Shown piece after piece: positions 1-64,000 of a stretch of DNA of 64,000 nucleotides. Made by a program: the position numbers and the translations under genes. Below the pieces are notes generated by a model that was not told the origin of the DNA, did no database searches, and worked only from the letters and a program-made list of their open reading frames with translations. The stretch spans positions 7,849 through 71,848 of the forward strand of contig CAZBSE010000003.1 of NCBI GenBank assembly GCA_964494385.1, given 5' to 3'. How positions within the stretch are numbered: position 1 is the first letter of the stretch; every line of letters begins with the position of its first letter. This DNA is from an uncultured Actinomycetota bacterium (GTDB taxonomy: Bacteria; Actinomycetota; Humimicrobiia; Humimicrobiales; Humimicrobiaceae).

Positions 1-263
1 GCCGCCCAGATAATAAAAACAATAATTAAAAGTACGGCTGTTATAAGAGCTGCAAAAGCTCCGGGATTATTTTTTATTTTTTCGGCGGCCAGAGATAACC
101 TTGAATTACTTTTTTTAAAGTAATCCATAAATTTCTCGTCCAGTAATTTTTCATCTGATTTTTTTATATGAGAAATTCTGTCAATTATCTTTTCATCCAT
201 ATTCCCCGAGGGCTTTATTACCGTATTTTTTACAATTTTTAAGTATTTATTTATATTGTTCAT
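1..263 (-). CDS. putative anti-sigma factor, partial (runs off window edge). Its N-terminal cytoplasmic part is about 65 aa and is followed by one TM helix (FAALITAVLLIIVFIIWAA).
   Basis: A minus-strand ORF starts at ATG 263..261, directly downstream of the ECF sigma gene. The layout of a short N-terminal domain plus one TM segment is typical of ECF anti-sigma factors. This ORF is absent from the supplied track because it is truncated at the window edge. Confidence 0.4.
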   Translation of the reverse strand, partial: MNNINKYLKIVKNTVIKPSGNMDEKIIDRISHIKKSDEKLLDEKFMDYFKKSNSRLSLAAEKIKNNPGAFAALITAVLLIIVFIIWA

Positions 264-332
264 AAGGAAAATCCTAAAATGTTCAATATTATAGATTAAA
301 ATTTTTTTCTTTTGTTTCAATTCGTTTTTTCA

Positions 333-962
333 TTACTTTTCAACCCTTATTTTCTCTTTTATCATTTTTCTTGCCCGGTGTATGTTTGTTTTAACCGTGC
401 CTATTGGTTTACCGGTCAGTTCTGCAATTTCTCTATAGCTATAATCCTGCAGATCCCTTAATATTAAGGGTATCCTGTAATTTTCATCAAGGTTTACTAC
501 TATTTTCAGCACTTCCTTTACTGTTTCCTTATTAAAAAAACTCTTTTCAAGATTCTGGCTGAACTTGGTAAAAACAACCTCATAATCTTCAGTCATTTTA
601 TCCAGGCTAACCTTTCTGTCTTTTATTTTTGAACGCAATCTCAGCTTGTCAATGCATGTATTTACGGTAAGTTTTCTTATCCAGGTTTTAAAACTTGAAA
701 GCCCCCTGAAGCCCTTAATAGACAGGTATACCTTTACAAATACCTCCTGGCTTACATCCTCTGCCTCATGCGTGTCTCTTAATATAAAAAATGCAGTGGT
801 ATAGACATATTTTGAGAATCGTCTGACCAGGTCTTCAAAAGCAGCTTTGTCACCCTTTTTTGATCTTGCCACCAGTGTTTTTTCATCTGCTTCCCTGTAT
901 TTGCTTTTACTATTATTTTTATCCAATATTCTCTTTCTCCTGTTTCGCTCCGCTCTTCTCAC
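333..962 (-). CDS. RNA polymerase sigma-70 factor, ECF subfamily
   Basis: The sigma-70 region 2 and region 4 are recognisable (YREIAELTGKPIGTVKTNIHRARK), and the size of 209 aa fits. A putative anti-sigma gene follows it. Confidence 0.85.
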   Translation of the reverse strand: MRRAERNRRKRILDKNNSKSKYREADEKTLVARSKKGDKAAFEDLVRRFSKYVYTTAFFILRDTHEAEDVSQEVFVKVYLSIKGFRGLSSFKTWIRKLTVNTCIDKLRLRSKIKDRKVSLDKMTEDYEVVFTKFSQNLEKSFFNKETVKEVLKIVVNLDENYRIPLILRDLQDYSYREIAELTGKPIGTVKTNIHRARKMIKEKIRVEK

Positions 963-965
963 ATC

Positions 966-2090
966 CTAAACTGCAGGGACTTCGATCAATTTGACCGTAA
1001 CAGCTAAATATCCCCCATTTCTATATACTTTAACCGCTACTTCATCTCCTATATTATGTTTAAGAATCTGAGCAAACAGCTCATATGGATTACTAACCTC
1101 AACACCATCCATTTCGACAATCACATCGCCAGCTTTTATTCCTGCCTTTTCTGCAGGATATCCCTGGGAAACACTATTGATGTATACTCCAATTACATCG
1201 GTAGTGTTTTCAGACATTTCTATACCCATAAATGGAATTCTTGCTCTCCCGAATTCAATAATCTGATTTGCGATATTGACCACCGTATTGCCGGGAATAG
1301 CAAACCCAATACTCGTCCCTGACGCTGCCAGGGTATTAATTCCTATTACCTCTCCATTTGAATTTACCAGTGGGCCGCCACTGTTTCCTGGATTTATGGC
1401 TGCGTCGGTTTGGATTAAATTAACCGGAATCGTAATATCTCTTCCCTTGGCACTTATTACTCCCATGGTAACAGTTTGGTCAAGACCATAAGGGCTGCCT
1501 ACTGCAATAACCATATCTCCCACACTTATATCATCTTCTGAACCGAATTTAGCAGCTAACAAGCCGTCTGCTTTTATCTTTATGACTGCCACATCAGTTT
1601 TTTCATCCGCTCCTTTCAGAGTCGCTGGGTAATTGCTGCCATCATATAGGGTAACCACGAGTTTCTCGGCATCTCCCGCTACATGATTATTGGTTATAAT
1701 ATATCCATCTTTAGTATAAATCACCCCTGAACCTATTCCTTCTTGTTCCTGTGTCTGCCCAAATATATCTGTAGTCTTTATGGTCACTTTTATATTTACT
1801 ACCGAAGGTGTTATTTCTTCAACAACTTTACTTATTGCATCGTTAAATTCACCAAGCAAAAGTCCTCCCACAGCATTTGCTTCTACTTCATTCTTGGTAG
1901 GCTGCTGCTCAGGAGTGGTCCGTTCTTCAATTCCTGCATTTCCCTTAAATAAATCTGCAATGGTAACCTTATTCACCGCAGCCAGAATACCCAGCATGCT
2001 TGTTCCGCCCACAATAAAAAATATTATGGCAATTATTACTATTATGAGACCTCTTATAAAAAAAGATTTAATACCATTTCCCTTGTTCAT
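966..2090 (-). CDS. htrA: HtrA/DegP-family trypsin-like serine protease with PDZ domain, membrane anchored
   Basis: The GNSGGPLVN serine-protease motif is present, with an N-terminal TM segment and a C-terminal PDZ-like region. Its stop codon is 3 nt before the sigma gene start. Confidence 0.85.
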   Translation of the reverse strand: MNKGNGIKSFFIRGLIIVIIAIIFFIVGGTSMLGILAAVNKVTIADLFKGNAGIEERTTPEQQPTKNEVEANAVGGLLLGEFNDAISKVVEEITPSVVNIKVTIKTTDIFGQTQEQEGIGSGVIYTKDGYIITNNHVAGDAEKLVVTLYDGSNYPATLKGADEKTDVAVIKIKADGLLAAKFGSEDDISVGDMVIAVGSPYGLDQTVTMGVISAKGRDITIPVNLIQTDAAINPGNSGGPLVNSNGEVIGINTLAASGTSIGFAIPGNTVVNIANQIIEFGRARIPFMGIEMSENTTDVIGVYINSVSQGYPAEKAGIKAGDVIVEMDGVEVSNPYELFAQILKHNIGDEVAVKVYRNGGYLAVTVKLIEVPAV

Positions 2091-2125
2091 CTCTTAACTC
2101 CTCTGACTTTTTATATATTAATTAT

Positions 2126-3529
2126 TCATTCACCTTCACCGGCTTCGTCTGCCTCGGAGGGGCCGCCCGTTTTTTCTATTAAAATCTCCTCTGATCTTAA
2201 CCTCAAAGCATCTTCCTGAATCTTTAATGCTGCATCCTCCGGCAGGATATCTCCCGATATGACATTTTTAACATTGTCCCTTATAGCATCTCTTATTACC
2301 ATTATAAGTTTTTCGTAAGGTTTACCCCTGCACAGCTCAGCCTGCTGAAAAGCACCATTAACTATATCATCGTTTCTTACGACTGCGCTGCTGGCAAGGC
2401 TCTTTAAAACCGGCAAAGTTTGTGTAGTCGAATTCCAGTCCAATTGTACTTCCTCGGATAACATATACGTTATAAATTCATTTAAAGCTTCTAACTCATT
2501 CCCATAACAATTCACGTTTATCATAAACCCAAGACCCGAAATCAGAGGTGTGGGATATTCATCTCCCTGATAAACCAACGGTATTTTTGATACCCCAACA
2601 TTCAATCCTTCCTCCTGATATTCTTCAATTGAATTAACGTTGTCTATAATCATATGCGCATTTCCGCTCTTGAATAGGTCGCTTATCTCGCCATATTCCA
2701 TACCGGAAGGCAGAATTCTTTCCTCATTATATATATAGTTTAAAAATTCTAGAGCCTTTTCAACAGCTTCTATATCCAGAGCAAGCGAATCAGTGTTATA
2801 ATCAACTATCCAGCCGGAATATCCTCCTATAAACGGGATCACCCAGTCCGGTTCACTGGCATCCATTAAAAATCCATAGGTTTGCCGTGTGAAATCATTT
2901 ACGCTGCTGCAGTATTCAATTACTTCATCAAAACTCCGGGGGGGGTCATTTATCAGATCCCTGTTGTACAAAAACACTAAAAAATCAAGACTCCTGAAGG
3001 GAATTATATACTTCCTGCCACTATACTCAGAAATTTCTACCAGGCCGTTCAGAATTGAAGAATAATCAAATTCGTTTTCTTCGTCGCTTATTTCCTTTAA
3101 TACATTTCCCGGAGCAAGCCTATGAACACCGTCAAAATCTATAAGCAGCAGTTCGGGGCCCGATCCGGCAAGGCTGGCTGCTTCAAACTGGTCCTCCAGT
3201 TCTTCCCGGTTTCTAAAGTGCCTGGTCTCCATATTGATATGCTCGTTTTCTGCCATAAAATTTTCCACGCTATTTATAAGGGTGATCCTCTCTCTTGGCT
3301 CGATATAGTCCCAGAGGGTTATGTGGGTTGTAATCATATTTTTGGACTCCAGGTCCCCTTCCCCGGTCTCTGCTTTTTCCTCTGCAGATAGCTCGCCTTC
3401 TAATCCTGTCTGAAAATCCAGCAGGTCGCAGGATGTAACACTGATTAAAAGAAACAAGGATAGAATGGCAAGCGGTACCATTAATTTTATAATTACCTTT
3501 CTTATAATTCCTATAGCAGTTTCAGCCAT
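2126..3529 (-). CDS. ABC-type extracellular solute-binding lipoprotein (SBP family 1, maltose-binding-like). It is an orphan, with no permease or ATPase gene adjacent.
   Basis: It has a signal peptide with the lipobox SVTSC and a 467-aa architecture typical of SBP_bac_1. An RBS (GAGGTGA) precedes the start. Confidence 0.6.
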   Translation of the reverse strand: MAETAIGIIRKVIIKLMVPLAILSLFLLISVTSCDLLDFQTGLEGELSAEEKAETGEGDLESKNMITTHITLWDYIEPRERITLINSVENFMAENEHINMETRHFRNREELEDQFEAASLAGSGPELLLIDFDGVHRLAPGNVLKEISDEENEFDYSSILNGLVEISEYSGRKYIIPFRSLDFLVFLYNRDLINDPPRSFDEVIEYCSSVNDFTRQTYGFLMDASEPDWVIPFIGGYSGWIVDYNTDSLALDIEAVEKALEFLNYIYNEERILPSGMEYGEISDLFKSGNAHMIIDNVNSIEEYQEEGLNVGVSKIPLVYQGDEYPTPLISGLGFMINVNCYGNELEALNEFITYMLSEEVQLDWNSTTQTLPVLKSLASSAVVRNDDIVNGAFQQAELCRGKPYEKLIMVIRDAIRDNVKNVISGDILPEDAALKIQEDALRLRSEEILIEKTGGPSEADEAGEGE

Positions 3530-3856
3530 CGTTCACCTCGGTCTCTCGATATTAACTACACTTTTGTCAATTATATTATAAATATAACTTTCAATCTATA
3601 TTAAAAACCATAAATAGCAGCCGCCGGATAAACAATTATTTTTTAAAAAAAGATTCCCCCCGAAAACCGCGGCGGTTATCTTGACTATTAATAAAAAATA
3701 TTAAATTTGAGCGTTTTAATATAAAAGTAAATCTTTGACGGCTTGTATCTTTTTATATCTGCTTTAAATTAAATAATATATCAACAAATTTATATTTCTT
3801 TTTTTTATAAAAAATTATAAAATTTTGTAAAGATTCAAATATAGGGGGTGGCTCCG

Positions 3857-4822
3857 ATGAAGGCTCTGGTGTACGATAAGAGTAAAAAAGAATTACTGGA
3901 AAAAATTACTTTTAAGGGTATCCCCCCTTATATAAATAACGCCGAATACCTTATATGGATTGATATCGAAAATCCCAGCAGGGATAACATGCAGTTTTTA
4001 AGGGATCATTTTCATTTCCATCCCCTGGATATAGAAGACTGCCTTAGCGTTATTGAAAGACCAAAATTAGATGAATACGATGACTACTTCTTTTTGGTTC
4101 TGCATATACCTTTTTACATAAAGCAAACCAGAAGGCTTGTACCTTTTAATGTAAATATATTTATCGGAAATAACTTCCTGATAACCATACACCGCGGATT
4201 GTGCAAACCAATACAAAATGCGTTTGACTACCTGACCAAAAATCATCAAATCCTTGAAAAGGGATCCGGTTACCTTTTGCATAAAGTAATAGACTCGCTT
4301 ATTGATCATAATTTTCCTATCTTGAATAAAATTTACAGAAATATACAAAGTGTTGAAGATGCTATCTTTAAAAAAGCAAGCAGCAAGAATGTCAGGGATA
4401 TACTTCTTATCAGAACCAATATATTAGCCTTCAGAAATATAATTTTTCCGCAAAGAAAATTGCTTAAAACTCTGGAGATTAAAGATATGGACTTCCTGAT
4501 AGAAGCCCTGGAGGTTTACTTCAGTGACCTGGTGGACCATATAGAGAAAATCTGGGACACCCTTGAAAATTACAAAGAACTGATAGAGGGAATGCACGAC
4601 GCCCACCAATCACTATTATCCAATAAGATTAATGATATAATGCGAATACTTACCATCTTTTCTGTGATAATTCTTCCCCTTACTCTAATATCCGGAATTT
4701 ATGGAATGAATATTGTTCTTCCCCTGGGCAAAAATGCTTTCGCTTTTATTATAATCGTTGCTGCCATGATTATAATATCCATAGGAATGCTGATATACTT
4801 CAAGCACAAGGACTGGATATAA
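3857..4822 (+). CDS. corA: magnesium/cobalt transporter CorA
   Basis: The YGMN motif is present (YGMNIVLP) ahead of two C-terminal TM helices. An ATG at 3857 with an AGGGGG RBS is preferred over the upstream GTG at 3848 used by the track. Confidence 0.85.
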   Translation: MKALVYDKSKKELLEKITFKGIPPYINNAEYLIWIDIENPSRDNMQFLRDHFHFHPLDIEDCLSVIERPKLDEYDDYFFLVLHIPFYIKQTRRLVPFNVNIFIGNNFLITIHRGLCKPIQNAFDYLTKNHQILEKGSGYLLHKVIDSLIDHNFPILNKIYRNIQSVEDAIFKKASSKNVRDILLIRTNILAFRNIIFPQRKLLKTLEIKDMDFLIEALEVYFSDLVDHIEKIWDTLENYKELIEGMHDAHQSLLSNKINDIMRILTIFSVIILPLTLISGIYGMNIVLPLGKNAFAFIIIVAAMIIISIGMLIYFKHKDWI

Positions 4823-4824
4823 AA

Positions 4825-5634
4825 TTAAACAGGCACTTCTATTTCATCTTCAAAAAATACTTCAAATCTGTAATGGGTAAATTCCGGCAGGTACTCATCA
4901 AGAAGTACCTTTAAAACAAACTCCTGCTCCTGCCCGCGGTTCATTTCTTCTCTGGGCAGGTGACAATTCTTTATAAATACTACCTGGTTTTTATCATTAA
5001 AAAAAGTGCAAAAAAGCTTCAGGTTCCCTATTTTCCTTTCTCCCAAATTAATAACCTTGCCTTCGATGATTAAAAAGTCCCCCTCATAGTGATAGCTTTC
5101 ATTTTCAACAATGGGGTTTCCCTTAAATCTTTCGTAATAATCTTTGTAATCAATACCTATCTTTACCATGGATATATCTATATACTTCTCTCTTTCTGTC
5201 AGGTAATAACAAAAGGGCAGCCTGCTTCCCCCTCTGAGGTAGTTGGCTGCGGCAGGGATGCGCGCCGATGTTATTACATCTCCTGATTTCCCGTAGAAAT
5301 CGAGGGTTATTTCTATATCGGTTTTATTTACCTCTGAAACATTTTCTACTTCTCCAAGTATAATCAGGTCCTGGTAAATATCCAAATACAGATAGCAGTT
5401 TTTGATTGTCACATCAATAGAACTTGTTTTTTCTATTTTTATTTTTTTATAATCAAATAAATAAAGGATTTCTTTCGCATCAGTATTATCGCCTTCCGCG
5501 GCCTGCCCCGTTGAATCACCTTCCGGCCCGCAGGAAGCTAAAAAGGTAAATGACATAAAAAAAATGATTAAAAAAATAGCAAAAATACCGGATGTGGCCC
5601 TTCTCTTTTTAACACTGGTCATCTCTCTCCACAT
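4825..5634 (-). CDS. hypothetical lipoprotein (signal peptide plus lipobox LASC), last gene of the pan operon
   Basis: An N-terminal hydrophobic segment is followed by Cys. There is no recognisable domain. It overlaps the panD 3' end by 26 nt. Confidence 0.4.
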   Translation of the reverse strand: MWREMTSVKKRRATSGIFAIFLIIFFMSFTFLASCGPEGDSTGQAAEGDNTDAKEILYLFDYKKIKIEKTSSIDVTIKNCYLYLDIYQDLIILGEVENVSEVNKTDIEITLDFYGKSGDVITSARIPAAANYLRGGSRLPFCYYLTEREKYIDISMVKIGIDYKDYYERFKGNPIVENESYHYEGDFLIIEGKVINLGERKIGNLKLFCTFFNDKNQVVFIKNCHLPREEMNRGQEQEFVLKVLLDEYLPEFTHYRFEVFFEDEIEVPV

Positions 5635-5992
5635 GATCCTCTTCGTTTGTGATTACATTTTTGCTGTTTACGTAAACTATCTTCGGCCGGTAATCCGCCG
5701 CTTTTTTCTGGTTTATATTTACAAAGGATAAAATTATAACTTTCTCACCCTTCAGTATCCTCCTGGCCGCTGCTCCGTTTAGACAAATCTCGCCGCTGTT
5801 TTTTTCGCCCTCTATTACATAAGTTTCCAGTCTTTCTCCGCTGTCCAGGCTTACAACCAGTACCTTTTCATAAGGAAGCATCATCGCATGTCTCATTAAA
5901 TCGCTGTCTATGGTTATGCTTCCCATATAATCAACCTTTGCGTCGGTTACCGTGGCCCCGTGAATCTTGCTTTTTAAAATACAAATCAGCAT
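5609..5992 (-). CDS. panD: aspartate 1-decarboxylase
   Basis: MLICILKSKIHGATVT...YMGSITID matches the PanD pro-enzyme and its Gly-Ser self-cleavage site. The start was moved to the internal Met that corresponds to the family N-terminus. Confidence 0.9.
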   Translation of the reverse strand: MLICILKSKIHGATVTDAKVDYMGSITIDSDLMRHAMMLPYEKVLVVSLDSGERLETYVIEGEKNSGEICLNGAAARRILKGEKVIILSFVNINQKKAADYRPKIVYVNSKNVITNEEDHVERDDQC

Positions 5993-6045
5993 ATTGCTTC
6001 CCCCTTCATTTATATTAACCATCTGCCCGGGTCTAATAATATATC

Positions 6046-6912
6046 TTACTGCTTCCTGGTTCTTATAATCATATTATCAATAAGCCTGGTCTTTCCTATC
6101 CATATTGCTGCTGCGGCCAGCACGCTTTCCTGTTTTCTGCCGGTCTTTACTATTTTCTTAAGCGTTGCCGGATCTCTAAATTCAAAATAGTCCACACTTT
6201 TTACATACGCGTTCTTTTTTATTCTCTTTAAGGCCTCTCTTCTTATCCCTTCAAGATCTTTCCTGCCGCTTTCAATCATATCCCTTGTTTCGTTCAGGCT
6301 CTCATACAAAATAACGGCATTTTCCCTTTCTTCTCCGGACAGATACTCATTCCTGGAACTTATAGCCAGGCCGTCTTTTTCCCTTATGGTGGGACCGGTT
6401 ATAATTTCTATATCAAGATTCAGATCTTTAACCATCTTCTTTATTATTATAATTTGCTGATAATCCTTTTGCCCAAAATAAGCTTTATGCGCCTTTACAA
6501 TATTAAACAATTTTATAACCACTGTGGTCACGCCTTTAAAATGACCGGGCCTATGCTTTCCACACATAATTTTACCCAGTTCTTTTACCTCCACAAAAGT
6601 TTTATACCCGGGGGCATACATGTCGCTGGCCTCAGGATAAAATATGTAATCCACTCCTTTCCTCTCCGCCAGAACACTGTCTCTCTCTATGTTTCTGGGA
6701 TAATTATTGTAATCTTCGTCCGGACCAAACTGGGTTGGATTTACAAAAACACTCATAAACACTTTATCGCAATCTTTTTTTGCCATTCCGATAAGACTCA
6801 GGTGCCCCTGGTGCAGAGACCCCATGGTGGGAACGAATCCAATCTTATATCCCTTCTTCCTGAGGCAGCTTGCCGTTGACTTGCATTTATCTATTTTTTT
6901 GATTATTTCCAT
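6046..6912 (-). CDS. panC: pantoate--beta-alanine ligase (pantothenate synthetase)
   Basis: The PTMGSLHQGHLSLI HIGH-type motif and the length of 288 aa fit PanC. Confidence 0.9.
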   Translation of the reverse strand: MEIIKKIDKCKSTASCLRKKGYKIGFVPTMGSLHQGHLSLIGMAKKDCDKVFMSVFVNPTQFGPDEDYNNYPRNIERDSVLAERKGVDYIFYPEASDMYAPGYKTFVEVKELGKIMCGKHRPGHFKGVTTVVIKLFNIVKAHKAYFGQKDYQQIIIIKKMVKDLNLDIEIITGPTIREKDGLAISSRNEYLSGEERENAVILYESLNETRDMIESGRKDLEGIRREALKRIKKNAYVKSVDYFEFRDPATLKKIVKTGRKQESVLAAAAIWIGKTRLIDNMIIRTRKQ

Positions 6913-6975
6913 TACCGGGCTTTCGGTTTATATGTAAAAACTTACAGATAAATTAATTATTTGATTCAGTAGGAA

Positions 6976-7779
6976 TCAGTAGGAATGTTCTCTTGCGGGA
7001 AATTCCCCGCTTTTTACCTCTTCAATGTATTTTTTATAACATCTTTTCATCTGTTTGCCTAATTCGCCGTACCTTTTTGAAAATTTTGGTTTGAATTTTT
7101 CAAAAAGCCCCAGCATGTCATGTGTCACAAGTACCTGACCATCACAATCCACCCCGGCGCCTATTCCAATTGTGGGGACGTTTATCTGTTTGGTTATTTT
7201 CCCTGCAAGTTTTGCAGGAATCTTTTCCAGCACTATTGAAAATACCCCTGCTTTCTCGAGGCCCCTGGCATCCTCCAATAATTTTGAAGCCTGTTCGTTG
7301 TCCTGCCCCCTTACTCCATAACCGCCCAGCTTATAAACCGACTGCGGGGTTAATCCCAGATGTCCCATAACAGGGATCCCTGACCCAACAATTAATTCTA
7401 TGGTGCCGTAAATCTCCTTGCCTCCTTCAAGCTTTATGGCTTCAACGCCGGATTCCTTTAAAAACCTTCCCGCATTTCTTACTGCTTCCTCCCCGCTTGC
7501 CTGATAGGACATAAAGGGCATATCGCCTATAACCATGGCCCTTTTAACTCCCCTGGTAACTGCTTTGCAGTGATGGATCATCTCATCCATTGTAACCGGG
7601 ATGGTATTTTTATACCCAAGCAGTACATTACCAACGGAATCCCCTACCAGTATTAAATCTATGCCGCTTTCGTCCAGCTGGGATGCCATAAGACAATCGT
7701 AAGCGGTAAGCATGGTAATCTTTTCGTTTTTTTTCTTCATCTCTATTAGATCGTTAGTCGTAACTTTTTTTACATCCAT
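6976..7779 (-). CDS. panB: 3-methyl-2-oxobutanoate hydroxymethyltransferase
   Basis: ITMLTAYDCLMASQLDESGIDLILVGDSVGNV matches the PanB signature. Confidence 0.9.
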   Translation of the reverse strand: MDVKKVTTNDLIEMKKKNEKITMLTAYDCLMASQLDESGIDLILVGDSVGNVLLGYKNTIPVTMDEMIHHCKAVTRGVKRAMVIGDMPFMSYQASGEEAVRNAGRFLKESGVEAIKLEGGKEIYGTIELIVGSGIPVMGHLGLTPQSVYKLGGYGVRGQDNEQASKLLEDARGLEKAGVFSIVLEKIPAKLAGKITKQINVPTIGIGAGVDCDGQVLVTHDMLGLFEKFKPKFSKRYGELGKQMKRCYKKYIEEVKSGEFPAREHSY

Positions 7780-7790
7780 ACCCTTCCCTT

Positions 7791-8705
7791 CTACTCTTCG
7801 AGTATTTTCTTAAGTTTTTCCATGGTGCTTTTACTTATCCATTTATTCCCATATGCGACCCTGCTGGTCTCTGCGCCCATACTTCTGTATAATTTAACAT
7901 CTTTCTCTGTAAAATATTTATTAAAATTATCCATATGCTCTTTAATTGTGCCTATATCTCCTCTGGCTATGGGGCCGGTCAGGGACTTCTCCGTTCCCAT
8001 CTTCTTTATATTGCCGATTGTCCCCTCGATCAAACCCATTAAACCCTTTAAAGAATCCTCCGGTTTTATCCCAATTTTCCTATGTATAACTACTGCGTAA
8101 TTAATAAGAGAGACAAGATAATTAGAGGCCACACATGCCGCAGCGTGGTAAAGAGGTTTCTTGTCGTCTTCTACTTCTATTGATAAGCCGCCTAATTTCT
8201 CCACTAAAAGCTTTGATGCTTTTTTTGATTTTATACCGGAACAGGTAATACCAAAAACAGTTCCCTTCAGTGTTTTGATGGCTTCCTGGATAGAAGCAAA
8301 AGATTTCAATGGGTGTATTGATGCTGTTTCGGCACCGGCACCGGCCGCTGAATCCAACGCTTTTAGCGATTTGGATCCGCTGAAATGAATAGCATAGTAA
8401 TTTTTATAATCTCTATTACTGTCTCCAAAAATTTCTCCGCACACGCTGCTTATACTATCGTCCGGTGTGCATATTAATATACAATTAGCCATTGCCGCCG
8501 CCCTCAAGTTTTCCCTGGTAAAGTCAATACCTGCAGCCCTGCTGCCCAGGATTTTCTTAGCTCTGTTTAAGGATTCCGAAGACCTTGAGGCTATTGCCTT
8601 TAGCCTGATGCCGGGAACATTTCTTTTTGCAAGAGTATAACTTATTGTTGTTCCCAGTCTTCCCGCTCCAATGATGCATAAGTTTAAATAAATATTTTTA
8701 TTCAT
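7791..8705 (-). CDS. Rossmann-fold NAD(P)-binding protein (DUF2520-like), putative ketopantoate reductase substitute
   Basis: It has an N-terminal GAGRLG dinucleotide-binding motif and is the first gene of the panBCD operon. No canonical PanE is seen. The functional assignment is inferred from context. Confidence 0.5.
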   Translation of the reverse strand: MNKNIYLNLCIIGAGRLGTTISYTLAKRNVPGIRLKAIASRSSESLNRAKKILGSRAAGIDFTRENLRAAAMANCILICTPDDSISSVCGEIFGDSNRDYKNYYAIHFSGSKSLKALDSAAGAGAETASIHPLKSFASIQEAIKTLKGTVFGITCSGIKSKKASKLLVEKLGGLSIEVEDDKKPLYHAAACVASNYLVSLINYAVVIHRKIGIKPEDSLKGLMGLIEGTIGNIKKMGTEKSLTGPIARGDIGTIKEHMDNFNKYFTEKDVKLYRSMGAETSRVAYGNKWISKSTMEKLKKILEE

Positions 8706-8745
8706 AATATTATTACATCTATGTCTCTTCTTCTCTCCCGGGCCG

Positions 8746-9855
8746 CTAGGATACCCTGATTGGCATTAGCAGGTAAACCAAATTTTTATTCTTCTCTGAT
8801 TGCAACAGGATTGGCTTGAGTGGTTCCTCTATTGATAATATTATATTTTTATCTTCAATTATATTTATACCGTCTATCAGAAATTCGGGGTTAAATGCCG
8901 TTTCTATTTCCTCTTCCCCATACGAAACCTCAAATTCTTCGCTGGAACTTCCTACTTCCTTTATATTCATTGAAACCGTTACCCTGCCCTTGTTAAAGTT
9001 TAGCCTGATGGGTATATTGTCCTGAGATATAGATGAAATCCTTTTTACAACCTCCAGAACCCTGCTTCTGTCCAAGATTATATTGTGTTTAAAACTTTTA
9101 GGTATTAGTTGTTTATATTCTGGAAATTTTCCCGAAAGAAGCCTTGAAACTATGGTATTTTTCCTTTTGTTTCCACCTTCCAGGCTAAAGCTTATCTGGT
9201 TCTCCTCCAGATTTATTTCAACAGCTCCTTCCCCGAATTCGCTTTTAAGGATGCTGTCAAGCACTTTGGCCGGAATGACCACCTTTGTCAGCGGTATTCC
9301 CTCTCCCAGTTTTTCCTTTACCAAGGCAAGCCTATAGCTGTCCGTTGCAACCATTCTCAGCACCCCTTCTTCTATTTCTAAGAGCACCCCCGTAAGAACC
9401 GCTCTACTCTCATCCAACGATGCGGCTTTCTGTACCTTTGATACCAGTCCCTTAAACTTATCCAGGTTCATTTTAAAACAATTCTCTTTTTTTATCTCCG
9501 GAAACTCCGGATACTCTTCTACAGACATGGTGTTCAAGGTAAAAAAAGCCTTCTCGCAGCTTATTTTTACCTTGTTGCTGGCCTTATCCAGTTCTAATTC
9601 TATTTTTGACTCTTTGAGACTCTTTAATATATTTATTAAAATTCTGGAGGGCACCACAATTTTCCCTTTTTCAAGTATTTTTACCGATGTGCTGCTTTTA
9701 ATACTTGTTTCCAAATCAGTGCTATACACTGTCAAATTTTCCTGGGCGTCTAGCATTACTCCGCTTAATATAAAAGCTGATGTTTTGGGAGCAATTGCTC
9801 TGCTTGCCATTAGTATGGTGTCAAGAAGTTCTGTTCTTGTAGTTTGAAATTTCAT
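8746..9855 (-). CDS. dnaN: DNA polymerase III beta sliding clamp
   Basis: A 369-aa three-domain clamp lies immediately downstream of dnaA. Confidence 0.9.
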   Translation of the reverse strand: MKFQTTRTELLDTILMASRAIAPKTSAFILSGVMLDAQENLTVYSTDLETSIKSSTSVKILEKGKIVVPSRILINILKSLKESKIELELDKASNKVKISCEKAFFTLNTMSVEEYPEFPEIKKENCFKMNLDKFKGLVSKVQKAASLDESRAVLTGVLLEIEEGVLRMVATDSYRLALVKEKLGEGIPLTKVVIPAKVLDSILKSEFGEGAVEINLEENQISFSLEGGNKRKNTIVSRLLSGKFPEYKQLIPKSFKHNIILDRSRVLEVVKRISSISQDNIPIRLNFNKGRVTVSMNIKEVGSSSEEFEVSYGEEEIETAFNPEFLIDGINIIEDKNIILSIEEPLKPILLQSEKNKNLVYLLMPIRVS

Positions 9856-10058
9856 TTCTACCTCTTTTAAGATAATTGAAATATAAATATATTCTATTAT
9901 ATATAGTATTTAATTAAAATAGCCAGTAGAAGTCATAAGAGCTGTTCGAAATGTTAATAAAAGCAGAAAAGGTTCTGATAGGTGAGGTTTTGGAGAACAG
10001 CAAATGTTAAAAGAAGAGCTCAAGCCTGTTTAAAACTTAAAAAAAACGGGAATAAATA

Positions 10059-10088
10059 AAAAAACCGCCGGTTTTGAACCGTTTTTTT
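10059..10088. terminator. weak bidirectional hairpin (CGGTT-TTG-AACCG) flanked by A6 and T7, in the dnaA-dnaN spacer
   Basis: aaaaaaccgCCGGTTttgAACCGttttttt. It has a short stem and low stability. Confidence 0.3.
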
Positions 10089-10155
10089 GGGAGAGTGTTG
10101 AAAACTGTTGGAAGAAATCAACAAGGTTTAAACAAAAAGGGGCTTATCTATGTTA

Positions 10156-11520
10156 TTAGGAGGACATTTTTATTTTGTTTGTAATTTCCTGGATCTGAGC
10201 GTACACGGTCCTGTCTTTATTAATAAGATCGGCTATTTTAGAAACAGCATAAATAACGGTAGAATGATCTCTGTTGCCGAAAGACTTGCCAATTCTGGGG
10301 AGAGAGCTGCCGGTAAGTTCCCTGGAGAGATACATCGACAGCTGGCGGGCGTGAGATATGAATTTGTTCCGCTTGGGACTCATGATATCGTTAATTGAAA
10401 TTGAAAAATATTTTGACACTTCTTTAATTATTGTTTGTATACTTATCTTATGTTCCTTGTCGTCAGGCAGTATATCTTTAAGAATATTAACAGCCATTTC
10501 CAGATCCGGTTTTGATTTAGTTAGCGATGCAAAGGCGACAACCCTGGTAAGCGCGCCTTCAAGCTCCCTGATGTTTTTAGTTATTTTTTCTGCTATAAGG
10601 TTCAGTACTTCATCGGATACGGTTAAATCTTCTCTTTCGGAATATTTCCTTAATATCGCTATTCTGGTTTCGAGGTTAGGCGGTTTTATATCGATTACCA
10701 GACCCCATTCGAACCGGGACCTTAACCTTTCTTCAAGAGTTGATATATTTTTTGGAAGCCTGTCGCTGGAAAGGACAATCTGCCGGTTGGTATCGTGAAG
10801 AGTGTTAAATGTATGAAAAAATTCTTCCTGGCTGGCCTCTTTATCCTCGAGAAAGTGTATGTCGTCCACCAGCAATACATCATTATTCCTATAGCTCTCC
10901 TTAAAAGCATAAATGTTTTTATACCTTAAAGAATTTATAAAATCGTTTAGAAATTTTTCGGCAGAAACATATTTTACGGTCATATTGGGATGAAGCTGCA
11001 GCGTATATTGCCCGATGGCGTGCAGCAGGTGTGTTTTACCCAGGCCCACTCCACCATAGATAAATAAAGGATTGTAAGCTTTCCCCGGCTTCTCGCTGAC
11101 AGCCATCGAAATAGCACGGGCAAAACGGTTTCCATTACCGACCACGAAGGTATCAAACGTATATTTTTTATTGAACACGGAGTTTGTATTTTTTTTATAG
11201 GCATACAACCCTGCACCTTCAGCGGTTTCGTCAACATAATCACCGTAAGGCTCAGAGGCATCTTCGGTATTATCGGGAGAGGTTATAATTTTTATTTTGT
11301 ATTTGCTGTTGGTAGCCTTTTTTATTGATTCAGATAGTAGTTTTGAGTATCTTGATTCAAGCCATTCTCTGGCAAAGTTACTGCCCACCGAAAGGGTTAA
11401 GCAGTTTTTTTTTAGAGATAAAGGAGTTATGTGTTCAAACCAGGCCTTATAGGTGGGAAGATTAATTTTATCCTTTATGTCATCAAGGGTGATTTTCCAG
11501 ATATTTTCAAGGTCTGCCAT
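10156..11520 (-). CDS. dnaA: chromosomal replication initiator protein DnaA
   Basis: It carries the AAA+ Walker A motif GGVGLGKTHLLHAIG and the domain IV DNA-binding signature at the C-terminus. Confidence 0.95.
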   Translation of the reverse strand: MADLENIWKITLDDIKDKINLPTYKAWFEHITPLSLKKNCLTLSVGSNFAREWLESRYSKLLSESIKKATNSKYKIKIITSPDNTEDASEPYGDYVDETAEGAGLYAYKKNTNSVFNKKYTFDTFVVGNGNRFARAISMAVSEKPGKAYNPLFIYGGVGLGKTHLLHAIGQYTLQLHPNMTVKYVSAEKFLNDFINSLRYKNIYAFKESYRNNDVLLVDDIHFLEDKEASQEEFFHTFNTLHDTNRQIVLSSDRLPKNISTLEERLRSRFEWGLVIDIKPPNLETRIAILRKYSEREDLTVSDEVLNLIAEKITKNIRELEGALTRVVAFASLTKSKPDLEMAVNILKDILPDDKEHKISIQTIIKEVSKYFSISINDIMSPKRNKFISHARQLSMYLSRELTGSSLPRIGKSFGNRDHSTVIYAVSKIADLINKDRTVYAQIQEITNKIKMSS

Positions 11521-11532
11521 AATACTCTAATA

Positions 11533-12378
11533 TTAAATATTATTTGAATAATATTCAAGGTATTTTATGCCTTTTTTGGATAATTTTCTTTTACCATTTT
11601 TACTTGGCGTTAAAAATTTAGTTTTTTCCAGATGTATCAGTTCCCTGTACGAAGTTGAGAGGCTAAAGCCTAATTCCTTGGCTATTGTAGAAGGACCGGC
11701 TTCTTCAAGTTCCAGAATTATAAAAAGAATTTTTTTATGCCTTTCGGAAAGAACTTTATAATCGGGCTTATCGAAGCTTTCTGCCGGTGGTTTTGCATCG
11801 GTATCGGCTGCTATCCCGGCGGTTGTTTCACTGCTCGTGTCCGACAGCTTCTGGCTCCTGAACGCTGATTCTAATTTTAGGGATATTACTGTTCCCTTTT
11901 TTATATTATCACTGACATCTATGGATCCTCCGGAAAAGGTGATTGTTTCTTTCACTATGGGAAAGCCGGAGCCTACCCCCCTTATATATTCTTTCATTTT
12001 TTTAGTAGCAGAAGTATATCCGGGAAGAAAGGCTTTATCCTTATCTTCAATCCCCGGACCCTGATCCGATATTATTATATGATTTCCTTTGTCCAGTAGG
12101 GTAATTACGACTTCTCTGAAATCCGCATGTATTAAGTTTTCTATTATTTCTTTTATTATAGTATAGGGAATCTTTCCGCCGATTTCATGGGATAGGCTGT
12201 AGGTTCTCTGAGACGTTTGGTCGATAAAGTTGTTAATGTCGTTAAAGCTAAGGTTAATAATTCTTGGAATACTCCTCATGTTATCATAGACAGCGATCCT
12301 GACCGGTATGTCTGGTTTATCGCGTTCGGGATTATCTGTGGAAGCGATGTCTTTTAAAATGTTATTTGGCTCGGGCAT
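11533..12378 (-). CDS. GHKL/HATPase_c-type ATP-binding domain protein with C-terminal winged-helix DNA-binding domain
   Basis: N-box and G1/G2-box motifs are present (ENLIHADFREV...DQGPGIEDKDKAF...GVGSGFPIV), with a C-terminal wHTH (KILFIILELEEAGPSTIAKELGFSLSTSYRELIHLEK). It lies 12 bp upstream of dnaA on the same strand. Confidence 0.5.
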   Translation of the reverse strand: MPEPNNILKDIASTDNPERDKPDIPVRIAVYDNMRSIPRIINLSFNDINNFIDQTSQRTYSLSHEIGGKIPYTIIKEIIENLIHADFREVVITLLDKGNHIIISDQGPGIEDKDKAFLPGYTSATKKMKEYIRGVGSGFPIVKETITFSGGSIDVSDNIKKGTVISLKLESAFRSQKLSDTSSETTAGIAADTDAKPPAESFDKPDYKVLSERHKKILFIILELEEAGPSTIAKELGFSLSTSYRELIHLEKTKFLTPSKNGKRKLSKKGIKYLEYYSNNI

Positions 12379-12856
12379 GATAAGTAAAGACTATGTTTCA
12401 ATTGTTTACCGCCGGACATATATGAATCCGGTAAACGCTTTTCATTTTCTTTCCAATGCTTTTAAGTTTTCAACAGACTAATAATAATATCTTAGATGAA
12501 AAAAAGCTACTAAATTATATAGTGGGCTGTATAAGTTATGAACATTTGGCATACAATACAGTGGTATTTTTTAAGTTTTCAACAATTTTTTCAACACATG
12601 TGGAAAAACCACAGAAGGTTATGGAAGCCCTTTAAAAAATCACACCATAAAGAATGAAATATCAATATTTTTTTTCAGAAGATATTTTCACAAGAACACA
12701 TGTTTGAAAGTATTAAAATCTAAGACTTTGATAAGGTGCCTTAAAATTAAACTTAATGGTGCTTAAGTGCAAATGCGGGCAACCTTGATATTAGTAAGAT
12801 TAAAATGTATAATCTACTACTTAATTGAGAACAATAACCTAAAAGATAGGCATAAA
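12379..12856. other. candidate oriC region. It is the divergent intergenic space between the rpmH side and the dnaA side and contains repeated DnaA-box-like 9-mers TTTTCAACA (3 copies), TGTGGAAAA and AT-rich tracts.
   Basis: Gene strands switch here. TTTTCAACA occurs at about 12467, 12573 and 12584 and differs from the R-box TTATCCACA at 2 positions. TGTGGAAAAACCACA forms an inverted half-box pair at about 12598. The reverse-complement TGTTGAAAA also occurs in the dnaA-dnaN spacer at about 10096. Confidence 0.45.
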
Positions 12857-12991
12857 ATGAAGAGGACTTTTCAGCCAAACGTTAGAAAAAGAAAAAAAAA
12901 CCATGGTTTTAGAGAAAGAATGAAAACAAAAGCAGGAAGGGCCATAATTGCAAACAGAAGGAAAAAGCAAAGAAAGAAGCTCACTGCTTAA
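12857..12991 (+). CDS. rpmH: 50S ribosomal protein L34
   Basis: [44 protein letters not shown] has the canonical L34 sequence. The track ORF begins upstream, but the ATG at 12857 is the conserved start. Confidence 0.9.
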
Positions 12992-13006
12992 GAGGCTAAA
13001 GGAAAG

Positions 13007-13348
13007 ATTGAAATCGAATTTGGAACACTAAAAAGAAGAAGCGATTTTAATAGAGTTATAAAAGAAGGAATATATAAAAAAGATAAATATTTAATAATAT
13101 ATGTACTTAAAAAAAAAGAAGGCAGTGCCTCGGTAAGAGTGGGTTTTGGAGTAAGCAAAAAAATAGGGGGAGCCGTTTTAAGAAATAGAGTAAGAAGAGT
13201 TTTAAAAGAAGTTTTAAGAAAAATTTGTATAAAAATTCCCGGGAGTCTGGATATCTTTCTTATTGCGAGAAAGGGAATTACAGAAGCAGGGTTATGGGAA
13301 ATAAAAAATCAGCTAGAAAACAGTTTAAATTCAGTCCTCTCTAATTAG
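13007..13348 (+). CDS. rnpA: ribonuclease P protein component. The start codon is uncertain because there is no in-frame ATG, GTG or TTG upstream of the conserved N-terminal region.
   Basis: The in-frame translation directly after the rpmH stop gives ...LKRRSDFNRVIKEGIYKKDKYLIIYVLKKKEGSASVRVGFGVSKKIGGAVLRNRVRR, which contains the RNR motif. The only canonical start is the GTG at 13139, and starting there would remove the conserved N-terminus. Confidence 0.7.
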   Translation: MEIEFGTLKRRSDFNRVIKEGIYKKDKYLIIYVLKKKEGSASVRVGFGVSKKIGGAVLRNRVRRVLKEVLRKICIKIPGSLDIFLIARKGITEAGLWEIKNQLENSLNSVLSN

Positions 13349-13373
13349 CTAATTAAACAATTATTTTTTTATT

Positions 13374-13583
13374 GTGAGTAAGATATTAATATTTTTGATA
13401 AAAGTTTATAAAAAGTTTATTTCACCTTTACTGCCAAAGAGCTGCAGGTTTTATCCTACATGTTCTGAATATGCAATAGAAGCCATATATAAATATGGCG
13501 TATTAAAAGGTAGTATTAAATCTATATATAGGATATTGAGGTGCAATCCGTTTAATAAAGGCGGCTATGACCCTGTAAATTAA
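13374..13583 (+). CDS. yidD: membrane protein insertion efficiency factor YidD
   Basis: The 69-aa protein carries [20 protein letters not shown], matching the conserved YidD core. Confidence 0.85.
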
Positions 13584-13604
13584 TCGCACAGGAGGTTATA
13601 AATA

Positions 13605-14462
13605 TTGAGTCAAATACTTGCGCTGTTGAGACCCATTCAGAATGTATTGGAATACATAGTAATATTTCTATACAAAAATGTCATTGCAAACTACGCGATA
13701 GTAATAATACTTCTGACAATAATTGTGAGAATAGTATTAGTTCCGCTTACTATAACGCAGACTAAATCCATGGCCAAAATGCAGAAACTGCAGCCGCAGC
13801 TAAAGGAACTGCAAAAAAAACACAAGGACGATAAGCAGAAACTGCAGGAAGAAATGATGAAGTTCTACAAGGAAAACAAGGTCAATCCCCTTGCCGGCTG
13901 TCTGCCGCTGATTTTTCAAATGCCTGTGTTTTTTGCATTGTTTCAGGCACTGAGAAATCCTTCCGAAATTGTAACAAATGTTCTGGGAAGTTTCACAATA
14001 GATGGCGTCGCCAACGGTATAAGAACAGGACTGATGGGATTTTTAACTAAAGGAGATTTTGTCATAAGCGGTGCCGCCAATCCTAATTATAATTTTCTTT
14101 GGTTAAATTTAAACCAAAAGGATCCCTATTATATACTGGTTATAATTATGGTTGCAACAATGTTCTTGTCCATGAAGATGACAACGACTGATCCAAGACA
14201 GTCAAAAATCATGTACGTAATGCCCCTGGTGTTTGGTTTTATATCCTTTCAATTTCCTTCAGGGATCCTGGTGTACTGGGTAACCACGAATGTATGGTCC
14301 ATAGGGCAGCAGTGGATTGTGAATAAAATTGTTAAAAAGGATAAAATAAAGGAAGAACTGGTTCAAAAGGGCAAGACGATTGATGGAGAAATAGAATTAG
14401 ATGAGGAAGAAAAAAGAATAATCAGGAAGAAAATAAAGAAAAAAAGAAAAAAGAAGAGGTAA
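13605..14462 (+). CDS. yidC: membrane protein insertase YidC/Oxa1 (short Gram-positive type), TTG start
   Basis: It has multiple TM helices and a basic C-terminal tail (KKIKKKRKKKR). It occupies the expected position after yidD. The GGAGG RBS lies 9 nt before the TTG. Confidence 0.85.
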   Translation: MSQILALLRPIQNVLEYIVIFLYKNVIANYAIVIILLTIIVRIVLVPLTITQTKSMAKMQKLQPQLKELQKKHKDDKQKLQEEMMKFYKENKVNPLAGCLPLIFQMPVFFALFQALRNPSEIVTNVLGSFTIDGVANGIRTGLMGFLTKGDFVISGAANPNYNFLWLNLNQKDPYYILVIIMVATMFLSMKMTTTDPRQSKIMYVMPLVFGFISFQFPSGILVYWVTTNVWSIGQQWIVNKIVKKDKIKEELVQKGKTIDGEIELDEEEKRIIRKKIKKKRKKKR

Positions 14463-14489
14463 AACTTTCTATTCCTGGAGGTAGCGTCG

Positions 14490-15071
14490 ATGACTGAAGA
14501 TAAAGGCATCAAAGATGCCATAGATTCATATGTTAAATCACTTGAAAAAGAACAAAAGAGTGAAAAGCTGGCGGAAGAGCACGCGGAAGAGAACGAAAGC
14601 ATTAATCTGGAAGCAGGCGGCTTAGAAAAGATAAAAGGGATTTTAAAGAAATCAATAGAGCTTATATGTCTGGGGGAGAAAGTTAAAATCAATACAAACT
14701 CAGAGGAAATGATGTTATCAGTGCAAGGAAGAGATTTAGGAATTGCTATCGGCAGGGAAGGAAGAAATATGCAGGCACTGGAGTATATTATTAATCAGAT
14801 CAGCCGAAGAAGAAGGTGGAGTGAAAAAAAAGTAACAATAGACATAAAGGACTACAGAAAAAAGAGAATTGAAAAGATAAAGAAAATAGCGGCATCTATG
14901 GCAAAAAAAGCGATTAATGAAGGAAGAAAAATAGCATTGAGGCCGATGTGTTCATATGAAAGAAAAATAATACACAATATGCTGGCAAAATTTAATGATG
15001 TAACCACAAGAAGCAGTTACGAAGAACCAAACAGACGGATAATCATCTATCCCGTAAAAGACAGTAAATAA
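14490..15071 (+). CDS. jag: RNA-binding protein Jag/KhpB (KH + R3H domains)
   Basis: It sits in the conserved position between yidC and mnmE. The C-terminal R3H-like region reads ERKIIHNMLAKFNDVTTRSSYEEPNRRIIIY. Confidence 0.8.
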   Translation: MTEDKGIKDAIDSYVKSLEKEQKSEKLAEEHAEENESINLEAGGLEKIKGILKKSIELICLGEKVKINTNSEEMMLSVQGRDLGIAIGREGRNMQALEYIINQISRRRRWSEKKVTIDIKDYRKKRIEKIKKIAASMAKKAINEGRKIALRPMCSYERKIIHNMLAKFNDVTTRSSYEEPNRRIIIYPVKDSK

Positions 15072-15101
15072 TTTAAAATTAAAGAAATAAATAAAAGGGA
15101 A

Positions 15102-15128
15102 AATAGCACAAAGGTGCTATTTTTTTTA
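15102..15128 (+). terminator. rho-independent terminator after jag. The stem AATAGCAC / GTGCTATT closes a 4-nt loop and is followed by a T8 run.
   Basis: aaatagcacaaaggtgctattttttttatc. Confidence 0.6.
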
Positions 15129-15208
15129 TCGAAATTTTGAATAAATACAGAATTAAAATATAATTAAAACAAGAAAAATTTCTAAATCCCCGGAGGAGTC
15201 AATTAAAA

Positions 15209-16597
15209 ATGTCAGAAGAATACGAAGATACCATAACAGCGATTGGGACCAGGGCAGGCGAAGCTGCTATAGGTATAGTCAAATTAAGCGGAGACAGATC
15301 GATCTTTATAGCGGATAAGTTATTCAAATCAAAAAATAAAAAAAGAATTAAGGATATGAATACATACAGCATGCTTTATGGACATGTGACTGACAGTAAA
15401 GGGAATATAATAGACGAAGTGGTGGTTACTCTTATGAGGAAACCAAAATCCTATACCAGGGAGGACGTTGTAGAAATAAATTGCCATGGCGGGATCATTG
15501 CTACAATAAAGGTAATGGAGCTGTGTATTGAAAATGGAGCAAGAATTGCTGAACCGGGAGAATTTACGAAAAAAGCATTTTTAAACGGTAGAATAGACCT
15601 TTCCCAGGCAGAGGCAGTAATTGATATGGTAAAATCAAAAACAGAACAGTATTTAAAAATTGCTGCTAAAAATTTATGCGGGAACATAAAAAAAGAAATA
15701 GAAAAGCTAAGGGGAATGGTGGAAGACGTAATGGTGCAGCTTGAGGCATCAATTGATTTTGTTGAAGAAGATCTGGAAATTACACCTTACAAAAAACTTG
15801 CAGAGAAAGTCAGTAAAATCAGAGCCGAAGTGGAGATATTAATTGAAGATGAAAAGCAGGGGGAAATTATAAAAAACGGTGTAAAGGCGGCAATAGTAGG
15901 GAAACCTAATGTTGGAAAATCAAGCCTGCTTAATTTACTCTCAAAAAAAGAAAAGGCAATAGTAACTTCCATACCGGGAACGACAAGAGATGCAGTAGAA
16001 GAGATCCTGTATATGGAGGGGATACCCCTGGTCCTTGTGGACACTGCAGGGATAAGAAAAGCAAAGAACACAATAGAAAAGCTGGGGGTGGCAAGGAGTT
16101 TGAAACATATAGACGAAGCAGAATTGATAATACTGGTTCTGGATGGAAATAGAAAAATTGATAAAAAAGATCTTGATATAATTAAAAAGATAAAAGGTAA
16201 AAAAACTATCTGCTGCATAAATAAAATATATCTTAAGCAAAAACTGGAGGCGGGGGCGGTCGATAAATATTTTGATAAAAAATTTATTGTAAGGATATCA
16301 GCATTAAAAGGAACCGGTATACGTAAATTAGAAGAAAAAGTGAAGATGTTAATAATGAACAGCAGCGGTATAAACCTGGAAGAAAAAATAATTGTTAACA
16401 GCAGGCATAAGATTATATTAAAAAGAGTGAAGGATGTTTTAAATAGTGCCGAAGAAGCGATGAGAGATGAGATGTCTGAAGAGTTTCCATCTTATGATTT
16501 GAAAACGGCCTATAGTTTAATGGGTGAAATAATAGGAGAGACAACAGGGAGCGATATTTTAGAAAAAATATTCAGCCGGTTCTGTATTGGTAAATAA
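15209..16597 (+). CDS. mnmE: tRNA modification GTPase MnmE
   Basis: The G-domain motif GKPNVGKSSLLN and the C-terminal CIGK motif are present. It is 462 aa long. Confidence 0.9.
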   Translation: MSEEYEDTITAIGTRAGEAAIGIVKLSGDRSIFIADKLFKSKNKKRIKDMNTYSMLYGHVTDSKGNIIDEVVVTLMRKPKSYTREDVVEINCHGGIIATIKVMELCIENGARIAEPGEFTKKAFLNGRIDLSQAEAVIDMVKSKTEQYLKIAAKNLCGNIKKEIEKLRGMVEDVMVQLEASIDFVEEDLEITPYKKLAEKVSKIRAEVEILIEDEKQGEIIKNGVKAAIVGKPNVGKSSLLNLLSKKEKAIVTSIPGTTRDAVEEILYMEGIPLVLVDTAGIRKAKNTIEKLGVARSLKHIDEAELIILVLDGNRKIDKKDLDIIKKIKGKKTICCINKIYLKQKLEAGAVDKYFDKKFIVRISALKGTGIRKLEEKVKMLIMNSSGINLEEKIIVNSRHKIILKRVKDVLNSAEEAMRDEMSEEFPSYDLKTAYSLMGEIIGETTGSDILEKIFSRFCIGK

Positions 16598-16638
16598 TTA
16601 ATGCCAAAAAACAATACCGCGGGAAGATTTGGCGAAAT

Positions 16639-16654
16639 GTTTCACGTGAAACAA
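16639..16654. promoter_or_regulatory. parS: parS centromere-like site (perfect 16-bp palindrome TGTTTCACGTGAAACA), 43 nt upstream of the mnmG paralog start
   Basis: This is an exact match to the Firmicutes-type parS consensus tGTTtCACGTGAAAca. The parA and parB genes lie 4 kb downstream. Confidence 0.8.
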
Positions 16655-16697
16655 AAAATAATTTAATCGGAATTAAAAATAAGGGCATTAAGAGAAA

Positions 16698-17987
16698 ATG
16701 AATTATAAGGTAATAGTTATAGGCGGAGGACATGCCGGGTGTGAGGCGGCACTGGCATCTGCAAGAAATGGAGTAAAAACTTTACTGATATCAATAAATA
16801 TGGACAGCATTGCCCTTATGCCCTTCGGCGGTACGATAGGCGGAACCGGGAAGGATAAAATAATAAGAGAGATAGATGCTCTGGGCGGTGAGATTTCAAA
16901 AAATACTGATAAGAATTATATAAATATAATAAACGTTCCGGGCAAAGGGGGACGCGCTTTAAAAACTATACAGGCAGTGGTGGACAGAAGAAGATATTTT
17001 TTATCGATGAAGAAAGTACTGGAAGATCAGGATAATTTAGATTTAAGGCAGGGTCTTGCAGTTAGGATAGAAAAGAAATTAAAAAAATTTTATCTATATA
17101 CCAGCGATGAAATAATTTATAGCTGCAGGGCTATTGTTCTATGTACCGGTACTTTTTTAAGAGGAAAAATTTTTTGGGGCAGGAGAATAATTGAGGCAGG
17201 AAGGCAGGGAGAAATATGTTCAAGAAGACTCTCAATAAGTATTGTAAAAATGGGAGTCAAATTAGACAGAATTAGAAGTTATGCCGCCCCATCGGTTGAT
17301 AGGAAAACAATTGATATAAATAGACTGTTAAAGCAGCCATCTGAAAGGTGCCCGGAGTTGTTTTCGCATGAAAGAAAGATTAATGGAAGGGAACAGTTAA
17401 ACAGCTATATAACATTTACTGACAGGAAATGCACCAAATATATTTTAAGAAGCATAAATAAAGCAGGAGATAGTAAAAGATATATATACTCAGAAAAAGG
17501 CGGAGATATAAATTCAATTGAGGGAAGAATTTTAGAAAATAAAAAGAATGAAAATTTTAAGGTTTGTATACAACCGCTGGGGCGGGATACAAATGAAATG
17601 TATTTGCAGGGACTCGAGACTGCATTGCCGGAAGAAGTTCAGATCGGTATGGTAAGAAGGATTAACGGCCTGGAAAATACGGAAATAACCAGACCCGGTT
17701 ATGGTGTTGAGTATAACTATTTAAAACCCTTCCAAATAAAAAATAATCTGGAAGGCAAAAACATAGAAGGGATCTTTTTTGCAGGGAACATAAACGGTAC
17801 GGGGAGCTATGAAGAAGCTGCAGCACAGGGAATTATTGCAGGCATAAATGCTGCCAGAAAATCACGGGGTCTTGGCAGCATGGTTATAGAGAAAAAGTAT
17901 GAATATATCGGTATGATAATAGAAGGTCTTGTTGACAGGGAAAATAATGGGTTAAAATCAAAAGACATTGTTTCACGTGAAACATAA
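16698..17987 (+). CDS. truncated MnmG (GidA) paralog. It has the FAD-binding and insertion domains only, lacks the C-terminal MnmE-interaction domain, and has degenerate active-site motifs.
   Basis: It aligns along its whole length with the N-terminal two-thirds of the downstream MnmG ([40 protein letters not shown]). In this copy CNPSIGG becomes FGGTIGG, so the Cys is lost, and GPRHCPSID is diverged. Homology stops about 14 codons before the stop, and the last codons are read from the parS palindrome. Confidence 0.7.
   Translation: MNYKVIVIGGGHAGCEAALASARNGVKTLLISINMDSIALMPFGGTIGGTGKDKIIREIDALGGEISKNTDKNYINIINVPGKGGRALKTIQAVVDRRRYFLSMKKVLEDQDNLDLRQGLAVRIEKKLKKFYLYTSDEIIYSCRAIVLCTGTFLRGKIFWGRRIIEAGRQGEICSRRLSISIVKMGVKLDRIRSYAAPSVDRKTIDINRLLKQPSERCPELFSHERKINGREQLNSYITFTDRKCTKYILRSINKAGDSKRYIYSEKGGDINSIEGRILENKKNENFKVCIQPLGRDTNEMYLQGLETALPEEVQIGMVRRINGLENTEITRPGYGVEYNYLKPFQIKNNLEGKNIEGIFFAGNINGTGSYEEAAAQGIIAGINAARKSRGLGSMVIEKKYEYIGMIIEGLVDRENNGLKSKDIVSRET
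17969..17984. promoter_or_regulatory. parS: parS site (second perfect copy of TGTTTCACGTGAAACA). It overlaps the last codons of the truncated mnmG paralog and lies 38 nt upstream of mnmG.
   Basis: Same 16-mer as at 16639. Confidence 0.8.
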
Positions 17988-18022
17988 AATGGAATATTGA
18001 GTAATTTAAGAAAGCGGAGATC

Positions 18023-19891
18023 ATGGTTTACGATATTATAGTCGCAGGTGCGGGACACGCGGGTTGTGAAGCTGCACTTGCATCTGCGAGATTGGGATTA
18101 AAAACACTGCTGCTAACCATCAATGTGGATAAGATTGCTTTAATGCCCTGTAATCCGTCAATAGGGGGACTGGGAAAGAGTCAGCTTGTAAGAGAAATAG
18201 ATGCACTTGGCGGGCAGATGGCAAAAACTGCTGACAGGACTTTGATACAGATTAAAATTTTGAATAAAAGCAAGGGTCCTGCGGTCCAGGCTCTAAGAGC
18301 ACAGATAGACAAGAAGGAATATGAAATCGAAATGAAGAGGGTCTTAGAGAATACGGAAAATTTGACCTTAAGGCAGGGTACTGTAAAGAAAATATGCGTA
18401 AAGGATAATTCAGTAACCGGAGTAGAAGTAGAAAGCGGTATACGTTTTTCGGGGAAGGCTGTAATCATAGCCACTGGTACTTTTTTAAGGGGAAGAATAA
18501 TCATTGGAAAGAAAGATTATCCTGCGGGCCGCATGGGTGAATATCCTGCCATGAATCTTACGGGGAATTTAATAAACCTTGGGTTTAAAATAAGCAGGTT
18601 CCAAACCGCAACCCCACCCCGAATCGATAAAAGAACCATAAATTTTTCAAAAACTGCTGTACAGTATGGTGAAAGACAATATTTAAGCTTCTCTTTCTGG
18701 GATAAAGAGAAGATTCATGATAGCATCAAGTGCTACCTTACATATACCAATGAGAAGACTCATAAGGTGATTGCTGAAAATATTGAGCAATCTCCTATAA
18801 AATCCGGTATGATCAGCTCACATGGTCCTAGGCACTGTCCCTCCATAGACAGGAAGGTAATTAATTTTCCAGAAAAGAAAAGGCACCCGGTTTTTATTGA
18901 ACCAGAGGGGCTTTTTACAAATGAGATGTATCTGCAGGGATTAACCACGAGTATGCCCATGAAAGTGCAGCAGAAGATAATAAATACAGTGGAGGGATTG
19001 GAAGATGCAAGAATAATAAGACCGGGTTATGCCGTGGAATATGATTACATAATTCCAAATCAATTGAATTTTACTCTGGAATCTAAAATAGTTGAAAACC
19101 TGTATTTTGCAGGGCAGATAAATGGCACTTCGGGGTATGAGGAAGCTGCGGCACAGGGACTGATTGCGGGAATAAATGCAGCATTGAAAGTAATTTCCAG
19201 ACCTTCGTTAATTCTAACAAGAGATAATAGCTATATAGGAGTCTTGATAGACGATCTTTTGACAAAAAAACTTTTGGAGCCTTATAGGATGTACACTTCA
19301 AGGGCAGAATATAGACTGGTATTGCGTTCCGATAATGCCGATATAAGATTAAGCGGATTTGGAAATGATATCGGTCTTATAACTGACAGACAGTACAGCG
19401 GAGTGATTAAGAGAGAGAAAGAAATTAATAAATTGATTAAAAAGCTAAAAGCAAAAGTTTTAAATCCTGGCAAGGCTAACAATTCCGTTCTGCAGAGAAT
19501 GGGCATAAAACCAATTGATGCCCCCCTGAGCATTTACGGGCTTTTAAAGAGGCCCGGAGTAGATATAAAAAATACAGTGTGTTTGCTTAACAGCGGGAGT
19601 GGTGATTTTAGCAGAAATATTTTAAAACAAGCGGAGATCAGAATAAAATATGAGGGCTATATAAACAGACAATTAAGTGAAATTAAAAAATTGGAAAGCC
19701 TGGAGAAATATAATCTTCCGGAAGATTTTGATTATTATAAGATAATGGGGCTGGCTTATGAGGCCCAGGAAAAGCTTGCTAAAATTAAGCCCAATACTCT
19801 GGGGCAGGCTTCAAGAGTCGCAGGGGTATCTCCTGCGGATATTTCGATACTGATGTTAAACTTAAAAGGTAAATTAAAAACGGGTGCTTGA
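18023..19891 (+). CDS. mnmG: tRNA uridine 5-carboxymethylaminomethyl modification enzyme MnmG (GidA), full length
   Basis: The 622-aa protein has [10 protein letters not shown] at the N-terminus, the motifs [11 protein letters not shown] and GPRHCPSID, and the C-terminal helical domain. Confidence 0.9.
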
Positions 19892-20625
19892 ATTTGGAAA
19901 TCGATAATATTTTGAGATTGTCGTTTCAAAAACTTGAAATAAAATTTTCTGCAGATCAACTTGAACAGGTAAAAAAATATTTAAACCTGCTTTATAAATA
20001 TAATAAAATGATAAATCTTGTAGGAACTAAGGATAAGGAAGGCATACTCATAAGGCATTTTCTGGACTGTCTTTCAATATTAAAATATGAAGGATATTTT
20101 TTTTATGGTACTGATTTCGTAGAAAAAATCCTCGATGCAGGAACAGGTTCAGGGCTGCCGGGTATTCTTCTATCTATTTTTTTAGAGGACAAATTATTTT
20201 ACTTGCTGGATAAAACACAAAAGAAGATAGATTTTTTAAAGCTTATGGTAAAAGAGCTGGGACTTAAAAATGTTACAGTAGTCAAAGGGAGAGCAGAGGA
20301 GCTCTCAAAAATAAATTCTTACAGAGAAACTTTTGATATAGTTCTGGCAAGAGCTGTGGCGAAATTTAATATATTAAGCGAATTTGTAATTCCATTTTGC
20401 AGAATAAATGGTAGAATTATATTTTATAAAGGAAGAAATATTTTTAATGAATTGGAAGAGAGCAGAGGAGCCGTATTGAAACTCGGGGGGAAGGTAGATA
20501 GTTTGTTAGAGATAGAAGTTCCATATCTTAATGAGTTTAGAGCTTTTTTAATAATCAAAAAAACAGAGAAGTCTCCCGAGCAGTACCCCCGAAAATTTCA
20601 AATAATTAAGAAGAAGCCATTGTAG
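19888..20625 (+). CDS. rsmG: 16S rRNA (guanine527-N7)-methyltransferase RsmG (GidB)
   Basis: It carries the SAM-binding motif [12 protein letters not shown]. It overlaps the mnmG stop by 4 nt. Confidence 0.85.
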
Positions 20626-20758
20626 AGGGCATTGTATTAATGCATTATAATGTATAATTGTCTAAAAGCATAAATGGGGGGATGTGCTATTATTGATGAG
20701 GTTTATAGATATGGTTATCAAGAATAGAAAAACAAGAGAAACCATAAGGAAAGGATAT

Positions 20759-21520
20759 ATGGGGAGGATAATTGCTATTACAAATCAAAAAGGCGGTGTA
20801 GGGAAAAGTACAACTGCAGTAAATGTAGCTGCTTATATGAGCTCTTACGGCTATAAGACTTTGCTTATAGATCTTGACCCTCAGAGCAATTCAACCAGTG
20901 GATTGGGTGTAAATCCTGCTGATATCAAAGAATCGGTTTATGAAGTTTTAATACATGAAAGGGACCCCAATGAGATAATCTTAAATTCTTCATATAAAAA
21001 TCTTAAAATCCTGCCCTCTTCCATACAGCTTGCCGGTGCGGAAGTAGAACTGGTTGCCAGCTTAAAGAGGGAGTTCAAGTTAAAAGAAGCGGTAGATAAA
21101 ATCAAAAAGGATTATGATTTTATCCTGATTGACTGCCCGCCGGCTCTGGGACTTTTGACCATTAATGCTCTAACTGCAGCAAGAGAGGTCATTATTCCCA
21201 TACAATGTGAATATTATGCCCTGGAGGGTCTGGGCCAGCTTTTAAATACCATAAACCTGGTTAAAAAAAATCTTAATAATAAATTAAAGATAAAGGGAGC
21301 CATAATGACTATGTACGATCCAAGGATAAAACTGGCCGAGCAGGTAATCGAGGAAGTCAAAAATTATTTTTCGGAAAAGGTTTACAGGACAGTCATTCCC
21401 AGAAATGTGAGGCTAAGCGAGGCACCAAGTTATGGCAAACCTATAGTAGAATATGACCCTAATTGCAAGGGCGCAGAGGCCTATAGCAATTTTACGAAGG
21501 AAGTGATAAAAAATGGTTAG
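20759..21520 (+). CDS. parA: chromosome partitioning ATPase ParA/Soj
   Basis: It has the deviant Walker A motif KGGVGKSTTAVN. The track ORF starts at 20684, but the Met at 20759 gives the canonical length of about 253 aa. Confidence 0.85.
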   Translation: MGRIIAITNQKGGVGKSTTAVNVAAYMSSYGYKTLLIDLDPQSNSTSGLGVNPADIKESVYEVLIHERDPNEIILNSSYKNLKILPSSIQLAGAEVELVASLKREFKLKEAVDKIKKDYDFILIDCPPALGLLTINALTAAREVIIPIQCEYYALEGLGQLLNTINLVKKNLNNKLKIKGAIMTMYDPRIKLAEQVIEEVKNYFSEKVYRTVIPRNVRLSEAPSYGKPIVEYDPNCKGAEAYSNFTKEVIKNG

Positions 21521-22370
21521 GAGGGGATTAGGCAGAGGTCTTAATGCATTGATTCCAAGCATAGATAAATCCTCTGAAGGTGAATCAAATACAATAGTTG
21601 AATTATCATTGGATAGAATTGTTCCAAATAAAAACCAGCCCAGGAATATATTCAATGATGATTCATTAAATGAACTGGCTGAATCAATCAAGAAATTCGG
21701 GATCATCCAGCCTATTGTGGTAAGAAGATTGAGCGGGGGAGATAAATATGAAATCATCACCGGAGAGAGAAGATACAGAGCTGTTAAAAAAATCGGTATC
21801 AATACCATTCCCTCAATAATAGCCAGAGATATTGACGATAGAACTTCTCTGGAAATGGCTCTGATAGAAAACTTGCAAAGGGATGACTTAAAACCAATGG
21901 AAAAAGCTTATACATTTAAGCAGCTTATAGATGAATTTAAAATTACTCATGACCAGCTTTCAAAAAGAATTGGTAAGAGCAGGGCAACAATAACTAATTT
22001 CCTGAGGTTGCTTTCTCTTCCTGCAGAAATCCAAAAGTTAATAGATGAAGGAAAATTAAGCGAAGGTCATGCAAGATCATTACTTCCCATAGAAGAAAGC
22101 GAGAGAGTAAAAATTGCTAATCTTATTGTTAAAGAAGGCTTAAGCGTAAGGGATGTGGAGAGAATAGCAAGCAGAAAAAATGAGCGCAGCAGGGAGATAA
22201 AAATTAGAAAAGTGGAGCAGCTGAGCAAGCTCCCGGAAATATCCAGGAGAATGACCGAGTATCTAAATGTTCCTGTAAAAATAACTATGGGGAGAAAAAA
22301 AGGAAAGATAATAATAGAGTTTGGCTCTATAAAGGGCTTAGAAAGAGTCGTGGATAAAATATTTGGTTAG
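21513..22370 (+). CDS. parB: chromosome partitioning protein ParB/Spo0J
   Basis: GERRYRAVKK matches the ParB box, and a HTH follows. It overlaps the parA stop. Confidence 0.9.
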   Translation: MVRRGLGRGLNALIPSIDKSSEGESNTIVELSLDRIVPNKNQPRNIFNDDSLNELAESIKKFGIIQPIVVRRLSGGDKYEIITGERRYRAVKKIGINTIPSIIARDIDDRTSLEMALIENLQRDDLKPMEKAYTFKQLIDEFKITHDQLSKRIGKSRATITNFLRLLSLPAEIQKLIDEGKLSEGHARSLLPIEESERVKIANLIVKEGLSVRDVERIASRKNERSREIKIRKVEQLSKLPEISRRMTEYLNVPVKITMGRKKGKIIIEFGSIKGLERVVDKIFG

Positions 22371-23250
22371 AAAACCTGATTGGCTTAAGAAAAGAATAAA
22401 TCTGAATAATTTAAATATCAGCAGGGTAAGAAACCTCATTTGCAGCCTACAACTTAATACTGTTTGCCAGAGTGCAAAGTGTCCCAATATTTTAGAATGT
22501 TTCAGTAAAAAAACGGCAACTTTTATGCTGATGGGCGATGTCTGTACCAGAAATTGCGGTTTCTGCGGAATAAAAACGGGAGTACCGAAAGCTCCAGACC
22601 AGGAGGAACCTTACAGAGTGGCAAGGGCAGTAAGAGAAGCGGAGTTGAAATATGTGGTTATCACTTCGGTGACCAGAGATGACCTAAGCGACGGCGGTAG
22701 CTCACATTTTGCAAAAACTGTAATTGAGATAAGAAAACTTAATCCCGGTATAAGAATAGAATGTTTGATCCCTGATTTTAAAGGGGATATCAGGAATCTG
22801 GAAGTACTTGTGAAGCAGCATCCTGATGTGTTAAGTCATAATATGGAAACAGTTAAAAGAAATTACGCTAAAGCCAGGAAAGAAGCAGATTATAAGGTAT
22901 CACTTAATATACTGAAATCAGCAAAATCGATAAAAACTTATATTTATACTAAATCCGGATTTATGCTGGGCCTTGGAGAAACCAGAAAGGAAATAATACA
23001 ACTGCTTTCAGATTTAAAAAAGGCGGGCTGTGATATTGTGACTATGGGTCAGTACCTCAAGCCTTCCGGATCAAATCTTTCGGTAGAAAAATATTACAGA
23101 CCGGAAGAATTTGAGGATTTAAAAAAACTGGCGGAAAGTTTTAATTTTAAAGCGGTGATGAGCGGTGTATTTGTGAGGTCTTCTTATGGTGCAGAAGCTA
23201 TAATGAAAAAAATTTTGGAAGAAAAAGAAGTATGCAACCAATTAAAATAA
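22363..23250 (+). CDS. lipA: lipoyl synthase
   Basis: The radical-SAM CTRNCGFCGI motif is present, together with an N-terminal auxiliary-cluster Cys motif. Confidence 0.9.
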   Translation: MVRKPDWLKKRINLNNLNISRVRNLICSLQLNTVCQSAKCPNILECFSKKTATFMLMGDVCTRNCGFCGIKTGVPKAPDQEEPYRVARAVREAELKYVVITSVTRDDLSDGGSSHFAKTVIEIRKLNPGIRIECLIPDFKGDIRNLEVLVKQHPDVLSHNMETVKRNYAKARKEADYKVSLNILKSAKSIKTYIYTKSGFMLGLGETRKEIIQLLSDLKKAGCDIVTMGQYLKPSGSNLSVEKYYRPEEFEDLKKLAESFNFKAVMSGVFVRSSYGAEAIMKKILEEKEVCNQLK

Positions 23251-23296
23251 AGCTAAACCGGATTGTTACATTAATATCCCGGAAGGTAGTGGATAA

Positions 23297-23683
23297 GTGA
23301 AAGGCGTATATTGCCTGCTTATAAACTGCAGGAAGCAACAATCAATAAGAATAGGTAATCTTGGGATTATTAATTTTAGGAAAGGCTTTTACTTATATGT
23401 GGGTTCGGCTCAAAATAGTATAGAAGGAAGGGTATCAAGACATCTGAGAAGTAAAAAAAGGAAATTTTGGCACATAGATTATTTTTTATCGAATAAGTAT
23501 GTAAATATTGACCATGTTTACTGTATTGCAGCCAAAAAAAAGATGGAGTGTAATATTGCAAAAAAAGTGAGAGCTGCAGCGCAGCCCGTAATGAAGTTTG
23601 GATCTTCGGACTGCAGGTGCGGGAGCCATCTCTTTTTTGTTAATAATCAGGAACGGAATTTGACCGATTTTTTATTTGTTTGA
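23297..23683 (+). CDS. DUF123 (GIY-YIG-like) domain protein
   Basis: GVYCLL...IRIGNLG...GFYLYVGSA...RVSRHL...FWHIDYFL follows the DUF123 pattern. Confidence 0.5.
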   Translation: MKGVYCLLINCRKQQSIRIGNLGIINFRKGFYLYVGSAQNSIEGRVSRHLRSKKRKFWHIDYFLSNKYVNIDHVYCIAAKKKMECNIAKKVRAAAQPVMKFGSSDCRCGSHLFFVNNQERNLTDFLFV

Positions 23684-23751
23684 TATATGGTAGTATATTT
23701 TGAAAATTTATCTGGAAAAAAATTATAAATGTTTAATATGGAGGTGGAGGT

Positions 23752-24663
23752 ATGAAAATGAAATTTATCCCCAGGATAATTATAGGAGTGGTCATATTTA
23801 TTGTAGTACTGCTGCTGCTTCTAAACAGTTTTGTTATAGTCCAAGCCGGAAATATAAGGGTGCTTACCCAGTTCGGGAGGACAATGGGAGTTACTTTTGG
23901 TCCCGGAATACATATAAAAATACCGTTCATACAGAATACAGTTAATTATTCAACCAGGCAGGTAACTTATGAGACAAGTGATTTTCCGGAAACCAGCCAG
24001 TCCAGTTTCCCTGACTATGTAGTGGATACGACTTCTTCGGACGGACAGCAGATAACGCTAAAATACACTATAAGGTTTTCCATAGACGGCAAACAGGCTG
24101 AATGGATATTGAATAATATAGGGACCATGGATAACCTGGTGGAAAAAGTGGTTAAAACTGAAGCCAGGTCTCTTTCAAGAAATATTCCTAAAAAATATAC
24201 CGCCGCCCAGCTTTATTCCGAACAGGTATTTGATGTTCAGGAAGAAATAGGAAGTGCTTTAAAACCGATATTTGAGAAAAATGGGATAATACTGGATGAG
24301 TTTTTACTAAGAAAAATAGACTTTACTGAAGAATATTTTAATATACTGGAAGAGAAACAAATTGCAGAGGAAAAGATTGTGGTAGAGCAGAATATCCTTG
24401 AGCAGGAAAAAATTAAGAAGGAACAGGTAATAATACAGGCCGAGGCAGAAGCAAGGCAGATTGAAATTAAGGGCGAAGCTCTTAAGGAATATCCTCAGAT
24501 AATACAGCTTGAGTTTATACAGAAATTGTCACCCAATATCTCCTGGGGAATTTTACCTGAGGAAGGAATTATTCCAATTATCGATTTGAGCAATCTGCAG
24601 GGACAGCTGGAAGATTCTTACCAGTATATACCGCAAGAAGGGACACAGGAGGAGAGCGAATAA
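23752..24663 (+). CDS. SPFH/band-7 (prohibitin/HflC-like) membrane protein
   Basis: It has an N-terminal TM helix, then an SPFH core, then an EQ-rich coiled-coil tail. Confidence 0.65.
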   Translation: MKMKFIPRIIIGVVIFIVVLLLLLNSFVIVQAGNIRVLTQFGRTMGVTFGPGIHIKIPFIQNTVNYSTRQVTYETSDFPETSQSSFPDYVVDTTSSDGQQITLKYTIRFSIDGKQAEWILNNIGTMDNLVEKVVKTEARSLSRNIPKKYTAAQLYSEQVFDVQEEIGSALKPIFEKNGIILDEFLLRKIDFTEEYFNILEEKQIAEEKIVVEQNILEQEKIKKEQVIIQAEAEARQIEIKGEALKEYPQIIQLEFIQKLSPNISWGILPEEGIIPIIDLSNLQGQLEDSYQYIPQEGTQEESE

Positions 24664-24795
24664 TTTTAAATACTTAAAATAAAATTTTAATTCAAGCGAA
24701 TACTATATAATTTATTATAGATAATATAAAATACAGGCTGCTGGAACAAGCAGCCTGTATATTTAATACTATGCCATTTTAGCAAGGAAATATAA

Positions 24796-25584
24796 TTGAT
24801 AAGATTAATTGCCATTGATTTAGACGGGACACTGTTAAACTCAAAATCCAGCATAAGCATCAGGAACAAAGAAGCTATCGAAAAATGTTTAAAAAGAGGA
24901 ATAAAAGTTATCTTATCCACAGGGAAGACTATTTTTTCAGTAGGGAAGCTAATCAGAGAACTTCACCTGACTGATCCGCAAATAGCAGCAGGAGGAGCTG
25001 CTATCATAGACAGGGAATTAAATTTGCTTTTAACGTTAAAAGTTCCCCAGGCATCATATATTGGGGTTGTAAAAATGGCCCGGGTTTGGGGAAGGGGCCA
25101 TGCCGTACAAACCACAGATGGCGTACTTTATTATGATAGGGAACACCCCCTTTTTAAATATTTGACAGCAGCCGATGAACCCTTAAAAAAAGTAAGAGAC
25201 CTGACATCCAGCCATATTGCTGAAAATTCACTTATTCTTACACTGACTATTGATTGTAATGACAGTTTTAATGAATATCTAAAGTCCAATATCGGAAATG
25301 ACATAAAGGTAAGGAGGGGCGGGCCCTATTTTTTAAATGTTTTAAATAAGGAGGCAGGAAAAGTCTTTGGAATTAAAAAAATATTGGAAATAACGGGAAT
25401 AAAGCAAAGCCAGGTCCTGGCAATAGGCGACAGTGAGAATGATCTGGGAGTTATAAAATTTGCCGGTACTGGTGTTGCCATGGAAAATTCTCCGCAGGCA
25501 GTAAAAAGAGCTGCCGATTATGTGGTAAGTAAAAATGATAAAGACGGAGTAGCCGAAGCAATATATAAATATTTAGATCTCTAA
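24796..25584 (+). CDS. Cof-type HAD-IIB family hydrolase/phosphatase
   Basis: The N-terminal IAIDLDGTLL motif and the C-terminal GDSENDL motif are both present. Confidence 0.8.
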   Translation: MIRLIAIDLDGTLLNSKSSISIRNKEAIEKCLKRGIKVILSTGKTIFSVGKLIRELHLTDPQIAAGGAAIIDRELNLLLTLKVPQASYIGVVKMARVWGRGHAVQTTDGVLYYDREHPLFKYLTAADEPLKKVRDLTSSHIAENSLILTLTIDCNDSFNEYLKSNIGNDIKVRRGGPYFLNVLNKEAGKVFGIKKILEITGIKQSQVLAIGDSENDLGVIKFAGTGVAMENSPQAVKRAADYVVSKNDKDGVAEAIYKYLDL

Positions 25585-25952
25585 AAAATAACTTAAAATT
25601 CTCAGGTGAAAATTTAAATGATCGATTATAAAAAATTATAGCCTATAATTTTAAACCTGATGTAATGTTAAAATATTATTAAAATGAGCCATCGTAAGGG
25701 CACTTCAGGAAAATAATGTTGTTGTATGGTATAATTTTTTAAGTATGTAAATAATTGTAATTATTTAATCTACATGGTAGCAGCGATGTTTTTTCCTCAT
25801 AATTAATATAAATTTTGTTACTAATGGATTATGATCAAAATTTTATGATTATTAACGGAAGCTGCCGCCGGAAGTATTAATATCTTTTATTATCGATACA
25901 AAGATTGCAAAAAAGCTTAATATATTTTAAAAGGTAAGAGAAAAATTAAAAA

Positions 25953-26558
25953 ATGAGCGATGTTAGAAAGAAATTTTCAGATTATATTGAAAGAATTAAA
26001 ACATATAATAAAATTGCGGGAATCAATAAGATTGTAAGAAGATATTTTGCCATAAATGGCTTTGATGGGGTGATTACCAGCATAGGTGTTCTTGTAGGGA
26101 ACTATATTATAAGAGCCACGGAATATACAAATGTGATAATAGCCGGAGGCGCCATATGTATTTCTCTTGGTGTTTCCGGAGTCTGGAGTGCTTATAATAG
26201 TGAAACTGCTGAAAGAAAAAAGGAGCTGAAAGATTTGGAAGAATCAACCCTTTATAATCTGGATAAGACAATAATATCAGATGCTCAGAAATTTTCTACA
26301 AAAGTGCTTGCTATGGTAAACGGAGTATCACCGGTGGTAACGGCATTTATTCCTTTGGTACCTTTCATTTTCGGGAAATATATACCCATAAATATCTGCT
26401 ATTACAGTGGTTTTGCTCTGGCATTTTTAATATTATTTGGAATAGGCATGTTTCTGGGGAAAATATCCCGGAGTAATCTTATAATCAGCGGCGCAAAGAT
26501 GCTTATCGCAGGTATTTTCTGTATTATTTTAAGCCTGCTGTTAAAATTAATTGGATAG
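25953..26558 (+). CDS. VIT1/CCC1-like (DUF125) membrane protein, putative metal transporter
   Basis: INGFDGVITSIGVLVG resembles the VIT family GANDGxVS motif. About 5 TM segments are predicted. Confidence 0.4.
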   Translation: MSDVRKKFSDYIERIKTYNKIAGINKIVRRYFAINGFDGVITSIGVLVGNYIIRATEYTNVIIAGGAICISLGVSGVWSAYNSETAERKKELKDLEESTLYNLDKTIISDAQKFSTKVLAMVNGVSPVVTAFIPLVPFIFGKYIPINICYYSGFALAFLILFGIGMFLGKISRSNLIISGAKMLIAGIFCIILSLLLKLIG

Positions 26559-26701
26559 TTTAAGGCAATTTAAGAATAAATCAGAAATGCCGCCACCGTG
26601 CTAAACTCAGCTAAAATTCAGTTAAATTAGAAATAAGACCTTAACTTTAATCAGTCAAGGTCTTATTTTTTATATGTCCGGTTTTATTAAAAATTTAGAT
26701 G

Positions 26702-28039
26702 TTATAGTATTGAAAGATAAGAATCCAGCTCATACTTGGAAACGTGGGTTCTGTACCTGTCCCATTCAATTTTTTTATTTTCTATAAATTTATTGAATAT
26801 ATGATCCCCAAGAGTTTCCCTTACTAACTTACTGCCTTCCATGAACTTTAATGCTTCAAGTAAATTGTCGGGAAGAGTATCTATGCCTGCTTCTTCTCTT
26901 CTCCCGGCATCCATCTCAAAGATGTTTTCTTCTATAGGTTCGGTAAGTTTGTATTTATTTTTTATACCTTCCAGACCGGACGCCAGCATTACGCTAAAGG
27001 CAAGGTAGGGATTGCAGGCAGGGTCAGGACATCTGAATTCTATTCTGGTCGATGTTTCCTTTCCAGGCTTATACATTGGTACCCTTACAAGGGTGGACCT
27101 GTTTCTCCTGGCCCAGGATATATAAACCGGAGCCTCATATCCGGGTACCAGCCTCTTATAAGAGTTAACCCATTGATTGGTTATAGCTACTATTTCTTTG
27201 CAATGCTTGAGTGTTCCGGCAATATAACTCTTACCTATATCAGACAGGTGATATTTATCACTTGCATTATAAAATGCGTTTTTATCTCCTTTGAAAAGAG
27301 ATTGGTGGGTGTGCATGCCGCTTCCGTTCTCCCCGAATAAAGGCTTGGGCATAAAAGTGGCATAAACGCCATTTCTGGTGGCAACTTCTTTTACTATGAT
27401 CCTGTAGGTCATGGCATTATCCGCCATAGTCAGGGCATCGGTATACCTTAAATCTATTTCATGCTGCGAAGGAGCCACCTCATGGTGAGAATATTCCACG
27501 CCGATTCCCATCGACTCTAGGTATAGCACAGTAGTTCTCCTCAGCTCACTGGCTACATCCAGAGTAGTCAGGTCAAAATACCCGCCTTTATCCAGTATTT
27601 CAGGATTGCCCTCATCACTTTTAAAGTAAAAGAACTCCAGCTCCGGCCCAACGTAAAAAGTATATCCCATATCTTTTACTTTTTTTAGCATTCTCTTGAG
27701 CACCCACCGCGGATCACCTTTAAAATTTGAGCCATCCGGTTCAAGTATATCGCAGAACATCCTGGCAACACCGTTTTCCTTATGGCTCCAGGGAAGTATC
27801 TGGAAAGTGCTGGGATCAGGCATAGCGATAACATCGCTTTCTTCTATTCTTGAAAATCCTTCGATAGAAGACCCATCAAACCCCATACCTTCCGATAATG
27901 CACCTTCAAGTTCTTCTACGGTAATGGCAAAACTTTTTAAAAAACCCTGAACATCCGTAAACCAGAATCTTATAAATTTTATGTTATTGTCATGGGCCTT
28001 TTTTAATACATATTCTTTCATTTCATCGTTTTTTCCCAT
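26702..28039 (-). CDS. glnA: glutamine synthetase type I (short GSI-alpha form)
   Basis: It carries the GS catalytic motifs KPLFGENGSGMHTHQS and NPYLAF. It is 445 aa long. Confidence 0.9.
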   Translation of the reverse strand: MGKNDEMKEYVLKKAHDNNIKFIRFWFTDVQGFLKSFAITVEELEGALSEGMGFDGSSIEGFSRIEESDVIAMPDPSTFQILPWSHKENGVARMFCDILEPDGSNFKGDPRWVLKRMLKKVKDMGYTFYVGPELEFFYFKSDEGNPEILDKGGYFDLTTLDVASELRRTTVLYLESMGIGVEYSHHEVAPSQHEIDLRYTDALTMADNAMTYRIIVKEVATRNGVYATFMPKPLFGENGSGMHTHQSLFKGDKNAFYNASDKYHLSDIGKSYIAGTLKHCKEIVAITNQWVNSYKRLVPGYEAPVYISWARRNRSTLVRVPMYKPGKETSTRIEFRCPDPACNPYLAFSVMLASGLEGIKNKYKLTEPIEENIFEMDAGRREEAGIDTLPDNLLEALKFMEGSKLVRETLGDHIFNKFIENKKIEWDRYRTHVSKYELDSYLSIL

Positions 28040-28218
28040 ACCATCACTTCCTTTAATCTTTTATTAAATATTATACTTATGTTCTGTTTCAGGTCTTTTT
28101 TTGGCGTTTAAGCAAATTCATAGATTGGAGAATATTATAACTTAATTTTTAGAAAAATTTATATAAAATATGTTAAATCTATGTTAAATATTTCTCCAAC
28201 CTCCTATTTAAAGCGGGT

Positions 28219-28560
28219 CTAGCCAATAGCTTCCTTTCCCTCTTCCCCGGTTCTGATCCTAATACATTTGGGAAGGTCCAGAACAAATATCTTACCGTCT
28301 CCAATATTACCGCTGTAGGCACCCTTTTTGATTGCCTCAATTGTCGGTTCAACAAAATCCTCGTTTACCGCTATTTCCAGTCTTAATTTTTTAATGAGAT
28401 TGACTTCGTGTATAACCCCCCTGTAAGTTTCAGTATAACCCTTTTGCTGGCCGCAGCCAAGAACGTTGGTTATGGTCATCTTGTATATTTCATTATCAAA
28501 TAATTCCTTTTTTACATCGGGCAGCTTATGCGGCTGAATCATGGCAATAATTAATTTCAT
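28219..28560 (-). CDS. glnK: nitrogen regulatory protein P-II
   Basis: It is 113 aa long with the T-loop [13 protein letters not shown] and the C-terminal GDGKIFV..IRIRTGE. It lies immediately downstream of amt. Confidence 0.9.
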
Positions 28561-28598
28561 TTTTACATCCTCCTTTGCTATGGTGGATTGATAATATT

Positions 28599-29858
28599 TT
28601 AATCGTTTTGAAATATTTGAAACCCGCTGTATGCTTCCATACCATGCTCTTCAATATCAAGCCCCTTTAGCTCTGTTTCCCTGGACACCCTGAGCCCCGT
28701 GGTCTTTTTAATCACAAAGAATAGCAGAAGCATCGTTCCGAAAGTCCAGGCAAATACACTAATTGTTCCTATAAACTGAGTAAGAAGCAGCTTACCCCCA
28801 CCGCCGAAAAACAGTCCATTTACTCCTTCAAATCCTGCAAGACTTGCATATTCCGACTGTGCAAAGAGGCCTACGAATAAAGTTCCGAAAAGGCCGCATA
28901 CACCATGGACGGAGATTGCTCCTACCGGATCGTCCACTTTAAATTTCTTATCAAGAACATCTATTGCTATGCTTACAATTATTCCGCATAGTACCCCTAT
29001 AATCATAGCGCTTATCGGGGATACTACCGCGCACCCTGCTGTAATTCCAACCAGTCCTGCCAGTGCACCGTTTAAGGTCATGGAAGCATCAGGCTTTTTA
29101 TATCTTATCCAGGAAAAGAACATAGCTGCTAATGCTGCCGCTGCAGCAGAAAGGGTAGTAGTCACGGTTATTGTGGATATAGCTGGACTTGTACCCGAAA
29201 GCGTACTGCCTGGATTAAACCCGTACCATCCAAACCATAAAATAAATACACCGAGTGCGGCAAGAGGTATATTATGACCGGTAATGGCATTTGAGGTTCC
29301 ATCCTTATTGTATTTTCCGAGTCTTGGTCCCAATATAATGGTACCGGCAAGACCGGCCCATCCTCCGACTGAATGAACCACGGTGGAGCCGGCAAAATCA
29401 ATCATACCCATATTTGCAAGCCATCCGCCTCCCCATATCCAGTGACCAACCACCGGATATATCAATGCGGTAATGAATACAGAGTAAATAAGATAGTTTT
29501 TGAATTTGATCCTTTCAGAAACAGCTCCCGAAACAATAGTAGCTGCAGTGGCGGCAAATACCGCCTGGAAAATCCAGAAGGCGAAGCTGGAGGTATCTGA
29601 CTGGCCCAGTATTTGAACAATAAAATTATCGGTTCCGATAAATCCGCCTGCATCGCTTCCGAACATCAGTCCATAACCAACCAGAAAAAATACAACGCAG
29701 CCGATACAAACATCCACCAGATTCTTCATAAGTATATTTACTGCATTCTTGGCTCTGGTGAAACCGGTTTCCACCATGGCAAAACCGGGCTGCATGAAAA
29801 ATACCAGAAATGCAGCAATCAGTGTCCATACGGTGTTCAGACTAATTGAAACATCCAT
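28599..29858 (-). CDS. amt: ammonium transporter Amt
   Basis: An 11-TM Amt/MEP family protein of 419 aa. It is paired with glnK. Confidence 0.9.
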
Positions 29859-29993
29859 TTTTTACCTGCCTTTGCTATATTTATAATTGGGTGTATTTTA
29901 CAGCATAAATTTTACTGTCAGGTTACATTTTTGTTAAAAGTATGTTAAATATCTCAGGGAGGGGGAGGGGGTGCATTAAAAGTTAATATCCGG

Positions 29994-30671
29994 CTAAATC
30001 TGGGTGGAAAACATATAGCCGACGTTTCTTACGGTTTTTAACATAAGGTTATAGGGGGGAGGGATTTTGGAACGGAGTCTTCTCATATGCACATCAACTG
30101 TCCTGCTGCCCCCGTAGAAGTCATATTCCCATACGGCGGAAAGCAGTTTATTCCTGCTTAGAACTTTATCCTGGTTTTGAAGAAGAAGTTTAAAAAGTTC
30201 AAATTCTTTAAAGGTCAGCTCTATCGGTTTTTGGTCGACGGACAACTCATACTTGTCCAGGTTCAGTATAAGGTTGTCCATCACAATGCTGTTTTTAGGG
30301 GGAAAAATTTTCCTTTTTAAAATAATCAACTCTGCCCTTGCGGCAAGTTCTCTTTCAAGCTGTGTGCAGAGAATAAAATCATCGAATTTGATTTCGCTTT
30401 CGATAAAAGATTCTATCTGGGAAGGTTCAAGTACGGCAAGCCTGGGGATATTATATTTGTTGGTATCAGTATTTGATTCTCTAAGCTGTGTATAATCCGG
30501 ATTGCTAAAATTGATGATATCTATTATCAAAAGAGCGGCAGTATCCGGCCGGGAAGAAAGGCCCTTTATTGTTTTTTCTATCCGCAGGGTAAATTTTTTC
30601 TTTTCCAGGATGCTATTTATTTTGTCTATATTTTTTTTATTTTTGGAATACAATAATATTACTTTTTTCAT
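29994..30671 (-). CDS. OmpR/PhoB-family winged-helix transcriptional regulator with a degenerate, atypical receiver domain (orphan)
   Basis: The C-terminal trans_reg_C domain reads LTFKEFELFKLLLQN...RTVDVHMRRLRSKI. The N-terminal receiver lacks the acidic DD pair (MKKVILLYSKNKK) and has no adjacent histidine kinase. Confidence 0.65.
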   Translation of the reverse strand: MKKVILLYSKNKKNIDKINSILEKKKFTLRIEKTIKGLSSRPDTAALLIIDIINFSNPDYTQLRESNTDTNKYNIPRLAVLEPSQIESFIESEIKFDDFILCTQLERELAARAELIILKRKIFPPKNSIVMDNLILNLDKYELSVDQKPIELTFKEFELFKLLLQNQDKVLSRNKLLSAVWEYDFYGGSRTVDVHMRRLRSKIPPPYNLMLKTVRNVGYMFSTQI

Positions 30672-30938
30672 ATTTACGCAGTTTCTATTTAAACAATAAA
30701 TTATAAAAGTTTAAATTTCTAATATATTATAAAGTAATTTGTATCATTATAGAAATGTAAATTCTTGCTGCCGGTCTAGAGAATTTAACTGTATTGGCTA
30801 TGAAATACAATTTAATATCTATATCTAAAATAACCGCAGACCTATTTACAGCGAATATAAAACATATGTATTTGCCTAATAGGTATATCGGAGCATGTAT
30901 TTGTTTTTGGTTATGGTTATGATAAAATATATAGTGTG

Positions 30939-30952
30939 TTGCGCAAGCGCTT
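30939..30952. promoter_or_regulatory. candidate LacI-type operator TTGCGCAAGCGCTT, made of overlapping palindromes TTGCGCAA and AAGCGCTT, about 33 bp upstream of the LacI regulator start
   Basis: An identical 14-mer recurs at 34687..34700, just downstream of a consensus promoter. Confidence 0.4.
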
Positions 30953-30984
30953 ACTTAAAATATATAGATTTTTAGGAGCAGGCA

Positions 30985-31995
30985 ATGGTCAATTACAATG
31001 ATATAGCAAAAATAGCAAAAGTGTCTCCCACTACGGTTTCACATGTAATTAATGAAACCAGGTTTGTTATGCCCGAGACAAAAAAAAGGGTTCAGGAAGC
31101 GATGAAGAGATTAAAATACCAGCCCAATCTGCTTGCCAGGAGTCTTGCCACCGGAAAAACGCACACTATCGGATTGGTTATTTCTGATATTAGAAACCCG
31201 TTTTATCCGGAACTTGTTCAGGGAGTGGAGGAACTAGCAGTGAAGAATGACTACAATGTGTTTTTATGCAATACGGATTATGATATTGAAAAAGGCTTGA
31301 AATCTATAGGAGCTTTAATCAAGAGAAAAATAGACGGGATAATAGTAGCTTCCAGTCAGGTGGACAGTACTATAATAAACCAGCTTGTAGGCACAGACGT
31401 AAATTTTGTACTGGTAGATTGGGGTAAAAGAAATGTTGGAGCAGACAGCCTGTATTTTGATTACAGGGTTGGTATGGCAGAAGCTGTTTCATATTTAATT
31501 TCTCTTAACCACAGGACGATTTATTTTATCAGCGGCCCGAAAACGCTAAAAACATCAAAAATAAGAACAAGGAATTTTATTGAAGCGGTAGAAAAACATA
31601 AAAGCATTAATATGGATTATAAAATATTCGAGGGGGACCATAAAATAGAAGGCGGCTGCAGGACTGTTCGAAAAATATTAATAGAAAAAAAGCTCCCCAC
31701 GGCAATTATTTGTTCAAATGACCTTACAGCTATTGGAGCGATGAAAACTTTTGAGGCCAGCGGTATTAAAATTCCTAATGATATGTCTGTTATTGGCCTG
31801 GACAATATATCATTAACTGAAATAGTTTCTCCCTCACTGACGACCATAGAGCTGGAAAGGTACAGAATAGGTAAAACCGCAATGAAACTGCTGCTGAATA
31901 GAATTAAAGATAAAGAGTTGCCCAAACAGACATGTGTTTTTAAGACGAAGCTGGTTATAAGAGAAAGTACTTCTGCAAGAAGGACAGTTAGTTAA
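30985..31995 (+). CDS. LacI-family transcriptional regulator
   Basis: It has an N-terminal HTH (NDIAKIAKVSPTTVSHVINE) and a periplasmic-binding-protein-like effector domain. Confidence 0.85.
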   Translation: MVNYNDIAKIAKVSPTTVSHVINETRFVMPETKKRVQEAMKRLKYQPNLLARSLATGKTHTIGLVISDIRNPFYPELVQGVEELAVKNDYNVFLCNTDYDIEKGLKSIGALIKRKIDGIIVASSQVDSTIINQLVGTDVNFVLVDWGKRNVGADSLYFDYRVGMAEAVSYLISLNHRTIYFISGPKTLKTSKIRTRNFIEAVEKHKSINMDYKIFEGDHKIEGGCRTVRKILIEKKLPTAIICSNDLTAIGAMKTFEASGIKIPNDMSVIGLDNISLTEIVSPSLTTIELERYRIGKTAMKLLLNRIKDKELPKQTCVFKTKLVIRESTSARRTVS

Positions 31996-32212
31996 TAAAG
32001 CAGTGAACCGGCTCATCTTATGTTTACCGCTGTAATTATTTTAAACTTTAAATCAATTAAAATTTAATGGGAAATAAGTCGAGTGGGAGAATCAATGCTT
32101 GATGGATAAAAAACTGAATCTGGGAAAAAGTCCAATAAGGCTTACAAAATCGTTATCTTGTAGTGTTGAAAAATCGGACGGGGATTAATTTTATAAAGAA
32201 TTAAAAAGGGTA

Positions 32213-33367
32213 ATGTTTATGAATAGCAGGGAGCGTATAATTGCCACACTGAATCATAAGGAGCCGGACTGCATCCCCCTTGATCTGGGCGGAACAATTG
32301 TTTCTTCTATTACTAAAAATTCTTACATCAGTTTGAAGAAGTATTTAAATATGAAAGTTGGAGATATAAAGATACTGGACCACTCCCAGCAACTGCCTTA
32401 TCTCGACGAAGAGCTTCTGCAGAAATTGAATGTTGATATACGGATGGTAAAAACAGATTACGATAGTAACGCTGAGCAGAAATATACAGAGAAAGGGGAT
32501 TATTACTATTACTATGATCGGTGGGGAGCAAAACTCCGTATGCCGAAAGAAAACGGCCATTATTTTGATTATATTGGATTTCCGATTAATGACATATGCA
32601 TGGAAGAATTAAAAAATTATAGATGGCCGGAATTGGATGATCAAGAGTTAATTTTTAAACATAAACAGAAGGCAAAATATCTTTACGAAAATACTGGTTA
32701 CGCTTTAGCAGGAACTGCGGTGTTTGGCGGAGGAGTGTTTGAACAGCCGGCAAGGATAATGGGTATGGAGCGTTTTCTTACCAGTATTGCCCTTAATGAA
32801 AAATTTGCAGATACAGCCATGGAGAAAGTAGCTGAACTGTATATTGAAAATTGCAGGTGCTATCTTGACGAAATAGGTAAATATATTCAGGTATTTATTT
32901 ACTGGAATGATATAAGCGGCCAAACGGGGCCATTAATATCACCAAAAGTGTATAGGCGTTTAATAAAGCCTAAAGACAAGAGAATAATAGAGATGGTAAA
33001 ATCTAAAACCGATGCTAAATTCTTTTACCATTGTTGCGGGGCGATAAGAGAATTTATTCCTGATTTTATTGAAATAGGAGTTGATATTTTAAATCCGGTA
33101 CAAGTTTCGGCCGCAGGTATGGGGACAGCAGGTTTAAAGAAAGAATTTGGAAATGACATGAATTTCTGGGGAGGGGGTTGTGATACCCAGCATATTCTTC
33201 CATTTGGTACGCCGGCTGAAGTTAGAGAGGAAGTTAAAAGAAGGATAAACGATCTTGCGGAAGGCGGCGGGTTTGTTTTTAGTGCCGTTCATAATATTCA
33301 GGATGAAGTTCCACCCAAAAATATAATGGCAATGTTAGAAGTCTTAGAGGAATTGAAAAAGTATTAG
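32213..33367 (+). CDS. uroporphyrinogen decarboxylase (URO-D)/MtaA-CmuA family protein, copy 1
   Basis: The URO-D-like fold is recognisable (LNHKEPDCIPLDLGG ... DILNPVQ). An HCCG motif (FYHCCGAIRE) is reminiscent of the Zn-binding His/Cys of methylcobamide methyltransferases. Confidence 0.75.
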   Translation: MFMNSRERIIATLNHKEPDCIPLDLGGTIVSSITKNSYISLKKYLNMKVGDIKILDHSQQLPYLDEELLQKLNVDIRMVKTDYDSNAEQKYTEKGDYYYYYDRWGAKLRMPKENGHYFDYIGFPINDICMEELKNYRWPELDDQELIFKHKQKAKYLYENTGYALAGTAVFGGGVFEQPARIMGMERFLTSIALNEKFADTAMEKVAELYIENCRCYLDEIGKYIQVFIYWNDISGQTGPLISPKVYRRLIKPKDKRIIEMVKSKTDAKFFYHCCGAIREFIPDFIEIGVDILNPVQVSAAGMGTAGLKKEFGNDMNFWGGGCDTQHILPFGTPAEVREEVKRRINDLAEGGGFVFSAVHNIQDEVPPKNIMAMLEVLEELKKY

Positions 33368-33417
33368 TTAAAAAATATTGATGAAATGATATTTAAAGAA
33401 TGTAAAAGGTAGAAGCA

Positions 33418-34512
33418 ATGATAAGCCCAAAAGAAAGAGTGCTGGCAGCTTTAAATCATATAGAGCCTGATAGGGTACCCAGGCTGGCAAGTTTCACTCC
33501 GGAATTTGCTGCTGAACTGCGCAGGCATTTTAAAATAAAGGGTGAATTGTTTAATCCCCATGGCGGTATTAATCATAAACTTGAGATTAAATTAGGAAAC
33601 GATATTCTACTCACTGCTCAGGGGTTTGCTAATTCTTATTACCAGAGACTTGACAGAGATTATACTGATGAGTGGGGAGTCTTGTGGAAAATTATTGAAT
33701 ACGGAACAAAAAATGGTTCGGGGAGATATACTGAAATATCAGGAAATCCCTTAAAAGATGATAAATCTATAGAAAACTACATCCCGCCTGACCCTGCTAT
33801 TGAATCCCGCTATGAACCTTCAAGAAGGCTGATAAAAGAGTTTGGGAAGGAATATCCCGTTATGGGTGTAATTGTTACTACTATATTTGAGGCAGCCTGG
33901 GCTTTAAGGGGACTGGATAAGCTTATGATGGATTTTATTATAAATGAAGACCTTGCAAATAAGATTTTAGATATTCCTTTTAAATACCATCTTTATGCAG
34001 GTAAAAAACTTACCAGCCTGGGAGTAGATATTATATGGACCGGCGATGACGTAGGGGGACAGAGAGGAATGTTGATTTCACCTGAGATGTGGCGGAGGTA
34101 CCTAAAACCCAGAATGGAAAAATTATATTCTGAATTAAAATCTATTAATCCCGGCCTTAAGATTGCTTATCATTCAGATGGCAATATTTATCCCATAATA
34201 GATGAACTGGTGGAAATAGGACTTGATATTTTAAATCCGGTTCAACCAAAGTGTATGGATCCGAACTATTTAAAGAAGCGCTATGGGAAGAATTTAAGCT
34301 TCTGGGGCACCATTGATATTCAAGAAACCCTTCCCTTTGGAACTCCGGAACAAATAGAGCATGAAGTAAAGAACAGAATTAAAAATATGGGACCAGGAGG
34401 CGGATTTATAATCAGTCCGACCCATCACATGCAAATTGATACATCTATAGGTAATTTTTTTACTTTCTGGAATGCTGTAGAAAAGTACGGAAAGTATCCT
34501 ATTGTTATTTAA
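33418..34512 (+). CDS. uroporphyrinogen decarboxylase (URO-D)/MtaA-CmuA family protein, copy 2 (tandem paralog)
   Basis: It is homologous to copy 1 (LNHIEPDRVP ... DILNPVQ), but the HCCG position reads YHSDGN, so no Cys is present there. Confidence 0.75.
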   Translation: MISPKERVLAALNHIEPDRVPRLASFTPEFAAELRRHFKIKGELFNPHGGINHKLEIKLGNDILLTAQGFANSYYQRLDRDYTDEWGVLWKIIEYGTKNGSGRYTEISGNPLKDDKSIENYIPPDPAIESRYEPSRRLIKEFGKEYPVMGVIVTTIFEAAWALRGLDKLMMDFIINEDLANKILDIPFKYHLYAGKKLTSLGVDIIWTGDDVGGQRGMLISPEMWRRYLKPRMEKLYSELKSINPGLKIAYHSDGNIYPIIDELVEIGLDILNPVQPKCMDPNYLKKRYGKNLSFWGTIDIQETLPFGTPEQIEHEVKNRIKNMGPGGGFIISPTHHMQIDTSIGNFFTFWNAVEKYGKYPIVI

Positions 34513-34647
34513 ACAGATTAAATAATTGAAAATGTTTTTAGTTTTTATTCAGAATGTTTATTGCGGTAAGGGTGAGTTGAGTGAGGGGTTCTTAAAAAAT
34601 TGGAGAATATAAGATTTACGGGATTTTGAATAAAACAATTCTAAAAC

Positions 34648-34700
34648 TTGACATGGCTTATTTTTTTTTATATTATAAGTAAGCACTTGCGCAAGCGCTT
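34648..34700 (+). promoter_or_regulatory. near-consensus sigma-70 promoter (TTGACA-17-TATTAT) immediately followed by the operator 14-mer TTGCGCAAGCGCTT. It drives a leader of about 345 nt ahead of the SBP gene.
   Basis: The cttgacatggcttatttttttttatattataagtaagcacttgcgcaagcgcttg stretch places the operator within about 12-25 bp after the -10 element (a classic repressor position). Confidence 0.45.
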
Positions 34701-35045
34701 GTTAGGCCATTAGTTTTATACGGTTAAGATTTTAAATCAATTATAGAGGAGTTCGTAAGTCTAACTTTTAAGAACGGCTAATCCCAAAAAATTTTTTACA
34801 AAATATAAAAATATTAAAGTTACATAAGCAACAAAAAGAAGAAAATACTTTAAAGGGAGGTGACCGGTATTATATAGAAATAGATTTGCAAAGGGAGAAT
34901 AACATAGTCTTGAATTGAAGTCATAACTAAGCAAATCTTAAAAAAATCCATAAGAGATAATGTAGAAATTATTGTATGGAAGGAGGTGACTTATAGAAGT
35001 AAGAATGTTTGTTTTCTATATTTGGTATTTTAACAAAGAGAGGAT

Positions 35046-36104
35046 TTGAAAATGAAAAAATCATTATTATGGATAGTAGTATTGATATTAAGTATATCAA
35101 TGGTTGCGGCTTTTTCATTATATGGCTGTAAAGAAGAAGCCGTAGCTGAAGAGGAAGCAGCAGTAGAGGAAGAAGCCGTAGCTGAAGTAACAGGTGCTGC
35201 AGAAGGAATAGTAATATATGCTCAGATGGGTGGATCAGCCGGTGACCCGAGTACTCTGCCCCGACAGAATGGCGCAGCAGAAGCAGCAGAGCAGTGGGGA
35301 TGTGAAATAATTTATCAATTTTCAGAATGGCAGTCTGATAAAATGGTTTCACAATTTAAAGAAGCTGTTGCAGCTGAGCCCGATGGCATTATTATAATGG
35401 GGCACCCCGGAGTTGAAGCATTTAGAACTTCTGTTGAAGAAGCTGAAGGGAAAGGGATTATAGTAACTGCCAATAATACACCTCTTCCTGAATTTGAAGT
35501 AACATACGGAGGTAACGGATTTGGTTATGCAGGCGCAGACCTTTTCGAAGGTGGATATGTAACAGGCCAGCAAATTATTGCTGCAGGAAATCTTCAGGCA
35601 GGAGATAGGGTTCTTGAATATGGACTGAGGGCACAACCTGAACGTGGTAAGAGTGACGAAGGAGTTTATCAAGCTTTCTTGGATGCCGGCATGGAAGTTG
35701 ATTATATTGAGATTACTCCTGAAGTAGATGCCGATGCTACTCTGTGCATCCCGATCCTAACTGGATACCTGGCTTCTAATCCTGACTGTAAAGCTATAGG
35801 TACACAGCACGGAAATGTAACTTCAACAATGGGCGAAGTTGTAACAGCAGCAGGACTTGGAGCAGATGATATAGTTGTTGGTGGAATTGATCTTTCGCCA
35901 AAAACAGTTGAAGCGCTGCAAGAGGGGTATGTTGATCTGGTATTAGATCAGGTACTGTACCTGCAGGGATATCTTCCGGTTAGTCAGATTTGTTTGTCCA
36001 AATTGTACGGAATACCAGGACTTCATATAAACACTGCCAGTGGAGTTGTAACTTCTGAATCAATTACAGATATACTTTCACTGATTGATGAAGGTATTAG
36101 ATAA
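35046..36104 (+). CDS. ABC transporter substrate-binding lipoprotein, periplasmic-binding-protein type 1 (sugar/RbsB-like fold)
   Basis: A signal peptide and lipobox LYGC are followed by an EA-rich linker and a PBP1-like domain. Confidence 0.7.
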   Translation: MKMKKSLLWIVVLILSISMVAAFSLYGCKEEAVAEEEAAVEEEAVAEVTGAAEGIVIYAQMGGSAGDPSTLPRQNGAAEAAEQWGCEIIYQFSEWQSDKMVSQFKEAVAAEPDGIIIMGHPGVEAFRTSVEEAEGKGIIVTANNTPLPEFEVTYGGNGFGYAGADLFEGGYVTGQQIIAAGNLQAGDRVLEYGLRAQPERGKSDEGVYQAFLDAGMEVDYIEITPEVDADATLCIPILTGYLASNPDCKAIGTQHGNVTSTMGEVVTAAGLGADDIVVGGIDLSPKTVEALQEGYVDLVLDQVLYLQGYLPVSQICLSKLYGIPGLHINTASGVVTSESITDILSLIDEGIR

Positions 36105-36199
36105 GTCTTGGGTTAAGATTGATTTATAGAGACGAAAGGCCTATGTTTGTTTTAAAAAGAGACCTTTAAAGCCAGCATAGGTAAAAAGTATGGTGTTAG

Positions 36200-36260
36200 A
36201 ATTGCCTACCAAGAGAAATAGTATAATATAGGAAAGTAATATAGCTCTTGGTAGGCAATT
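36200..36260. repeat. perfect 16-bp inverted repeat AATTGCCTACCAAGAG / CTCTTGGTAGGCAATT with a 29-nt AT-rich spacer containing TATAAT. It is intercistronic between the SBP and ATPase genes.
   Basis: Both arms were read directly from the sequence and are exact reverse complements. Confidence 0.7.
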
Positions 36261-36323
36261 AAATAAAAGACGGTTGGCAAGTGCTATTAGGGATTAATAA
36301 ATAGAAGAAAGGCTTTAAGGGAC

Positions 36324-37127
36324 ATGATGATGAATAATTCTAAAAATTTGGTGGAAATGAAAAATATCCACAAGTGTTTTGGGAAAGTCATAGCACTTAA
36401 AGATGTAAATTTTCAAGTTGGCAACAATGAAATTGTAGGATTAATAGGTGACAACGGTGCCGGTAAATCAACTCTGATAAAAATACTTTCAGGGGTTTTT
36501 CCTCAAACCAGTGGAGAGATATACATACGAGGGAAGAAAATATCCACAAGGAGATACTCGGTTAGAAAAGCTCATGAGATGGATATCGAAACTGTATATC
36601 AGGAAAAAGCTTTGGGAGAAAAACAATCCTTGTGGAGAAATATTTTTATCGGCAGACAAATTTGTAATTTTTTTGGCTTTATTAATATAAAAAAAGAAAA
36701 AGAAGAAACTGACAAGGTTATGAAAGAGTTAATTGGTTTTAGAGGAGCAGGTGTTTCAGCGGAATCGTGTGTTGGTAGATTATCAGGCGGGGAAAGGCAG
36801 GGCATAGCTATAGGCAGAGCGATGTATTTTAATGCCAACCTGATAATACTGGATGAACCAACTGCAGCATTATCATCAAAGGAAGTAGCAAAGGTCCTGA
36901 ATTTTATACGAAGAATAAAAGAAAGCGGGAGATCCTGTATTTATATAACTCATCACATCTCTGATACATATTCAGTTTCAGACAGGTTTGTTTTCATAGA
37001 CCGTGGAGAAATAATAGGAGAATATAAAAAGAGTGAAATATCATTGGAAGAACTCACTGAAAAATTACTTTTGGTATCAGCCGGGGATTTGGGAAAGGAG
37101 ATGATCAATGAACATCAGAAACAGTAA
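36324..37127 (+). CDS. ABC transporter ATP-binding protein (single nucleotide-binding domain)
   Basis: It has the Walker A motif GDNGAGKST, the signature LSGGERQ and the Walker B motif ILDEPT. It is 267 aa long. Confidence 0.85.
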   Translation: MMMNNSKNLVEMKNIHKCFGKVIALKDVNFQVGNNEIVGLIGDNGAGKSTLIKILSGVFPQTSGEIYIRGKKISTRRYSVRKAHEMDIETVYQEKALGEKQSLWRNIFIGRQICNFFGFINIKKEKEETDKVMKELIGFRGAGVSAESCVGRLSGGERQGIAIGRAMYFNANLIILDEPTAALSSKEVAKVLNFIRRIKESGRSCIYITHHISDTYSVSDRFVFIDRGEIIGEYKKSEISLEELTEKLLLVSAGDLGKEMINEHQKQ

Positions 37128-38085
37128 AATAAGTATTCTTGGCAGCAAAGGTTTTAGAACTTATGCTGTTGTTTTGGTATATATAGTTCTTATGGGAGTA
37201 TTTATGATTACGGCCCCAAGAGCTTTTCTTGACTATAAAATTTATATGGCTTTTCTGTCAACAATTCCATTTTCACTGGTTATGGCTCTGGGTTTAACGT
37301 TTGTTATTATAGCCGGGGAAATTGATCTTTCTTTCACCTCGGTGATGGCTTTTTCAGGATTTATATTTACATACACTTTTATCCATACGGGAAGTACTAT
37401 ATTGGCATTTATAGCCAGTTTAACTTCAGGAGCAATTGCGGGTTTTATAAATGGTATTATAGTTGCCAAAGTAAAGGTACCATCAATTATTGCAACCCTG
37501 GGTACACAATTTTTTTGGGCTGGGCTGGCGGTAGTTCTTTCTTCGGGACGTTCGTTAATTGTTACCGAGATTAGGCCATCTTTTATGTATAAAATTTTTG
37601 TCGGCAGAATAGGAGGTATTGTTCCTGCACAGGCAGCATGGGCATTCGGGCTGGCAATCATTTTAGGCTTTATTCTAAATAAACATAGATTTGGCGAAAG
37701 TGTAATGTTCATTGGAGATAATAGAGATACGGCAAAAATGATGGGTGTAAATGTGGATAGAACTTTAATACAGATATTTATGCTTTCCGGAGTTTTGGCT
37801 GCATTTGCTTCAGTGTTATTAGCATGTGAGATGGTGACATGGTGGGCCACTCAAGGACCGGGATATTTACTAATAACCATAGCGGCAGTTTTTATAGGCG
37901 GTACATCAATATACGGAGGAGAGGGAACAATATTTGGAACTGTGGTAGGAGCTTTTATTGTAGGAAGCATAACTGCAGGAATTACAGCTTCCGGTGTTGG
38001 TGGATTCTGGACACAGCTGGTGGTTGGCCTGGTACTACTTGTGGCAGTTTTTATTAATACGTTTATAAGCAGGCGGAGAACTTAA
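37108..38085 (+). CDS. ABC transporter permease (RbsC/LivH-like BPD_transp_2 family)
   Basis: It has about 9-10 TM helices and overlaps the ATPase gene end by 20 nt. Confidence 0.8.
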   Translation: MNIRNSKISILGSKGFRTYAVVLVYIVLMGVFMITAPRAFLDYKIYMAFLSTIPFSLVMALGLTFVIIAGEIDLSFTSVMAFSGFIFTYTFIHTGSTILAFIASLTSGAIAGFINGIIVAKVKVPSIIATLGTQFFWAGLAVVLSSGRSLIVTEIRPSFMYKIFVGRIGGIVPAQAAWAFGLAIILGFILNKHRFGESVMFIGDNRDTAKMMGVNVDRTLIQIFMLSGVLAAFASVLLACEMVTWWATQGPGYLLITIAAVFIGGTSIYGGEGTIFGTVVGAFIVGSITAGITASGVGGFWTQLVVGLVLLVAVFINTFISRRRT

Positions 38086-38252
38086 TCTGAAAACTTTTAA
38101 AATTTTTACAGGAAATTACTGACAGTACTGTAATTATTTTTAGTTTATTCATTAATTTAGTTTTATTAATTTACAGCCAAGTAAAAGATTATAAAAGTAA
38201 GAGAAATATAAAAATTTAACGTTACGGCGAAGGAGATATAAGAATAAAAAAC

Positions 38253-39482
38253 ATGGGAAAATTAGAGATCTGTAATAATTTTAAAAAATTAAATGATTTA
38301 TTTGTTAAAATGTTTATGGAGGGGGGCCGGAAGAAAGGAGGTTCTTTTAGAAAAGAAGAACTTATAAATATTTTATCTCCCGGAAGGGTAAATATAATTG
38401 GAGAGCATACGGATTATAATTTAGGGCTCTCTATAAATGCTGCCATAAATAAATACATATTTATAGCAGGATTTAAAAATAATTTGGATTATATAGAAGT
38501 TTTTTCAAAATACTTAAATGATTCCAATAAATTCCTGCTGGGTGATATTACTTTTGATAAAAATGTAAGCTGGATAAATTATATAAAAGGAGTTTTAAAA
38601 GAGTATGCTTGGAATGGCCATAGAATAGGTGGATTTAATATGGTTGTTGACAGTGATCTGCCTATAGCTGCCGGTATGAGCTCATCGGCTTCTCTTGAGG
38701 TTGGAGTCGCAAAACTTATTGAACAGCTTTTTGATTTGAAGACTGATAGAAGGAAAGTGGTAAAATATTGTAACAGCGCCGAAAATAATTTTGTGGGAGT
38801 AAACTGTGGATTCATGGATCAATTTGCTGTAACCTATGGGAAGAAAAATAATGTAATCTATTTAAATTTTAAAGACCTTTCTTATGAATATATTCCTTTT
38901 AATCTTGAGGATAATTTAATCTTAGTTATTAATTCTAAAGAAGAAAGAAATCTGGCGAATACTGAATATAATAAAAGAAGAAAAGAATGCAATGATGCAG
39001 TTCAGCTAATAGTCAAAATAACAAAAAATAAAAACATTAAATCCCTATCGGATATCAGTCCGGATATGCTGTCTAAGCTAAAAGATAAAATGCCTGAGAA
39101 ATTGTTTAAAAGAGTTAAGCATGTTGTAACGGAAAATAATAGAGTCTTATTAGCAAAAGAATATCTGCTTAAGGGAGATATTGAAAAATTGGGTAAAGTA
39201 TTATTTGAATCACATGACAGCCTGAGATATGATTATGAAGTATCAACAGAGAAGCTTGATTATCTGGTTGATGAGATGAAAAAAATCAAAGGAGTTTATG
39301 GCGGAAGGTTAATGGGAGCAGGGTTTGGGGGCAGCATTATCAGTATTGTAAAGAGAAGCGAAATTGATATTATTACTGATGTAATAGGCAGTAAGTTTTT
39401 AAAAAAATTCAATATTTCTCCTGATTTTATAGAATGTTTGTTCTCGGACGGAACAAGAAGAGTGAAATTAAAAGATTCATGA
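38253..39482 (+). CDS. galK: galactokinase
   Basis: The galactokinase signature PGRVNIIGEHTDYN is present, with the GHMP motif PIAAGMSSSASLEV. Confidence 0.85.
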   Translation: MGKLEICNNFKKLNDLFVKMFMEGGRKKGGSFRKEELINILSPGRVNIIGEHTDYNLGLSINAAINKYIFIAGFKNNLDYIEVFSKYLNDSNKFLLGDITFDKNVSWINYIKGVLKEYAWNGHRIGGFNMVVDSDLPIAAGMSSSASLEVGVAKLIEQLFDLKTDRRKVVKYCNSAENNFVGVNCGFMDQFAVTYGKKNNVIYLNFKDLSYEYIPFNLEDNLILVINSKEERNLANTEYNKRRKECNDAVQLIVKITKNKNIKSLSDISPDMLSKLKDKMPEKLFKRVKHVVTENNRVLLAKEYLLKGDIEKLGKVLFESHDSLRYDYEVSTEKLDYLVDEMKKIKGVYGGRLMGAGFGGSIISIVKRSEIDIITDVIGSKFLKKFNISPDFIECLFSDGTRRVKLKDS

Positions 39483-39717
39483 AAGAGATTGGGAAAGGAA
39501 AATTTAAGTTAAATAAAAATGTAGGAGCAGGGATTAAAAGCAATGGTAAAAAAGACAGTAGAGATAAACAATCCAGCAGAAATGAATCTTTAAATAGTAA
39601 AGAATGCAAAGAAGGCTTAAACCTGAAAAAGAAAGTGATAATAAAAAATGACGGAAGGTATTTGATATATTACGATTTTCAGGATAATTCCGGATAGAAC
39701 AAGGGAGGCATAAAGTA

Positions 39718-40695
39718 CTGGAACTAAGATATGACCCTATAAAAAATATGCTAGTAGCTGTTGCCACAAAAAGACAGGACAGAACTTTCCACCCGCCCAA
39801 GGATTTTTGTCCACTTTGCCCGACAAAGAACGATAAAATAAAAACAGAAATTCCGGCAAGTAATTATGATATCGTGATTTTTGAAAACAAGTTTCCGACT
39901 TTTAGCGAAAATCCTGACAGTGTAGATAATAAAAAATTAAATATCGGAAGCGATTTTCAATATGAGCTGAAAGAGTCCAGAGGTATCTGTGAAGTAGTCT
40001 GCTACACTCCAAACCATAATATGTACCTGGAAGATTTACCGTTGGAAAAGATAAACAACCTTATAAATGTGTGGAGAGATCGATATTTGGTCCTTGGAGG
40101 GAAGAAATTTATAAAATATATTTTAATTTTTGAAAATAAAGGAAAAGAAATAGGAGTTACTCTTTCGCATCCACATGGTCAGATATATGCATTTTCATAT
40201 ATACCACCGATAATTTTAGAAGAGTTAAGGTCGTCAAAAAATTTTTACCTGAAAAATAAAAAATGCATTCACTGCAGGATAATTGAAAGGGAACTAAGAA
40301 ACAGGATCAGAATTATTACCTCTAATAAAGATTTTATTGCATTTATCCCTTTTTACGCCAGGTGGCCATATGAGGTTCACATTTATCCCTTGAGGCACCT
40401 TGAGAGTCTGTGCCAGTTGAATGATAGAGAAATAAATTCTTTATCTTCAGTGATTAAAGAGCTTATAAGTAAATATAATAAATTGTTTAATTTTAGGATG
40501 CCTTATGTGATGGTTATTCATCAAAAACCAACGGATAATAGAAGTTATGACTATTATCATTTTCATTTCGAATTCTACCCACCATATAGAACCAAAGATA
40601 GACTTAAATACTTGGCAGGATGTGAATTAGGGGCGGGAACATTTTTAAATGATACTCTGCCGGAGGAAAAAGCTGAGGAATTAAGAGATTGTTGA
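39718..40695 (+). CDS. galT: galactose-1-phosphate uridylyltransferase (HIT-like type 1 GalT). A CTG start is proposed and the start codon is uncertain.
   Basis: It has the HPHGQ active-site motif and the CPLCP zinc motif. The conserved N-terminal ELRYDPIKN lies upstream of the first ATG at 39748. A strong SD (AAGGGAGG) ends 9 nt before the CTG at 39718, and there is no in-frame ATG, GTG or TTG upstream. Confidence 0.75.
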   Translation: MELRYDPIKNMLVAVATKRQDRTFHPPKDFCPLCPTKNDKIKTEIPASNYDIVIFENKFPTFSENPDSVDNKKLNIGSDFQYELKESRGICEVVCYTPNHNMYLEDLPLEKINNLINVWRDRYLVLGGKKFIKYILIFENKGKEIGVTLSHPHGQIYAFSYIPPIILEELRSSKNFYLKNKKCIHCRIIERELRNRIRIITSNKDFIAFIPFYARWPYEVHIYPLRHLESLCQLNDREINSLSSVIKELISKYNKLFNFRMPYVMVIHQKPTDNRSYDYYHFHFEFYPPYRTKDRLKYLAGCELGAGTFLNDTLPEEKAEELRDC

Positions 40696-40784
40696 TAAAA
40701 TTTGATTTAAAGGTAAAATTATTATAATAAATCTTTAAATCTAGAAAAGAATTCTTAATAAAAATATCAGGGCAAAGTATTAAA

Positions 40785-42242
40785 ATGGTAAAAAAACAAA
40801 AAAAATCAAAATCTGATACCATCCAATCAGAAATTATGGACACCCTTATGATGGATGCTCTTATGGACTACCTTCCGGATAGTATATACTTTAAGGATCT
40901 TAAAAGCAGGGTTATAAGAGTTAATAAGGCCTGTGCAGATAAAGCTTATGGAATGAGCACGGATGGAGCAGTTGGTAAAACAGATTTTGACTTTTTTTCC
41001 GAAGAACATGCAAAACAGGCTTATAAAGACGAGCAGCTAATAATAAAAACAGGAAAACCTATCGTAGATATGCAAGAAAAAGAAACATGGTCGGGAAAGA
41101 AAAGCAGATGGATATCATCAACGAAAATGCCTTTTTACGATAAAAAAGGTAATATTATAGGTACATTTGGTGTTTCGCGGGATATATCGGACAGAAAAAA
41201 GGCACAAGAAAAAATAAAATACCTCTCCTTCCACGACTCGCTTACAGGACTCTACAACAGAGCATATTTTGATGAAGAACTAAGAAGGCTCGACACCGCA
41301 AGGCAGCTTCCCATAACCATAGTGATGGGCGACGTAAATGGGCTTAAAGTAATAAATGACGCATATGGTCATGAAAAGGGGGATCTGTTTCTAAAAAAGA
41401 TAGCCGATATACTAAGAGATATCTTTAGAAAAGAAGATATTGTCTCAAGATGGGGAGGAGATGAGTTTATATCAATACTTCCCGGTACTTACGAAAAAGA
41501 TACTAAAGCTATAATAAATAGAATAAAGAAGATGTGCATCGAAAGAAGTACAGCTGATATGCCCTTAAGTATTTCATTGGGGGTCTCGTCAAAGAAATCA
41601 CCAGATGAACCTATGGATTCCATACTAAGAGAAGCCGAAGATAGGATGTATAAGTGTAAACTCACCGAGAGCAAATCCACAAATGAAATCATTATATCTT
41701 CACTCAGAGAGAATCTAAAAAGAGGAGAATACCGTTGTGAGAAACATACCGGCAGGATGCAGCAGTATGCTCTTACGATAGGGAAAAAACTCAAGCTTTC
41801 GAGTATAAAACTTGATGAACTAAAACTACTTATGGATCTTCACAATATAGGAAAACTGGCGCTGGCAGATGAAATAATGTCAAAACCGGGAAGACTTTCA
41901 AACGAGGAATGGAAGATAGTACAAAAACTTCCCGAGATCGGATACCGTATAGCAGAATCATCAATGGTACTCAAGCCCATAGCGGAAGCAATACTCTCCC
42001 ACTATGAATGGTATAATGGCGAGGGATATCCAAGAGGAGTAAAGGGTGAAGAGATTCCCATACTTTCAAGAATATCATTTCTGATCAATTCCTATGAAGC
42101 CATGACCACAGACAAGCCATACAGAAAGAAGATGACGGGAAAAGAAGTAGTAAAAGAGATAAAAAGATGCTGCGGGACACAATTCGATCCTAATATAGTA
42201 AGAATATTTCTGGAAATATTGGAAAATAATTCTCAGGAATAA
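40785..42242 (+). CDS. PAS-GGDEF-HD-GYP c-di-GMP signalling protein (HD-GYP motifs partly degenerate)
   Basis: The GGDEF domain is intact (RWGGDEFISIL). The HD-GYP region reads DLHNIGK (HN where HD is expected) and SHYEWYNGEGYP. Confidence 0.8.
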   Translation: MVKKQKKSKSDTIQSEIMDTLMMDALMDYLPDSIYFKDLKSRVIRVNKACADKAYGMSTDGAVGKTDFDFFSEEHAKQAYKDEQLIIKTGKPIVDMQEKETWSGKKSRWISSTKMPFYDKKGNIIGTFGVSRDISDRKKAQEKIKYLSFHDSLTGLYNRAYFDEELRRLDTARQLPITIVMGDVNGLKVINDAYGHEKGDLFLKKIADILRDIFRKEDIVSRWGGDEFISILPGTYEKDTKAIINRIKKMCIERSTADMPLSISLGVSSKKSPDEPMDSILREAEDRMYKCKLTESKSTNEIIISSLRENLKRGEYRCEKHTGRMQQYALTIGKKLKLSSIKLDELKLLMDLHNIGKLALADEIMSKPGRLSNEEWKIVQKLPEIGYRIAESSMVLKPIAEAILSHYEWYNGEGYPRGVKGEEIPILSRISFLINSYEAMTTDKPYRKKMTGKEVVKEIKRCCGTQFDPNIVRIFLEILENNSQE

Positions 42243-42281
42243 CCGACTCGCTAAACTCTTCATAAAAAATAAAAACTCTTA

Positions 42282-44024
42282 TTAATCAGCGGTTTTATAC
42301 AATTTAAAATTATTGGTAATTGGATATCTTCTATCCTTACCGAATGCTCTGGGGGTTATTTTAATGCCCGGAGAACCCTGTCTTCTTTTATATTCATTTG
42401 AATCTACCATACCGATTATTTCTCTTACTATTCTTTGGTTAAACCCTTTCTTTAGAATGGAATAATAATCAGCGTCATTCTCTATATATGCTTTAAGTAT
42501 GGGATCCAGTATTTTATAGGGGGGCAGTTTGTCTTCATCCTTCTGATTAGGTTTAAGTTCCGCAGAAGGTGCTTTGGTAAGAATATTTTTGGGGATCATA
42601 CTGGAATATTTTTGGTTAATAAACTTGCAGACACGGTAAACCATGGTTTTATATATATCTTTAATTGGCGAAAACCCGCCAGCCATATCCCCATAAAGGG
42701 TACAGTACCCGACGCTTATTTCACTTTTATTACCCGTTGACAGTACCAGCCAGTTATTTTCATTGGCAGCGGCCATTATGATGTTTCCCCTTATCCTTGC
42801 CTGGATATTTTCCTTGGTTGTATTAATTTTACGGCTTTTAAATATTGGTTTTAAATTTTTAAGATAACTGCCGTAAATGTCCGAAATAGGAATAATAGTG
42901 TGCCTGATTCCGAGATTATGTGCCAGCTCTACAGCATCTTCTACACTTCCCCTGGATGAGTAGGCAGAAGGCATCAGTATCCCGTTTACATTTTCTCTTC
43001 CCAGGGCAAGGGTAGCGACGGCTGCAGTAAGTGCGGAATCAATTCCTCCGCTAAGGGCTATGACAACTTTAACAAAATTATTTTTACCGGCATAATCTCT
43101 GGTTCCCAGGATTAATGCCTTGAGTATTTCATGCTCCTTGCAAGGGATTTGCTGCTTATATTTTAAAATCTTTTTTCCTTTCAGTTTTACCGGTTGCTTT
43201 TTGAGGTGGTATTTTAAATCGATTAACGGCAGAGCCTTATGATATTTGCTTATTTCAGTCCTCCGATTTTTAAACCTTAAGTTTTTAAGTCTTGCCGCTG
43301 CTGCTCCTCCGGTATCAAGATCATATATTAATGCATCTTCTTCAAATGATGCCGCACGCTTCAGGATATCTCCTTTCTGGTTTATAATCAGGCTGTTTCC
43401 GTCAAATACCAGTTCATCCTGGCCCCCCACCAGATTTACATAAGCAATATTTACGCAGTTATCTTTGGCTGCATTGATTAAGACTTTTTCTCTTTCCATA
43501 ATTTTTTCAGTATGATAAGGAGACGCAGATATATTTATTATAAGTTCCGCTCCACCCAGGATGGACTGAATCTTTATGGGCCCTGAAGGATGAAATATGT
43601 CTTCGCATATATTAATTCCGATAATTTTTTCTGCTATCTTGAAAACATAATTTATATTACCTTTTTTAAAGTACCTTTCCTCATCAAAAACGGAGTAATT
43701 AGGCAGGAACTGTTTATTATATACGGATTTGATCTGTTTTTTATGGATTACCGCAGCCGAATTGTATATACCGTCCTTTCCCCTGTCAACGAATCCGGTA
43801 ACGGCAACAATGTTTGTGGCAATTTTTGTAAGTTTGGCCAGGCAGCTTATATTTTCGTCAATAAAAGAAGTTTTAAGCAGCAGATCTTCGGGGGGATATC
43901 CGGTAATGGAAAGTTCGGGAAATGCCACTATATCCGCATTATTTTTTTTTGCTTCCAGGATGTGGGAAGCAATAATATCATGGTTTCCTTTAATATCACC
44001 GACGGTCGGGTTTATTTGTGCCAA
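42282..44024 (-). CDS. nadE: glutamine-dependent NAD+ synthetase (N-terminal CN-hydrolase domain plus C-terminal NadE domain), TTG start
   Basis: The nitrilase-like N-terminus (ADIVAFPELSITGY) and the PP-loop SGGIDSALTAAVA are present. It is 580 aa long. Confidence 0.9.
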   Translation of the reverse strand: MAQINPTVGDIKGNHDIIASHILEAKKNNADIVAFPELSITGYPPEDLLLKTSFIDENISCLAKLTKIATNIVAVTGFVDRGKDGIYNSAAVIHKKQIKSVYNKQFLPNYSVFDEERYFKKGNINYVFKIAEKIIGINICEDIFHPSGPIKIQSILGGAELIINISASPYHTEKIMEREKVLINAAKDNCVNIAYVNLVGGQDELVFDGNSLIINQKGDILKRAASFEEDALIYDLDTGGAAAARLKNLRFKNRRTEISKYHKALPLIDLKYHLKKQPVKLKGKKILKYKQQIPCKEHEILKALILGTRDYAGKNNFVKVVIALSGGIDSALTAAVATLALGRENVNGILMPSAYSSRGSVEDAVELAHNLGIRHTIIPISDIYGSYLKNLKPIFKSRKINTTKENIQARIRGNIIMAAANENNWLVLSTGNKSEISVGYCTLYGDMAGGFSPIKDIYKTMVYRVCKFINQKYSSMIPKNILTKAPSAELKPNQKDEDKLPPYKILDPILKAYIENDADYYSILKKGFNQRIVREIIGMVDSNEYKRRQGSPGIKITPRAFGKDRRYPITNNFKLYKTAD

Positions 44025-44131
44025 GTATAGCCTTATGGTAGATATTTTTTACTCCTTTTTTCTAATTTACCAGATGGCGACTGCAGATTTTTAATTATAG
44101 TTTAAATTATAACTCTTTTTAAAAATTTAAT

Positions 44132-45325
44132 TCACTTTTTATATAGGGGAGAAATTTTCCTGAGATCGGATATGATTTTAGGAATTATTTCCAAAAAATA
44201 ATCTATATCTTCCCGGGTATTTTCGAACCCAAGAGTAATTCTCAGTGATCCATGGGCATCTTCTCCGGTTATGCCCATTGCAGCCAATACGCGGGAAGGT
44301 TTTAGTGATGAAGAAGAACATGCAGAACCGCTTGATACTGCTATGCCTTCATGATCCAGCTTCAGCACCATCGATTCGCCTTCAATATATTTAAATGAAA
44401 AGTTACAGTTACCGGGCAGCCTGCTGGCGGGGTGTCCATTTAATTTAATTTCTTCGATTTTATTTAAAAGGGTATTTATCAAATAATCTCTCATTTCCGT
44501 AATCTTTAATATTTTATCCGAAAGGTTTTTTTGACCTAATTCCACAGCTTTTGCAAGACCTGCTATTCCCGGTATGTTCTCGGTACCCGATCTTATTCCC
44601 TTTTCATGTCCCCCTCCTAAAATCTGCGGCTTTATCCTGGTGCCCCTTTTTATATAAAGGGCACCGATTCCTTTTGGGCCGTATATCTTATGGCCGGAAA
44701 GTGAAAGCAGGTCGACATTTAAATCATTGACCTCTGTTTTTATATTGCAGAAGGTCTGGACAGCATCGGTATGAAAAACAATACCGCGTTCCATCAGCAT
44801 TTTTCCAATTTCTCTGATGGGCTGAATAGTTCCCACAATGTTATTTGCATGCATAATGGTAACAAGTATGGTTCTTCCGGTTATAGATTTTTTAACATCA
44901 CCGGGGTTAATTATTCCATAGCTATCTACGGGGATATAAGTTATTTCAAAACCAAGCCGGGCCAATTTCTTTAAGGGCATGTAAACAGAAGGGTGTTCAA
45001 TTACGGATGTAATTATATGATTACCCTTTTTTCTGTATGCTTCTGCTGCCCCAAACAGGGCAAGATTATTACTTTCGGTTCCCCCGCTTGTAAATATTAT
45101 TTCTTTTGGTTCGGCCCCTAAAGAATCTGCAATTACTTTTCGGGAACGCTCAAGGATTTCTTTTGCCTTCTGCCCCGGAGAATGAGGCTCCGAAGCGTTT
45201 CCGTAGTAAACGTTAAAGCAGCTGTTAATCTCATTTACTACCGAGGGTAGAACCGGAGCAGTGGCGCCGTGATCAAAGTAAATATATTTTGATTTTCTTT
45301 TCACTGTATCATTATAAATTTTCAA
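44132..45325 (-). CDS. nifS: cysteine desulfurase (NifS/IscS, class V aminotransferase)
   Basis: The PLP-lysine region SGHKIYGPKGIGALYI and the C-terminal SSGSACSS active-site Cys loop are present. Confidence 0.85.
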   Translation of the reverse strand: MKIYNDTVKRKSKYIYFDHGATAPVLPSVVNEINSCFNVYYGNASEPHSPGQKAKEILERSRKVIADSLGAEPKEIIFTSGGTESNNLALFGAAEAYRKKGNHIITSVIEHPSVYMPLKKLARLGFEITYIPVDSYGIINPGDVKKSITGRTILVTIMHANNIVGTIQPIREIGKMLMERGIVFHTDAVQTFCNIKTEVNDLNVDLLSLSGHKIYGPKGIGALYIKRGTRIKPQILGGGHEKGIRSGTENIPGIAGLAKAVELGQKNLSDKILKITEMRDYLINTLLNKIEEIKLNGHPASRLPGNCNFSFKYIEGESMVLKLDHEGIAVSSGSACSSSSLKPSRVLAAMGITGEDAHGSLRITLGFENTREDIDYFLEIIPKIISDLRKISPLYKK

Positions 45326-45557
45326 CAGAGTGGACTAAAAACTACCATTGATTTTATGTACTGTCAATAATTAATTCCCTTATGAAATTGGCATGGGAAC
45401 GGAGCAATAATAAAGCTGTAAAATGTTATAATGAATACTATTAATCAATATAATTTTATTGTATACTACAATGGTTGATTGATTTGTCAAAACAGTTAAA
45501 TTTTATTAAAATTATCGAAATCCATTAATTTTTTTATTAATTTTATAAGGCAATTAA

Positions 45558-46403
45558 ATGTTAGGGAAGTTTTTACCATACATAGAAAAGATACTCCAGC
45601 ATACAAATGAGATCTTTATTATAAAAGATATTGAAAATAATATACTTTTTATAAATGAGAAAATAAGAGATTATGGATATGATCCTGCTAAATTGGTAGG
45701 AGAAAAATATTTGAGCCTTCTTTCCCCTAAACATAAAGGAAAGAGGTTTAAAAAGATTGTTAACAGAAAAAAAGCATTGAACTATGAAGTGGAATTTTTA
45801 AGAAACGATGGGACCATCGTAAATGCTTTAGCCTGTAATGCTCCGGTCTGGGGTGAAGACAGGAAGATTTTATTTGTTGTTTCGACTCTTGTGGATGTTA
45901 CTTCTTATAGAAAGCTGCAAAAAAAACTTATAGAAAATACGTATCTGGATTACCTGACAGGGCTTTATAATATCAGATACCTGTATAAAAGGTTAGGTGA
46001 GGAGATAAAAAGAAGTAAACGTAAGGATGAAAAAATTGCTATTGTAATGTTTGATATAGATAATTTTAAAAAATATAACGACACCTATGGCCACGATAGC
46101 GGAAATAAATTACTTAAGAATCTGGGGAGGATTATCCGCAAGAGCATAAGAAGCGGTGTTGACCTTGGATTTCGATTCGGCGGAGACGAATTTTTAATAA
46201 TAATAAATCAAGATAAAAAGAAAATTGCCTATGAAATTGCAAACAGGATTAGAGAAAATTTTATAAAACTAAATTATAAGACTCTGGATTTAAGCATAGG
46301 GATCGAGCATTACAGAGAGGGCTGCAGTATTAAGAATTTAGTAGTTCAGGCTGATAAGAAAGTTTACACGGCAAAAAAATCCAAAGAAAAAATAATTGAA
46401 TAA
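45558..46403 (+). CDS. PAS-domain diguanylate cyclase (GGDEF)
   Basis: The GGDEF motif is intact (RFGGDEFLIII), with a PAS-like region at the N-terminus. Confidence 0.8.
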   Translation: MLGKFLPYIEKILQHTNEIFIIKDIENNILFINEKIRDYGYDPAKLVGEKYLSLLSPKHKGKRFKKIVNRKKALNYEVEFLRNDGTIVNALACNAPVWGEDRKILFVVSTLVDVTSYRKLQKKLIENTYLDYLTGLYNIRYLYKRLGEEIKRSKRKDEKIAIVMFDIDNFKKYNDTYGHDSGNKLLKNLGRIIRKSIRSGVDLGFRFGGDEFLIIINQDKKKIAYEIANRIRENFIKLNYKTLDLSIGIEHYREGCSIKNLVVQADKKVYTAKKSKEKIIE

Positions 46404-46484
46404 TTTATTAAAATTATTTTAAAAATCAATTCATTTTACTATAATAGACTCCTGATTTGTAAGGAGTTTATTTTTATTTTATTA

Positions 46485-47123
46485 TTGGGCGGGAATCCTT
46501 TATCTTTAAATAATTATAAGGCCGGGAGATTTTTGAATAAAATCGCAAAAATAATATCATATATTTTTGATGGGTCATTCATATCCATTCCAATTTTTTT
46601 AATTATCTGTTTTATGGTGGTAGAGAATAAAGTTGAGGCTATTGGCTGGGCCTTTCTTTGTTTAACTTTTGGAGCCATTGTGCCGTATATTTATATACGG
46701 TTTTTATATAAGAAGAAGAGAATAAACGATATTCACATACCTATAAAGGAAGAAAGAATAAAGCCGCTGCTGGTATCCTGTGTTAGCTATATAATATGTT
46801 TTCTTGTTTTATATATAATGGATGGGCCTTTGTTCCTAAAATCCGTTTTTGCTGTAAGTGTTGTTTCTACAGTTATTTTAACCGTGATAACCTACTTCTG
46901 GAAGATTAGCCTGCATACCAGCTGGGTAACCTTTGTGGTCATTACCTTCAATATTTTATTCGGCAGGTGGATGCTGCTTCTGATTCTGTTAATTCCTGCT
47001 ATCGGCTGGGCAAGAGTCAGGATTAAAAGGCATACCGTAATCCAGGTGATATCAGGGGCCGGAATTTCTATGGTAACCACATTTTTTATTTATTATAATT
47101 ACGGATTCATTAATTTATTTTAA
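46485..47123 (+). CDS. PAP2-superfamily-like integral membrane phosphatase (tentative)
   Basis: It has 6 TM helices and loose matches to the PAP2 motifs (SLHTS ... ARVRIKRHTV). Confidence 0.35.
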   Translation: MGGNPLSLNNYKAGRFLNKIAKIISYIFDGSFISIPIFLIICFMVVENKVEAIGWAFLCLTFGAIVPYIYIRFLYKKKRINDIHIPIKEERIKPLLVSCVSYIICFLVLYIMDGPLFLKSVFAVSVVSTVILTVITYFWKISLHTSWVTFVVITFNILFGRWMLLLILLIPAIGWARVRIKRHTVIQVISGAGISMVTTFFIYYNYGFINLF

Positions 47124-47200
47124 CAGGTACCGCAATTATCTTTAAAAAAGACTCTCCGGAATTTCACCAATGCTGACCAATAAACAAAGGGATATTAAAT

Positions 47201-47869
47201 TCAAATACAGGTGGATAGAATAAGCTTGTGCAGATTGTAGGAGACAAGCAATTCTATAGATAACAGAGCTGCAGCTATTGCAGAAGGTAAAATTAAATAT
47301 TTACTCATCAAGGCGGATGCTTTACGGGAAAAAGGCGGGATCAAAAGTACCATTACCAGATTTACAAAATAAAATGTAAACAGGATTGAAAGTACTGACA
47401 GATAATAGTAAAGGGAACCTAAAAAATCAATTCTGAACAGGGTTAAAGCGATGAATACTGCCAGGATAAGGAGATAGATTATAAATTTTTGGGGCCTTTT
47501 AAAAAGCTTTCCTTTTTTTGACTGCTTATAATATTGAAATACGAAGACGGGGTAAGTTATGACCATAACCGATGAACCGCATAGCAGGCCGGTTATAAAC
47601 CTTATGTTATTATTTGTATTGTAAAGGCCAAAGTTGGAAGCAATGCCGTCAATTATCATGGATAGAAAAAAAATAGAAAATATTATTAAAATATAGGGTG
47701 GAGGAAGATCATTTTCTTTTCCCCTGAACATTATAAATAAAATTATGGCTGTAACAAAAAAGCCCATATAAATACCGCTGCACCTGGAACAGACAGGCAG
47801 CACTGCATTCCCGATAGCAAGGCTCCGGGAAGGCAGTTGATGGCAGACTGAAAAGCCTATTGTTTCCAT
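47201..47869 (-). CDS. DUF2085 family membrane protein (paralog a)
   Basis: CHQLPSRS...LPVCSRCSGIY matches the DUF2085 N-terminal signature, which is followed by multiple TM helices. Confidence 0.55.
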   Translation of the reverse strand: METIGFSVCHQLPSRSLAIGNAVLPVCSRCSGIYMGFFVTAIILFIMFRGKENDLPPPYILIIFSIFFLSMIIDGIASNFGLYNTNNNIRFITGLLCGSSVMVITYPVFVFQYYKQSKKGKLFKRPQKFIIYLLILAVFIALTLFRIDFLGSLYYYLSVLSILFTFYFVNLVMVLLIPPFSRKASALMSKYLILPSAIAAALLSIELLVSYNLHKLILSTCI

Positions 47870-47890
47870 GAAAGAATTAAGTACCTGCAG

Positions 47891-48859
47891 TTATTGTTCC
47901 TTTCGATCTTGATAGTTTTCTATATCCTGTTTAAACTTGCCAAAGCCTTTGTCAATCATCATGAGCAGTATGGAGTGCAGCTCCTGATTGGCCGAAGCGA
48001 TAACTGAAAGCTGATATTTTTTTCCAATACCCATAAGCGGCTGGCTGCATAAATCTTTACCATAAGCATCGGTTACCAGCCCGCCGCTTTCTTTCAATAT
48101 AAGATATCCTGCCGCAATATCGTAAGGATAATTATTAATTATACTGCCCTGGCCGACTTTTATATAATCTTTTTCGAGGGAAGGGTAGTCATTTACGAGT
48201 CTGTGACCGATATCGATATAACAATCGAGCTGGCCTGATGCCACTCTGGTCATTGAAAAAGATGAGCTGCCCAGGAAAAAAAAACTGCCGTTGAAGTTTG
48301 AAGTATCGAGCAACTCTTCTAAAATTTTTACAATGGGGCCGACAGGTTTCCCCCCCAGCCCTATCGACCAAAAAAGAGAATTTATGTCACTATTACGGGA
48401 TAATGAAGGAGAGATGATTTTGCTGCCATTGATAATTTTTGCCCCGGAACCCTTTTTGGCCAGAAATATCCTGCCGCTTTTTATTTCCTGTACACAGCCT
48501 ATTTTTAAGTCCTTTATTTGTGGCTCCTCAGTAAAATCTGATAGAGCAATGGAAATGCAACCCGACTCCAATCCTGAAACGGCTGCCCTGGTGCCATCTA
48601 TGGGGTCAATTATTAAAAGCTTATCCGTTGGCCCTGATTTAATAAGGCCCCTGTCTTCGGAGTAGTAAGCTATGTTCATATTCTGAAGGTAATCTTTCAG
48701 AAAAGTCTCGGATATATCATCAATCAGGAAGGTTGAATCTCCGCCTATGGATTTTCCGGAAATGTATCTTGCATCCTGTTTTCCGAAATATGGCAATATC
48801 GTTTCTCTGATTTTACCGCTCAATTCAAGAACAAATTTTACATTTGCATCATTTAGCAT
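47891..48859 (-). CDS. inositol monophosphatase / fructose-1,6-bisphosphatase family protein (IMPase/FBPase, archaeal-type)
   Basis: The metal-binding motif LIIDPIDGTRAAVSG is characteristic of the family. Confidence 0.8.
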   Translation of the reverse strand: MLNDANVKFVLELSGKIRETILPYFGKQDARYISGKSIGGDSTFLIDDISETFLKDYLQNMNIAYYSEDRGLIKSGPTDKLLIIDPIDGTRAAVSGLESGCISIALSDFTEEPQIKDLKIGCVQEIKSGRIFLAKKGSGAKIINGSKIISPSLSRNSDINSLFWSIGLGGKPVGPIVKILEELLDTSNFNGSFFFLGSSSFSMTRVASGQLDCYIDIGHRLVNDYPSLEKDYIKVGQGSIINNYPYDIAAGYLILKESGGLVTDAYGKDLCSQPLMGIGKKYQLSVIASANQELHSILLMMIDKGFGKFKQDIENYQDRKEQ

Positions 48860-49055
48860 ATTTATAGTATTTTAACTTCTTATTTGATAAATTTCTAATT
48901 AATTATACAAAGTAGACGGGCAGCGAAAAGAGTGAGTGGATAAAATAAGAAATTTATCGTACTTTAAATAAAATTATAGTTTTCTAACTGCAATATTGAT
49001 AGAATTAACCATATTATTTTAACAGTCTGTTTCCGGATCATGAAAGGAATTTCTT

Positions 49056-49715
49056 ATGATATATGATTTTCATACGCATACTTATTTAACCGATGGCAGT
49101 AACAGCCCTATTGAGCTTATAAGAATTGCAATTGTTTCCGGTTATAAATGTATTGCCATAACCGATCATGTCAGTTATTCAAATCTTGATTTTATAATTT
49201 CAAGGGTAGGTAAAGATTGCCAGCTTGCAAAAAAATACTGGGATATAGATGCAATCCTGGGGGTGGAGCTCACCAATGTCCCGGCTAAAAGTATAAATGA
49301 TATGGCCAGAGACGCCAAGGAACTTGGTGCGAAGCTGGTGGTAGTCCATGGTGAAAGTATTGTAGAAGATGTTGAACCGGGGACAAATCTGGAAGCGGTA
49401 AAATCAGAGTATGTTGATATTCTGGCCCACCCTGGAATTTTTACATCAAAAGAAGCAGAATTTGCGGTAAAAAACGGTATTTTTATAGAAATCTCCTACA
49501 GAGTCGGCCATAGCCTGACAAATGGAGTTGTAGCTAATATAGGCAGAGAGGCAGGAGTAAGGTTTTTAATTGATAGTGATGCCCACAGCCATCTGGATTT
49601 ATTCAGACCGGGCATACAGGAGAAAGTAGGACTGGGCTGCGGCTTAAAAAAAGACGAAATAAAAGAGATTTTTGAGAAAAATTATAAGCTCTTTTTTAAG
49701 AGGATTAATTATTAG
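49056..49715 (+). CDS. PHP-domain phosphoesterase (histidinol-phosphatase-like)
   Basis: DFHTHTYLTDGS ... ITDHV are characteristic PHP His motifs. Confidence 0.6.
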   Translation: MIYDFHTHTYLTDGSNSPIELIRIAIVSGYKCIAITDHVSYSNLDFIISRVGKDCQLAKKYWDIDAILGVELTNVPAKSINDMARDAKELGAKLVVVHGESIVEDVEPGTNLEAVKSEYVDILAHPGIFTSKEAEFAVKNGIFIEISYRVGHSLTNGVVANIGREAGVRFLIDSDAHSHLDLFRPGIQEKVGLGCGLKKDEIKEIFEKNYKLFFKRINY

Positions 49716-49808
49716 TTGACAATTGAAATATGATATAATTAAAAAAATTTATTATTTTTGGAAATATAATTTATTTTCGATACAAATTGAAACCAGGAGG
49801 AGGTATAT

Positions 49809-50171
49809 ATGAGCGACAAGAAAAAAACAGAGGAAGTAAAAGCAGAAGTAGTCGGGTCTGAAGAGAAGGCTGGAGTTATGGCTATTATATCATTAATCAC
49901 AGGAATACTTAGTATGCTCTGCCACTGTGTTCCAATCGCAGGTACGTTTATTGGCTTTTTACTCAGTGTAGCTGCAATAGTTCTGGGTGTTCTTGAAGTT
50001 AATAAGATCAAAAAGGGTGAGTCCAGCAAAAAGGGTAAAGGAATGTGTGTAGCTGGTATTATTCTAGGCAGTGTTGGAATTGTTTTTGGAATCATATGGA
50101 TAGTAATTATAAGTTTGGGTACCCTGGGCGGCTTGCTGGGAGGACTTTTTGATTATTATTCCTATTATTAG
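49809..50171 (+). CDS. small integral membrane protein (DUF4190-like, Gly-zipper TM helices)
   Basis: A charged N-terminus is followed by two Gly-rich TM helices. It lies 4 nt upstream of DUF2085 paralog b. Confidence 0.4.
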   Translation: MSDKKKTEEVKAEVVGSEEKAGVMAIISLITGILSMLCHCVPIAGTFIGFLLSVAAIVLGVLEVNKIKKGESSKKGKGMCVAGIILGSVGIVFGIIWIVIISLGTLGGLLGGLFDYYSYY

Positions 50172-50174
50172 AAT

Positions 50175-50849
50175 TTGACAGTTATTTTAAAAATTTTAAA
50201 CTTTTTTGGCGCCGGTCTATGCCATCAGCAAGCTTCAAGATCGTTTGAGTTTGATGGGTTATATATGCCCATGTGTTCCAGATGTACGGGTATATACATA
50301 GGTTTTTTATTTTCCCTGGCAGCAGTTCTTATAATCGAAAGGAGAACAAAGGGAGAATTTCCTTCCGTAAAGACGGCACTGGTCACAATCGGGATCATAC
50401 TGATAATGGGTCTGGACGTAGTAGTTTCGACTTTAAAAATTTATAGTTCCAATAACTATATCAGATGCATCACCGGCTTTTTGGTTGGATGGTTTTTGGC
50501 GCCGGTCATGCTTTCACTGAAAAATATTTTGATGTGGGAAAAATTAATAAAAAAACCTTATCTTAACAGCAAGAAATATTTTTTTATATGGCTGGTTTGC
50601 GGAATTACAGTTATAGTGGCTTTTATGTTCAGCTACGGAAAGATTCTAATCTTCTGGGGGTTTAGTTCGATTCTGGGTACGATAACCATGATTGCATTTG
50701 TGGCATTAATATTATTCTTTGCTGTATGCCGTAAATTGGCCAATAGTATTAATTCATGGAAATATTACTTTTTAAGTCTGGCTGCAGGCGTTGCCGCCGG
50801 TACAGGATTTTTGGGACTTTTCTCTGCAGTAAGAGAATTTTTGATCTGA
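50175..50849 (+). CDS. DUF2085 family membrane protein (paralog b)
   Basis: LCHQQASRSF...MPMCSRCTGIY is the same signature seen in paralog a. Confidence 0.55.
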   Translation: MTVILKILNFFGAGLCHQQASRSFEFDGLYMPMCSRCTGIYIGFLFSLAAVLIIERRTKGEFPSVKTALVTIGIILIMGLDVVVSTLKIYSSNNYIRCITGFLVGWFLAPVMLSLKNILMWEKLIKKPYLNSKKYFFIWLVCGITVIVAFMFSYGKILIFWGFSSILGTITMIAFVALILFFAVCRKLANSINSWKYYFLSLAAGVAAGTGFLGLFSAVREFLI

Positions 50850-51024
50850 CCTGCCTTTTAAATGATTACTTCTCTTCCGATTCCCTGCGATCAACACAGC
50901 GCGGCTTAATTTTTAAAATTTTACGGTACCGGATTTTTTATATAAATTTTTACACAGTTTTTATTCATAAAATTTTTAAAAATTTAAAACGATTTTATGA
51001 TCCGTATAAAACAAAGGGCTGCTT

Positions 51025-51858
51025 TTATTCTTTTGATTCATCCATACTTCCCGGCCTGTAACCTTCAAGATCCAGGGTAATATATAAAAATCCTATTTTT
51101 TTAAATTTTTTTAATATTTTTTCCCTCAAATTACTTTGGGCCAGTTTACGGATTTCATCCTTTTCTATTTCTATTCTGGCCACAGGGTATTGATATCTTA
51201 CCCTTTTCTGTTTAAAACCAAGAGAATGAAGATATTCTTCCGCTTTTTCGATTTTTCTCAATTTTGATACCGAAATCTTTTCTCCGTATGGGAATCTTGT
51301 CAGAAGGCAGGAAAGGGCCGGTTTGTTCCAGGTGGGAAGGTGCAGTATTTTAGAATATTTTTTTATATCTTCCCTGGTCAGGCCGCTTTCGGCAAGAGGG
51401 TTTCTGATGTCAAGTTCATTCAGCGCCTTTCGGCCGGGGCGGAACGTATGAAGATCATCGTAGTTAGTTCCGTCGGCTATGATATTGAAGTTATATCTGT
51501 CCTTTATGGAAATTAATTTTAAAAAAAGCTCTTTTTTACAAATATAGCACCTGTTTATAGGATTTTTCCGTAATGTCTCTAATTCCAGCAGGTTTAAATA
51601 AAAAATTATATGCCTGCATTTTAAGAGCCCGGTAATTTTTTTTGCTTCCAGGAGTTCCTTTTTGGGAAATACCGGAGATTTTGCAGTTACCGCAATTACA
51701 TTTTCACCTAGTACTTCAACGGCAAGCTTTAAAAGAAAGCTGCTGTCAGTACCTCCGGAAAATGCTATAATCACAGATTCATAAGATTTGAGAACTTTTT
51801 TTAATTTATTAATTTTCCTGCTGTTCATAATCATTCCATTATTTTTGCCCGGGAGCAT
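51025..51858 (-). CDS. larE: ATP-dependent sacrificial sulfur transferase LarE-like PP-loop ATP pyrophosphatase
   Basis: It has the PP-loop AFSGGTDSS, the conserved Cys region SCLLTRFPYG and a C-terminus (LHSLGF..VRVRY....ARIE...ITLDLEGYRPGSM) that matches the LarE family. Confidence 0.75.
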   Translation of the reverse strand: MLPGKNNGMIMNSRKINKLKKVLKSYESVIIAFSGGTDSSFLLKLAVEVLGENVIAVTAKSPVFPKKELLEAKKITGLLKCRHIIFYLNLLELETLRKNPINRCYICKKELFLKLISIKDRYNFNIIADGTNYDDLHTFRPGRKALNELDIRNPLAESGLTREDIKKYSKILHLPTWNKPALSCLLTRFPYGEKISVSKLRKIEKAEEYLHSLGFKQKRVRYQYPVARIEIEKDEIRKLAQSNLREKILKKFKKIGFLYITLDLEGYRPGSMDESKE

Positions 51859-51988
51859 AAAATATATAAAAATCTTACTTTTTGCAATAGTAAAGGTAAA
51901 ATGATATTTTAAAAATAAGATCCTGGGAAGCCTGAATTTATTTTGGGTAGATGGAGAATAGTTAAAATTAAAAATCCGGGAGATAAGT

Positions 51989-53164
51989 ATGAAGGATATT
52001 GTATATATTGACTGCTTTTCAGGGATAAGCGGCGATATGATGGTTGGTGCGCTGCTTGATATGGGATTGGATTTTTCATTTCTTAAAAATGAATTGAAAA
52101 AGCTGGATATCAGCGGTTACAGCATTGATTGCAGAGAAGTTAAAAGGGGTTCGATTAAAGCAAAAAAGTTTGATGTAAAAATAGCCGGCCCCCAGCCAGA
52201 CAGAGATTACAGAGACATAAAAAGAATAATTGGAAGCAGCAAACTGGATGCAGAAGTAAAGAAGATTTCTCTGGATATTTTTAAATTGATTGCGGAAGCA
52301 GAGGCGAAGGTTCACGGTCATGATGTGGAAAGGATACATTTCCATGAGATCGGAGCATTGGATTCCATAATTGACATCGTTAGTGCAGCAATAGGTATAA
52401 AAAGTTTAAACACCGGATTATTCTACAGCAGGAGGATACCTCTGGGCTCGGGGTTTGTAAACGGTACGCATGGGAAATTACCTGTTCCCGCACCTGCTAC
52501 AATCGAGATATTAAGAGGGCTTCCGGTTTTTGGGGGTAAGTTCAATTTTGAAGCGACAACTCCTACCGGGGCTGCCATAATAAAATCAATAGCAATCGGA
52601 TACGATGGGGTCCCGCCTTTGATTATTGAAAAAGTTGGTTATGGAGCAGGCAGCAGGGAAGATAAAGGAATCATTAATGTTTTAAGGATCTTAAGCGGGG
52701 CCGCTAAAGACGGACATGGGGCCAGGGCCGAAAACCTGATTATGCTTTCTACAAATATTGATGACAGCAATCCGGAGATTATAAGTTATCTTCAGCAGAG
52801 ACTATTTAAAAATAAAGCACTTGATGTATGGACAGAGCCTATTTACATGAAAAAAAGCAGGCCTGCTTTTAAGTTGTGTGTACTCTGTGATAGGCAATCA
52901 GAGTCTTCGATGGTCGATACCGTGCTGATGGAATCAACAACCCTTGGTATTAGAAGGCAGGAAGTCATAAGATATTCAGCTGGCAGGGAGATTAAAACTG
53001 TCGGCCTGCCATACGGAGAGGTTAGAGTGAAAATAGGCATACATGCTGGCAAAGAGGTAACTGTTTCGCCTGAATTCGAATCCTGCCAAAAACTGGCAGA
53101 AAAAACAGGCATGCCTTTGAAAAAAATATATCAGGATGCCGTTTTGTTTTTTTCCAAAAGATAA
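51989..53164 (+). CDS. larC: nickel-pincer cofactor nickel insertion protein LarC (DUF111)
   Basis: The N-terminus VYIDCFSGISGDMMVGALLDMG is the LarC family hallmark. It is 391 aa long. Confidence 0.8.
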   Translation: MKDIVYIDCFSGISGDMMVGALLDMGLDFSFLKNELKKLDISGYSIDCREVKRGSIKAKKFDVKIAGPQPDRDYRDIKRIIGSSKLDAEVKKISLDIFKLIAEAEAKVHGHDVERIHFHEIGALDSIIDIVSAAIGIKSLNTGLFYSRRIPLGSGFVNGTHGKLPVPAPATIEILRGLPVFGGKFNFEATTPTGAAIIKSIAIGYDGVPPLIIEKVGYGAGSREDKGIINVLRILSGAAKDGHGARAENLIMLSTNIDDSNPEIISYLQQRLFKNKALDVWTEPIYMKKSRPAFKLCVLCDRQSESSMVDTVLMESTTLGIRRQEVIRYSAGREIKTVGLPYGEVRVKIGIHAGKEVTVSPEFESCQKLAEKTGMPLKKIYQDAVLFFSKR

Positions 53165-54234
53165 TATTTTAATATCTCCTGCAGTACAGCCACTGTGGGA
53201 ACCGCAATTAAAAGTCCCCAAATGCCGAATAATGCACCGCCTGCAATAAGGGAAAAAATTATAATGCCGGGATGTACCCCTACTTGATATTTCAATATAT
53301 TCGGAGAGATGAAGTAATTATCTATTTGCTGGATAGCTATAAACAACAGGATAACCAGTAAGGCCTTTAATGGTGAAATGAACAGAGCTGCCAGTGCGGC
53401 AGGTATGGCTCCTATTATGGGACCCAGGAGAGGAATCATATTGGAGAGTCCGGCTATAAAGCCAAGCAGTACCGCAAAATCTACTTTTAAAACCAGCAGC
53501 ACAACTGTACATAGGATACCGATAATGACGGATATTAACAACTGCCCCCTGATATATCTGCCGGCAACTTTATTAATTTTATCCAGAATAATAGCTGCCT
53601 GATTTTTAAATCTTTTTGGTATTATTTTTATAAATATGGTTTTTATTCTGTTTGTATGATTTAGTATATATAATCCAAGGAGCGGTCCCACTATAATATA
53701 AAGAATTATATTAAGTAAGGTCCTGCCGACTGTAGTTGCACTCTGAAATATATTAATTTCTTCCAGGTTGATCCTGCTGATAAAATATTGGGTAATGCTG
53801 CTGGCATCTTTAGGTATTATATCCTTGCCTATTAAGTTTTCAATGCTTTTTATTATGGTGTTTTCCTTTAGAAAATTGTTCGTGATAATGGTAAGGTTTT
53901 CCAGATATAATGGGAACCTTTCTATGAATGTTTCAAACTGATCAATTATTGCGGGGATGATAAAAAAGAATATCACAAAAATAATACCTGTAAAAATAAC
54001 ATATGTTATGGCTACCGCAAAAATCCTGCGCATTTTCTTTTGCAGTAAAGATACTAGAGGAGACAAAAGACAGACTATGGCCACAGCCAGAATCAGCGGT
54101 ATGATAGCTATTTTTATTAAGTATACGATATAAAAGAAAAGCGCCGCTATTAAAAGAAAACCTATTATTGACCATGAAAAAATTCCGATATTCTTTATAT
54201 TCTTTATACCGTTTGAAGGTTTTTTAATTCTCAT
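53131..54234 (-). CDS. AI-2E (PerM/UPF0118) family transporter
   Basis: It has 8 TM helices and the conserved C-terminal stretch GLLIAVPTVAVLQEILKYY. Confidence 0.75.
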   Translation of the reverse strand: MRIKKPSNGIKNIKNIGIFSWSIIGFLLIAALFFYIVYLIKIAIIPLILAVAIVCLLSPLVSLLQKKMRRIFAVAITYVIFTGIIFVIFFFIIPAIIDQFETFIERFPLYLENLTIITNNFLKENTIIKSIENLIGKDIIPKDASSITQYFISRINLEEINIFQSATTVGRTLLNIILYIIVGPLLGLYILNHTNRIKTIFIKIIPKRFKNQAAIILDKINKVAGRYIRGQLLISVIIGILCTVVLLVLKVDFAVLLGFIAGLSNMIPLLGPIIGAIPAALAALFISPLKALLVILLFIAIQQIDNYFISPNILKYQVGVHPGIIIFSLIAGGALFGIWGLLIAVPTVAVLQEILKYYLLEKNKTAS

Positions 54235-54360
54235 AGGACATTATTATATTATATTTTTAAAAAAAATATAAATCCAAGGTTATCAGTGGTTACTGATTGA
54301 AGTAGCATTATAATTGTGATAAAGTTTAAATTCAAAATTAGTGAAAATTAGGAAAGTAGA

Positions 54361-54747
54361 ATGCCGGAAGAATCAGTTGCCGCTTATGTTAACAATATTA
54401 TGACTTTTGCCCTATTTACAGCAGTAATAATATTAGTATTTGTGGCACTTTTTTTATTATCACGTACTTTAATCTATAGGGTCGGGAGCAAACAAAGGAC
54501 AGAACCTGAAAAAGAATTTTCTCTTTACAGGCCTGTAAACTATAGAAGAGATCCAAATCGATTTAAAAATATGTTTATTCTGGGGACTATATTTATTTCT
54601 ATAGTTTTTTTTATATTCCTTATCATTTCTGTACTTAATTATGCCGTAGAGCCCGCAGTAGGTCTGAACCTGTATTTAATCGGGGGCATGATATTTTATT
54701 TTATATTAATAGCGGCGTATATAGTTAAATCCGGAATTATAAGTTAG
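54361..54747 (+). CDS. NuoA (ND3)-like small membrane subunit, tentative. It is the first gene of the complex-I-like operon.
   Basis: It is 128 aa long with 3 TM helices. A loop between TM1 and TM2 (EPEKEFSLYRPV) lies in the position of the NuoA PYECG loop. The NuoB-like gene follows 12 nt downstream. Confidence 0.4.
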   Translation: MPEESVAAYVNNIMTFALFTAVIILVFVALFLLSRTLIYRVGSKQRTEPEKEFSLYRPVNYRRDPNRFKNMFILGTIFISIVFFIFLIISVLNYAVEPAVGLNLYLIGGMIFYFILIAAYIVKSGIIS

Positions 54748-54758
54748 GAGCCAGCAGG

Positions 54759-55154
54759 GTGCCATACATGATCAGAAGTAATCTGAATATACTGGTAGCA
54801 GGATTCGGATGCTGCAAGCAGGAAATATTTGCAACTCAGGGTCCGCTATATGATATTCAAAGATTTGGTGTGAATTTTGTCAATATTGCCGAAGATGCAG
54901 ACATACTGGTTATTCAGGGTTTTTTTAATGAAAAGGGCATACAAAGGATTTTAAGTATTTATAACAGGATGTACTCACCAAAAGGCATAATTGCAGTAGG
55001 GAGCTGTGTTCTGAATGAAAATTTATTTAAATCGGAAAGCAAGCTGCTCAGGCGGTTCAGAAAAAAAATAAAAATAAATATGTATGTTCCAGGCTGCCCT
55101 CCCAGACCGGAGGCCTTCATTCACGCTATTCTGGGAATCCTTAGCAGGAAATAA
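54759..55154 (+). CDS. NuoB/NiFe-hydrogenase-small-subunit-like [4Fe-4S] protein
   Basis: The N2-cluster ligand motifs GCCKQE, GSCV and PGCPP are present. Confidence 0.8.
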   Translation: MPYMIRSNLNILVAGFGCCKQEIFATQGPLYDIQRFGVNFVNIAEDADILVIQGFFNEKGIQRILSIYNRMYSPKGIIAVGSCVLNENLFKSESKLLRRFRKKIKINMYVPGCPPRPEAFIHAILGILSRK

Positions 55155-55189
55155 CTAAAAAAAACAAGTACTTATTTATATTTACACAA

Positions 55190-56677
55190 ATGATTGATGA
55201 TATTTATAATAAAATTTATTCTTCCTCAGAATCCGTAATGATAGGAGAAGCGGGGAAAAATTTAGAATTTATTTTAAAGGATAGGATAAAAACTATTTAT
55301 AAGGCTGGCCAGGATTTGTTGATGGAGGTATCTAAAGAAAACCTCTCTTCCGTGGTGAAGGAACTGAAGGAGAATCCCGAGCTTAAAGTAGGCAGCTTCC
55401 AGAGCGTAGCTGCTTATAGAGAAAAGAGTAAAAAATTTTTAATTATAGGACTTTCATCCTTTACCAATAATTTCTCTGTTCTGATAAAAGTAGAAATATC
55501 CGAAAAAGAAATTACGAGAGTTATGGGCATGATGGGGAAGTTTTATAAGGCATTTAATTTTTATAAGGACAGAAGCGGAATAATTACGGAAAAATCAGAT
55601 ATTGAGATATTTGCTCAGAGACAGGATGGTCTGGATTGTTTTGACTTAACCATCTCAGCGGACGGTGATAGGGCCAAGGAAGCTTTTATCGATACCGGAA
55701 TCAGCAAGATTATGGGCAGCGAATACTATAAGGGTTTGGGAATATATAACCTCATAGCTTATATCGGAAGATTTGACTGGAAGGCAGGTATATTCCCGGA
55801 ACTCTGCCTTTGCGGCGCTTTTGAAGTTCTGCTCCAGCTGAAGGCGCCTGAAAGAGCCAGGTATATCAGGATACTTTTGTGTGAGCTGTATAGAGTATCT
55901 AACCATATATATTTTATATCAAATATATGTAGTGTCCTGGGATGCGATGTTGCTTATAATTTTTCTCTTCTGGAAAGAGAAAGAGTTTTGAGGCTTATAG
56001 AAATTATAACCGGTGCAAGGATTATACCTAATTTCATAAGAATAGGCGGTGTAAAAAAAGATCTAAGTGAGGAGGCATTATCCGCCATCAAAAAAATTTT
56101 ACCGCTCTTATATAGGAATATAAAAAGAATTGAAAAAATAATAAAAGATGACTTTACAGTAATAGAGAGATTAAAGGATATTGGAATTATAGGCAAAGAT
56201 ATCGCCGTAGATTATGGCATATCGGGCCCGAACCTAAGAGCTTCGGGGGTAAGATATGATTTAAGAAAGGATAAGGATTATATATCCTATAAGGATTTTT
56301 TATTTACATCTCCTATAGGAAGAAAAGGGGATTGCATGGACAGGATGCTGGTTAGATTTAATGAAATATACCAATCTTTAAGAATAATAAGCCAGGCCGT
56401 AAATAAATTTCCTTCAGGGGCCTATATAAAGAAGGTAAATTTATCTCATATAGAATTTCAGTTTGGAGCAGTATCATATGGTGTCGAGTGCCCGCACGGT
56501 TTATTCAAAATCTATATAGAGATTGAAAAAAACAATATAAATGCAATGGTGGTAAAAGGCCCTTCTATTAACAGCCTTATTTTAAGCGAGGAGATAATGA
56601 AAGGCAGCAGAGTAGAAGATATCAACTTGATTCTTACCAGTCTTGATATAAGTGCCGGTGAAATAATAAGCGATTAA
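55190..56677 (+). CDS. NuoD (49-kDa)-like subunit with N-terminal NuoC-like extension. It lacks the NiFe-binding C-terminal CxxC.
   Basis: PERARYIRILLCELYRVSNH matches the conserved NuoD / large-subunit helix. The C-terminus (TSLDISAGEIISD) has no Cys where hydrogenases carry DPCxxCxxH. Near the N-terminus only CLC is found where hydrogenases have RxCGxC. Confidence 0.7.
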   Translation: MIDDIYNKIYSSSESVMIGEAGKNLEFILKDRIKTIYKAGQDLLMEVSKENLSSVVKELKENPELKVGSFQSVAAYREKSKKFLIIGLSSFTNNFSVLIKVEISEKEITRVMGMMGKFYKAFNFYKDRSGIITEKSDIEIFAQRQDGLDCFDLTISADGDRAKEAFIDTGISKIMGSEYYKGLGIYNLIAYIGRFDWKAGIFPELCLCGAFEVLLQLKAPERARYIRILLCELYRVSNHIYFISNICSVLGCDVAYNFSLLERERVLRLIEIITGARIIPNFIRIGGVKKDLSEEALSAIKKILPLLYRNIKRIEKIIKDDFTVIERLKDIGIIGKDIAVDYGISGPNLRASGVRYDLRKDKDYISYKDFLFTSPIGRKGDCMDRMLVRFNEIYQSLRIISQAVNKFPSGAYIKKVNLSHIEFQFGAVSYGVECPHGLFKIYIEIEKNNINAMVVKGPSINSLILSEEIMKGSRVEDINLILTSLDISAGEIISD

Positions 56678-56686
56678 AGGATAATA

Positions 56687-57619
56687 ATGCTGGTGGTCAT
56701 AAAAAAGATGTTTTACATTCTCGCGATACTGATAGTGAATTTATATATATGCGAGTATATAGGCAATAAATTCTTAGCCAGGATGGAGCTTAGGAGAGGC
56801 TATAGAATAACCAGACTAAGAGGTGCAGGGTTTCCGCTGGTAAGGCTGTTTAAATATTTATCCAAGGATAATAAGTTAAATATCTGGACTTTTTTTATCT
56901 TTTTACTCTCTTTTCTGATATGGAGCGCAGTTCCAATTACTTCGAATTTAGTTTTGATAGAAATAGATTACAGTCTTTTGGTTGCAATAATTTTTTATAT
57001 AGGGCTCATAGTCATGCTGCTTCTTAATTCAAGCAGAACTTCCTATAGCGCCTTATTTAGCGAGACCAGTAAAAAAATATTTATTTTGCTGTCTTTTTTG
57101 ATTCCGGGTTTATTCAGTATGGCAGGTATTGTTTTTATAAACAGAACATTAAGCTTAAGAGAAATTGTAAATTCCCAGAACCAGTACTGGAACATAATTT
57201 TTCAACCTCTTGGATTTATGACATTTTTTATATCAATACTGCTGCAGTTGAAAATACTGGGTATAGGCAGCGGAAGTTATCTATCCGATGATATAAAGAT
57301 AGGCAGGGAGGGAACGGGTTTGGGAAAAACAGTTGAAAAGATTGCTGTCTATATGATTGTCTTTTTCTTGATTATGATTTTAAACTTATTATATTTGGGG
57401 GGCTGGCAGAATATGCATATCATCAGGGGAGAGATAATGATTGCCGTAAAGTTTTATTTAATGTTCATGATCTTATTGTTACTGGACAAGGCTACTGCCA
57501 GGATAGACAGCTATAAACTTTTGGTCAGGGTTAATTGGAAATTTTTAGTTCCCGTTTCATTGGTTAATTTTATAGTCACGCTTGGATTTTTCATAAGCAG
57601 GAACAATAATTTAATTTGA
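56687..57619 (+). CDS. NuoH (ND1)/HycD-like membrane subunit
   Basis: ARMELRRGYRITRLRGAGFPLVRLFKYLSKD matches the NuoH N-terminal loop consensus (R.Q.R.GPN..G..GLLQP.AD..K...KE), with GPN diverged to GYR. It has 8 TM helices. Confidence 0.7.
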   Translation: MLVVIKKMFYILAILIVNLYICEYIGNKFLARMELRRGYRITRLRGAGFPLVRLFKYLSKDNKLNIWTFFIFLLSFLIWSAVPITSNLVLIEIDYSLLVAIIFYIGLIVMLLLNSSRTSYSALFSETSKKIFILLSFLIPGLFSMAGIVFINRTLSLREIVNSQNQYWNIIFQPLGFMTFFISILLQLKILGIGSGSYLSDDIKIGREGTGLGKTVEKIAVYMIVFFLIMILNLLYLGGWQNMHIIRGEIMIAVKFYLMFMILLLLDKATARIDSYKLLVRVNWKFLVPVSLVNFIVTLGFFISRNNNLI

Positions 57620-57637
57620 TGGGGTGTTTTTACTAAA

Positions 57638-58060
57638 ATGTTAAGGATGATTAAGAATTTTTTTATCAATATATGGAATGTTATAAGGAAACCCAGGACT
57701 GTTGCTTATACGGGGGAAAAGATGATAATTCCCGAAGGCAGCAGGGGTGTTCTCCATTTAAAGCTGGATCTGGATTCCCTGGAGGTCATTTGTAACGGCT
57801 GCGGGGTATGCAGCATGATTTGTCCGCAGGATAGTATAGAAGTAAAGAAGAGAGTTGATGATAATGGGAGAGAAGTTCTGGATGAATTTTATCTGGATTT
57901 GAGAAAATGCATTTTTTGTGGCAATTGTGTCGAATTCTGTGAAAGGAATGCTATTAATTTATCCTACAAATATCAGCTTGCCGAGTTTAGTGAGAAAAAT
58001 TTAAAATTAGAAAAAATCGAATTAATAAAACCATCAAGCAAGATAAGAGATTTCTGGTAA
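57638..58060 (+). CDS. NuoI-like 2x[4Fe-4S] ferredoxin subunit
   Basis: Two CxxCxxCxxxCP/E motifs are present (CNGCGVCSMICP and CIFCGNCVEFCE). Confidence 0.85.
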   Translation: MLRMIKNFFINIWNVIRKPRTVAYTGEKMIIPEGSRGVLHLKLDLDSLEVICNGCGVCSMICPQDSIEVKKRVDDNGREVLDEFYLDLRKCIFCGNCVEFCERNAINLSYKYQLAEFSEKNLKLEKIELIKPSSKIRDFW

Positions 58061-58067
58061 GGATATT

Positions 58068-58613
58068 ATGTCATTTGAAAGTCACCTGATAATTATAATA
58101 ATACACTACATAAGTCTTTCCGGACTGGTGATATCCGGACTTCTGGCATTGTTTCTTGCCGGCGGGAGAAAAAAATTATTTTTTATGTTCCTTTCTTTTT
58201 TATTTGCAGGAATTTTAAACTTTGTCTATTATTCCGGTGTCTTATTTTTTATAGCCGGAATCATTATTATCTTCTTTTTTTTAGCATTATACTTATTTGT
58301 TTCCCAGGTAGAATTGTTTAACACGGGTCAGGAATTAAAAAAAGAGGAAAGGAAATTATCCCGCAGTGCCGCAGGCAGTGTTATGAGCGTTCTTCTGCCG
58401 TTTTTATTGTGCTCCGCTGCTGGTTATTTAGTTTATGATTATACGTCCGATTTTTTAGACAAAGTCTCAGGCATGGAAAATATTTCTATTTTAAGTCTGG
58501 GAGATATTGCTAAGAGACTACTGTCTGATTACAGCTTGGCCGTGATCCTTACAATCTCATTATTGTTCCTATCCTTTTTGTGGTTTTTAATTATGGGACA
58601 GGAGGAGAAATGA
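58068..58613 (+). CDS. NuoJ (ND6)-like membrane subunit
   Basis: It is 181 aa long, and its C-terminal helix LSDYSLAVILTISLLFLSFLWF resembles the NuoJ terminal TM helix. Confidence 0.55.
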   Translation: MSFESHLIIIIIHYISLSGLVISGLLALFLAGGRKKLFFMFLSFLFAGILNFVYYSGVLFFIAGIIIIFFFLALYLFVSQVELFNTGQELKKEERKLSRSAAGSVMSVLLPFLLCSAAGYLVYDYTSDFLDKVSGMENISILSLGDIAKRLLSDYSLAVILTISLLFLSFLWFLIMGQEEK

Positions 58614-58951
58614 GCTTTCAATTTATAATATATTTTAACCTTGCCCTTTTTCTGCTGGGAGTGTTTGGAATCTTATACAGCAAGGATATTGTATCACTGT
58701 TTATTTCCTATCAGTTTATAATTATCTCTGCTGCTGTTAATTTCCTGAGCTTTTCAAAGTTGTTATATAAGTATTCAATGTGGGGTGTAATTTTTATTAT
58801 TTTCGGAGTTGTATCTATTTACTTTTTAATGTTTTGTATTATCTATTACATTTACATGAAGCTGGATCCACTGCAGAAAAGAGTTTTTTACAGGAATTTC
58901 AGATTATTTAAAATAACCAGAAGTGACTGGTGGGGAGAAGATAATTTATAA
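58610..58951 (+). CDS. NuoK (ND4L)-like membrane subunit
   Basis: MSFQFIIYFNLALFLLGVFGIL...AAVNF fits the NuoK pattern. A GGAGGAG RBS precedes the start, and the ATGA overlaps the NuoJ stop. Confidence 0.6.
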   Translation: MSFQFIIYFNLALFLLGVFGILYSKDIVSLFISYQFIIISAAVNFLSFSKLLYKYSMWGVIFIIFGVVSIYFLMFCIIYYIYMKLDPLQKRVFYRNFRLFKITRSDWWGEDNL

Positions 58952-58954
58952 GAT

Positions 58955-60442
58955 ATGAACTTTTTAATTTACATCAGTGAAAAAATAAATCCTCTGCAGA
59001 GTATAATCGTTCTGTCTGCTTCAGTTTTGATTTCTTCTTTTTTCGCGGTCTCCGGGAGAAAAGCCTTTAAGAAATTTATAATTGTAATTACTTTTATATC
59101 CTTGATTTCCGCTTTTTACCTTAATATTTATAGTTTTATATCAGCCGGTAATTTTTCCAGCTCCCTTCTGACCTTCGGGACGCTGCAGGTAATCGAGGTA
59201 AGCATGATTTTATTCAGCACGCTTAACCTGCTTCTCTTTATTGCCATATACGAAATAGACTGTAACCATTTTATTAAAATATTAATGCTGCTTTTATTTT
59301 CAGCCATCTGTGCTATTTTTGTGGTCGTAGCCGGAAACTTTATCTTATTTTTTACCAGCCTGACACTATTCGTTTTGACCATATTCCAGCTTGCAGCCAG
59401 CCTAAACCTGAACATAAGCAAGTCAAGACCTCATATACTCGGATATTTCCTAAGACCGGTCCTGACAGTGATTCTTTTCTTTTTCGGGTTTTCATTATTT
59501 TATGGTGCTGCTGAATTTAAGAGCATGGACCAGATTTTGAATTCGGAAAGTATTTCTAATCCGCTGATAGCGCTGGGCTTGATTATTTTTGGAATTGCGA
59601 TGTATCTCTATTTTTTCTTATTTCCTTTTCAGAATCCCTATCTGGGGATGGTGAAAAGAAGTAGATTTTCTTCAAATGCTGTTATATGGTTTCTTTATTT
59701 TCCGGTAGGATTTTTCATATTTCTAAAATTTGGTGATTTATACAATTATTATATAGGAAAAAGCAGCATTTATATGTCCATAACTTTTATGGTAATTGCC
59801 TTCGTATGTATGCTTGCAGGGAATATTGGAGCAATTACCACAGGCAGCATCAGAAGAATATTATCATTTTTATTCCTATTTTTTACAGGTATTTTCCTGC
59901 TTAATCTTTCCATGTTTTCTGCAGGAATTATAAGCAGTGTCTCAACTAAGTGGATCAATATGGCAAATATCCTCCTTATAATGCTTAGTTTTATACCAAT
60001 AAGCAGTGTTTTTAACGAAGTTGAAAAAAACACAGGAAGTGATTCCATTAATGGCTTAGCAGGATTTGGCAGAAGTAATATTTTTATTGTAATAAATCTT
60101 ATAATATTATTTTTATCATGGCTGATGCCGGCACTTTATATTTTACCGCTTATGAGGAGTAGAATGGTTTCATCAGGCGCAGTAGCCTTGAATATAATAT
60201 TAATGGCTATAATAGCGATTGTAATTATATTCCTGACCGTAAATATTTTTAGGGTAATTATCCAATTTTTTAAAAGATCTCCCGGCGGAACGGTGCAAAA
60301 AATCAGATTTCCCCGATTTTTCTATATTTATATTACTTTTTTTACTTTAATCATACTTGCGGTTTCAGTATTGTGCCTGCTGGAAATATCAGGTATAAGT
60401 ACCGGAACCGGTAGTTTTAAAATAACTGACTTTAATCTTTAA
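58955..60442 (+). CDS. NuoL/M/N-type antiporter-like membrane subunit (single copy)
   Basis: A 495-aa polytopic protein of about 14 TM helices. It is the last gene of the operon. Confidence 0.5.
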   Translation: MNFLIYISEKINPLQSIIVLSASVLISSFFAVSGRKAFKKFIIVITFISLISAFYLNIYSFISAGNFSSSLLTFGTLQVIEVSMILFSTLNLLLFIAIYEIDCNHFIKILMLLLFSAICAIFVVVAGNFILFFTSLTLFVLTIFQLAASLNLNISKSRPHILGYFLRPVLTVILFFFGFSLFYGAAEFKSMDQILNSESISNPLIALGLIIFGIAMYLYFFLFPFQNPYLGMVKRSRFSSNAVIWFLYFPVGFFIFLKFGDLYNYYIGKSSIYMSITFMVIAFVCMLAGNIGAITTGSIRRILSFLFLFFTGIFLLNLSMFSAGIISSVSTKWINMANILLIMLSFIPISSVFNEVEKNTGSDSINGLAGFGRSNIFIVINLIILFLSWLMPALYILPLMRSRMVSSGAVALNIILMAIIAIVIIFLTVNIFRVIIQFFKRSPGGTVQKIRFPRFFYIYITFFTLIILAVSVLCLLEISGISTGTGSFKITDFNL

Positions 60443-60471
60443 GTATAGCATAGATTAACCATTCGACTGTC

Positions 60472-61242
60472 TTGGAAAAGCAAAAAAAAAGATTTAATAT
60501 AAAGCATTTTATGATTATTATCTTGGTGCTGCTTATAGCAATAATAGTAATAATAAGTGTAAATAAATTTTCCTTTAAAAAAGAATATGAGCCGGGCACT
60601 GCACTTGCTTGTGAACTGCCCAGATATAGATTTATAGATATGGACAATATAGGAATCACGGGCGATGCTGATAATGATAAAATAAATGACCAGAAAGATA
60701 TTATGCAGGGTGCAAAAAAGCAGCTCGAAAATCCGGCCAGGAATATTCTTCTGGAAAAGGAAGAACCCAATTATTATCAGGGTGGAAATCCGCCTGAAAA
60801 TCTGGCGATTAGCACAGATATAGTGGCCAGGGCTTTCCTGGAAGCAGGTTTTGATTTAAGGGGACTGGTATACGAAGATATAAGCAGTAATTTTGAAAAG
60901 TATCCCCTAAAAGAGATCTGGAACCAGAAAGTTTGCGATCCCAATATTGATTACCGCAGGATACAGAATCTGGAAATTTTCTTCAAAAGAAATGCAAAAG
61001 ATCTGGATATATTATTTAATGCCCTGGATGAAGAGAAATTGAATTCGTGGCTCCCGGGGGATGTAATTTTTTTTGATATGGATAAAGATGGTTACAGTGA
61101 TACCGCGGGCATCATTTCAGATAGCACCACCAGAGATGGTGTCCCCAAGGTGATTTATAACTACATTGATTTCGAATATACTGTGGAGAAAGATATTTTA
61201 GGTGAAAAGATTATCACCGGTCATTACAGGTTTCCCCGATAA
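60472..61242 (+). CDS. DUF1287 domain protein with N-terminal TM anchor
   Basis: Sequence blocks typical of DUF1287 are present (ISTDIVARAF ... DPNIDYRRIQNL ... GDVIFF ... AGIISD). Confidence 0.5.
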   Translation: MEKQKKRFNIKHFMIIILVLLIAIIVIISVNKFSFKKEYEPGTALACELPRYRFIDMDNIGITGDADNDKINDQKDIMQGAKKQLENPARNILLEKEEPNYYQGGNPPENLAISTDIVARAFLEAGFDLRGLVYEDISSNFEKYPLKEIWNQKVCDPNIDYRRIQNLEIFFKRNAKDLDILFNALDEEKLNSWLPGDVIFFDMDKDGYSDTAGIISDSTTRDGVPKVIYNYIDFEYTVEKDILGEKIITGHYRFPR

Positions 61243-61422
61243 ATCTAAAAAAATCATAAATGGTATTATTTTATACGAAACTCTGGTTTTATCTTATACC
61301 CTGTATAATATTTTAATGATGCTTATGAATATACAAATTAATTGATTCTATAAAAATATATAGAATTATAATAAAATTATTTCTAAGAAGATGGTTAAAT
61401 ATTTTTTAAAAATACTTTATTT

Positions 61423-62466
61423 ATGCGTTTTACAGAGAAAGTTTATGGGGAAAGTATTTTGAGAAAATCAAAGGTACCCGGAGTAAATTTATTTAAAAAA
61501 ACAGCAGTTTCAGCAATTGTTTTTTTGATATCGATTTTAGTTCTGCTTATCTCACCGGGAAAGGCAGAAGCAATCACTTTAAAAGAATTAGGGAATGCGA
61601 TTGCCAGTCTCAGCAGCGATGAAGAGAACCTGCTGGAAGAAATACTGATATCTGAAGCAGAAGTTGAAAATAAGAAAAACGAGATTGAATCCTTGAACAA
61701 AGAGCTTGAGATATGCGAGAATCAGCTGAAGGAGCTGAATAAAGCCAAAAGAGAGTTATTGAAGGGCATCGAGGAGAAAAGGGAGGTCCTGGCTGAGAAA
61801 ATAATCTTCTCTTATAAGTATGAGAGCAATAATGTGGCAAAGATTATAATTGGCGCCAGGGATCTGAATGAGGTTGTAAATAACATTTACCTTTTTAGGA
61901 ATATAATGAGCAGGGAAGCTGAAATCATAGAACAGCTTCGTTTTGAAAAGGAAGAATATGATAGGGTTTCACGTAAATCCGAAGAGAAAAAGAAGGAAAT
62001 TGAGACCGCCAGGGATAGAATTACTGTTGAAAAGGATGAGCTGTCAAGGAGAATGGGGGAGAACAAAATCCTGCTTGAAAAGGTAAAAGGCGAGAAATCG
62101 GAGATCCAGAGCCTCTTGACCGAAATAAAGAAAAGGATAGCACAAATCCAGCCTCCCGGGCTCTCACTGATAGGAGAATGGGATATGATAGCCACGGCCT
62201 ATTATGCTTTTGGAAAGGGAGGCAATGATATAAATGGAAATGGAATAACGGCAATAGGGCTAAGGGCACGGGAAGGGATAGTTGCCGTGGATCCAAGGAT
62301 TATCCCCCTGGGGACAAAACTTTATATACCCGGCTACGGTGAAGCCCTGGCTGCGGATACGGGGGGATGGATAAAGGGCAACAGGATTGATCTGTGTTAT
62401 GAATCTCTGGAAGAATGCTTCAGATACGGCAGGAGAAAGATAAAGATATATCTGGTTGAAGATTAA
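61423..62466 (+). CDS. 3D-domain (MltA/YuiC-like) cell-wall protein with signal peptide and long coiled-coil
   Basis: The C-terminus IAVDPRIIPLGTKLYIPGYGEALAADTGGWIKGNRIDLCY is a 3D domain. The N-terminal half is an EK-rich coiled coil. Confidence 0.7.
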   Translation: MRFTEKVYGESILRKSKVPGVNLFKKTAVSAIVFLISILVLLISPGKAEAITLKELGNAIASLSSDEENLLEEILISEAEVENKKNEIESLNKELEICENQLKELNKAKRELLKGIEEKREVLAEKIIFSYKYESNNVAKIIIGARDLNEVVNNIYLFRNIMSREAEIIEQLRFEKEEYDRVSRKSEEKKKEIETARDRITVEKDELSRRMGENKILLEKVKGEKSEIQSLLTEIKKRIAQIQPPGLSLIGEWDMIATAYYAFGKGGNDINGNGITAIGLRAREGIVAVDPRIIPLGTKLYIPGYGEALAADTGGWIKGNRIDLCYESLEECFRYGRRKIKIYLVED

Positions 62467-62470
62467 GGGA

Positions 62471-63106
62471 TTAGACCATTTTTAAAAATTCGGATAAGGA
62501 TTTAAAATCCCTTATGTACCTTTCTTCAGTCACATTACCATCTATAACTACATCCCGCGGATCAAAAAACGGAACAAGCTTGAATGACGGGTTTTCAAAT
62601 ATTCTCATATGTATTTTTTCCATATTTTGGTATTTTTTCCCAAAGGAAAAGAATTTCTGCAATATGATATTAGATACGTTAAGCCCCAGTGAAACAATTA
62701 TATGGGGTGTAATTATAGAGATTTCCTTGGTAAGGAACCCTGTACAGTTATTTACATGCTTCTTAAGCGGCTGGATGATTTCTGCTGAAGATGTATCTCC
62801 CTTTTTAGAGGCTTTTCTCGGTGTACATTTAACCATATAGGTAATATATAGATCCTCGGTCAGGGAAAGCCCGGTCTGTTTGAATACTTTTCTCATAAAC
62901 TTTCCAAGATCGTTACCGGTAAAGGGAACGCCTTTTTTTTCAGCGCCATCGGCACATGGGTAATCACCTATAACTATTATGTTTGCTTTGGGCGATCCTG
63001 CACCAGGAACGGGTTGTTTTCGGGTTTTTACCAAATCCAAGCACTTTTTACAGCCTGAAACTTCATTACTTAATTTGTTTATACTTTCCCTGGCGCTTAT
63101 TGGCAT
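62471..63106 (-). CDS. uracil-DNA glycosylase, family 4 (Fe-S type)
   Basis: GCKKCLDL...IIVIGDYPCADGAEKKGVPFTGNDLGKFM...YITYMVKCTP matches the family 4 UDG motifs. Confidence 0.8.
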   Translation of the reverse strand: MPISARESINKLSNEVSGCKKCLDLVKTRKQPVPGAGSPKANIIVIGDYPCADGAEKKGVPFTGNDLGKFMRKVFKQTGLSLTEDLYITYMVKCTPRKASKKGDTSSAEIIQPLKKHVNNCTGFLTKEISIITPHIIVSLGLNVSNIILQKFFSFGKKYQNMEKIHMRIFENPSFKLVPFFDPRDVVIDGNVTEERYIRDFKSLSEFLKMV

Positions 63107-63289
63107 TTAGATTAAAAATTGCTCTCTGAAAATCATCTGACGTTATAAATTAATCTTGTTTAAAAGTATACAACATAAAAAAAACCGAGTAAATAAAAAT
63201 TCACTTATTCTTTATTTTTTTATATATTCTGTTATGATATCACGTGCTTAGTAGTCTGAAGCACAGCATGTAATCGGGAAGGAGATACA

Positions 63290-63919
63290 GTGGCAGAATA
63301 TCAGGAACTGGCAGATGCTATTATAAAGGGCGATAATATAGCAAGCAAAGATATTGCGCAGAAACTGGTCGATGAAAATATGTCACCTGTGGAAATTCTA
63401 GATAACGGGCTGGTGCCCGGGATGGATATGGTGGGTAAAAAGTTTAAAAATAATGAGATTTACCTGCCTGAAGTATTAATAGCGGCAAGAGCCATGAAAT
63501 CTGCAATGGAAGTCATAAAACCAATGCTCACAGAATCGGGCATAGAGACCAAAGGAAAGATAATTATAGGCACGGTACAGGGCGATGTCCATGACATCGG
63601 TAAAAATCTGGTGGGCATGATGCTTGAAGGAGGGGGATATACTGTAATTGACCTGGGAGCCGATGTCCCCCATGAAAAATTTTTAGGTGAGATAAAAAAG
63701 AACAGTGTAAAACTGATAGGCCTGTCGGCACTTCTTACCACTACAATGATAGGCATGAAGACGGTAATTGGCATGCTTAAAGAAGATAAGGAGACTTCCG
63801 ATGTAAGAGTTATGGTCGGCGGCGCGCCGCTGACACAGGAATTTGCTGATTCCATAGGCGCTAACGGTTATGCTCCTGATGCAACCGGTGCCGTGGAGCT
63901 TGCCGGCAAGCTGCTTTGA
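63290..63919 (+). CDS. methyltransferase cognate corrinoid (B12-binding) protein, MtaC/MtbC/MttC-like, GTG start
   Basis: An N-terminal B12-binding-2 cap helix domain is followed by a Rossmann B12 domain with the DxHxxG motif (GDVHDIGKN). Confidence 0.8.
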   Translation: MAEYQELADAIIKGDNIASKDIAQKLVDENMSPVEILDNGLVPGMDMVGKKFKNNEIYLPEVLIAARAMKSAMEVIKPMLTESGIETKGKIIIGTVQGDVHDIGKNLVGMMLEGGGYTVIDLGADVPHEKFLGEIKKNSVKLIGLSALLTTTMIGMKTVIGMLKEDKETSDVRVMVGGAPLTQEFADSIGANGYAPDATGAVELAGKLL

Positions 63920-64000
63920 GAAGTTGATGTTCTATACCTTAATCATGGATGATCATCATATTATTTTTATAATATTCCCGGGCCAAAAGTTAAAAACCGG

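Follow-up and report, generated by a model that had tools for sequence, protein, structure and literature searches.

In model organisms, rpmH and dnaA are adjacent. In the stretch of DNA analysed here (the window, 64,000 nucleotides from an uncultured Actinomycetota bacterium of the family Humimicrobiaceae), this usual pair is split by a gene which encodes a protein of 281 residues, as the initial annotation had pointed out and as the coordinates confirm. What is this protein, and does its position next to dnaA reflect a role in the control of replication?

The gene and its neighbours

The open reading frame (ORF), found in the ORF list and translation of the window, lies on the minus strand at 11533..12378, stop codon included, and starts with ATG. 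Its TAA stop codon is at 11533–11535 and the ATG of dnaA is at 11520, exactly 12 nt further on (TATTAGAGTATT). The ORF and the sequence therefore agree with the earlier claim that the gene is 12 bp upstream of dnaA on the same strand (gap at 11521..11532, minus strand). The dnaA gene (10156..11520, minus strand), which is identified by its ORF, its translation and its tblastn orthologues, would be the downstream partner in a putative operon; it is the spacing of the two genes that suggests their co-transcription. It is followed by dnaN (8746..9855, minus strand), identified by its ORF and conserved position. On the other side, rpmH, which encodes L34 (12857..12991, plus strand; translation MKRTFQPN…), is divergent, and tblastn detects it there in almost every locus. 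The spacer between rpmH and the new gene is 478 bp long (12379..12856).

Because a homology search returns 1452 homologues at E ≤ 1e-3 and the dN/dS with respect to the closest orthologue is 0.13, the ORF is a real gene under purifying selection and not a chance ORF. Of the three parts described below, the winged helix has a dN/dS of 0.052, the GHKL domain one of 0.085 and the linker one of 0.36.

The GHKL domain

Residues 24–170 (11869..12309, minus strand) form a GHKL (Bergerat-fold) ATP-binding domain, according to sequence motifs, an AlphaFold model, Foldseek and profile searches. Pfam HATPase_c matches residues 72–170 with 46.8 bits (gathering score 26.4), and the profile searches assign no well-known unrelated function to the protein. 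The domain has the features of the GHKL superfamily: the motif I asparagine (Mg2+), the DxGxG, GxxGxG and GT motifs and an α/β sandwich fold. The N-box residues are E77, E80, N81, H84 and A85, the G1 box is D105-x-G107-x-G109, the lid contains P119-G120-Y-T-S-A124, the G2 box is R133-G134-V-G136-S-G138, and the G3 box is G162-T163. These motifs are invariant or at least 90% conserved in alignments of 44 and 150 sequences; in the latter, which consists of representatives chosen at 50% identity, this is the case of N81, D105, G107, G109, G134, G136, G138 and G162. The AlphaFold model used here, obtained from a run with 150 sequences, has a pLDDT of 87 (an earlier run with 21 close homologues gave 51), and most of the GHKL domain is modelled with a pLDDT of 94–98. 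Judging from these motifs, the nucleotide-binding pocket is complete and of the kinase type, and the protein is predicted to bind ATP.

The initial annotation had described a standalone GHKL domain resembling either RsbW/SpoIIAB anti-sigma kinases or the catalytic domain of histidine kinases. The domain is indeed standalone, and its Foldseek and profile matches are the CA domains of histidine kinases. The likeness to RsbW/SpoIIAB is the more remote of the two: in family-profile searches KinB (1e-9) and CheA (5e-7) score better than SpoIIAB (only about 2e-5, over residues 76–174), and NCBIfam spIIAB is matched at 1.6e-5. Pfam HATPase_c_2 does not match the window protein, and it is not among the 25 listed of the 32 families that are matched by 44 members of the family. 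Motif I, E-x-x-E-N-x-x-H-A, whose Glu is E77, is near the MutL pattern, and matches to the MutL N-terminal domain are weak.

The linker and the winged helix

The N-terminal part of the protein is modelled by AlphaFold as a β-hairpin and one helix; residues 1–22 are variable across the family and disordered (pLDDT about 50). The GHKL domain is followed by a disordered linker (residues 171–211; 11746..11868, minus strand), with a pLDDT of 49–67, a gapped alignment and the dN/dS given above. Direct reading of the sequence gives 10 Ser or Thr among the 39 residues 171–209. The linker of the window protein is thus moderately rich in Ser and Thr, as had been claimed, but this is not a conserved feature of the family: the alignment of the linker has large gaps and no conservation, its length and sequence differ from one member to the next, and the extra length of the longer members is found only in the linker or at the N-terminus.

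The C-terminal domain (residues 212–281; 11536..11745, minus strand) is a winged helix-turn-helix (wHTH), putatively DNA-binding, on the basis of the AlphaFold model, Pfam and PDB profiles, and it has the lowest dN/dS of the protein. In the window protein the match to Pfam is below threshold (TrmB, 17.3 bits, E 0.004). Among 44 members of the family, however, HTH_IclR is matched in 34, TrmB in 24 and MarR in 15, and wHTH models exceed the gathering score in some members of the family, with several such models in P0238. These family-wide matches and the AlphaFold model bear out the wHTH that had been proposed. Residues 212–280 are modelled as H-H-H-β-β-H with a pLDDT of about 97 (helices 212–224, 229–236 and 240–252, strands 256–258 and 264–266), and this three-helix bundle with a β-hairpin wing agrees with the curated profiles. 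The PDB profiles matched by the domain are PhiH1 repressor-like, ArsR, ZitR/AdcR and IclR.

Distribution and synteny

Relatives of the GHKL–wHTH protein were detected in at least 572 species genomes. In the Actinomycetota, relatives occur in Humimicrobiia, Coriobacteriia (including cultured Slackia) and Gaiellales; they are also present in Sysuimicrobiota/CSP1-3 and in Bacillota/Limnochordia. The synteny was inspected in the best 80 of the at least 572 loci. In these, wherever the contig reaches, the gene is directly followed on the same strand by dnaA (and then dnaN), and rpmH is divergent and upstream, L075 being the single exception and the only locus in which rpmH and dnaN have other positions. 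Within the class, the distance to dnaA is 9–12 nt in every locus free of interruption by N, and most of the distances in other phyla fall between 0 and 90 nt. The gene of locus L013 only seems to be split: the break is a stretch of N in its assembly, and the gene is not a pseudogene. The only conserved neighbours of the gene are rpmH and dnaA.

The initial annotation regarded the gene as inserted between rpmH and dnaA. There is indeed an extra gene between the two, but it is not a local interruption: the arrangement is old and common to several phyla. That the gene is a recent insertion, comes from a mobile element or is a spurious ORF has next to no probability, since the only argument for it is the adjacency of rpmH and dnaA in model organisms, and it is contradicted by the at least 572 species which carry the gene, by the position of dnaA directly downstream in the reachable loci among the best 80, by purifying selection and by the absence of any composition anomaly. 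In plasmid and phage collections no full-length match was found, the plasmid matches being partial and limited to the generic ATPase domain. An origin in a defence system or a mobile element was also rejected, as the PADLOC matches cover only the winged helix (Csa3/CasR-like).

In distant loci, which were picked by the similarity of the GHKL–wHTH protein, conservation has a median of 42% for this protein, 46% for DnaA and 33% for DnaN. The GHKL–wHTH protein is thus about as conserved as DnaA in these loci.

The origin region

The window contains 11 exact TTTTCMACA sites, compared to 2.4 expected for 64 kb, and TTTTC[AC]ACA is the form of the DnaA box used by the lineage. Four of the 11 are within 12467–12607, upstream of the GHKL–wHTH gene, which bears out the earlier proposal that 12379..12856 is a DnaA-box region. 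This cluster (12467..12607), which also stands out as conserved blocks, consists of boxes at 12467–12475 (+), 12576–12584 (+), 12588–12596 (+) and 12599–12607 (−), the last two of which face each other head to head, 2 bp apart. The counterpart blocks of relatives read as the classical TTATCCACAggTGTGGATAA. Over the whole window, the classical box TTATCCACA with at most one mismatch is not enriched (27 found versus 19.8 expected).

The dnaA–dnaN spacer (9856..10155) forms the other half of what looks like a bipartite origin, as judged from its sequence and boxes. Besides a DnaA box (10096–10104, −), it has a segment at 9871–9920 in which A+T reaches about 90%, and a terminator-like hairpin at 10069–10081 of a kind that the hairpin scan finds at chance level. 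The cumulative GC skew has its minimum near 10 kb of the window. Across loci, the density of DnaA boxes is 6.4 per kb in the rpmH-side spacer and 5.4 in the dnaA–dnaN spacer, versus 0.20 elsewhere. Since the boxes are enriched, about 30-fold, on both sides of the GHKL–wHTH gene and dnaA, the two genes appear to lie inside a bipartite origin.

Between the DnaA boxes, a consensus scan finds a promoter-like site, TTCATA-17-TATAAT (12514..12542, minus strand, 10/12), whose −10-like element is partly conserved in relatives. It is a candidate promoter of the transcript which would carry the gene and dnaA. The same type of scan gives a weak promoter-like match inside the 3′ end of the GHKL–wHTH gene. 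Searches of the window with Rfam and for tRNAs give no hit that would account for the length of the upstream spacer by a structured RNA.

A search for a separate operator of the winged helix, by k-mer enrichment over 58 distant spacers and by alignment of same-class and Coriobacteriia spacers, gave only derivatives of DnaA boxes, and such an operator was rejected. The sole extra conserved palindrome of the upstream spacers is the palindrome-like element CAAACAnnTGTTC (12694..12706), nearly invariant in 10 same-class spacers. The sequence AACACATGT occurs at both 12593 and 12695, and the element may be a degenerate head-to-head pair of DnaA boxes or an operator.

Possible functions

The conserved linkage to dnaA within the origin, together with the presence of an ATPase domain and a wHTH, makes the protein a good candidate regulator of chromosome replication. 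Its most likely role, which we propose tentatively, would be to regulate the expression of dnaA, or the activity of DnaA/oriC, in an ATP-dependent manner and while tethered to DNA. It would be a soluble ATP- and DNA-binding regulator, produced together with DnaA, whose target would be either the dnaA promoter/oriC region or DnaA itself. Through its winged helix the protein, probably dimeric, would be anchored at the left DnaA-box cluster or close to it, and the binding or turnover of ATP by the GHKL domain would alter the behaviour of the anchored protein. This could occur by phosphotransfer or ATP-dependent sequestration, acting on a partner (e.g., DnaA) or on the protein itself; in a second version of the mechanism, DNA binding would be switched by ATP/ADP. 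Either version would couple the nucleotide state of the cell to dnaA transcription or to origin firing. As DnaA boxes are the only conserved upstream sequence, the expression of the gene should follow the autoregulation of DnaA. No phospho-acceptor or partner can be named, and the 44- and 150-sequence alignments contain no conserved His outside the ATP pocket.

A bolder and rather improbable form of this proposal is that the family is a new class of regulators of replication initiation, present in several Gram-positive-type phyla: a kinase-type GHKL ATPase, tethered by its wHTH to the left box cluster of a bipartite origin and made in fixed proportion to DnaA from a shared transcript, would phosphorylate DnaA, sequester it (in an ATP-dependent manner) or remodel the DnaA oligomer on oriC. 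If so, origin firing would read the ATP status of the cell through a protein other than DnaA.

It is possible, with a lower probability than a role in dnaA or origin control, that the protein is a general one-component transcription factor, in which an ATP- or ligand-sensing GHKL domain controls a wHTH acting on genes elsewhere; the adjacency to dnaA would then merely reflect a frozen gene order and the high dosage of the origin. The architecture does resemble that of sensor-plus-winged-helix regulators, the wHTH is nearest to the Csa3/CasR, MarR and IclR types, and neither k-mers nor alignments reveal a specific operator in the upstream region of the gene itself. Furthermore, the gene order around origins (rnpA-rpmH-dnaA-dnaN, jag, rsmG) also keeps many genes that are functionally unrelated to initiation, so that synteny is weaker evidence here than elsewhere. 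However, dnaA is directly downstream, often at less than 15 nt, in the reachable loci among the best 80, across phyla, and this linkage is tighter than that of most neighbours in the origin cluster. A conservation about equal to that of DnaA in distant loci would also be unusual for a peripheral regulator.

The protein is unlikely to be a Ser/Thr kinase or an anti-sigma-type partner switch (SpoIIAB/RsbW/CapK-like) acting on a protein other than DnaA, with the wHTH as a protein-contact or autoinhibitory module. SpoIIAB structures are reached at E about 2e-5, with a comparable NCBIfam match, there is no DHp domain, and the CapK/CapS system, in which a GHKL Ser kinase governs a winged-helix repressor (PMC13373217), provides a precedent. 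This reading is at odds with the lack of a match to HATPase_c_2, with the better scores of histidine-kinase CA domains compared to SpoIIAB, with the absence of a STAS or sigma gene from the conserved neighbourhood, and with the lack of conservation of the Ser/Thr-rich linker.

A function in the organisation or segregation of the origin region, by a ParB-, Noc- or MORC-like clamp action and not in initiation, is slightly less probable still. ATPases of the MutL/MORC type are ATP-driven DNA clamps; the likeness of motif I to the MutL pattern with the weak MutL N-terminal matches, the location at the origin and the presence of parA/parB 8–10 kb from the gene would fit such a function. But neither Pfam nor AlphaFold reveals a transducer (S5-fold) domain, and the GHKL domain is of the kinase type by profile and fold. 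Since the N-terminal tail is variable and disordered, there is also no conserved N-terminal strap.

Significance

The control of DnaA is understood in a few model bacteria, each with unrelated regulators (Hda/SeqA/DiaA, YabA/SirA/Soj, HobA, CtrA, MtrA). To our knowledge, no DnaA regulator is known in early-branching Actinomycetota, gut Coriobacteriia, Limnochordia or Sysuimicrobiota, and a literature search found none for these lineages, in which the GHKL–wHTH gene is the obvious first candidate. Full-text searches turned up no publication dealing with this family or with any gene that intervenes between rpmH and dnaA in these lineages, nor did we find a curated family for the whole protein. 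If the protein is a DNA-tethered kinase acting on the initiator, it would represent a new regulatory principle in bacterial replication; if it is merely a transcription factor, the family would still be one that lacks functional annotation in thousands of genomes. The role is directly testable because cultured organisms carry the gene (Slackia, Gordonibacter and Arabiibacter).

Comparison with known systems

The CA domains of histidine kinases (KinB 3d36, HK853, CheA P4) are the best profile and fold matches to the GHKL domain, with which they share the N, G1, F-like, G2 and G3 boxes. The lid, from G1 to G2, has 29 residues in the 281-residue protein, within the range of histidine-kinase lids. 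The protein is not a histidine kinase, since both the DHp domain and the acceptor His are absent: no HisKA-type Pfam matches even at E ≤ 10, the sole near-invariant His is H84 of the N-box, and H64 is not conserved outside the class. Unlike histidine kinases, it also has no sensor or membrane segment and its gene has no adjacent response regulator; a winged helix is fused to the GHKL domain instead.

Anti-sigma Ser kinases are standalone proteins of about 140–160 residues, whose STAS antagonist and sigma partners are usually encoded in the same operon. The 281-residue protein, with its fused wHTH and no match to HATPase_c_2, is not a member of the RsbW/SpoIIAB family. Like SpoIIAB/RsbW and CapK–CapS, it has a GHKL domain without DHp, with remote profile similarity. 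The CapK/CapS system is one in which the GHKL kinase controls the DNA-binding repressor of an adjacent operon (PMC13373217). In the present case, in contrast with both systems, the kinase-type and DNA-binding modules are on a single chain, there is no STAS partner nearby, and dnaA takes the place of the sigma factor or immune operon as the neighbour. A GHL-ATPase clamp (GyrB/MutL/Hsp90/MORC) is unlikely, as only the GHKL domain, the linker and the wHTH are present, with no transducer domain. In such ATPases a transducer of the ribosomal S5 domain 2-like type contributes a catalytic Lys, and the N-terminal strap serves ATP-driven dimerisation.

The established DnaA/oriC regulators that were compared are YabA, SirA, Soj, DnaD, Spo0A, Hda, DiaA, HobA, SeqA, MtrA and AdpA, among which Spo0A, MtrA and AdpA are DNA-binding proteins that occupy oriC. 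The likeness to the GHKL–wHTH protein is in the proposed role only, which is to tune initiation via DnaA or DnaA-box regions: Pfam, NCBIfam and PDB searches detect no homology to any of them, and we know of none that is a GHKL protein or is encoded in an operon with dnaA.

There are closer parallels in architecture. The top Foldseek match, which spans both domains (TM 0.40–0.43, normalised to the query), is a protein of the DIP2311 type (PDB 3lmm), which we take to consist of AlbA_2, HATPase_c_4 and a winged helix, so that an example of a winged helix placed after a GHKL-like domain already exists. Unlike DIP2311, with which the identity is about 10%, the GHKL–wHTH protein has no AlbA_2 domain and its GHKL domain belongs to another subfamily. 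The most similar winged helix is that of Csa3/CasR (CARF–wHTH). The N-terminal domain is GHKL and not CARF, and there is no CRISPR or defence context; what the two share is the logic of a nucleotide-binding domain at the N-terminus and a wHTH at the C-terminus.

Gene neighborhood

The GHKL-wHTH gene (window 11533..12378, minus strand) encodes a 281-aa protein, from an ATG start to a TAA stop at 11533–11535. Exactly 12 nt of the sequence separate this stop from the ATG of dnaA at 11520 (dnaA, 10156..11520), and dnaN (8746..9855) lies on the same strand. In the ORF listing, rpmH (12857..12991) and, beyond it, rnpA, yidD, yidC, jag and mnmE are on the plus strand, divergent from the GHKL-wHTH gene; the spacer between the gene and rpmH is 478 bp long (12379..12856), as the initial annotation had it. 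The minimum of the cumulative GC skew falls near 10 kb of the window, which makes this the region of the chromosomal replication origin.

The other chromosome arm carries a GIDA-family gene, rsmG, parA and parB. A GIDA-family protein of 429 aa (342 bits) directly precedes a 622-aa ORF in window 16698..19891, the ORF lying where mnmG would be expected; the tandem pair may be two GIDA-type paralogues. Past dnaN (6046..8705) come a DUF2520/F420-oxidoreductase-like gene, panB and panC, and recF–gyrB was not found there. The DUF2520 gene follows dnaN in all loci from the same class (Humimicrobiia) that reach beyond dnaN. Scans of the 64 kb around the origin (window 1..64000) found neither tRNA genes nor Rfam families that reach gathering score.

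Distribution and synteny

A search of 5.8 billion proteins returned 1452 homologues of the window protein, the best 120 of which are 68–100% identical to it and are named Candidatus Hydromicrobium, Humimicrobiaceae or "Actinobacteria bacterium"; this places the window in an uncultured member of the class Humimicrobiia (Actinomycetota). An exhaustive representative search gave 683 clusters at 50% identity for E ≤ 1e-3 and 305 for E ≤ 1e-30. The 80 best loci (numbered from L001, one genome per species) include Humimicrobiia-like MAGs, Coriobacteriia (Slackia isoflavoniconvertens DSM 22006, S. heliotrinireducens, Eggerthellaceae), Gaiellales, Ca. Hakubella, Ca. Geohabitans, the CSP1-3/ANGP1 group now named Sysuimicrobiota, and several Clostridia, Limnochordia and Bacillota MAGs.

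The gene order of these 80 loci was scored by tblastn of the window's neighbors. In every locus long enough, mnmE–jag–yidC–…–rpmH diverge from GHKL-wHTH–dnaA–dnaN; L075 is the sole rearranged locus, and there too the gene is upstream of dnaA, as in every informative locus. In the same class, the GHKL-wHTH stop and the first possible dnaA start are 9–12 nt apart; in other groups the gap is mostly 0–90 nt. One outlier, L013, looked like a split gene or pseudogene, but its two-ORF break (at about 4514..4710) is an assembly N run. Absence from all close relatives would, according to the initial annotation, have suggested a recent insertion; at least 572 species carry a relative when each is represented by one genome, and a recent insertion or an artefact is refuted. 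At distant loci the median identities are 42% for GHKL-wHTH, 46% for DnaA, 33% for DnaN and 35% for YidC, the loci being ranked by GHKL-wHTH itself.

The Slackia protein used as a query gave 2781 homologues at E ≤ 1e-10, with matches in Slackia, Gordonibacter and Arabiibacter that are only named "histidine kinase", "ATP-binding protein" or "Predicted transcriptional regulator". No NCBIfam family model was found for the protein, the family was not found in plasmid or phage collections, and defence-family searches gave nothing beyond generic winged helices. In the Coriobacteriales/Eggerthellales loci (L060, L062, L065, L066, L069, L075–L079) the DnaA tblastn alignment begins at query residue about 91–121 (190 in L078), and the Slackia DnaA ORF is longer (535 aa); DnaA of this clade therefore has expanded or strongly diverged domains I–II.

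DnaA boxes and expression signals

The window shows no enrichment of the classical box TTATCCACA. TTTTC[AC]ACA occurs 11 times (2.4 expected), with four sites within 12467–12607 and a single site between dnaA and dnaN (10096..10104). Alignment of the upstream spacer to nine same-class loci pairs TTTTCCACAtgTGTTGAAAAaatTGTTGAAAA of the window with TTATCCACAggTGTGGATAA of L007, which shows these to be true DnaA boxes. The box of this lineage appears to be TTTTCAACA/TTTTCCACA in place of TTATCCACA, and relatives alternate between the two forms at aligned positions.

Across 63 loci, the rpmH-side spacer has 6.4 copies of TTATCCACA (≤1 mismatch) per kb and the dnaA–dnaN spacer 5.4, against 0.20 elsewhere. 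The GHKL-wHTH gene and dnaA therefore lie between two DnaA-box clusters. This bipartite layout is that of Bacillus subtilis. Within the window, the dnaA–dnaN spacer is about 90% A+T in a stretch adjoining dnaN.

Two boxes placed head to head and 2 bp apart (TTWTCCACA-NN-TGTGGAWAA) form a 20-bp palindrome. Across phyla, 48 of 70 rpmH-side spacers have this pair, as do only one of 63 dnaA–dnaN spacers and none of 70 coding controls. It is at 12588..12607 in the rpmH-side spacer of the window; in loci L001–L078 its distance upstream from the tblastn-aligned start of the gene is 175–701 bp, in most cases 220–375 bp. In Coriobacteriia, a third box follows the pair after 3 nt, and the last pair of boxes is about 20–40 nt ahead of the start codon.

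Among the 7–9-mers of 58 distant upstream spacers, DnaA-box derivatives are the most enriched, and an operator of the winged helix's own was not seen; in principle, the 20-bp palindrome could also serve as the target of a dimeric winged-helix protein. A promoter-like site lies between DnaA boxes (12514–12542), so that expression of the gene is expected to follow DnaA autoregulation. CAAACAnnTGTTC (12694..12706) is nearly invariant in ten same-class spacers. Its AACACATGT recurs in the box pair, at 12593, and the element is a degenerate box pair or else an operator in its own right. Upstream of the only possible start, …CATAGTCTTTACTTATC-ATG (12379..12400), there is nothing like a Shine-Dalgarno sequence, whereas dnaN has AAGAGG; translation may thus use non-SD or short-leader initiation. 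A hairpin that resembles a terminator, flanked by T-runs on either strand, occurs 75–87 nt past the dnaA stop (10069..10081). Such matches are at chance level in number; if functional, it would mean that dnaN is transcribed apart from the GHKL-wHTH–dnaA unit.

Domain architecture

Profile searches of both halves bear out the proposed two-domain architecture. Residues 72–170 match Pfam HATPase_c with 46.8 bits (gathering score 26.4). The winged helix of the window protein is sub-threshold (TrmB 17.3 bits; Csa3-type wHTH of NCBIfam, E 3e-5), and among 44 diverse members HTH_IclR matches 34, TrmB 24 and MarR 15, several wHTH models exceeding their gathering scores in some members.

The AlphaFold model used here was computed with 150 representatives (pLDDT 87.4; 51 with 21 close homologues). 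It predicts a disordered N-terminal tail (residues 1–22), an α/β GHKL domain (24–170), a disordered linker (171–210) and a winged helix (212–280, H-H-H-β-β-H). A β-hairpin (24–30/39–45), a helix (48–65) and the N-box helix (72–85) make up the GHKL domain together with two β-hairpins that flank the lid and helix 138–148. In the 44- and 150-sequence alignments, the pocket residues of the N-box (E77, E80, N81, H84, A85), G1 (D105, G107, G109), lid (P119, G120, A124), G2 (G134, G136, G138) and G3 (G162) are all invariant or ≥90% conserved; the ATP pocket is therefore under selection. The tail and the linker vary in length and sequence, and longer members differ nowhere else. Against the nearest orthologue, dN/dS is lowest in the winged helix (0.052), followed by the GHKL domain (0.085) and the linker (0.36).

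The initial annotation had likened the ATPase to RsbW/SpoIIAB or to histidine-kinase catalytic (CA) domains, and the second likeness is the closer one. The top solved-structure matches of the family profile are histidine-kinase domains (KinB 1e-9, CheA 5e-7, ZraS, YycG, HK853), ahead of SpoIIAB and the MutL N-terminus (about 2e-5), and Foldseek agrees. RsbW/SpoIIAB membership is ruled out by the lack of a match to Pfam HATPase_c_2 (anti-sigma type) in the window protein and among the families listed for the 44 members. A histidine kinase is ruled out too, since the protein has no detectable DHp/HisKA domain and the two alignments no conserved His outside the N-box. A MutL/MORC-type clamp is unlikely, no transducer domain being found by Pfam or in the model. 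These matches and absences together define the ATPase as an orphan CA domain of the kinase type that is fused to a DNA-binding domain.

Possible function

The protein thus combines a conserved kinase-type ATP pocket and a conserved winged helix, joined by a flexible tether, and in several phyla its gene is coupled to dnaA in an operon-like manner within a bipartite origin. That it regulates dnaA expression or DnaA/oriC activity is our leading, still tentative, reading, with somewhat less than an even chance. The winged helix would anchor the protein in the origin/dnaA-promoter region, where it could use ATP to phosphorylate or sequester a partner, DnaA being the obvious candidate; in a second option, an ATP/ADP switch would govern its own DNA binding. 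The main ground for caution is that no gene order in bacteria is more rigidly conserved than that of the origin-proximal cluster, which includes genes with no part in initiation. A general one-component regulator that sits at the origin because of this fixed gene order is possible, if rather unlikely. An anti-sigma-like kinase acting on another substrate, against which the missing HATPase_c_2 match counts, is improbable. A factor for origin organisation or segregation would suit the location and is slightly more improbable.

Taken by itself, each of the two domains is ordinary. Their combination, with an orphan GHKL domain of CA type joined to a winged helix, and especially its fixed place ahead of dnaA in hundreds of species, is in no curated family (Pfam, NCBIfam and defence-family searches), and no description of either was found in the literature searched. 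A so far unnoticed dnaA-operon partner, conserved in hundreds of species, should surprise replication specialists, and cultured gut Coriobacteriia make its role testable. It is doubtful that it represents a new class of initiation regulator; it is best classed with regulators that combine a nucleotide-binding domain and a wHTH, its nucleotide-binding domain being of the GHKL kinase type.

None of the known DnaA regulators was found to be homologous to it. The top Foldseek match, DIP2311 (3lmm), spans both domains with 10% identity. For an anchored protein that phosphorylates or sequesters a partner, the nearest analogy is CapK/CapS, in which a GHKL Ser kinase controls a DNA-binding repressor (PMC13373217).

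Follow-up and report, generated by a model that had tools for sequence, protein, structure and literature searches.

The window analysed here, a 64 kb stretch of DNA, carries two copies of a 16-bp palindrome among genes of the replication and partition machinery. The features that bear on these palindromes are the following (no strand is given for the parS sites):

10156 to 11520, minus strand: dnaA, which marks the origin region
11533 to 12378, minus strand: ORF of 281 aa with a HATPase_c domain and no other recognisable domain
15209 to 16597, plus strand: mnmE (TIGR00450, 398.7 bits), the gene directly upstream of site 1
16601 to 16637, plus strand: promoter-like block abutting site 1 (putative promoter)
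16638 to 16653, palindrome: parS site 1, exact TGTTTCACGTGAAACA, intergenic, between mnmE and mnmG'
16698 to 17987, plus strand: mnmG', a short MnmG paralog of 429 aa with the GIDA/FAD domain only
17969 to 17984, palindrome: parS site 2, exact TGTTTCACGTGAAACA, at the 3' end of the mnmG' ORF
18023 to 19891, plus strand: mnmG, canonical and full-length, 622 aa (TIGR00136, 834.7 bits, over the cutoff)
19888 to 20625, plus strand: rsmG (gidB; TIGR00138, 150.4 bits)
20684 to 21520, plus strand: parA (soj), a ParA-family Walker ATPase (PF13614, 234 bits; ParA-family NCBIfam matches)
21513 to 22370, plus strand: parB (spo0J), 285 aa, the presumed cognate parS-binding CTPase clamp (TIGR00180, 194.6 bits)
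22363 to 23250: lipA (lipoyl synthase), overlapping the end of parB by 8 nt

The complete order is dnaN-dnaA / rpmH-rnpA-yidD-yidC-jag-mnmE-parS-mnmG'-parS-mnmG-rsmG-parA-parB, then lipA, with rpmH, rnpA, yidD, yidC, jag and mnmE all on the plus strand; the rpmH...mnmE-mnmG-rsmG-parAB arrangement is typical of origin regions. At about 10-12 kb of the window, the GC skew switches sign. Together, dnaA, the gene order and the skew switch identify this part of the window as the chromosomal origin region, in agreement with a preliminary description of the same DNA that had placed the palindromes in the ori domain. The sites lie 5-6.5 kb from dnaA, about 4-6 kb from the GC-skew switch and 2.7-4 kb upstream of parA-parB, the nearer site being 2.7 kb away. 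DnaA-box-like sequences are enriched in the intergenic stretch 12379-12860, and consensus DnaA boxes form no striking cluster in the window, so that the position of oriC is approximate only. A search of the whole 64 kb against Rfam at the gathering score matched no family and detected no riboswitch, sRNA or rRNA. Note that the HATPase_c ORF ends 13 nt upstream of the dnaA start, a position that it also occupies in 10/10 relatives, and that parB is followed by lipA in all the relatives, which is an unusual and conserved downstream neighbour for par genes.

The 16-mer TGTTTCACGTGAAACA is a perfect palindrome present in exactly two copies. With the base composition of the window, 2.4e-5 exact copies would be expected by chance, so the two observed are far beyond chance. 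No third site of this type occurs within the 64 kb at up to 3 mismatches, which extends the earlier statement that the window holds two exact copies and no further one. The coordinates given at that time were exact for site 2 (17969-17984) and one base off for site 1, which runs from 16638 to 16653 and not from 16639 to 16654. Site 1 begins 40 nt past the mnmE stop and stands 44 nt ahead of the mnmG' ATG at 16698, while site 2 ends 38 nt ahead of the mnmG ATG at 18023; the spacing of 38-43 nt to the mnmG starts described previously was essentially right. Site 2 had also been said to be embedded in the final codons of a truncated mnmG paralog, and the sequence reads in this way: the last five codons of mnmG' are GTT TCA CGT GAA ACA (VSRET), followed by TAA. 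The mnmG' homologs P0005, P0009 and P0046 likewise terminate in VSRET. Outside the 16-mer, the DNA around the two sites does not align to each other.

Both sites match perfectly the universal parS consensus TGTTNCACGTGAAACA, which is pan-bacterial (review PMC7022226). The match to a ParB-binding consensus reported in the preliminary description is thus correct, and its designation as Firmicutes-type is too narrow, since the consensus is shared across bacteria and the closest genome is labelled Actinomycetota.

Conservation of the two sites in the lineage

As relatives of the locus we used the contigs encoding ten mnmG' homologs, which provided loci of 13-21 kb each. All ten share the same gene order from dnaN to lipA, and each of the syntenic loci (10/10) contains exactly two perfect parS sites, identical at 16/16 positions and placed at the same two positions, the first 13-47 nt upstream of the paralog start and the second at or just past the paralog end. 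Only one additional parS-like site was seen in the 10 loci, with 2 mismatches, in L001.

Moreover, metagenomes were scanned with the pattern TGGCGA-N2-3-parS. The raw matches included many unrelated high-GC contigs that fitted the pattern by chance; these were removed by filtering for the GC content of the low-GC lineage and for the upstream block, which left 25 distinct site-1 variants of the lineage. An exact second site was present in 20 of the 21 variants with enough downstream DNA, and the remaining one has a second site with a single mismatch at +1859. In the relatives, the second site lies 1331-1880 nt downstream of site 1. In two metagenome contigs, L080 and L140, the second site (+1842/+1843 from site 1) is followed 37 nt further on by another exact parS (+1879/+1880); two sites per genome is therefore not a strict rule in the lineage.

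The surroundings of the sites have changed considerably in these genomes. When the sequences were anchored on the sites, pairwise identity was 1.00 for both 16-mers, compared with 0.32-0.42 for the 46 nt on each side of site 2; around site 1, mean pairwise identity was 0.51-0.69 upstream vs 0.37-0.39 downstream. The mnmG' proteins of the relatives are 49-80% identical to that of the window, with a dS of 0.40 for the closest pair and >1.3 for another. Judged from these alignments, neutral survival of 32 nt unchanged in all these genomes is not credible, and both sites must therefore be under strong purifying selection as DNA. The idea that the palindromes are selected as ParB loading sites, put forward before on the basis of the window only, is supported at the sequence level by this comparison, in which the 16-mers stay perfect across a lineage whose surrounding DNA has diverged. 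Note that none of the 16 positions varies, not even the four central ones, which would be the loop of a hairpin. This invariance of the loop bases points to a protein-DNA site and not to an RNA structure.

In the other phyla sampled, parS-like sites near mnmG occur at other positions or are absent (the scan of genome contigs returned mostly canonical MnmG from other phyla). Since the same placement is not found there, the layout in which two sites bracket the paralog appears specific to this lineage.

The ParB protein and the centromere reading

The ParB of the window has an N-terminal LGRGL peptide, which by its sequence is the ParA-interaction peptide, a GERRYRA CTP-binding box at residue 84, an ENLQR motif and a helix-turn-helix domain. 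Among proteins of solved structure, those nearest to it are Myxococcus ParB, Thermus Spo0J, Helicobacter ParB, B. subtilis Spo0J and Caulobacter ParB. The Noc proteins of Firmicutes are ParB paralogs that recognise a related 16-bp palindrome, the NBS, which differs from parS at positions 1 and 6, whereas the sites described here have the parS sequence. Jalal et al. showed that four residues set the preference for parS or NBS; these are R173, T179, A184 and G201 in Caulobacter ParB, and Q, K, K and R at the equivalent positions of Noc (PMC7383237). We take 173 and 201 as the specificity-switching pair, because PMC7383237 links Q173 and R201 with the two bases by which NBS departs from parS. When aligned to the Caulobacter DNA-binding domain (6S6H), the window ParB has R157, F163, S168 and G185 at the four positions; unlike Noc, it has R and G at the switching positions and no lysines at the permissive ones. 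By sequence, this residue pattern is of the parS type and not of the Noc type. In addition, the NCBIfam Noc model scored the window ParB below its cutoff (230.9 bits vs 315). We therefore rejected the identification of the palindromes as Noc binding sites, with parS-consensus DNA, R/F/S/G in ParB vs Q/K/K/R in Noc, and this sub-threshold Noc score.

Our results make it very likely that the two palindromes are chromosomal centromere (parS) sites, the pair probably deriving from a tandem duplication of a [parS + mnmG] unit. A role as chromosomal ParB loading sites is supported by the sequence data, in which every sequence-level feature expected of such sites is present. Dimers of ParB, encoded 3.5 kb downstream, would recognise each palindrome through their helix-turn-helix domains; once it had bound CTP, ParB would form closed sliding clamps and spread across the origin-proximal region. 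The partition complex built there would be moved by ParA and would load SMC-type condensin. ParB binding, clamp loading and the role in segregation are inferred here by analogy with the well-studied ParABS family.

The likeness to that family is close. As in the chromosomal ParABS systems of B. subtilis (Spo0J/parS), Caulobacter (ParB/parS) and Thermus (Spo0J), we find a TGTTNCACGTGAAACA palindrome in an origin-proximal position, with parA-parB adjacent, a ParB with a CTP box and parS-type residues, a small cluster of sites and one site within coding sequence. In B. subtilis, a parS lies inside the spo0J coding sequence. Two sites are few compared with some model species, yet inside the known range. 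What differs from these systems is that the two sites bracket a degenerate MnmG paralog, and that they keep their places at the mnmE/mnmG'/mnmG junctions across the whole of an uncultured low-GC lineage. The sites themselves are ordinary, textbook parS elements that are well conserved, and the known picture of ParABS is unchanged. Their identification locates the centromere of this uncultured low-GC lineage (labelled Actinomycetota) and anchors the origin region of its MAGs.

The promoter-like block at site 1

The DNA immediately 5' of site 1 is itself conserved. In the window it consists of ATGCCA (-35-like, 16601-16606), a 17-nt spacer, AAGATT (-10-like, 16624-16629) and TGGCGAAA (16630-16637), so that the -10-like hexamer ends 8 nt before site 1. 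The consensus of the lineage, from 25 distinct sequences in which the spacing of the hexamers is fixed, is aTGnCA-17 nt-nAtAtT-TGGCGAAA(A)-parS, or in short form aTGnCA-17-nAtAtT-TGGCGA. In its sequence the block looks like a sigma-70-type promoter with a start point at parS or just ahead of it. The block shows that some of the conservation around site 1 has a cause other than parS, probably a promoter. An inverted-repeat operator around site 1 was considered and rejected, as the T-run before GGCG varies independently of the middle base of TGnCA. The simple promoter scan that we used listed a promoter over site 2 of the window (AAGACA-17-TAAAAT); its hexamers are unconserved in the relatives, and we do not claim it.

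These observations raise the question of whether site 1 has a dual role, as centromere and as an operator at which ParB would compete with RNA polymerase or block it, with autoregulation of mnmG'-mnmG-rsmG-parA-parB as the outcome. We regard this as possible and propose it only tentatively; it would extend the centromere explanation and not exclude it. Should the block be a promoter, the footprint of the polymerase would overlap with ParB sitting on site 1, which would open a route to feedback on the downstream genes, parAB among them. In support of this, the block lies directly 5' of site 1 in all 25 sequences, with a likely start within a few bases of parS, and it is better conserved than the DNA on the other side of the site; moreover, the downstream genes through parB are co-oriented and separated by short gaps. 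Repression by ParB at an intergenic parS is documented in Pseudomonas aeruginosa (PMC7022226), although in B. subtilis the loss of ParB leaves the expression of parS-adjacent genes unchanged (PMC7022226). Other results argue against a dual role: the window hexamers (ATGCCA, AAGATT) are weak and fell under the threshold of the promoter scan, the spacer is unusually conserved too, which a plain promoter does not need, and site 2 has no comparably conserved flank.

There are precedents with which this arrangement can be compared. In plasmid systems with a ParB-operated par promoter, such as that of KorB, the centromere/operator overlaps the par promoter and ParB represses it; here the putative promoter block adjoins site 1. 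The gidAB-parAB region of P. aeruginosa, with its parS1-4 cluster, resembles our locus in having gidA/mnmG, gidB/rsmG, parA and parB near oriC. In Pseudomonas, a promoter upstream of gidA drives a gidAB-parAB operon (PMC13438810); the regulator described there for the gidA-upstream promoter is DnaA, whereas here a parS abuts the putative promoter block. How the levels of ParA and ParB are controlled in chromosomal systems is still poorly understood, and a possible coupling of ParB occupancy to parAB expression could be tested at the block adjoining site 1. A bolder version, in which site 1 would sit in a lineage-wide promoter/operator coupling ParB loading to transcription and mnmG' would be kept mainly to carry and space the second site, we consider unlikely.

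Much less probable still is that the palindromes work at the RNA level, as hairpins of terminators or attenuators, or that they bind a CACGTG-recognising regulator other than ParB. Both sites stand just upstream of genes and the palindrome can form a stem of 6 bp closed by a 4-nt loop, but the resulting hairpin is weak (-4.7 kcal/mol) and has no U-tract on the sense strand, which is A-rich there. The terminator scan did not list either site, and an intrinsic terminator was rejected on these grounds. An RNA would, moreover, tolerate compensatory changes, whereas the absence of any variation at the 16 positions is the signature of a protein-DNA contact. Likewise, no RNA element was accepted at site 1: Rfam gave no match for 16500-18100 at E<=5, and RNAalifold on the site-1 region of 10 sequences returned a weak hairpin (GCCAAA/TTTGGC) with no compensatory changes, that is, no covariation, and with the pair broken in three of them. 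As for another regulator, the palindrome is not that of Noc, and the ParB of the window does not have the Noc residues.

The mnmG' paralog and the origin of the pair

The gene between the two sites, mnmG', scores under the MnmG equivalog cutoff; it has the GIDA domain only and does not have the C-terminal domain, which is the MnmE-binding domain. It is 41% identical to the canonical MnmG over 416 residues, and with site flanks that cannot be aligned this bears out the substantial divergence between the two gene copies noted previously. In E. coli MnmG, C47 and C277 are required for cmnm5U formation (PMC10723064). Both catalytic cysteines are replaced in the mnmG' product of the window, with MPFGG vs MPCNP and GDINSIE vs RHCPSID. 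Other short forms without the two catalytic cysteines, besides that encoded at 16698-17987, are P0003, P0009, P0016, P0019, P0027 and P0096, while the full-length P0046 and P0069 keep both cysteines. The family comprises proteins of 415-484 aa together with forms of about 600 aa, and its members come from metagenomes and from MAGs that carry the label Actinomycetota; among species-representative genomes, the nearest is an 'uncultured Actinomycetota bacterium' with 79% mnmG' identity. Its dN/dS of 0.19-0.30 indicates purifying selection. The description of mnmG' as a truncated paralog is therefore right as to its shortness and not as to a recent truncation, since this is a conserved family under selection. 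From its sequence, mnmG' probably encodes a pseudoenzyme or a protein with a new function.

Deeper-branching members of the lineage suggest how the pair was formed. They have a full-length upstream copy, as exemplified by P0046 (601 aa) in L027, which retains the MnmG C-terminal domain and both cysteines (MPCNS, RYCPS) and whose frame closes with ...ENVSRET* within parS, stopping a few codons before canonical MnmG does. Stepwise loss of the C-terminal domain is seen in the forms of 473-480 aa and of 425-450 aa, the latter including the 429 aa of the window. The pair most likely arose by an old tandem duplication of [parS + mnmG], which is the simplest history and fits the full-length P0046. 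The duplicated unit would have begun shortly upstream of parS and ended close to the 3' end of mnmG, and the duplication junction would have fused the reading frame of the upstream copy to the second parS. The upstream mnmG copy would then have eroded, losing the catalytic cysteines and the C-terminal domain, with both parS retained.

That the palindromes are passive leftovers of this mnmG duplication with no function of their own has almost no chance of being correct: each site does precede an mnmG copy at a similar distance (44 and 38 nt), as a duplicated unit would have it, but a neutral 16-mer would not stay intact between gene copies that share 41% identity and flanks that cannot be aligned, the sites are 100% conserved in relatives where the neighbouring non-coding DNA is ~32-42% identical and dS runs from 0.4 to >1.3, and the sequence is exactly the ParB consensus with a cognate-type ParB encoded nearby. 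As the relatives are not near-identical strains (49-80%), these conservation data effectively refute it. With the palindromes read as centromere sites, the locus provides a natural example of a DNA-binding site that stays letter-perfect while the gene hosting it decays, with the catalytic cysteines and the C-terminal domain lost.

Finally, the coding overlap at site 2 varies within the lineage. In some relatives the mnmG' ORF stops 4-330 nt ahead of the second parS, so that the overlap found in the window is incidental as far as the conservation of site 2 is concerned. In the closest relative (L006, 10137-10277; 79%), 125 nt separate the end of the paralog ORF from parS, and the distance from site to site is 1464 nt, compared with 1331 nt in the window. 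The mnmG' ORF of the window has probably been fused to parS by a deletion of ~133 bp or by a frame change.

What the first reader, a model, noticed from the sequence alone, without database searches (positions are those of the whole stretch)
16698..19891. Tandem mnmG duplication in which the upstream copy is truncated and active-site-degenerate
ORF 16698..17987 (429 aa) aligns residue by residue with the first two-thirds of the full-length MnmG at 18023..19891. It stops just after the insertion domain, so it lacks the whole C-terminal helical domain that contacts MnmE. The conserved Cys of CNPSIGG is replaced (FGGTIGG). The GPRHCPSID motif is diverged (PSERCPELF). FAD-binding motifs are kept ([25 protein letters not shown]). 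The gene was not TrmFO, because it aligns to MnmG-specific blocks such as REIDALGG and TNEMYLQGL. It looks like an old partial tandem duplication whose reading frame now terminates inside the parS palindrome. It could be a regulatory or inactive MnmG-like FAD protein, or a neofunctionalised one.
Basis: seen in the sequence. Interest (0 to 1): 0.6.

Follow-up and report, generated by a model that had tools for sequence, protein, structure and literature searches.

The report
Conserved dead, truncated MnmG paralog
Next to the normal tRNA-modifying gene mnmG sits an old second copy that has lost both catalytic cysteines and its MnmE-binding tail, yet natural selection has kept it across a deep branch of uncultured Actinomycetota, so it probably serves as a non-catalytic helper or has a new job.

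Summary
ORF 16698..17987 (429 aa) is 41% identical over 416 residues to the full-length MnmG at 18023..19891. It lacks both catalytic Cys and the helical domain, and its last five codons are a perfect parS.

This was not a partial duplication. In 12 independent loci, from Ca. Humimicrobiia-like MAGs to Ca. Hakubella, the slot between mnmE and canonical mnmG always holds a paralog. That paralog is full-length with both Cys (~600 aa), or intermediate (Cys1 only), or short with no Cys (407–484 aa). Each copy is preceded by a parS, and the full-length upstream copies already end in the parS-coded "VSRET".

So an ancestor duplicated parS plus nearly the whole of mnmG. The upstream copy then lost its cysteines and C-terminus stepwise.

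The short form is not a pseudogene. Its dN/dS is 0.17–0.25. FAD-domain constraints are fully kept, and the active site has settled on new conserved residues.

The function is inferred, not shown. Most likely it is a non-catalytic FAD-fold accessory to MnmE–MnmG, possibly the inert protomer of an asymmetric dimer. I found no published description. It is a new variant of a known family and moderately interesting.

The parts
15209..16597 (+). mnmE (462 aa), ending in the conserved FCIGK motif; first gene of the conserved mnmE-paralog-mnmG-rsmG block
   Evidence: translation ends ...RFCIGK. Synteny with Pfam-annotated loci (TrmE_N, MnmE_helical, MMR_HSR1).
16638..16653 (.). parS-1: perfect 16-bp ParB-binding palindrome TGTTTCACGTGAAACA, 44 nt upstream of the short paralog's ATG. 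Its 5' flank TTTGGCGAAA is conserved in relatives.
16698..17987 (+). Short MnmG paralog (429 aa). It comprises the FAD-binding domain, both insertion domains and about the first 20 residues of the helical domain (aligned to E. coli MnmG 7-417), followed by a 14-residue unrelated tail.
   Evidence: AlphaFold2 model pTM 0.84. Foldseek TM 0.84-0.85 to MnmG structures 2ZXI, 3CP8 and 9HIP.
16824..16826 (+). Codon for Phe43, which replaces catalytic Cys1 (E. coli C47). F or Y occupies this site in 43 of 45 other short-clade members.
17508..17510 (+). Codon for Ile271, which replaces catalytic Cys2 (E. coli C277, inside MnmG-specific motif 1 that contacts the MnmE swivel helix). The site is variable across the short clade.
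   Evidence: Role of motif 1 from PMC12397908.
17943..17984 (+). Non-homologous 14-residue tail (ENNGLKSKDIVSRET). Its last five codons are parS-2.
17969..17984 (.). parS-2: perfect palindrome that encodes VSRET of the short ORF. It is followed by TAA and lies 38 nt upstream of the canonical mnmG ATG.
   Evidence: repeat family D4, spacing 1331 nt.
18023..19891 (+). Canonical full-length mnmG (622 aa) with both Cys (C43, C272) and both C-terminal helical domains
   Evidence: (834.7 bits, above the 524.85 cutoff).
19888..20625 (+). rsmG (gidB), overlapping the mnmG stop codon
   Evidence: Synteny with GidB-annotated genes.
20684..22370 (+). parA (20684-21520) and parB (21513-22370), the partition proteins expected to act on the two parS sites
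   Evidence: Synteny with ParA and ParB Pfam hits.

Best explanation
What it is (well supported). An ancestor of a deep-branching group of uncultured Actinomycetota (Ca. Humimicrobiia-like lineages and Ca. Hakubellales) tandemly duplicated a unit made of parS plus almost the entire mnmG gene. This produced mnmE-parS-mnmG'-parS-mnmG. The reading frame of the upstream copy ran into the second parS and ends there (..NVSRET*). Both copies were then inherited vertically. The downstream copy stayed a normal MnmG. In some lineages the upstream copy still looks fully active. In others it lost Cys2 and the terminal helical bundle, and later Cys1 and nearly all of the helical domain. The window's 429-aa gene is the most reduced state.

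How it most likely works (inferred). The short protein is made and is under selection. It keeps the FAD-binding Rossmann core and probably still binds flavin. [quoted passage not shown] It lacks the helical arms and motif 1 that dock MnmE, and it lacks the Arg/Lys residues that hold tRNA. Its former active site has been rebuilt with conserved aromatic and small residues: F/Y at E. coli position 47, G at 48, Y/F at 200, A at 202. I therefore propose a non-catalytic, FAD-fold accessory of the MnmE-MnmG machinery encoded in the same operon. The most specific version is that it pairs with full-length MnmG as the inert protomer of an asymmetric dimer. The parts it has lost are the parts that are disordered and unused in the non-engaged protomer of the E. 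coli alpha2-beta2 complex.

Confidence split: about 0.85 for origin and 'selected but non-catalytic'; about 0.3 for the heterodimer mechanism.
For: Origin:
- The same gene order is found in 12 loci, with the upstream slot holding full-length, intermediate or short forms.
- Two parS sites flank the upstream copy in every locus where both flanks are present; L091 ends before the second.
- Nearly all full-length upstream copies end in parS-coded NVSRET, or in MFHVKH in the other parS frame.
- In L089 both copies are preceded by parS+TAGGAGGA+~7 nt+TTG.
- In-register DNA remnants in the window have a spacing of 1325-1331 nt.
- NJ tree: upstream clade 99%, downstream clade 98%, the two together 76% excluding 14 outgroup phyla, with mirrored topologies. 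The Cys-less clade (88%) nests inside the full-length forms. With the Cys1-only intermediates P0049 and P0026 it reaches 98%.
- C-terminal end-points are graded.

Selection:
- dN/dS is 0.25 (dS 0.45) against the closest relative and 0.17-0.22 for other pairs. The same genome pairs give 0.05-0.08 for canonical mnmG, 0.07-0.12 for mnmE and 0.12-0.18 for rsmG.
- 70 columns are invariant among 22 short forms.

What is kept and what is lost:
- G13, G15, G52, G53, G67, G68, G156, T157, G173, Y308 and Y377 are >=93% conserved (at most 3 of 45 differ at any of these sites).
- C47 -> F/Y in 43/45, N48 -> G in 39/45, G200 -> Y/F in 43/45, P202 -> A in 44/45.
- R96, T199, R275 and C277 are lost. R432, R436, K547, Y551, R554, E585 and K589 are absent or not conserved; R427 survives in 16 of 45 short forms.
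- Of canonically conserved sites, the short clade keeps 49/67 in the FAD domain but only 11/33 in insertion domain 1 and 15/61 in insertion domain 2.
- The fold is confirmed.

Literature:
- C47 and C277 are required, and motif 1 and the helical domain contact MnmE (PMC12397908).
- In the alpha2-beta2 complex the non-engaged protomer has no FAD density, and its motif 1 and residues 554-629 are disordered.
- An MnmG dimer binds one tRNA, and deleting residues 550-629 abolishes MnmE binding (PMC4027165).

Operon: there is no plus-strand terminator between mnmE and rsmG.
Against: - There are no expression, flavin-binding or interaction data. Everything about function is inferred from sequence.
- I could not establish where the MnmG homodimer interface lies. 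If the interface needs the N-arm of the helical domain, the 429-aa form could not pair in the canonical way.
- Tight linkage is weak evidence for interaction, because tandem duplicates are born linked and this origin-proximal block is syntenic anyway.
- The tree is neighbour-joining on about 414 columns with fast-evolving branches, and the upstream+downstream sister relation has only 76% support.
- Constraint is relaxed 2-3 fold relative to canonical mnmG.
- The ribosome-binding site in front of the window's short ORF is weak.
Confidence: 0.55

Rival explanations
1. Neofunctionalised stand-alone flavoenzyme. The remodelled pocket (F/Y47, G48, Y/F200, A202, plus clade-specific residues) would serve a new FAD-dependent reaction that needs neither MnmE nor the two cysteines, on tRNA or on another substrate.
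For: - The replacement residues are consistent across 45 diverged members, not random.
- FAD-domain constraints are fully retained.
- Purifying selection is present.
- There is precedent for GIDA-fold enzymes that work without MnmE, namely TrmFO and RlmFO (PMC4081110, listed).
Against: - Most conserved sites of the two insertion domains, which form the substrate cleft, have become variable: 20 of 33 and 45 of 61. This looks like loss of a substrate site more than gain of one.
- The AlphaFold model has low confidence in exactly the former catalytic loops.
- The proposed NADH-binding motif 1 is degenerate, so flavin reduction is doubtful.
- The tRNA-binding basic residues are gone.
Confidence: 0.2
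2. DNA-level role. What is selected is a pair of parS sites about 1.3-1.9 kb apart as a ParB loading zone next to oriC, and the ORF between them is largely a passenger.
For: - Both parS sites are perfect and present in nearly every locus, while the gene between them varies from 1.2 to 1.9 kb.
- They are the only parS sites in the 64-kb window.
Against: - A passenger would not show dN/dS of 0.17-0.25, 70 invariant residues, an intact frame in every locus, or retention of the FAD motifs.
- Spacer length is not conserved.
- This idea can explain retention of the second parS but not of the protein.
Confidence: 0.07
3. Slowly decaying relic or pseudogene with no function, still open by chance.
For: - Loss of the cysteines and the C-terminus is progressive and possibly repeated.
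- Constraint is relaxed relative to canonical mnmG.
- The Shine-Dalgarno sequence is weak in some loci.
Against: - The frame is open in all loci, across lineages whose synonymous sites are saturated.
- dN/dS is well below 1 and similar to rsmG.
- The FAD domain is as conserved as in the full-length paralogs.
- No out-of-frame remnants or internal stops were found.
Confidence: 0.05
4. One reading: a partial duplication that copied only the first two-thirds of mnmG.
For: In the window alone, homology stops at residue 415, and the repeat period between the copies is about 1328 nt.
Against: - Full-length paralogs sit in the same slot in related genomes and form the paraphyletic base of the short clade.
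- Intermediates exist.
- The parS-coded C-terminus is shared by the full-length forms and some short forms.
- Truncation end-points are scattered between residues 387 and 481.
Confidence: 0.03
5. Sequencing or assembly artefact: a frameshift splitting one gene, or a collapsed repeat.
For: None found. One relative (L003) does have a frameshifted canonical mnmG, which shows that such errors occur in these data.
Against: - The two copies are only 41% identical.
- Only 35 nt lie between them.
- The same arrangement recurs in independent JGI, ENA, NCBI and Logan assemblies, and the same 429-aa protein is on at least 7 contigs.
Confidence: 0.01

Closest known systems
MnmG / GidA (tRNA uridine-5-carboxymethylaminomethyl(34) synthesis enzyme; TIGR00136; PDB 3CES, 2ZXI, 3CP8, 9HIP)
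   Same: - It is the direct evolutionary parent.
- The FAD-binding and two-insertion-domain fold is the same (TM 0.84-0.85).
- Identity is 33-38% to solved MnmGs and 41% to the neighbouring gene.
- The FAD motifs are the same, as is the operon with mnmE and rsmG.
   Different: - It lacks C47 and C277, the whole helical domain (N- and C-arms) that binds MnmE and tRNA, and motif 1.
- It scores below the NCBIfam cutoff.
- Its active site is rebuilt with F/Y47, G48, Y/F200 and A202.
- It always co-occurs with a genuine MnmG rather than replacing it.
Full-length upstream MnmG paralog of the same lineage ('group B', e.g. P0046 in L004 and P0054 in L089; annotated simply as MnmG in MAGs)
   Same: - Same genomic slot and same flanking parS pair.
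- Same parS-coded C-terminal VSRET.
- Shared clade-specific residues (V99, L124, D142, W165, S180, T337 in E. coli numbering).
- About 50-55% identity.
   Different: - Group B keeps every catalytic and tRNA-binding residue and the helical domain. It differs from canonical MnmG only at K56R, G200E/D, R515Q and K589S, so it probably is a second active MnmG.
- The window's protein is its degenerate descendant.
TrmFO (Gid, 'small GidA'; folate/FAD-dependent tRNA m5U54 methyltransferase) and its paralog RlmFO
   Same: - Similar length (~430-445 aa).
- GIDA-type FAD domain without the MnmE-binding helical domain.
- It acts without MnmE.
   Different: - The relationship is only distant: 60-63 bits against cutoffs of 262 and 428, matching only residues 303-409, with TM 0.42.
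- TrmFO has its own catalytic cysteines and folate site. The window's protein has neither.
Thermus thermophilus GidA-related protein (PDB 2CUL, 225 residues in the solved chain, function unknown)
   Same: It is a short stand-alone protein with a GidA-like FAD-binding core and no helical domain.
   Different: - Identity is 13%.
- It covers only the Rossmann core (TM 0.79 normalised to the target, 0.43 to the query).
- There are no insertion domains.
- It is unrelated in origin to this duplication.
Catalytically dead paralog subunits of tRNA-modifying enzymes (TsaB with TsaD, Trm6 with Trm61, ADAT3 with ADAT2). This is an analogy from general knowledge, not tested here.
   Same: It is a paralog of an active enzyme that has lost catalytic residues, is often shortened, and is kept by selection alongside the active copy.
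   Different: For those systems the heteromer is demonstrated. Here no interaction has been shown, and the dimer interface could not be examined.

Membership tests
MnmG/GidA (functional equivalog, TIGR00136) | GIDA FAD-binding domain with its two insertion domains | tested here: met
   PF01134 at 342.6 bits over residues 4-391. Foldseek TM 0.84-0.85 to 2ZXI, 3CP8 and 9HIP.
MnmG/GidA (functional equivalog, TIGR00136) | Whole-protein score above the curated NCBIfam cutoff | tested here: not met
   376.4 bits against a cutoff of 524.85. The neighbouring gene scores 834.7.
MnmG/GidA (functional equivalog, TIGR00136) | Two catalytic cysteines (E. coli C47 and C277) | tested here: not met
   Phe43 and Ile271 occupy these positions. 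Across 45 other short forms, position 47 is F (31) or Y (12) and position 277 is variable. The requirement for both Cys is from PMC12397908 and its Table S3.
MnmG/GidA (functional equivalog, TIGR00136) | C-terminal helical domain (PF21680 + PF13932) that binds MnmE and tRNA | tested here: not met
   There are no Pfam hits for either domain. Homology ends at residue 415, which is E. coli ~417-420. R432, R436, K547, Y551, R554, E585 and K589 are absent or not conserved across the short clade; R427 is absent from the window's protein but kept in 16 of 45 short forms.
MnmG/GidA (functional equivalog, TIGR00136) | cmnm5U34/nm5U34 synthesis together with MnmE | not testable with these tools
   This requires biochemistry or tRNA mass spectrometry.
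TrmFO | Score above the TrmFO model cutoffs, and TrmFO-like fold over the full length | tested here: not met
   63.1 bits against 262 (NF003739) and 60.1 against 428.65 (TIGR00137), matching residues 303-409 only. TM to 3G5R/3G5Q is 0.42.
Chromosomal parS centromere site (ParABS) | 16-bp palindrome matching TGTTNCACGTGAAACA | tested here: met
   Two exact matches at 16638-16653 and 17969-17984, with 0.04 expected by chance.
Chromosomal parS centromere site (ParABS) | Origin-proximal location near parAB, conserved in relatives | tested here: met
   parA and parB lie 2.7 kb downstream and dnaA 5 kb upstream. Both sites are conserved in the related loci.
Chromosomal parS centromere site (ParABS) | Bound by ParB in vivo | not testable with these tools
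   This needs ChIP-seq or an in vitro binding assay.
Non-catalytic paralog subunit (pseudoenzyme partner, TsaB/Trm6/ADAT3-like) | Derived from the active enzyme by duplication, with catalytic residues lost | tested here: met
Non-catalytic paralog subunit (pseudoenzyme partner, TsaB/Trm6/ADAT3-like) | Maintained by purifying selection alongside the active paralog | tested here: met
   dN/dS is 0.17-0.25. It co-occurs with canonical mnmG in every locus that extends downstream of it (11 of 12; L091 ends there).
Non-catalytic paralog subunit (pseudoenzyme partner, TsaB/Trm6/ADAT3-like) | Physical complex with the active paralog | not testable with these tools
The papers on the MnmG dimer interface are not held.

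The most novel reading that the evidence does not exclude
The short protein is the obligate inert protomer of a MnmG heterodimer. In this reading, the lineage has hard-wired into two genes the asymmetry that E. coli MnmG homodimers show only transiently, where one protomer engages MnmE and FAD while the other has a disordered motif 1 and C-arm. The series from full-length to Cys1-only to Cys-less and armless would then be a natural dissection of which parts of the second protomer are dispensable. That would bear directly on the open question of whether the two MnmG protomers have different roles in the MnmEG cycle.
Probability: 0.3. Interest if true: 0.75.

Novelty: new variant of a known kind. 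Interest (0 to 1): 0.5.

Why it matters
MnmE–MnmG is a universal and mechanistically unresolved tRNA wobble-modification machine, and its human homologues GTPBP3 and MTO1 are disease genes. The 2025 cryo-EM work left open why the MnmG dimer behaves asymmetrically and binds one tRNA.

This lineage offers an evolutionary experiment on that question. A second MnmG has been stripped stepwise of its cysteines, motif 1 and both helical arms while its flavin-binding core stayed under selection. If the short form pairs with MnmG, it shows which half-functions of the dimer are dispensable. If it does not, it is a new small flavoprotein family born from MnmG.

There are two further points. It is a clean, datable example of a centromere site (parS) being duplicated together with a gene, and of an ORF whose C-terminus is encoded by parS across class-level divergence. 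For annotation, these genes are currently labelled 'MnmG' or 'FAD-dependent oxidoreductase' and should not be counted as functional MnmG.

Tried and rejected
- **Genome scan.** It returned only canonical MnmGs of other phyla at <=43% identity. This was useless for mapping distribution, but I reused the hits as outgroups.
- **Heterodimer prediction.** I submitted the short and long proteins joined by a linker to AlphaFold2.
- **MnmG dimer interface.** Shi 2009 (DOI and PMC2786596) is not held. Ruiz-Partida 2018 is known only as a citation. The reviews I consulted do not say which domains form the interface.
- **Promoter scan.** Hits were at background level (38 against 34.5 expected), so I drew no conclusion about a separate promoter.
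- **DnaA boxes.** The consensus is not enriched (27 against 19.8 expected), so oriC is inferred only from composition and gene order.
- **Hidden C-terminal remnants.** A tblastn search for out-of-frame helical-domain remnants downstream of the short ORFs found none. The C-terminal sequence has been deleted, not merely frameshifted.
- **Recent gene conversion.** Rejected, because DNA remnants between the copies are only 71-88% identical over 26-52 nt.
- **TrmFO identity.** Rejected.
- **Literature.** Searches for MnmG paralog, gidA2, mnmG2 and MnmG-like found no description of this family.


Full report
**1. The observation**

They lie inside the origin-proximal block rnpA-yidD-yidC-jag-mnmE-[short]-mnmG-rsmG-parA-parB-lipA. 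BLASTP aligns them over 416 residues at 41% identity with one single-residue gap (E = 3e-108).

Pfam sees only the GIDA domain in the short protein. The long one has GIDA plus both C-terminal helical domains. The NCBIfam MnmG model gives 376 bits for the short protein, below the 524.85 cutoff, and 835 bits for the long one. TrmFO models give about 60 bits.

An AlphaFold2 model built with an alignment of 22 relatives has pTM 0.84. It superposes on solved MnmG structures with TM 0.84-0.85, against 0.42 for TrmFO. By alignment to the tagged E. coli chain 9HIP_C, the protein covers E. coli residues 7-417. In the domain scheme of the 2025 cryo-EM paper (PMC12397908), that is the whole FAD-binding domain, both insertion domains and about the first 20 residues of the helical domain.

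Cys1 (CNPSIGG) is Phe43. Cys2 aligns with Ile271.

The last five codons, VSRET, are a perfect parS (17969-17984) followed by TAA. A second perfect parS lies 44 nt upstream of the short ORF's ATG (16638-16653). These are the only two parS sites in 64 kb, with 0.04 expected by chance.

**2. It is a conserved family, not a one-off**

A search of 5.8 billion proteins returned a graded set of relatives. Motif and identity analysis splits them into three groups:

| Group | Length | Catalytic Cys | Identity to short ORF | Identity to long ORF |
|---|---|---|---|---|
| A | 407-484 aa | neither | 47-80% | ~40% |
| B | ~590-624 aa, with a SAM_GIDA_C domain | both | ~50% | ~50% |
| C (canonical MnmG) | ~620-630 aa | both | ~44% | 53-83% |

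The short ORF is therefore closer to group B than to its own neighbour.

Genomic context was recovered for 12 loci: the window, L001/2, L003, L004, L085/86, L087-L093. Every one shows mnmE, then an A, B or intermediate protein, then canonical mnmG (L091 ends before it), and where the locus extends further, rsmG, parA and parB.

Named sources are Candidatus Hydromicrobium (class Ca. Humimicrobiia) and Candidatus Hakubella thermalkaliphila (Ca. Hakubellales). The rest are labelled Actinomycetota bacterium. In Hakubella, an IS607-like resolvase-plus-TnpB element has been inserted between the two copies.

**3. Origin: a full-length duplication that included parS**

Several lines of evidence agree:

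- Every locus has a parS 15-44 nt before the upstream copy and a second one 28-41 nt before the canonical copy. The sites are degenerate or shifted only in Hakubella and in the two intermediate loci.
- In group B, homology to canonical MnmG runs to residue 607-617 of 622. The ORF then reads through parS, ending NVSRET, or MFHVKH in the other parS frame. The right-hand breakpoint of the duplication was therefore within the last few codons of mnmG. Ending in parS is ancestral to the upstream copy, not a by-product of truncation.
- In L089 both copies are still preceded by parS+TAGGAGGA+~7 nt+TTG.
- In the window, in-register DNA remnants have a spacing of 1325-1331 nt and are only 71-95% identical over short stretches. 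This argues against recent conversion.
- A neighbour-joining tree (414 columns, 100 bootstraps) recovers the upstream clade at 99% and the downstream clade at 98%. The two are sisters at 76%, excluding 14 MnmGs from other phyla and the best non-lineage hits. Branching orders in the two clades mirror each other. This fits one ancestral duplication followed by vertical co-inheritance.

**4. Stepwise degeneration**

Group A forms a clade (88%) nested within paraphyletic group B. P0049 (459 aa) and P0026 (538 aa) keep Cys1 and have lost Cys2. With them included, support rises to 98%. Both occupy the same slot.

Measured against group-B queries, homology ends at the following residues (L089_up / P0017 coordinates):

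| Form | End of homology (L089_up / P0017) |
|---|---|
| P0026 | 514 / 546; only the terminal bundle is missing |
| P0049, L003, L087, L088, L090, Hakubella | ~446-465 / 454-495 |
| Window, L001 | 414-416 / 440-441 |

Measured against the window's canonical MnmG, end-points in 46 short forms scatter from residue 387 to 481. Six of them still end in VSRET, which implies internal deletions rather than one nonsense event. No out-of-frame remnants remain.

Hakubella's copy lost Cys1 but kept Cys2, so it appears to have decayed independently. An exhaustive HMMER search of 1.84 billion cluster representatives shows the core clade collapses to about six representatives at 50% identity, scoring 491-709 bits, with canonical MnmGs at <=440 bits. 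That search also reveals further short Cys-less representatives that branch beside full-length ones. This hints at repeated degeneration, but it rests on an NJ tree with long branches and no genomic context.

**5. It is under selection**

Nei-Gojobori dN/dS values for the same genome pairs:

| Gene | dN/dS |
|---|---|
| short paralog | 0.25 against the closest relative (dS 0.45, unsaturated); 0.17-0.22 for other pairs |
| canonical mnmG | 0.05-0.08 |
| mnmE | 0.07-0.12 |
| rsmG | 0.12-0.18 |
| parB | 0.06-0.10 |

Constraint is relaxed two- to three-fold relative to canonical mnmG, but it is clearly purifying. The frame is intact in every locus, and 70 columns are invariant among 22 short forms.

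**6. What is kept and what is lost**

As a numbering ruler I used an E. coli MnmG sequence recalled from memory. I validated it against all 51 residue identities given in Tables S2 and S3 of PMC12397908, with zero mismatches. Then I tabulated the published functionally important sites.

Group A:
- Keeps G13, G15, G52, G53, G67, G68, G156, T157, G173, Y308 and Y377 at >=93% (at most 3 of 45 differ at any site).
- Has C47 -> F/Y (43/45), N48 -> G (39/45), G200 -> Y/F (43/45) and P202 -> A (44/45).
- Has lost R96, T199, R275 and C277.
- Lacks, or no longer conserves, R432, R436, K547, Y551, R554, E585 and K589; R427 survives in 16 of 45.

Group B keeps all catalytic and tRNA-binding residues. It differs only at K56R, G200E/D, R515Q and K589S, so it looks like a second active MnmG.

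The table below counts sites that are conserved in canonical MnmG and still conserved in each group:

| Domain | Group A | Group B |
|---|---|---|
| FAD-binding | 49/67 | 49/67 |
| Insertion domain 1 | 11/33 | 19/33 |
| Insertion domain 2 | 15/61 | 41/61 |

The low-confidence segments of the AlphaFold model (residues 38-43, 168-173, 258-269, 416-429) coincide with the former Cys1 loop, a loop of insertion domain 2, former motif 1, and the tail.

**7. Mechanism**

*Shown.* The protein cannot be a standard MnmG. The literature establishes that C47 and C277 are required. Motif 1 (residues 273-287) and the helical domain contact MnmE. Deleting residues 550-629 abolishes MnmE binding. Basic residues of the helical domain bind tRNA.

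*Inferred.* The protein is a folded, probably flavin-binding, non-catalytic derivative that is co-transcribed with mnmE and mnmG. There is no plus-strand terminator between mnmE and rsmG.

My preferred specific model, at about 0.3 probability, is that it pairs with full-length MnmG as an inert protomer. In the E. coli alpha2-beta2 complex, the protomer not engaged with MnmE has no FAD density, and its motif 1 and residues 554-629 are disordered. An MnmG dimer also binds only one tRNA. The elements dispensable in that protomer are the ones lost here.

This model is untested. I could not determine whether the homodimer interface lies within residues 1-415.

**8. Comparison and novelty**

The protein fails three defining features of MnmG, fails TrmFO membership outright, and has only a core-fold resemblance to the Thermus GidA-related protein 2CUL. 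It behaves like the dead-paralog subunits known for other tRNA-modifying enzymes (TsaB, Trm6, ADAT3). That comparison is an analogy from general knowledge, and the defining feature, a physical complex, could not be tested.

Full-text searches found no description of a second or truncated mnmG of this kind. Databases label these genes 'MnmG' or 'FAD-dependent oxidoreductase'. I rate it a new variant of a known kind, with interest 0.5.

**Caveats**

- All relatives are MAGs or metagenome contigs.
- The trees are distance-based.
- Groups A and B were assigned by motif and length.
- No expression or biochemical data exist.

Noticed in passing
window 12380-13130: GC falls to about 0.29-0.30 and AT skew changes sign here. 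The region lies between a minus-strand block (dnaN 8746-9855, dnaA 10156-11520, and a 281-aa gene at 11533-12378 that is HATPase_c-type by synteny) and the plus-strand rnpA...parB block. It is a probable oriC, but the E. coli-type DnaA-box consensus is not enriched (27 hits in the window against 19.8 expected).
   Followed up: partly
window 16628-16637, and the equivalent position in L001, L003, L004 and L087-L091: The 5' flank of the first parS is itself conserved across loci (TTTGGCGAAA(A) immediately before the palindrome). The flank of the second parS is not. This could be an extended ParB or other protein recognition element, or the end of an mnmE terminator or UTR.
   Followed up: no
L085 3475-5297 (Ca. 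Hakubella thermalkaliphila, BLSD01000016.1): An IS607-like element (serine resolvase plus a TnpB/OrfB_IS605 gene) is inserted between the degenerate upstream mnmG copy and canonical mnmG. The parS sites there are degenerate or multiplied (5345, 5406).
   Followed up: no
L003 8479-10349: The canonical mnmG of this Hydromicrobium-like contig is split into 505-aa and 104-aa ORFs. This is probably a frameshift error in a long-read assembly rather than biology.
   Followed up: no
L004 7001-8806 and L089 6001-7779 (group B): Some related genomes carry two apparently fully competent MnmG genes side by side with a single mnmE. The upstream one has fixed K56R, G200E/D, R515Q and K589S; E. coli K589 is listed as functionally important (Meyer et al. 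2009, Table S3 of PMC12397908). This suggests a second MnmG specialised in partner, tRNA or amine substrate.
   Followed up: partly
L093 5700-5740: Downstream of the stop codon of the intermediate 538-aa form, the DNA before parS still reads ...TGTTATGTTAAAA-parS. This matches the ancestral C-terminal coding sequence (CYVKN-VSRET in L089) with a 1-nt difference, and appears to be a fossil of the original 3' end.
   Followed up: partly
proteins P0153, P0169, P0190, P0209, P0230 (no loci available): These are further short (446-492 aa) GIDA-only cluster representatives lacking one or both Cys. In an NJ tree, P0153, P0190 and P0209 branch next to full-length relatives outside the main short clade, whereas P0169 and P0230 fall within it. 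They may be independent degenerations, but their genomic context could not be retrieved.
   Followed up: partly
window 23297-23683: A 128-aa ORF lies after the radical-SAM (lipA-like) gene. It sits where L088 and L089 carry a DUF123 (PF01986) gene, so it is another conserved member of this origin-proximal block with unknown function.
   Followed up: no

Follow-up and report, generated by a model that had tools for sequence, protein, structure and literature searches.

The 64-kb window, by which we mean the whole stretch of DNA analysed, carries a LacI-family regulator, two URO-D-superfamily genes, an ABC importer and two galactose genes, with an MtaC-type corrinoid protein (CP) encoded at a distance. 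All the genes named in an earlier sequence-only reading of this DNA were recovered where it had placed them. The features are as follows.

30939..30952, no strand: operator-like site O1, TTGCGCAAGCGCTT, about 35 bp 5′ of lacI; an exact 14-mer in common with O2
30985..31995, + strand: LacI-family repressor (Pfam LacI HTH, Peripla_BP_1 and Peripla_BP_3)
32213..33367, + strand: UD1, URO-D-superfamily protein (PF01208, 5.8e-20)
33418..34512, + strand: UD2, URO-D-superfamily paralog of 364 aa (PF01208, 2e-25)
34648..34676, + strand: putative sigma-70-like promoter of the transporter operon, TTGACA-17-TATTAT, a consensus match only (11/12 positions)
34681..34700, no strand: operator O2, a 20-bp near-perfect palindrome, AAGCACTTGCGCAAGCGCTT, directly 3′ of the promoter
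35052..36104, + strand: substrate-binding lipoprotein (SBP), PBP1/Peripla_BP_4 type by Pfam, of a CUT2-like ABC importer
36324..37127, + strand: ABC ATPase of 267 aa with one ABC_tran domain (single NBD)
37108..38085, + strand: ABC permease, AraH/RbsC-like (BPD_transp_2)
38253..39482, + strand: GalK, galactokinase (TIGR00131, 303.4 bits against a cut-off of 226.65; GalKase_gal_bdg signature)
39718..40695 (about), + strand: GalT, galactose-1-phosphate uridylyltransferase (TIGR00209, 193.8 bits against a cut-off of 102.1)
63290..63919, + strand: orphan MtaC-type corrinoid protein (B12-binding_2 and B12-binding domains; DxHxxG motif read from the sequence)

The lacI gene lies just 5′ of position 32213, where the segment singled out earlier begins; its product reaches none of the NCBIfam equivalog cut-offs, and its orthologs in L010 and L076, two syntenic loci, are 73–85% identical. 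UD1, 384 aa as annotated, probably starts at 32219 (382 aa), the SBP gene starts at 35052 (35046 according to the ORF tool), and the permease and ATPase genes overlap by 20 nt. Directly 3′ of the permease gene, across an AT-rich gap of 167 bp, follow galK and galT, which are absent from the sequence-only reading. With its N-terminus set against the GalT of L010, galT probably starts at CTG 39718, after the ribosome-binding site AAGGGAGG, and the ORF tool places the start at ATG 39748.

The 20-bp palindrome of O2 is single-copy in the window, with 0 occurrences expected by chance, and its 14-bp core has three matches there against 0.01 expected. The core also occurs in the orthologous loci L010, L014 and L076, with related sites 5′ of both lacI and the SBP gene in L010 and next to lacI in L076. 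Operators common to the lacI and transporter promoters, and kept in orthologous loci, link the two. O1 probably serves autoregulation of lacI, and control from this site possibly extends to UD1 and UD2, if they are co-transcribed with lacI. These LacI-type operator copies had gone unmentioned before.

UD1 and UD2 are tandem paralogs, as had been claimed: they align over their full length at 28% identity (E = 4e-44), and bear the motifs YHCCG and YHSDG, respectively. Both belong to large families that retain 55–58% identity across phyla. Their NCBIfam matches comprise MtaA/MtbA/CmuA models only, with no HemE model among them, and both proteins score far under all curated family cut-offs (for UD1, 45–47 bits with the MtaA/CmuA models against cut-offs of 235–244). 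By sequence and fold alike, the top solved relative of both is MtaA (PDB 4ay7), which is the top PDB match of the UD1 AF2 model (pLDDT 88.6; 94.4 for that of UD2) and aligns with UD2 at 1.6e-9, or at 3e-13 with a profile; the identity to MtaA is 12–22%. Within the URO-D superfamily, UD1 and UD2 thus fall with the methyltransferases.

That the two proteins are HemE, or close functional equivalents in tetrapyrrole biosynthesis, is extremely improbable, even though PF01208 is named URO-D, homologs are publicly annotated as 'uroporphyrinogen decarboxylase' and HemE structures rank next below MtaA in fold searches. Neither paralog matches the HemE equivalog TIGR01464 at E ≤ 0.01, and their PF01208 alignments span only the C-terminal two thirds, without the N-terminal third in which the HemE substrate-binding motif is sited. 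Where HemE has YASG, UD1 and UD2 have YH-x-(C/D)-G. The genes are tandem paralogs here, with three copies in some homologous loci, and they are set among lacI, a sugar ABC transporter and galK/galT, with no heme or siroheme genes across the 64 kb. The missing TIGR01464 match, the divergent motif and the non-heme context effectively refute a HemE identity, and together with the partial Pfam coverage and the closeness to MtaA 4ay7 they bear out the earlier view that these paralogs are something other than HemE.

The Zn-ligand positions of MtaA (H-x-C ... PGC) align with H273, C275 and H360 of UD1, and with H252, D254 and H336 of UD2. Within the HCCG of UD1, H273-x-C275 alone is conserved and C274 is variable. 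Across 147 diverse representatives of 50% clusters, H273, D233 and G276 are 100% conserved, H360 is present in 142, and position 275 is occupied by Cys in 114 and by Asp in 33, with nothing else found. This restriction to Cys or Asp, alongside invariant H273, D233 and G276, is the pattern expected for a metal ligand, and both UD1 and UD2 would, judging by these positions, bind metal. H252, D254 and H336 of UD2 are likewise invariant, the Asp of HSDG occupying the position of the Zn-binding Cys of MtaA; across the family, Cys and Asp alternate at this position, next to an invariant His and Asp. Thus, the contrast between HCCG and HSDG drawn by the sequence-only reading stands, but the UD2 site is not lost, the change being a recurrent, family-wide Cys-to-Asp swap. 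UD1 is a candidate metal-dependent methyl-sugar:corrinoid methyltransferase, and UD2 a candidate second methyltransferase, in the MT1 or the MT2 role.

For the synteny analysis we used 51 homologous loci in which UD1 is flanked by 4 kb or more on both sides. UD2 adjoins UD1 in 40 of them, about 37 carry the same ABC transporter, and a third URO-D paralog (UD3) is present in 30; UD1 occurs alone in 10, and UD2 alone in L168 and L169. An MtaC-type CP is encoded no more than 6 kb from UD1 in 24 of the 51 loci, in at least seven gene orders, including UD1-UD2-UD3-CP, UD1-CP-UD2, UD1-DUF1638-CP-UD2, UD2-CP-UD1, CP-UD2 divergent from UD1, and UD1-UD2-CP. Genetic evidence ties DUF1638, sometimes present in these corrinoid-bearing loci, to B12-dependent methionine synthesis, and its distribution parallels that of the RamA-like activase (PMC5764234). 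The corrinoid-dependent methyl transfer suggested earlier thereby gains independent support, and we infer that UD1 and UD2 use a corrinoid. All the loci with a CP in cis are from Chloroflexota; none was found among roughly 17 sampled non-Chloroflexota loci (Atribacterota, Actinomycetota, Planctomycetota, Desulfobacterales, Halanaerobiales, Spirochaetota and Bacteroidota), nor in the clade of the window itself, so that the corrinoid link of this Atribacterota-like locus rests on orthology.

No UD-linked CP is encoded in cis at the window locus, and the candidate trans-acting partner of UD1 and UD2 is the MtaC-type protein encoded at 63290, which had been correctly recognized as a methyltransferase-type corrinoid protein. 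It scores 203.6 bits with TIGR02370 (cut-off 215.3), and is 43–52% identical to CPs inside UD clusters and 69% identical to that of L096, a complete demethylase-like locus. The L096 organism has a full set, comprising a URO-D-type methyltransferase, a CP, DUF1638, a pterin-binding MT2 and a RACo activase, and the same locus also encodes a GH3 and a glycoside permease. The 63290 gene is flanked by a UDG gene on one side and a riboflavin operon on the other; L088 and L090 have it in the same orphan setting, and its closest homologs have no adjacent UD genes. The further genes that might have lain past the edge did not materialize: 3′ of 63919, the riboflavin operon was found in place of an MtaB/MttB-type methyltransferase or RamA. 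The window and about 8–10 kb from its ends contain no MtaB/MttB-type methyltransferase, RamA/RACo activase, pterin-binding MT2, DUF1638 or third URO-D paralog.

The link to an imported sugar, which the sequence-only reading had left at an imported substrate, is strong, with UD1 adjoining three types of sugar transporter, namely CUT2 ABC importers with a single NBD, those with a double NBD, and RhaT-type permeases. The SBP carries a lipobox, LYGC, read from the sequence, with a linker rich in Glu and Ala behind it, and is only remotely similar to solved SBPs (best 5dte, 3.7e-12), and the ATPase matches the XylG, RbsA and MglA models, 500 aa in length, over their N-terminal half alone; UD loci encode orthologs of the SBP (41–51% identical, across phyla) and of the ATPase (50–54%). 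The substrate itself had been considered beyond reach, a view that no longer holds, as galK/galT here, and araB/araD or both sets in the closest relatives, narrow the choice. In the positionally equivalent locus L173, the downstream genes encode an isomerase, AraB and AraD, while L010 holds both a galK/galT set and an ara set, with ribulokinase and AraD above curated cut-offs. Additionally, L010 and L011, two related UD loci, both carry galK, and GHMP sugar-1-kinases are found inside some UD clusters. These genes point to a galacto-configured sugar as the substrate.

We propose, with about an even chance of being right, that the locus is a LacI-repressed module that takes up and pre-processes a methylated monosaccharide of galacto configuration, with an O-methyl-D-galactose as the most plausible choice. 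The chemistry envisaged, evenly balanced between right and wrong in our estimate, is an O2-independent, corrinoid-dependent O-demethylation whose product enters the Leloir pathway. The sugar would enter through the single-NBD ABC transporter with its lipoprotein SBP, and UD1 and UD2, as divergent MtaA relatives, would act on it in the cytoplasm. Their predicted metal sites, His/Cys/His in UD1 and His/Asp/His in UD2 with an invariant Asp and a lining of Asn, Gln and Asp, would let the metal polarise the methyl ether oxygen. The methyl group would pass to Co(I) of an MtaC-type CP encoded in trans, for which the 63290 orphan is the only candidate in view, and a second methyltransferase, either one of the UD paralogs or an enzyme encoded elsewhere, would hand it on to a C1 carrier; the freed galactose would enter the Leloir pathway via the adjacent GalK and GalT. 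We infer the methyl ether as substrate, the methyl acceptor, the MT1/MT2 assignment and the role of the orphan CP. Our literature search found neither a paper describing such methyl-sugar demethylation nor a biochemical precedent for a corrinoid methyltransferase that cleaves alkyl methyl ethers such as those of sugars.

It is unlikely, although deserving serious consideration, that UD1 and UD2 are instead corrinoid-independent, metal-dependent TIM-barrel enzymes that pre-process the imported galacto-configured sugar otherwise, for example by isomerising or epimerising it, by removing some other substituent or by transferring an alkyl group directly as MetE does, the UD3–CP pair of Chloroflexota being a separate add-on. 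Consistent with this, none of the non-Chloroflexota loci examined, the window included, encodes a CP, activase or MT2 in cis, UD1-only and UD2-only loci each come with a transporter alone, and the CP adjoins UD3, not UD1 or UD2, in the commonest Chloroflexota order; the distance of both proteins from MtaA fits as well, and MetE and HemE are corrinoid-independent members of the superfamily (PMC10418091). However, the CP lies between UD1 and UD2, or adjoins UD2 without an intervening UD3, in at least 10 loci (L003, L016, L034, L042, L046, L048, L053, L054, L058, L069 and L141). Moreover, the URO-D superfamily is without known sugar-modifying activity, and the matches to sugar epimerases and glycosidases reflect generic TIM-barrel likeness (TM-scores about 0.35).

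A corrinoid-dependent system with a methyl donor other than methyl-galactose, galK and galT being mere neighbours, is distinctly improbable. Possible donors would then include O-methyl-inositols of the pinitol or rhizopine kind, S-methyl sugars, and methylated pentoses or deoxyhexoses, among other small polar molecules handled by CUT2-type transporters. The top NCBIfam match of the SBP is indeed a rhizopine (3-O-methyl-scyllo-inosamine) SBP, though at 76 bits against a cut-off of 420, and no operator ties galK/galT to the transporter. The downstream catabolic genes also differ among relatives, from the ara type of L173 to the isomerase, FGGY kinase, aldolase or glycyl-radical enzyme of Chloroflexota. 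Nevertheless, galK, with or without galT, accompanies UD genes in the window, L010 and L011, arranged differently in each, GalK-like GHMP kinases are encoded within the UD clusters of at least five more loci (L026, L038, L039, L044 and L057), and the loci examined contain no inositol (iol) or methylthioribose-salvage genes. If corrinoid-dependent O-demethylation by UD1 and UD2 is the true reading, the locus would represent anaerobic methyl removal from methylated sugars, a reaction so far undescribed.

In a plus-strand locus at 30.9-40.7 kb, the tandem URO-D-family genes UD1 and UD2 lie between a LacI-type regulator and an ABC importer, which confirms the arrangement described in the earlier sequence-only reading of this DNA. 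That reading had not mentioned that galK and galT follow directly after the permease gene. The locus contains the following features:

30985-31995, +, LacI-family regulator (HTH_LacI plus a PBP-like effector domain)
32213-33367, +, UD1, URO-D superfamily, 384 aa (Pfam URO-D match over profile positions 140-345)
33418-34512, +, UD2, URO-D superfamily, 364 aa (Pfam URO-D match over profile positions 97-346)
Between UD2 and the SBP gene, intergenic region of 533 bp
35052-36104, +, PBP1-type substrate-binding lipoprotein (SBP), with the lipobox LYGC and then a Glu/Ala-rich linker
36324-37127, +, ABC ATPase with a single nucleotide-binding domain (NBD), 267 aa
37108-38085, +, BPD_transp_2 permease
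38253-39482, +, galactokinase galK (TIGR00131, 303.4 bits; cut-off 226.65)
Ending at 40695, +, galactose-1-phosphate uridylyltransferase galT (TIGR00209, 193.8 bits; cut-off 102.1)

Both Leloir enzymes, GalK and GalT, thus score above their equivalog cut-offs, and neither GalE nor GalM was found adjoining the locus. The galT start is most likely the CTG at 39718, behind a strong ribosome-binding site located 9 nt before it (AAGGGAGG; region 39701-39760). Translation from this codon gives the N-terminus LELRYDPIKN, which matches MLELRFHPIKN of the ortholog in L010, one of the loci most closely related to that of the window; the start assigned mechanically (ATG 39748) leaves out 10 codons.

As to the surroundings, the replication-origin region occupies 8746-21520 of the window, with dnaN (8746-9855, minus strand), dnaA (10156-11520, minus strand), yidC, mnmE, mnmG, rsmG, parA and a 429-aa GIDA-family protein that is possibly TrmFO-like, and the GC skew changes sign at ~10-12 kb. 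Since oriC is ~20 kb from the URO-D locus, the latter belongs to the core chromosome and not to a mobile element. An OmpR-type winged-helix regulator (29994-30671, minus strand; Trans_reg_C over residues 148-221), the N-terminal half of which matches no receiver-domain model at E <= 1e-5, is encoded between amt/glnA and the lacI locus, and this arrangement is kept in the related locus L173. Elsewhere in the window, a LarC-family nickel-insertion protein (PF01969, 452 bits) is encoded divergently from a 277-aa ORF that has no Pfam match at E <= 1e-5 and by eye resembles a LarE-type PP-loop ATPase (51989-53164 and 51025-51858), and the two may constitute machinery for the nickel-pincer cofactor. 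The operon at 54361-60442 encodes a membrane complex with subunits like those of complex I or energy-converting hydrogenases, namely Oxidored_q6, a 495-aa Complex1_49kDa protein, NADHdh, a 2x[4Fe-4S] ferredoxin and several unannotated polytopic membrane proteins.

UD1 and UD2, which are 28% identical to each other (E = 4e-44), share with uroporphyrinogen decarboxylase (HemE) the PF01208 domain, the fold and the conserved His at the 'GHG' position, and all of their homologs that carry a name are annotated only as 'uroporphyrinogen decarboxylase' (family). Nevertheless, neither paralog matches the HemE equivalog TIGR01464 (cut-off 302.95 bits) at E <= 0.01. The Pfam URO-D match of both proteins leaves out the N-terminal third, where the HemE motif is missing, and the position of the HemE YASG motif reads YH-x-C/D-G, with H-x-C/D ligands that HemE lacks. 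Nor is there a tetrapyrrole context, as no hem, cob or other tetrapyrrole-biosynthesis genes occur among the annotated ORFs of the 64-kb window. The missing equivalog match, the missing HemE N-terminal region and the changed YASG motif together rule out a HemE assignment, to which we attach virtually no probability.

By both sequence and fold, UD1 and UD2 are closest to MtaA, the methylcobamide:CoM methyltransferase (PDB 4ay7). UD2 matches this structure at E 1.6e-9 alone and 3e-13 with a profile, while the UD1 profile matches it at E 3.7e-4. The AF2 models (pLDDT 88.6 for UD1 and 94.4 for UD2) retrieve MtaA in Foldseek at E = 2.9e-13 and 5.5e-17, respectively, with HemE and then MetE coming next. 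Both paralogs share the URO-D-type TIM barrel with MtaA/MtbA, yet identity to MtaA is only 12-22%, and against the MtaA/CmuA models TIGR01463 and PRK06252 (cut-offs 235.4 and 244) UD1 reaches 44.7 and 47.2 bits and UD2 64.8 and 76.0 bits. UD1 also differs from MtaA by an additional beta-rich segment, inserted at about residues 54-122, and the context of the pair is sugar import, whereas that of MtaA is methanogenesis. Judged by these scores, UD1 and UD2 are distant MtaA relatives that fall outside the curated MtaA/CmuA family, and perhaps they also work like MtaA relatives. Their families are large: each has >6,500 matches in a 90%-clustered search, with identities of 55-80% across Atribacterota, Actinomycetota, Chloroflexota, Planctomycetota, Bacteroidota and others, and relatives of UD1 at E <= 1e-30 comprise 1,050 representatives of 50%-identity clusters in a library of 1.84 billion representatives.

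The LHICG and PGCG motifs of MtaA align to YH273-C-C275-G and AVH360N of UD1 and to YH252-S-D254-G and PTH336H of UD2. The H-x-C-G of MtaA is thereby kept in UD1, and all three Zn-ligand positions hold conserved potential ligands in both paralogs, although the putative sets differ, being His/Cys/His in UD1 and His/Asp/His in UD2 against His/Cys/Cys in MtaA. H273/C275/H360 of UD1 and H252/D254/H336 of UD2 are invariant in family alignments of 48 and 49 sequences. In a more diverse sample of UD1 relatives (147 representatives of 50% clusters, 36-51% identity), none of the 147 lacks H273, D233 or G276, 142 retain H360, and position 275 is Cys in 114, Asp in 33 and nothing else. Such strict Cys/Asp alternation beside an invariant His and Asp is the pattern that a metal ligand would show. 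The contrast of HCCG with HSDG in the sequence-only reading should therefore be taken as two variants of one putative site, and not as a Zn site versus none. The conserved residues Q237, N294, Q297, D324, Q326, N361, Q363 and N370 would suit a polyhydroxylated ligand.

The importer resembles the CUT2 systems (RbsABC, XylFGH, MglABC, AraFGH) in its PBP1-type SBP and BPD_transp_2 permease, and its best model matches are AraH, RbsC, XylG and MglA, with no curated cut-off reached. The CUT2 ATPase, however, is a fused double NBD of ~500 aa, whereas the 267-aa ATPase of the window has one NBD, and its alignment to the XylG, RbsA and MglA models is confined to their first half. With the SBP and permease of CUT2 but not its double-NBD ATPase, the importer is predicted to be a single-NBD CUT2 variant. 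Its SBP is only remotely related to characterised SBPs, and matches to solved SBPs are too remote for homology to serve as a route to the substrate. Since three kinds of sugar transporter accompany the UD module, its substrate is very probably a sugar. The genes that follow the transporter narrow the choice:

Downstream genes in the window and two related loci
Window: galK-galT
L173: isomerase, ROK, AraB, AraD
L010: isomerase, AraB (744 bits versus 428), AraD (353 bits versus 257), GalK, GalT

D-galactose and L-arabinose have the galacto ring configuration in common, and together with the gal and ara genes this points to O-methylated galacto-configured sugars. The statement in the sequence-only reading that the substrate cannot be inferred from sequence thus holds for the position of the methyl group, but not for the sugar, for which these genes indicate a galacto configuration. 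Loci in Chloroflexota add isomerases, FGGY kinases and aldolases; their UD clusters also include GalK-like GHMP kinases, and a GDSL esterase is present in some cases. Decarboxylation of galacturonate to arabinose, considered for the Ara/Gal theme, was rejected as chemically implausible for this fold on general grounds; CUT2 SBPs typically bind neutral sugars, which also counts against it.

Regulation appears to join the two halves of the locus. The SBP gene is preceded by a near-consensus promoter (TTGACA-17-TATTAT, 34648-34676), directly after which comes a 20-bp palindrome, AAGCACTTGCGCAAGCGCTT (34681-34700), which is unique in the window (0 expected by chance), and the 14-bp core of this palindrome is repeated exactly at 30939-30952, ~35 bp upstream of lacI; in all, 3 matches to the core were found versus 0.01 expected. 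Closely similar sites lie upstream of both lacI and the SBP gene in L010, and L076, another close relative of the window's locus, has one similar operator-like site beside lacI. No operator was found before UD1 or before galK. The regulator thus combines the HTH_LacI and PBP-like effector domains of a LacI repressor with palindromic sites, predicted to be operators, at the promoters it would control, and its regulon looks like lacI(-UD1-UD2) plus the transporter operon.

A scan of species-representative genomes yielded 80 UD1 loci, which were scored by tblastn with the proteins of the window and of L003, a homologous Chloroflexota locus. Neighbouring genes were counted in those 51 loci in which UD1 has at least 4 kb of sequence on either side.

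Genes near UD1 in these 51 loci
UD2 ortholog (at least 45% identity): 40/51
Same single-NBD ABC system: about 37/51
UD3, a third URO-D paralog (HSCG motif, the most MtaA-like): 30/51
LacI: 29/51
MtaC-type corrinoid protein (CP): 24/51

The CP occurs in at least seven gene orders around the UD genes: UD1-UD2-UD3-CP; UD1-CP-UD2; UD1-DUF1638-CP-UD2 (L003, L054, L069); UD2-CP-UD1-UD3; divergent CP-UD2 / UD1(-DUF1638); UD1-UD2-CP (L141); and a CP ~6 kb away (L170). By a rough estimate, the chance of a CP within 6 kb of a given gene is ~1-2%, and retention of the linkage through repeated rearrangement argues for functional coupling of the CP with the UD genes. DUF1638 has itself been linked genetically to B12-dependent methionine synthesis and co-distributes with a RamA-like activase (PMC5764234). 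The cluster described in PMC10418091 was rejected as an instance of the same cluster, as the paper makes no mention of sugar, LacI or DUF1638.

The CP is encoded in cis in Chloroflexota loci only. None was found in the ~17 non-Chloroflexota loci, which include the window's nearest relatives (L076, L010, L009, L011 and L173); the corrinoid link in the window is thus one drawn from orthology. Of these relatives, L076 is 78%, 88% and 85% identical to the window in UD1, UD2 and LacI, respectively. In L173 (ENA ERZ27256843 k141_3280588; compared with window 26702-40695), which has a 75% identical UD1, the module likewise follows glnA, PII, amt and the Trans_reg_C regulator and so occupies the same place on the chromosome, but a LacI gene is missing, and genes for an isomerase, a ROK regulator, AraB and AraD replace the galK-galT pair of the window. 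While UD1, UD2 and the ABC system stay constant as a core, the regulator has thus been exchanged, as have the catabolic genes downstream. Each paralog is also found without the other: L001, L002 and L174 combine UD1 with just a transporter of ABC or RhaT type, and UD2 occurs alone in L168 with LacI, aldose epimerase (GalM) and the same ABC system.

A pterin-binding second methyltransferase (MT II) occurs in only 4 of the 80 UD1 loci, and three of these four matches lie in MetH-like ORFs of 1,250-1,320 aa that also carry a B12-binding match. Any MT II is therefore probably one of the URO-D paralogs, and for the clusters to be complete in methyl transfer, one of these paralogs would have to act as the second methyltransferase. 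In 23 of the 80 homologous loci (L023 14010-16879, L003 14982-17937 and 21 others), a short glycyl-radical enzyme (~700 aa; PFL-like and Gly_radical domains) and its activase directly follow UD1-UD2-UD3-CP. Its best NCBIfam match is the PFL2-3 subfamily (318 bits versus a cut-off of 678), with no equivalog reached, and it may serve as a dehydratase at a later step of the same pathway.

The window's own CP, at 63290-63919, is a genuine MtaC-type protein encoded 25 kb from the UD locus. It is an orphan, flanked by a UDG gene upstream (minus strand) and a riboflavin operon downstream (minus strand), and the same setting is found in every contig recovered and also in L088 and L090, two relatives with 76-80% identity. 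The sequence-only reading suggested that more might lie beyond the window edge and proposed inspecting those downstream of 63919, but the contigs that extend past the CP (L005-L007) carry ribH, ribBA, ribE and ribD on the opposite strand and then unrelated genes, with no methyltransferases, and those extending upstream (L171, L172) carry a xanthine permease, a transglutaminase and a hydrolase. By tblastn, RACo, Pterin_bind, DUF1638 and UD3 are absent from the window (nothing better than E = 0.04) and from the 10 kb upstream of it, and no MT II (Pterin_bind), RACo/RamA activase or DUF1638 lies within ~8-10 kb beyond either end. The window with these flanks thus holds candidate methyltransferases and one orphan CP, and not the full four-component set of first methyltransferase (MT I), CP, MT II and activase.

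Whether the orphan CP could serve UD1 and UD2 in trans was assessed from its homologs. It is 43-52% identical to the CPs inside UD clusters, which are themselves 56-71% identical to the L003 CP, values compatible with orthology across phyla but not proof of it. None of its nearest homologs (63-80% identity) lies beside UD genes: L088 and L090 are syntenic orphans, and in L095 and L096 the CP is accompanied by RACo and further components. Only more distant CPs (45-50% identity), such as those of L141 and L151, adjoin UD genes, and the orphan is therefore no more than a candidate trans partner. L096 itself (2160-12467 of metagenome contig Ga0307421_1000124; CP 69% identical to the window's) carries a complete corrinoid demethylase-like set in a glycoside-utilisation locus, in the order URO-D-type methyltransferase (HCCG), MFS_2/GPH permease, GH3, ROK, CP, DUF1638, pterin-binding MT II and RACo. 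Complete systems of the corrinoid demethylase-like kind thus do operate in carbohydrate loci of related organisms, although the methyl donor of L096 could be a methylated glycoside or, equally, a methoxylated aglycone.

The sequence-only reading proposed corrinoid-dependent methyl transfer from an imported substrate. We find this interpretation partly borne out, consider it the best available reading of the locus and hold it with about even confidence, on the basis of synteny in another phylum and conserved putative ligand positions rather than of anything encoded beside UD1 and UD2. In such a scheme, the CUT2-like system would import a methylated sugar, a metal in UD1 or UD2 would polarise the ether oxygen, Co(I) of a corrinoid protein would take the methyl group, a second methyltransferase would hand it to a C1 carrier, and GalK and GalT would take the freed galactose. 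UD1 and UD2, with orthologs that adjoin MtaC-type CPs in Chloroflexota as an MtaA-like trait, would likely take methyl from an O-donor, instead of giving it to a thiol in the manner of MtaA.

The main rival is a corrinoid-independent, sugar-modifying role of UD1 and UD2. It would agree with the lack of a CP in cis in the window and the other non-Chloroflexota loci, but less well with the Chloroflexota loci in which the CP lies directly between UD1 and UD2, and we regard it as rather unlikely. It is also quite improbable, in our view, that the system is corrinoid-dependent but acts on a different methylated substrate. Precedents for the chemistry are methanol (Zn-activated MtaB) and aryl methyl ethers, and we know of none for sugar ethers.

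Among known systems, the aryl methyl ether O-demethylases of acetogens and Desulfitobacterium consist of MT I, a corrinoid protein, MT II and an activating enzyme. Systems related to these feature in PMC3727330 and PMC8630106. The proposed system would share with them Co(I) attack on a methyl ether, onward transfer of the methyl to a C1 carrier, a substrate-specific MT I and an MtaC-like CP, with the full set visible in L096. Its substrate, however, would be an aliphatic (sugar) methyl ether, which has a poorer leaving group, and the window, unlike the four-component systems, has no CP, MT II or activase in cis. The same task of removing a methyl ether from a polysaccharide-derived sugar, so that galactose is catabolised, is performed in aerobic marine bacteria by the cytochrome P450 6-O-methyl-D-galactose demethylase (PMC6292453, PMC10033563). 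This enzyme belongs to an unrelated family, requires O2, acts oxidatively and releases formaldehyde, whereas the proposed system would need no O2 and would keep the methyl group on a cofactor. Full-text literature searches turned up no sugar demethylase other than this P450 and no report of corrinoid- or cobalamin-dependent sugar demethylation.

We tentatively propose, at somewhat less than even confidence, that UD1 and UD2 (with UD3 in Chloroflexota) may form an unrecognised, widespread class of Zn/corrinoid methyltransferases for the O2-independent cleavage of aliphatic methyl ethers on monosaccharides. Methyl ethers of sugars are thought to shield polysaccharides from degradation. Methylated sugars seem recalcitrant in the gut and the ocean and reportedly accumulate in seawater (PMC6292453). 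An O2-independent, B12-dependent route would account for the removal of such ethers by anoxic communities. If the proposal is true, anaerobes in sediments, soils and guts would gain a route to O-methyl-galactose, -arabinose, -fucose or -rhamnose, with the methyl group entering C1 metabolism instead of being lost as formaldehyde. Corrinoid methyltransferase chemistry would then reach carbohydrate ethers, beyond aryl ethers, methanol, amines and thiols, and glycan degradation would be linked to the C1 and cobamide economy; this would represent a new substrate class and a new architecture of considerable ecological reach. A correct assignment would re-annotate thousands of 'uroporphyrinogen decarboxylase' genes.
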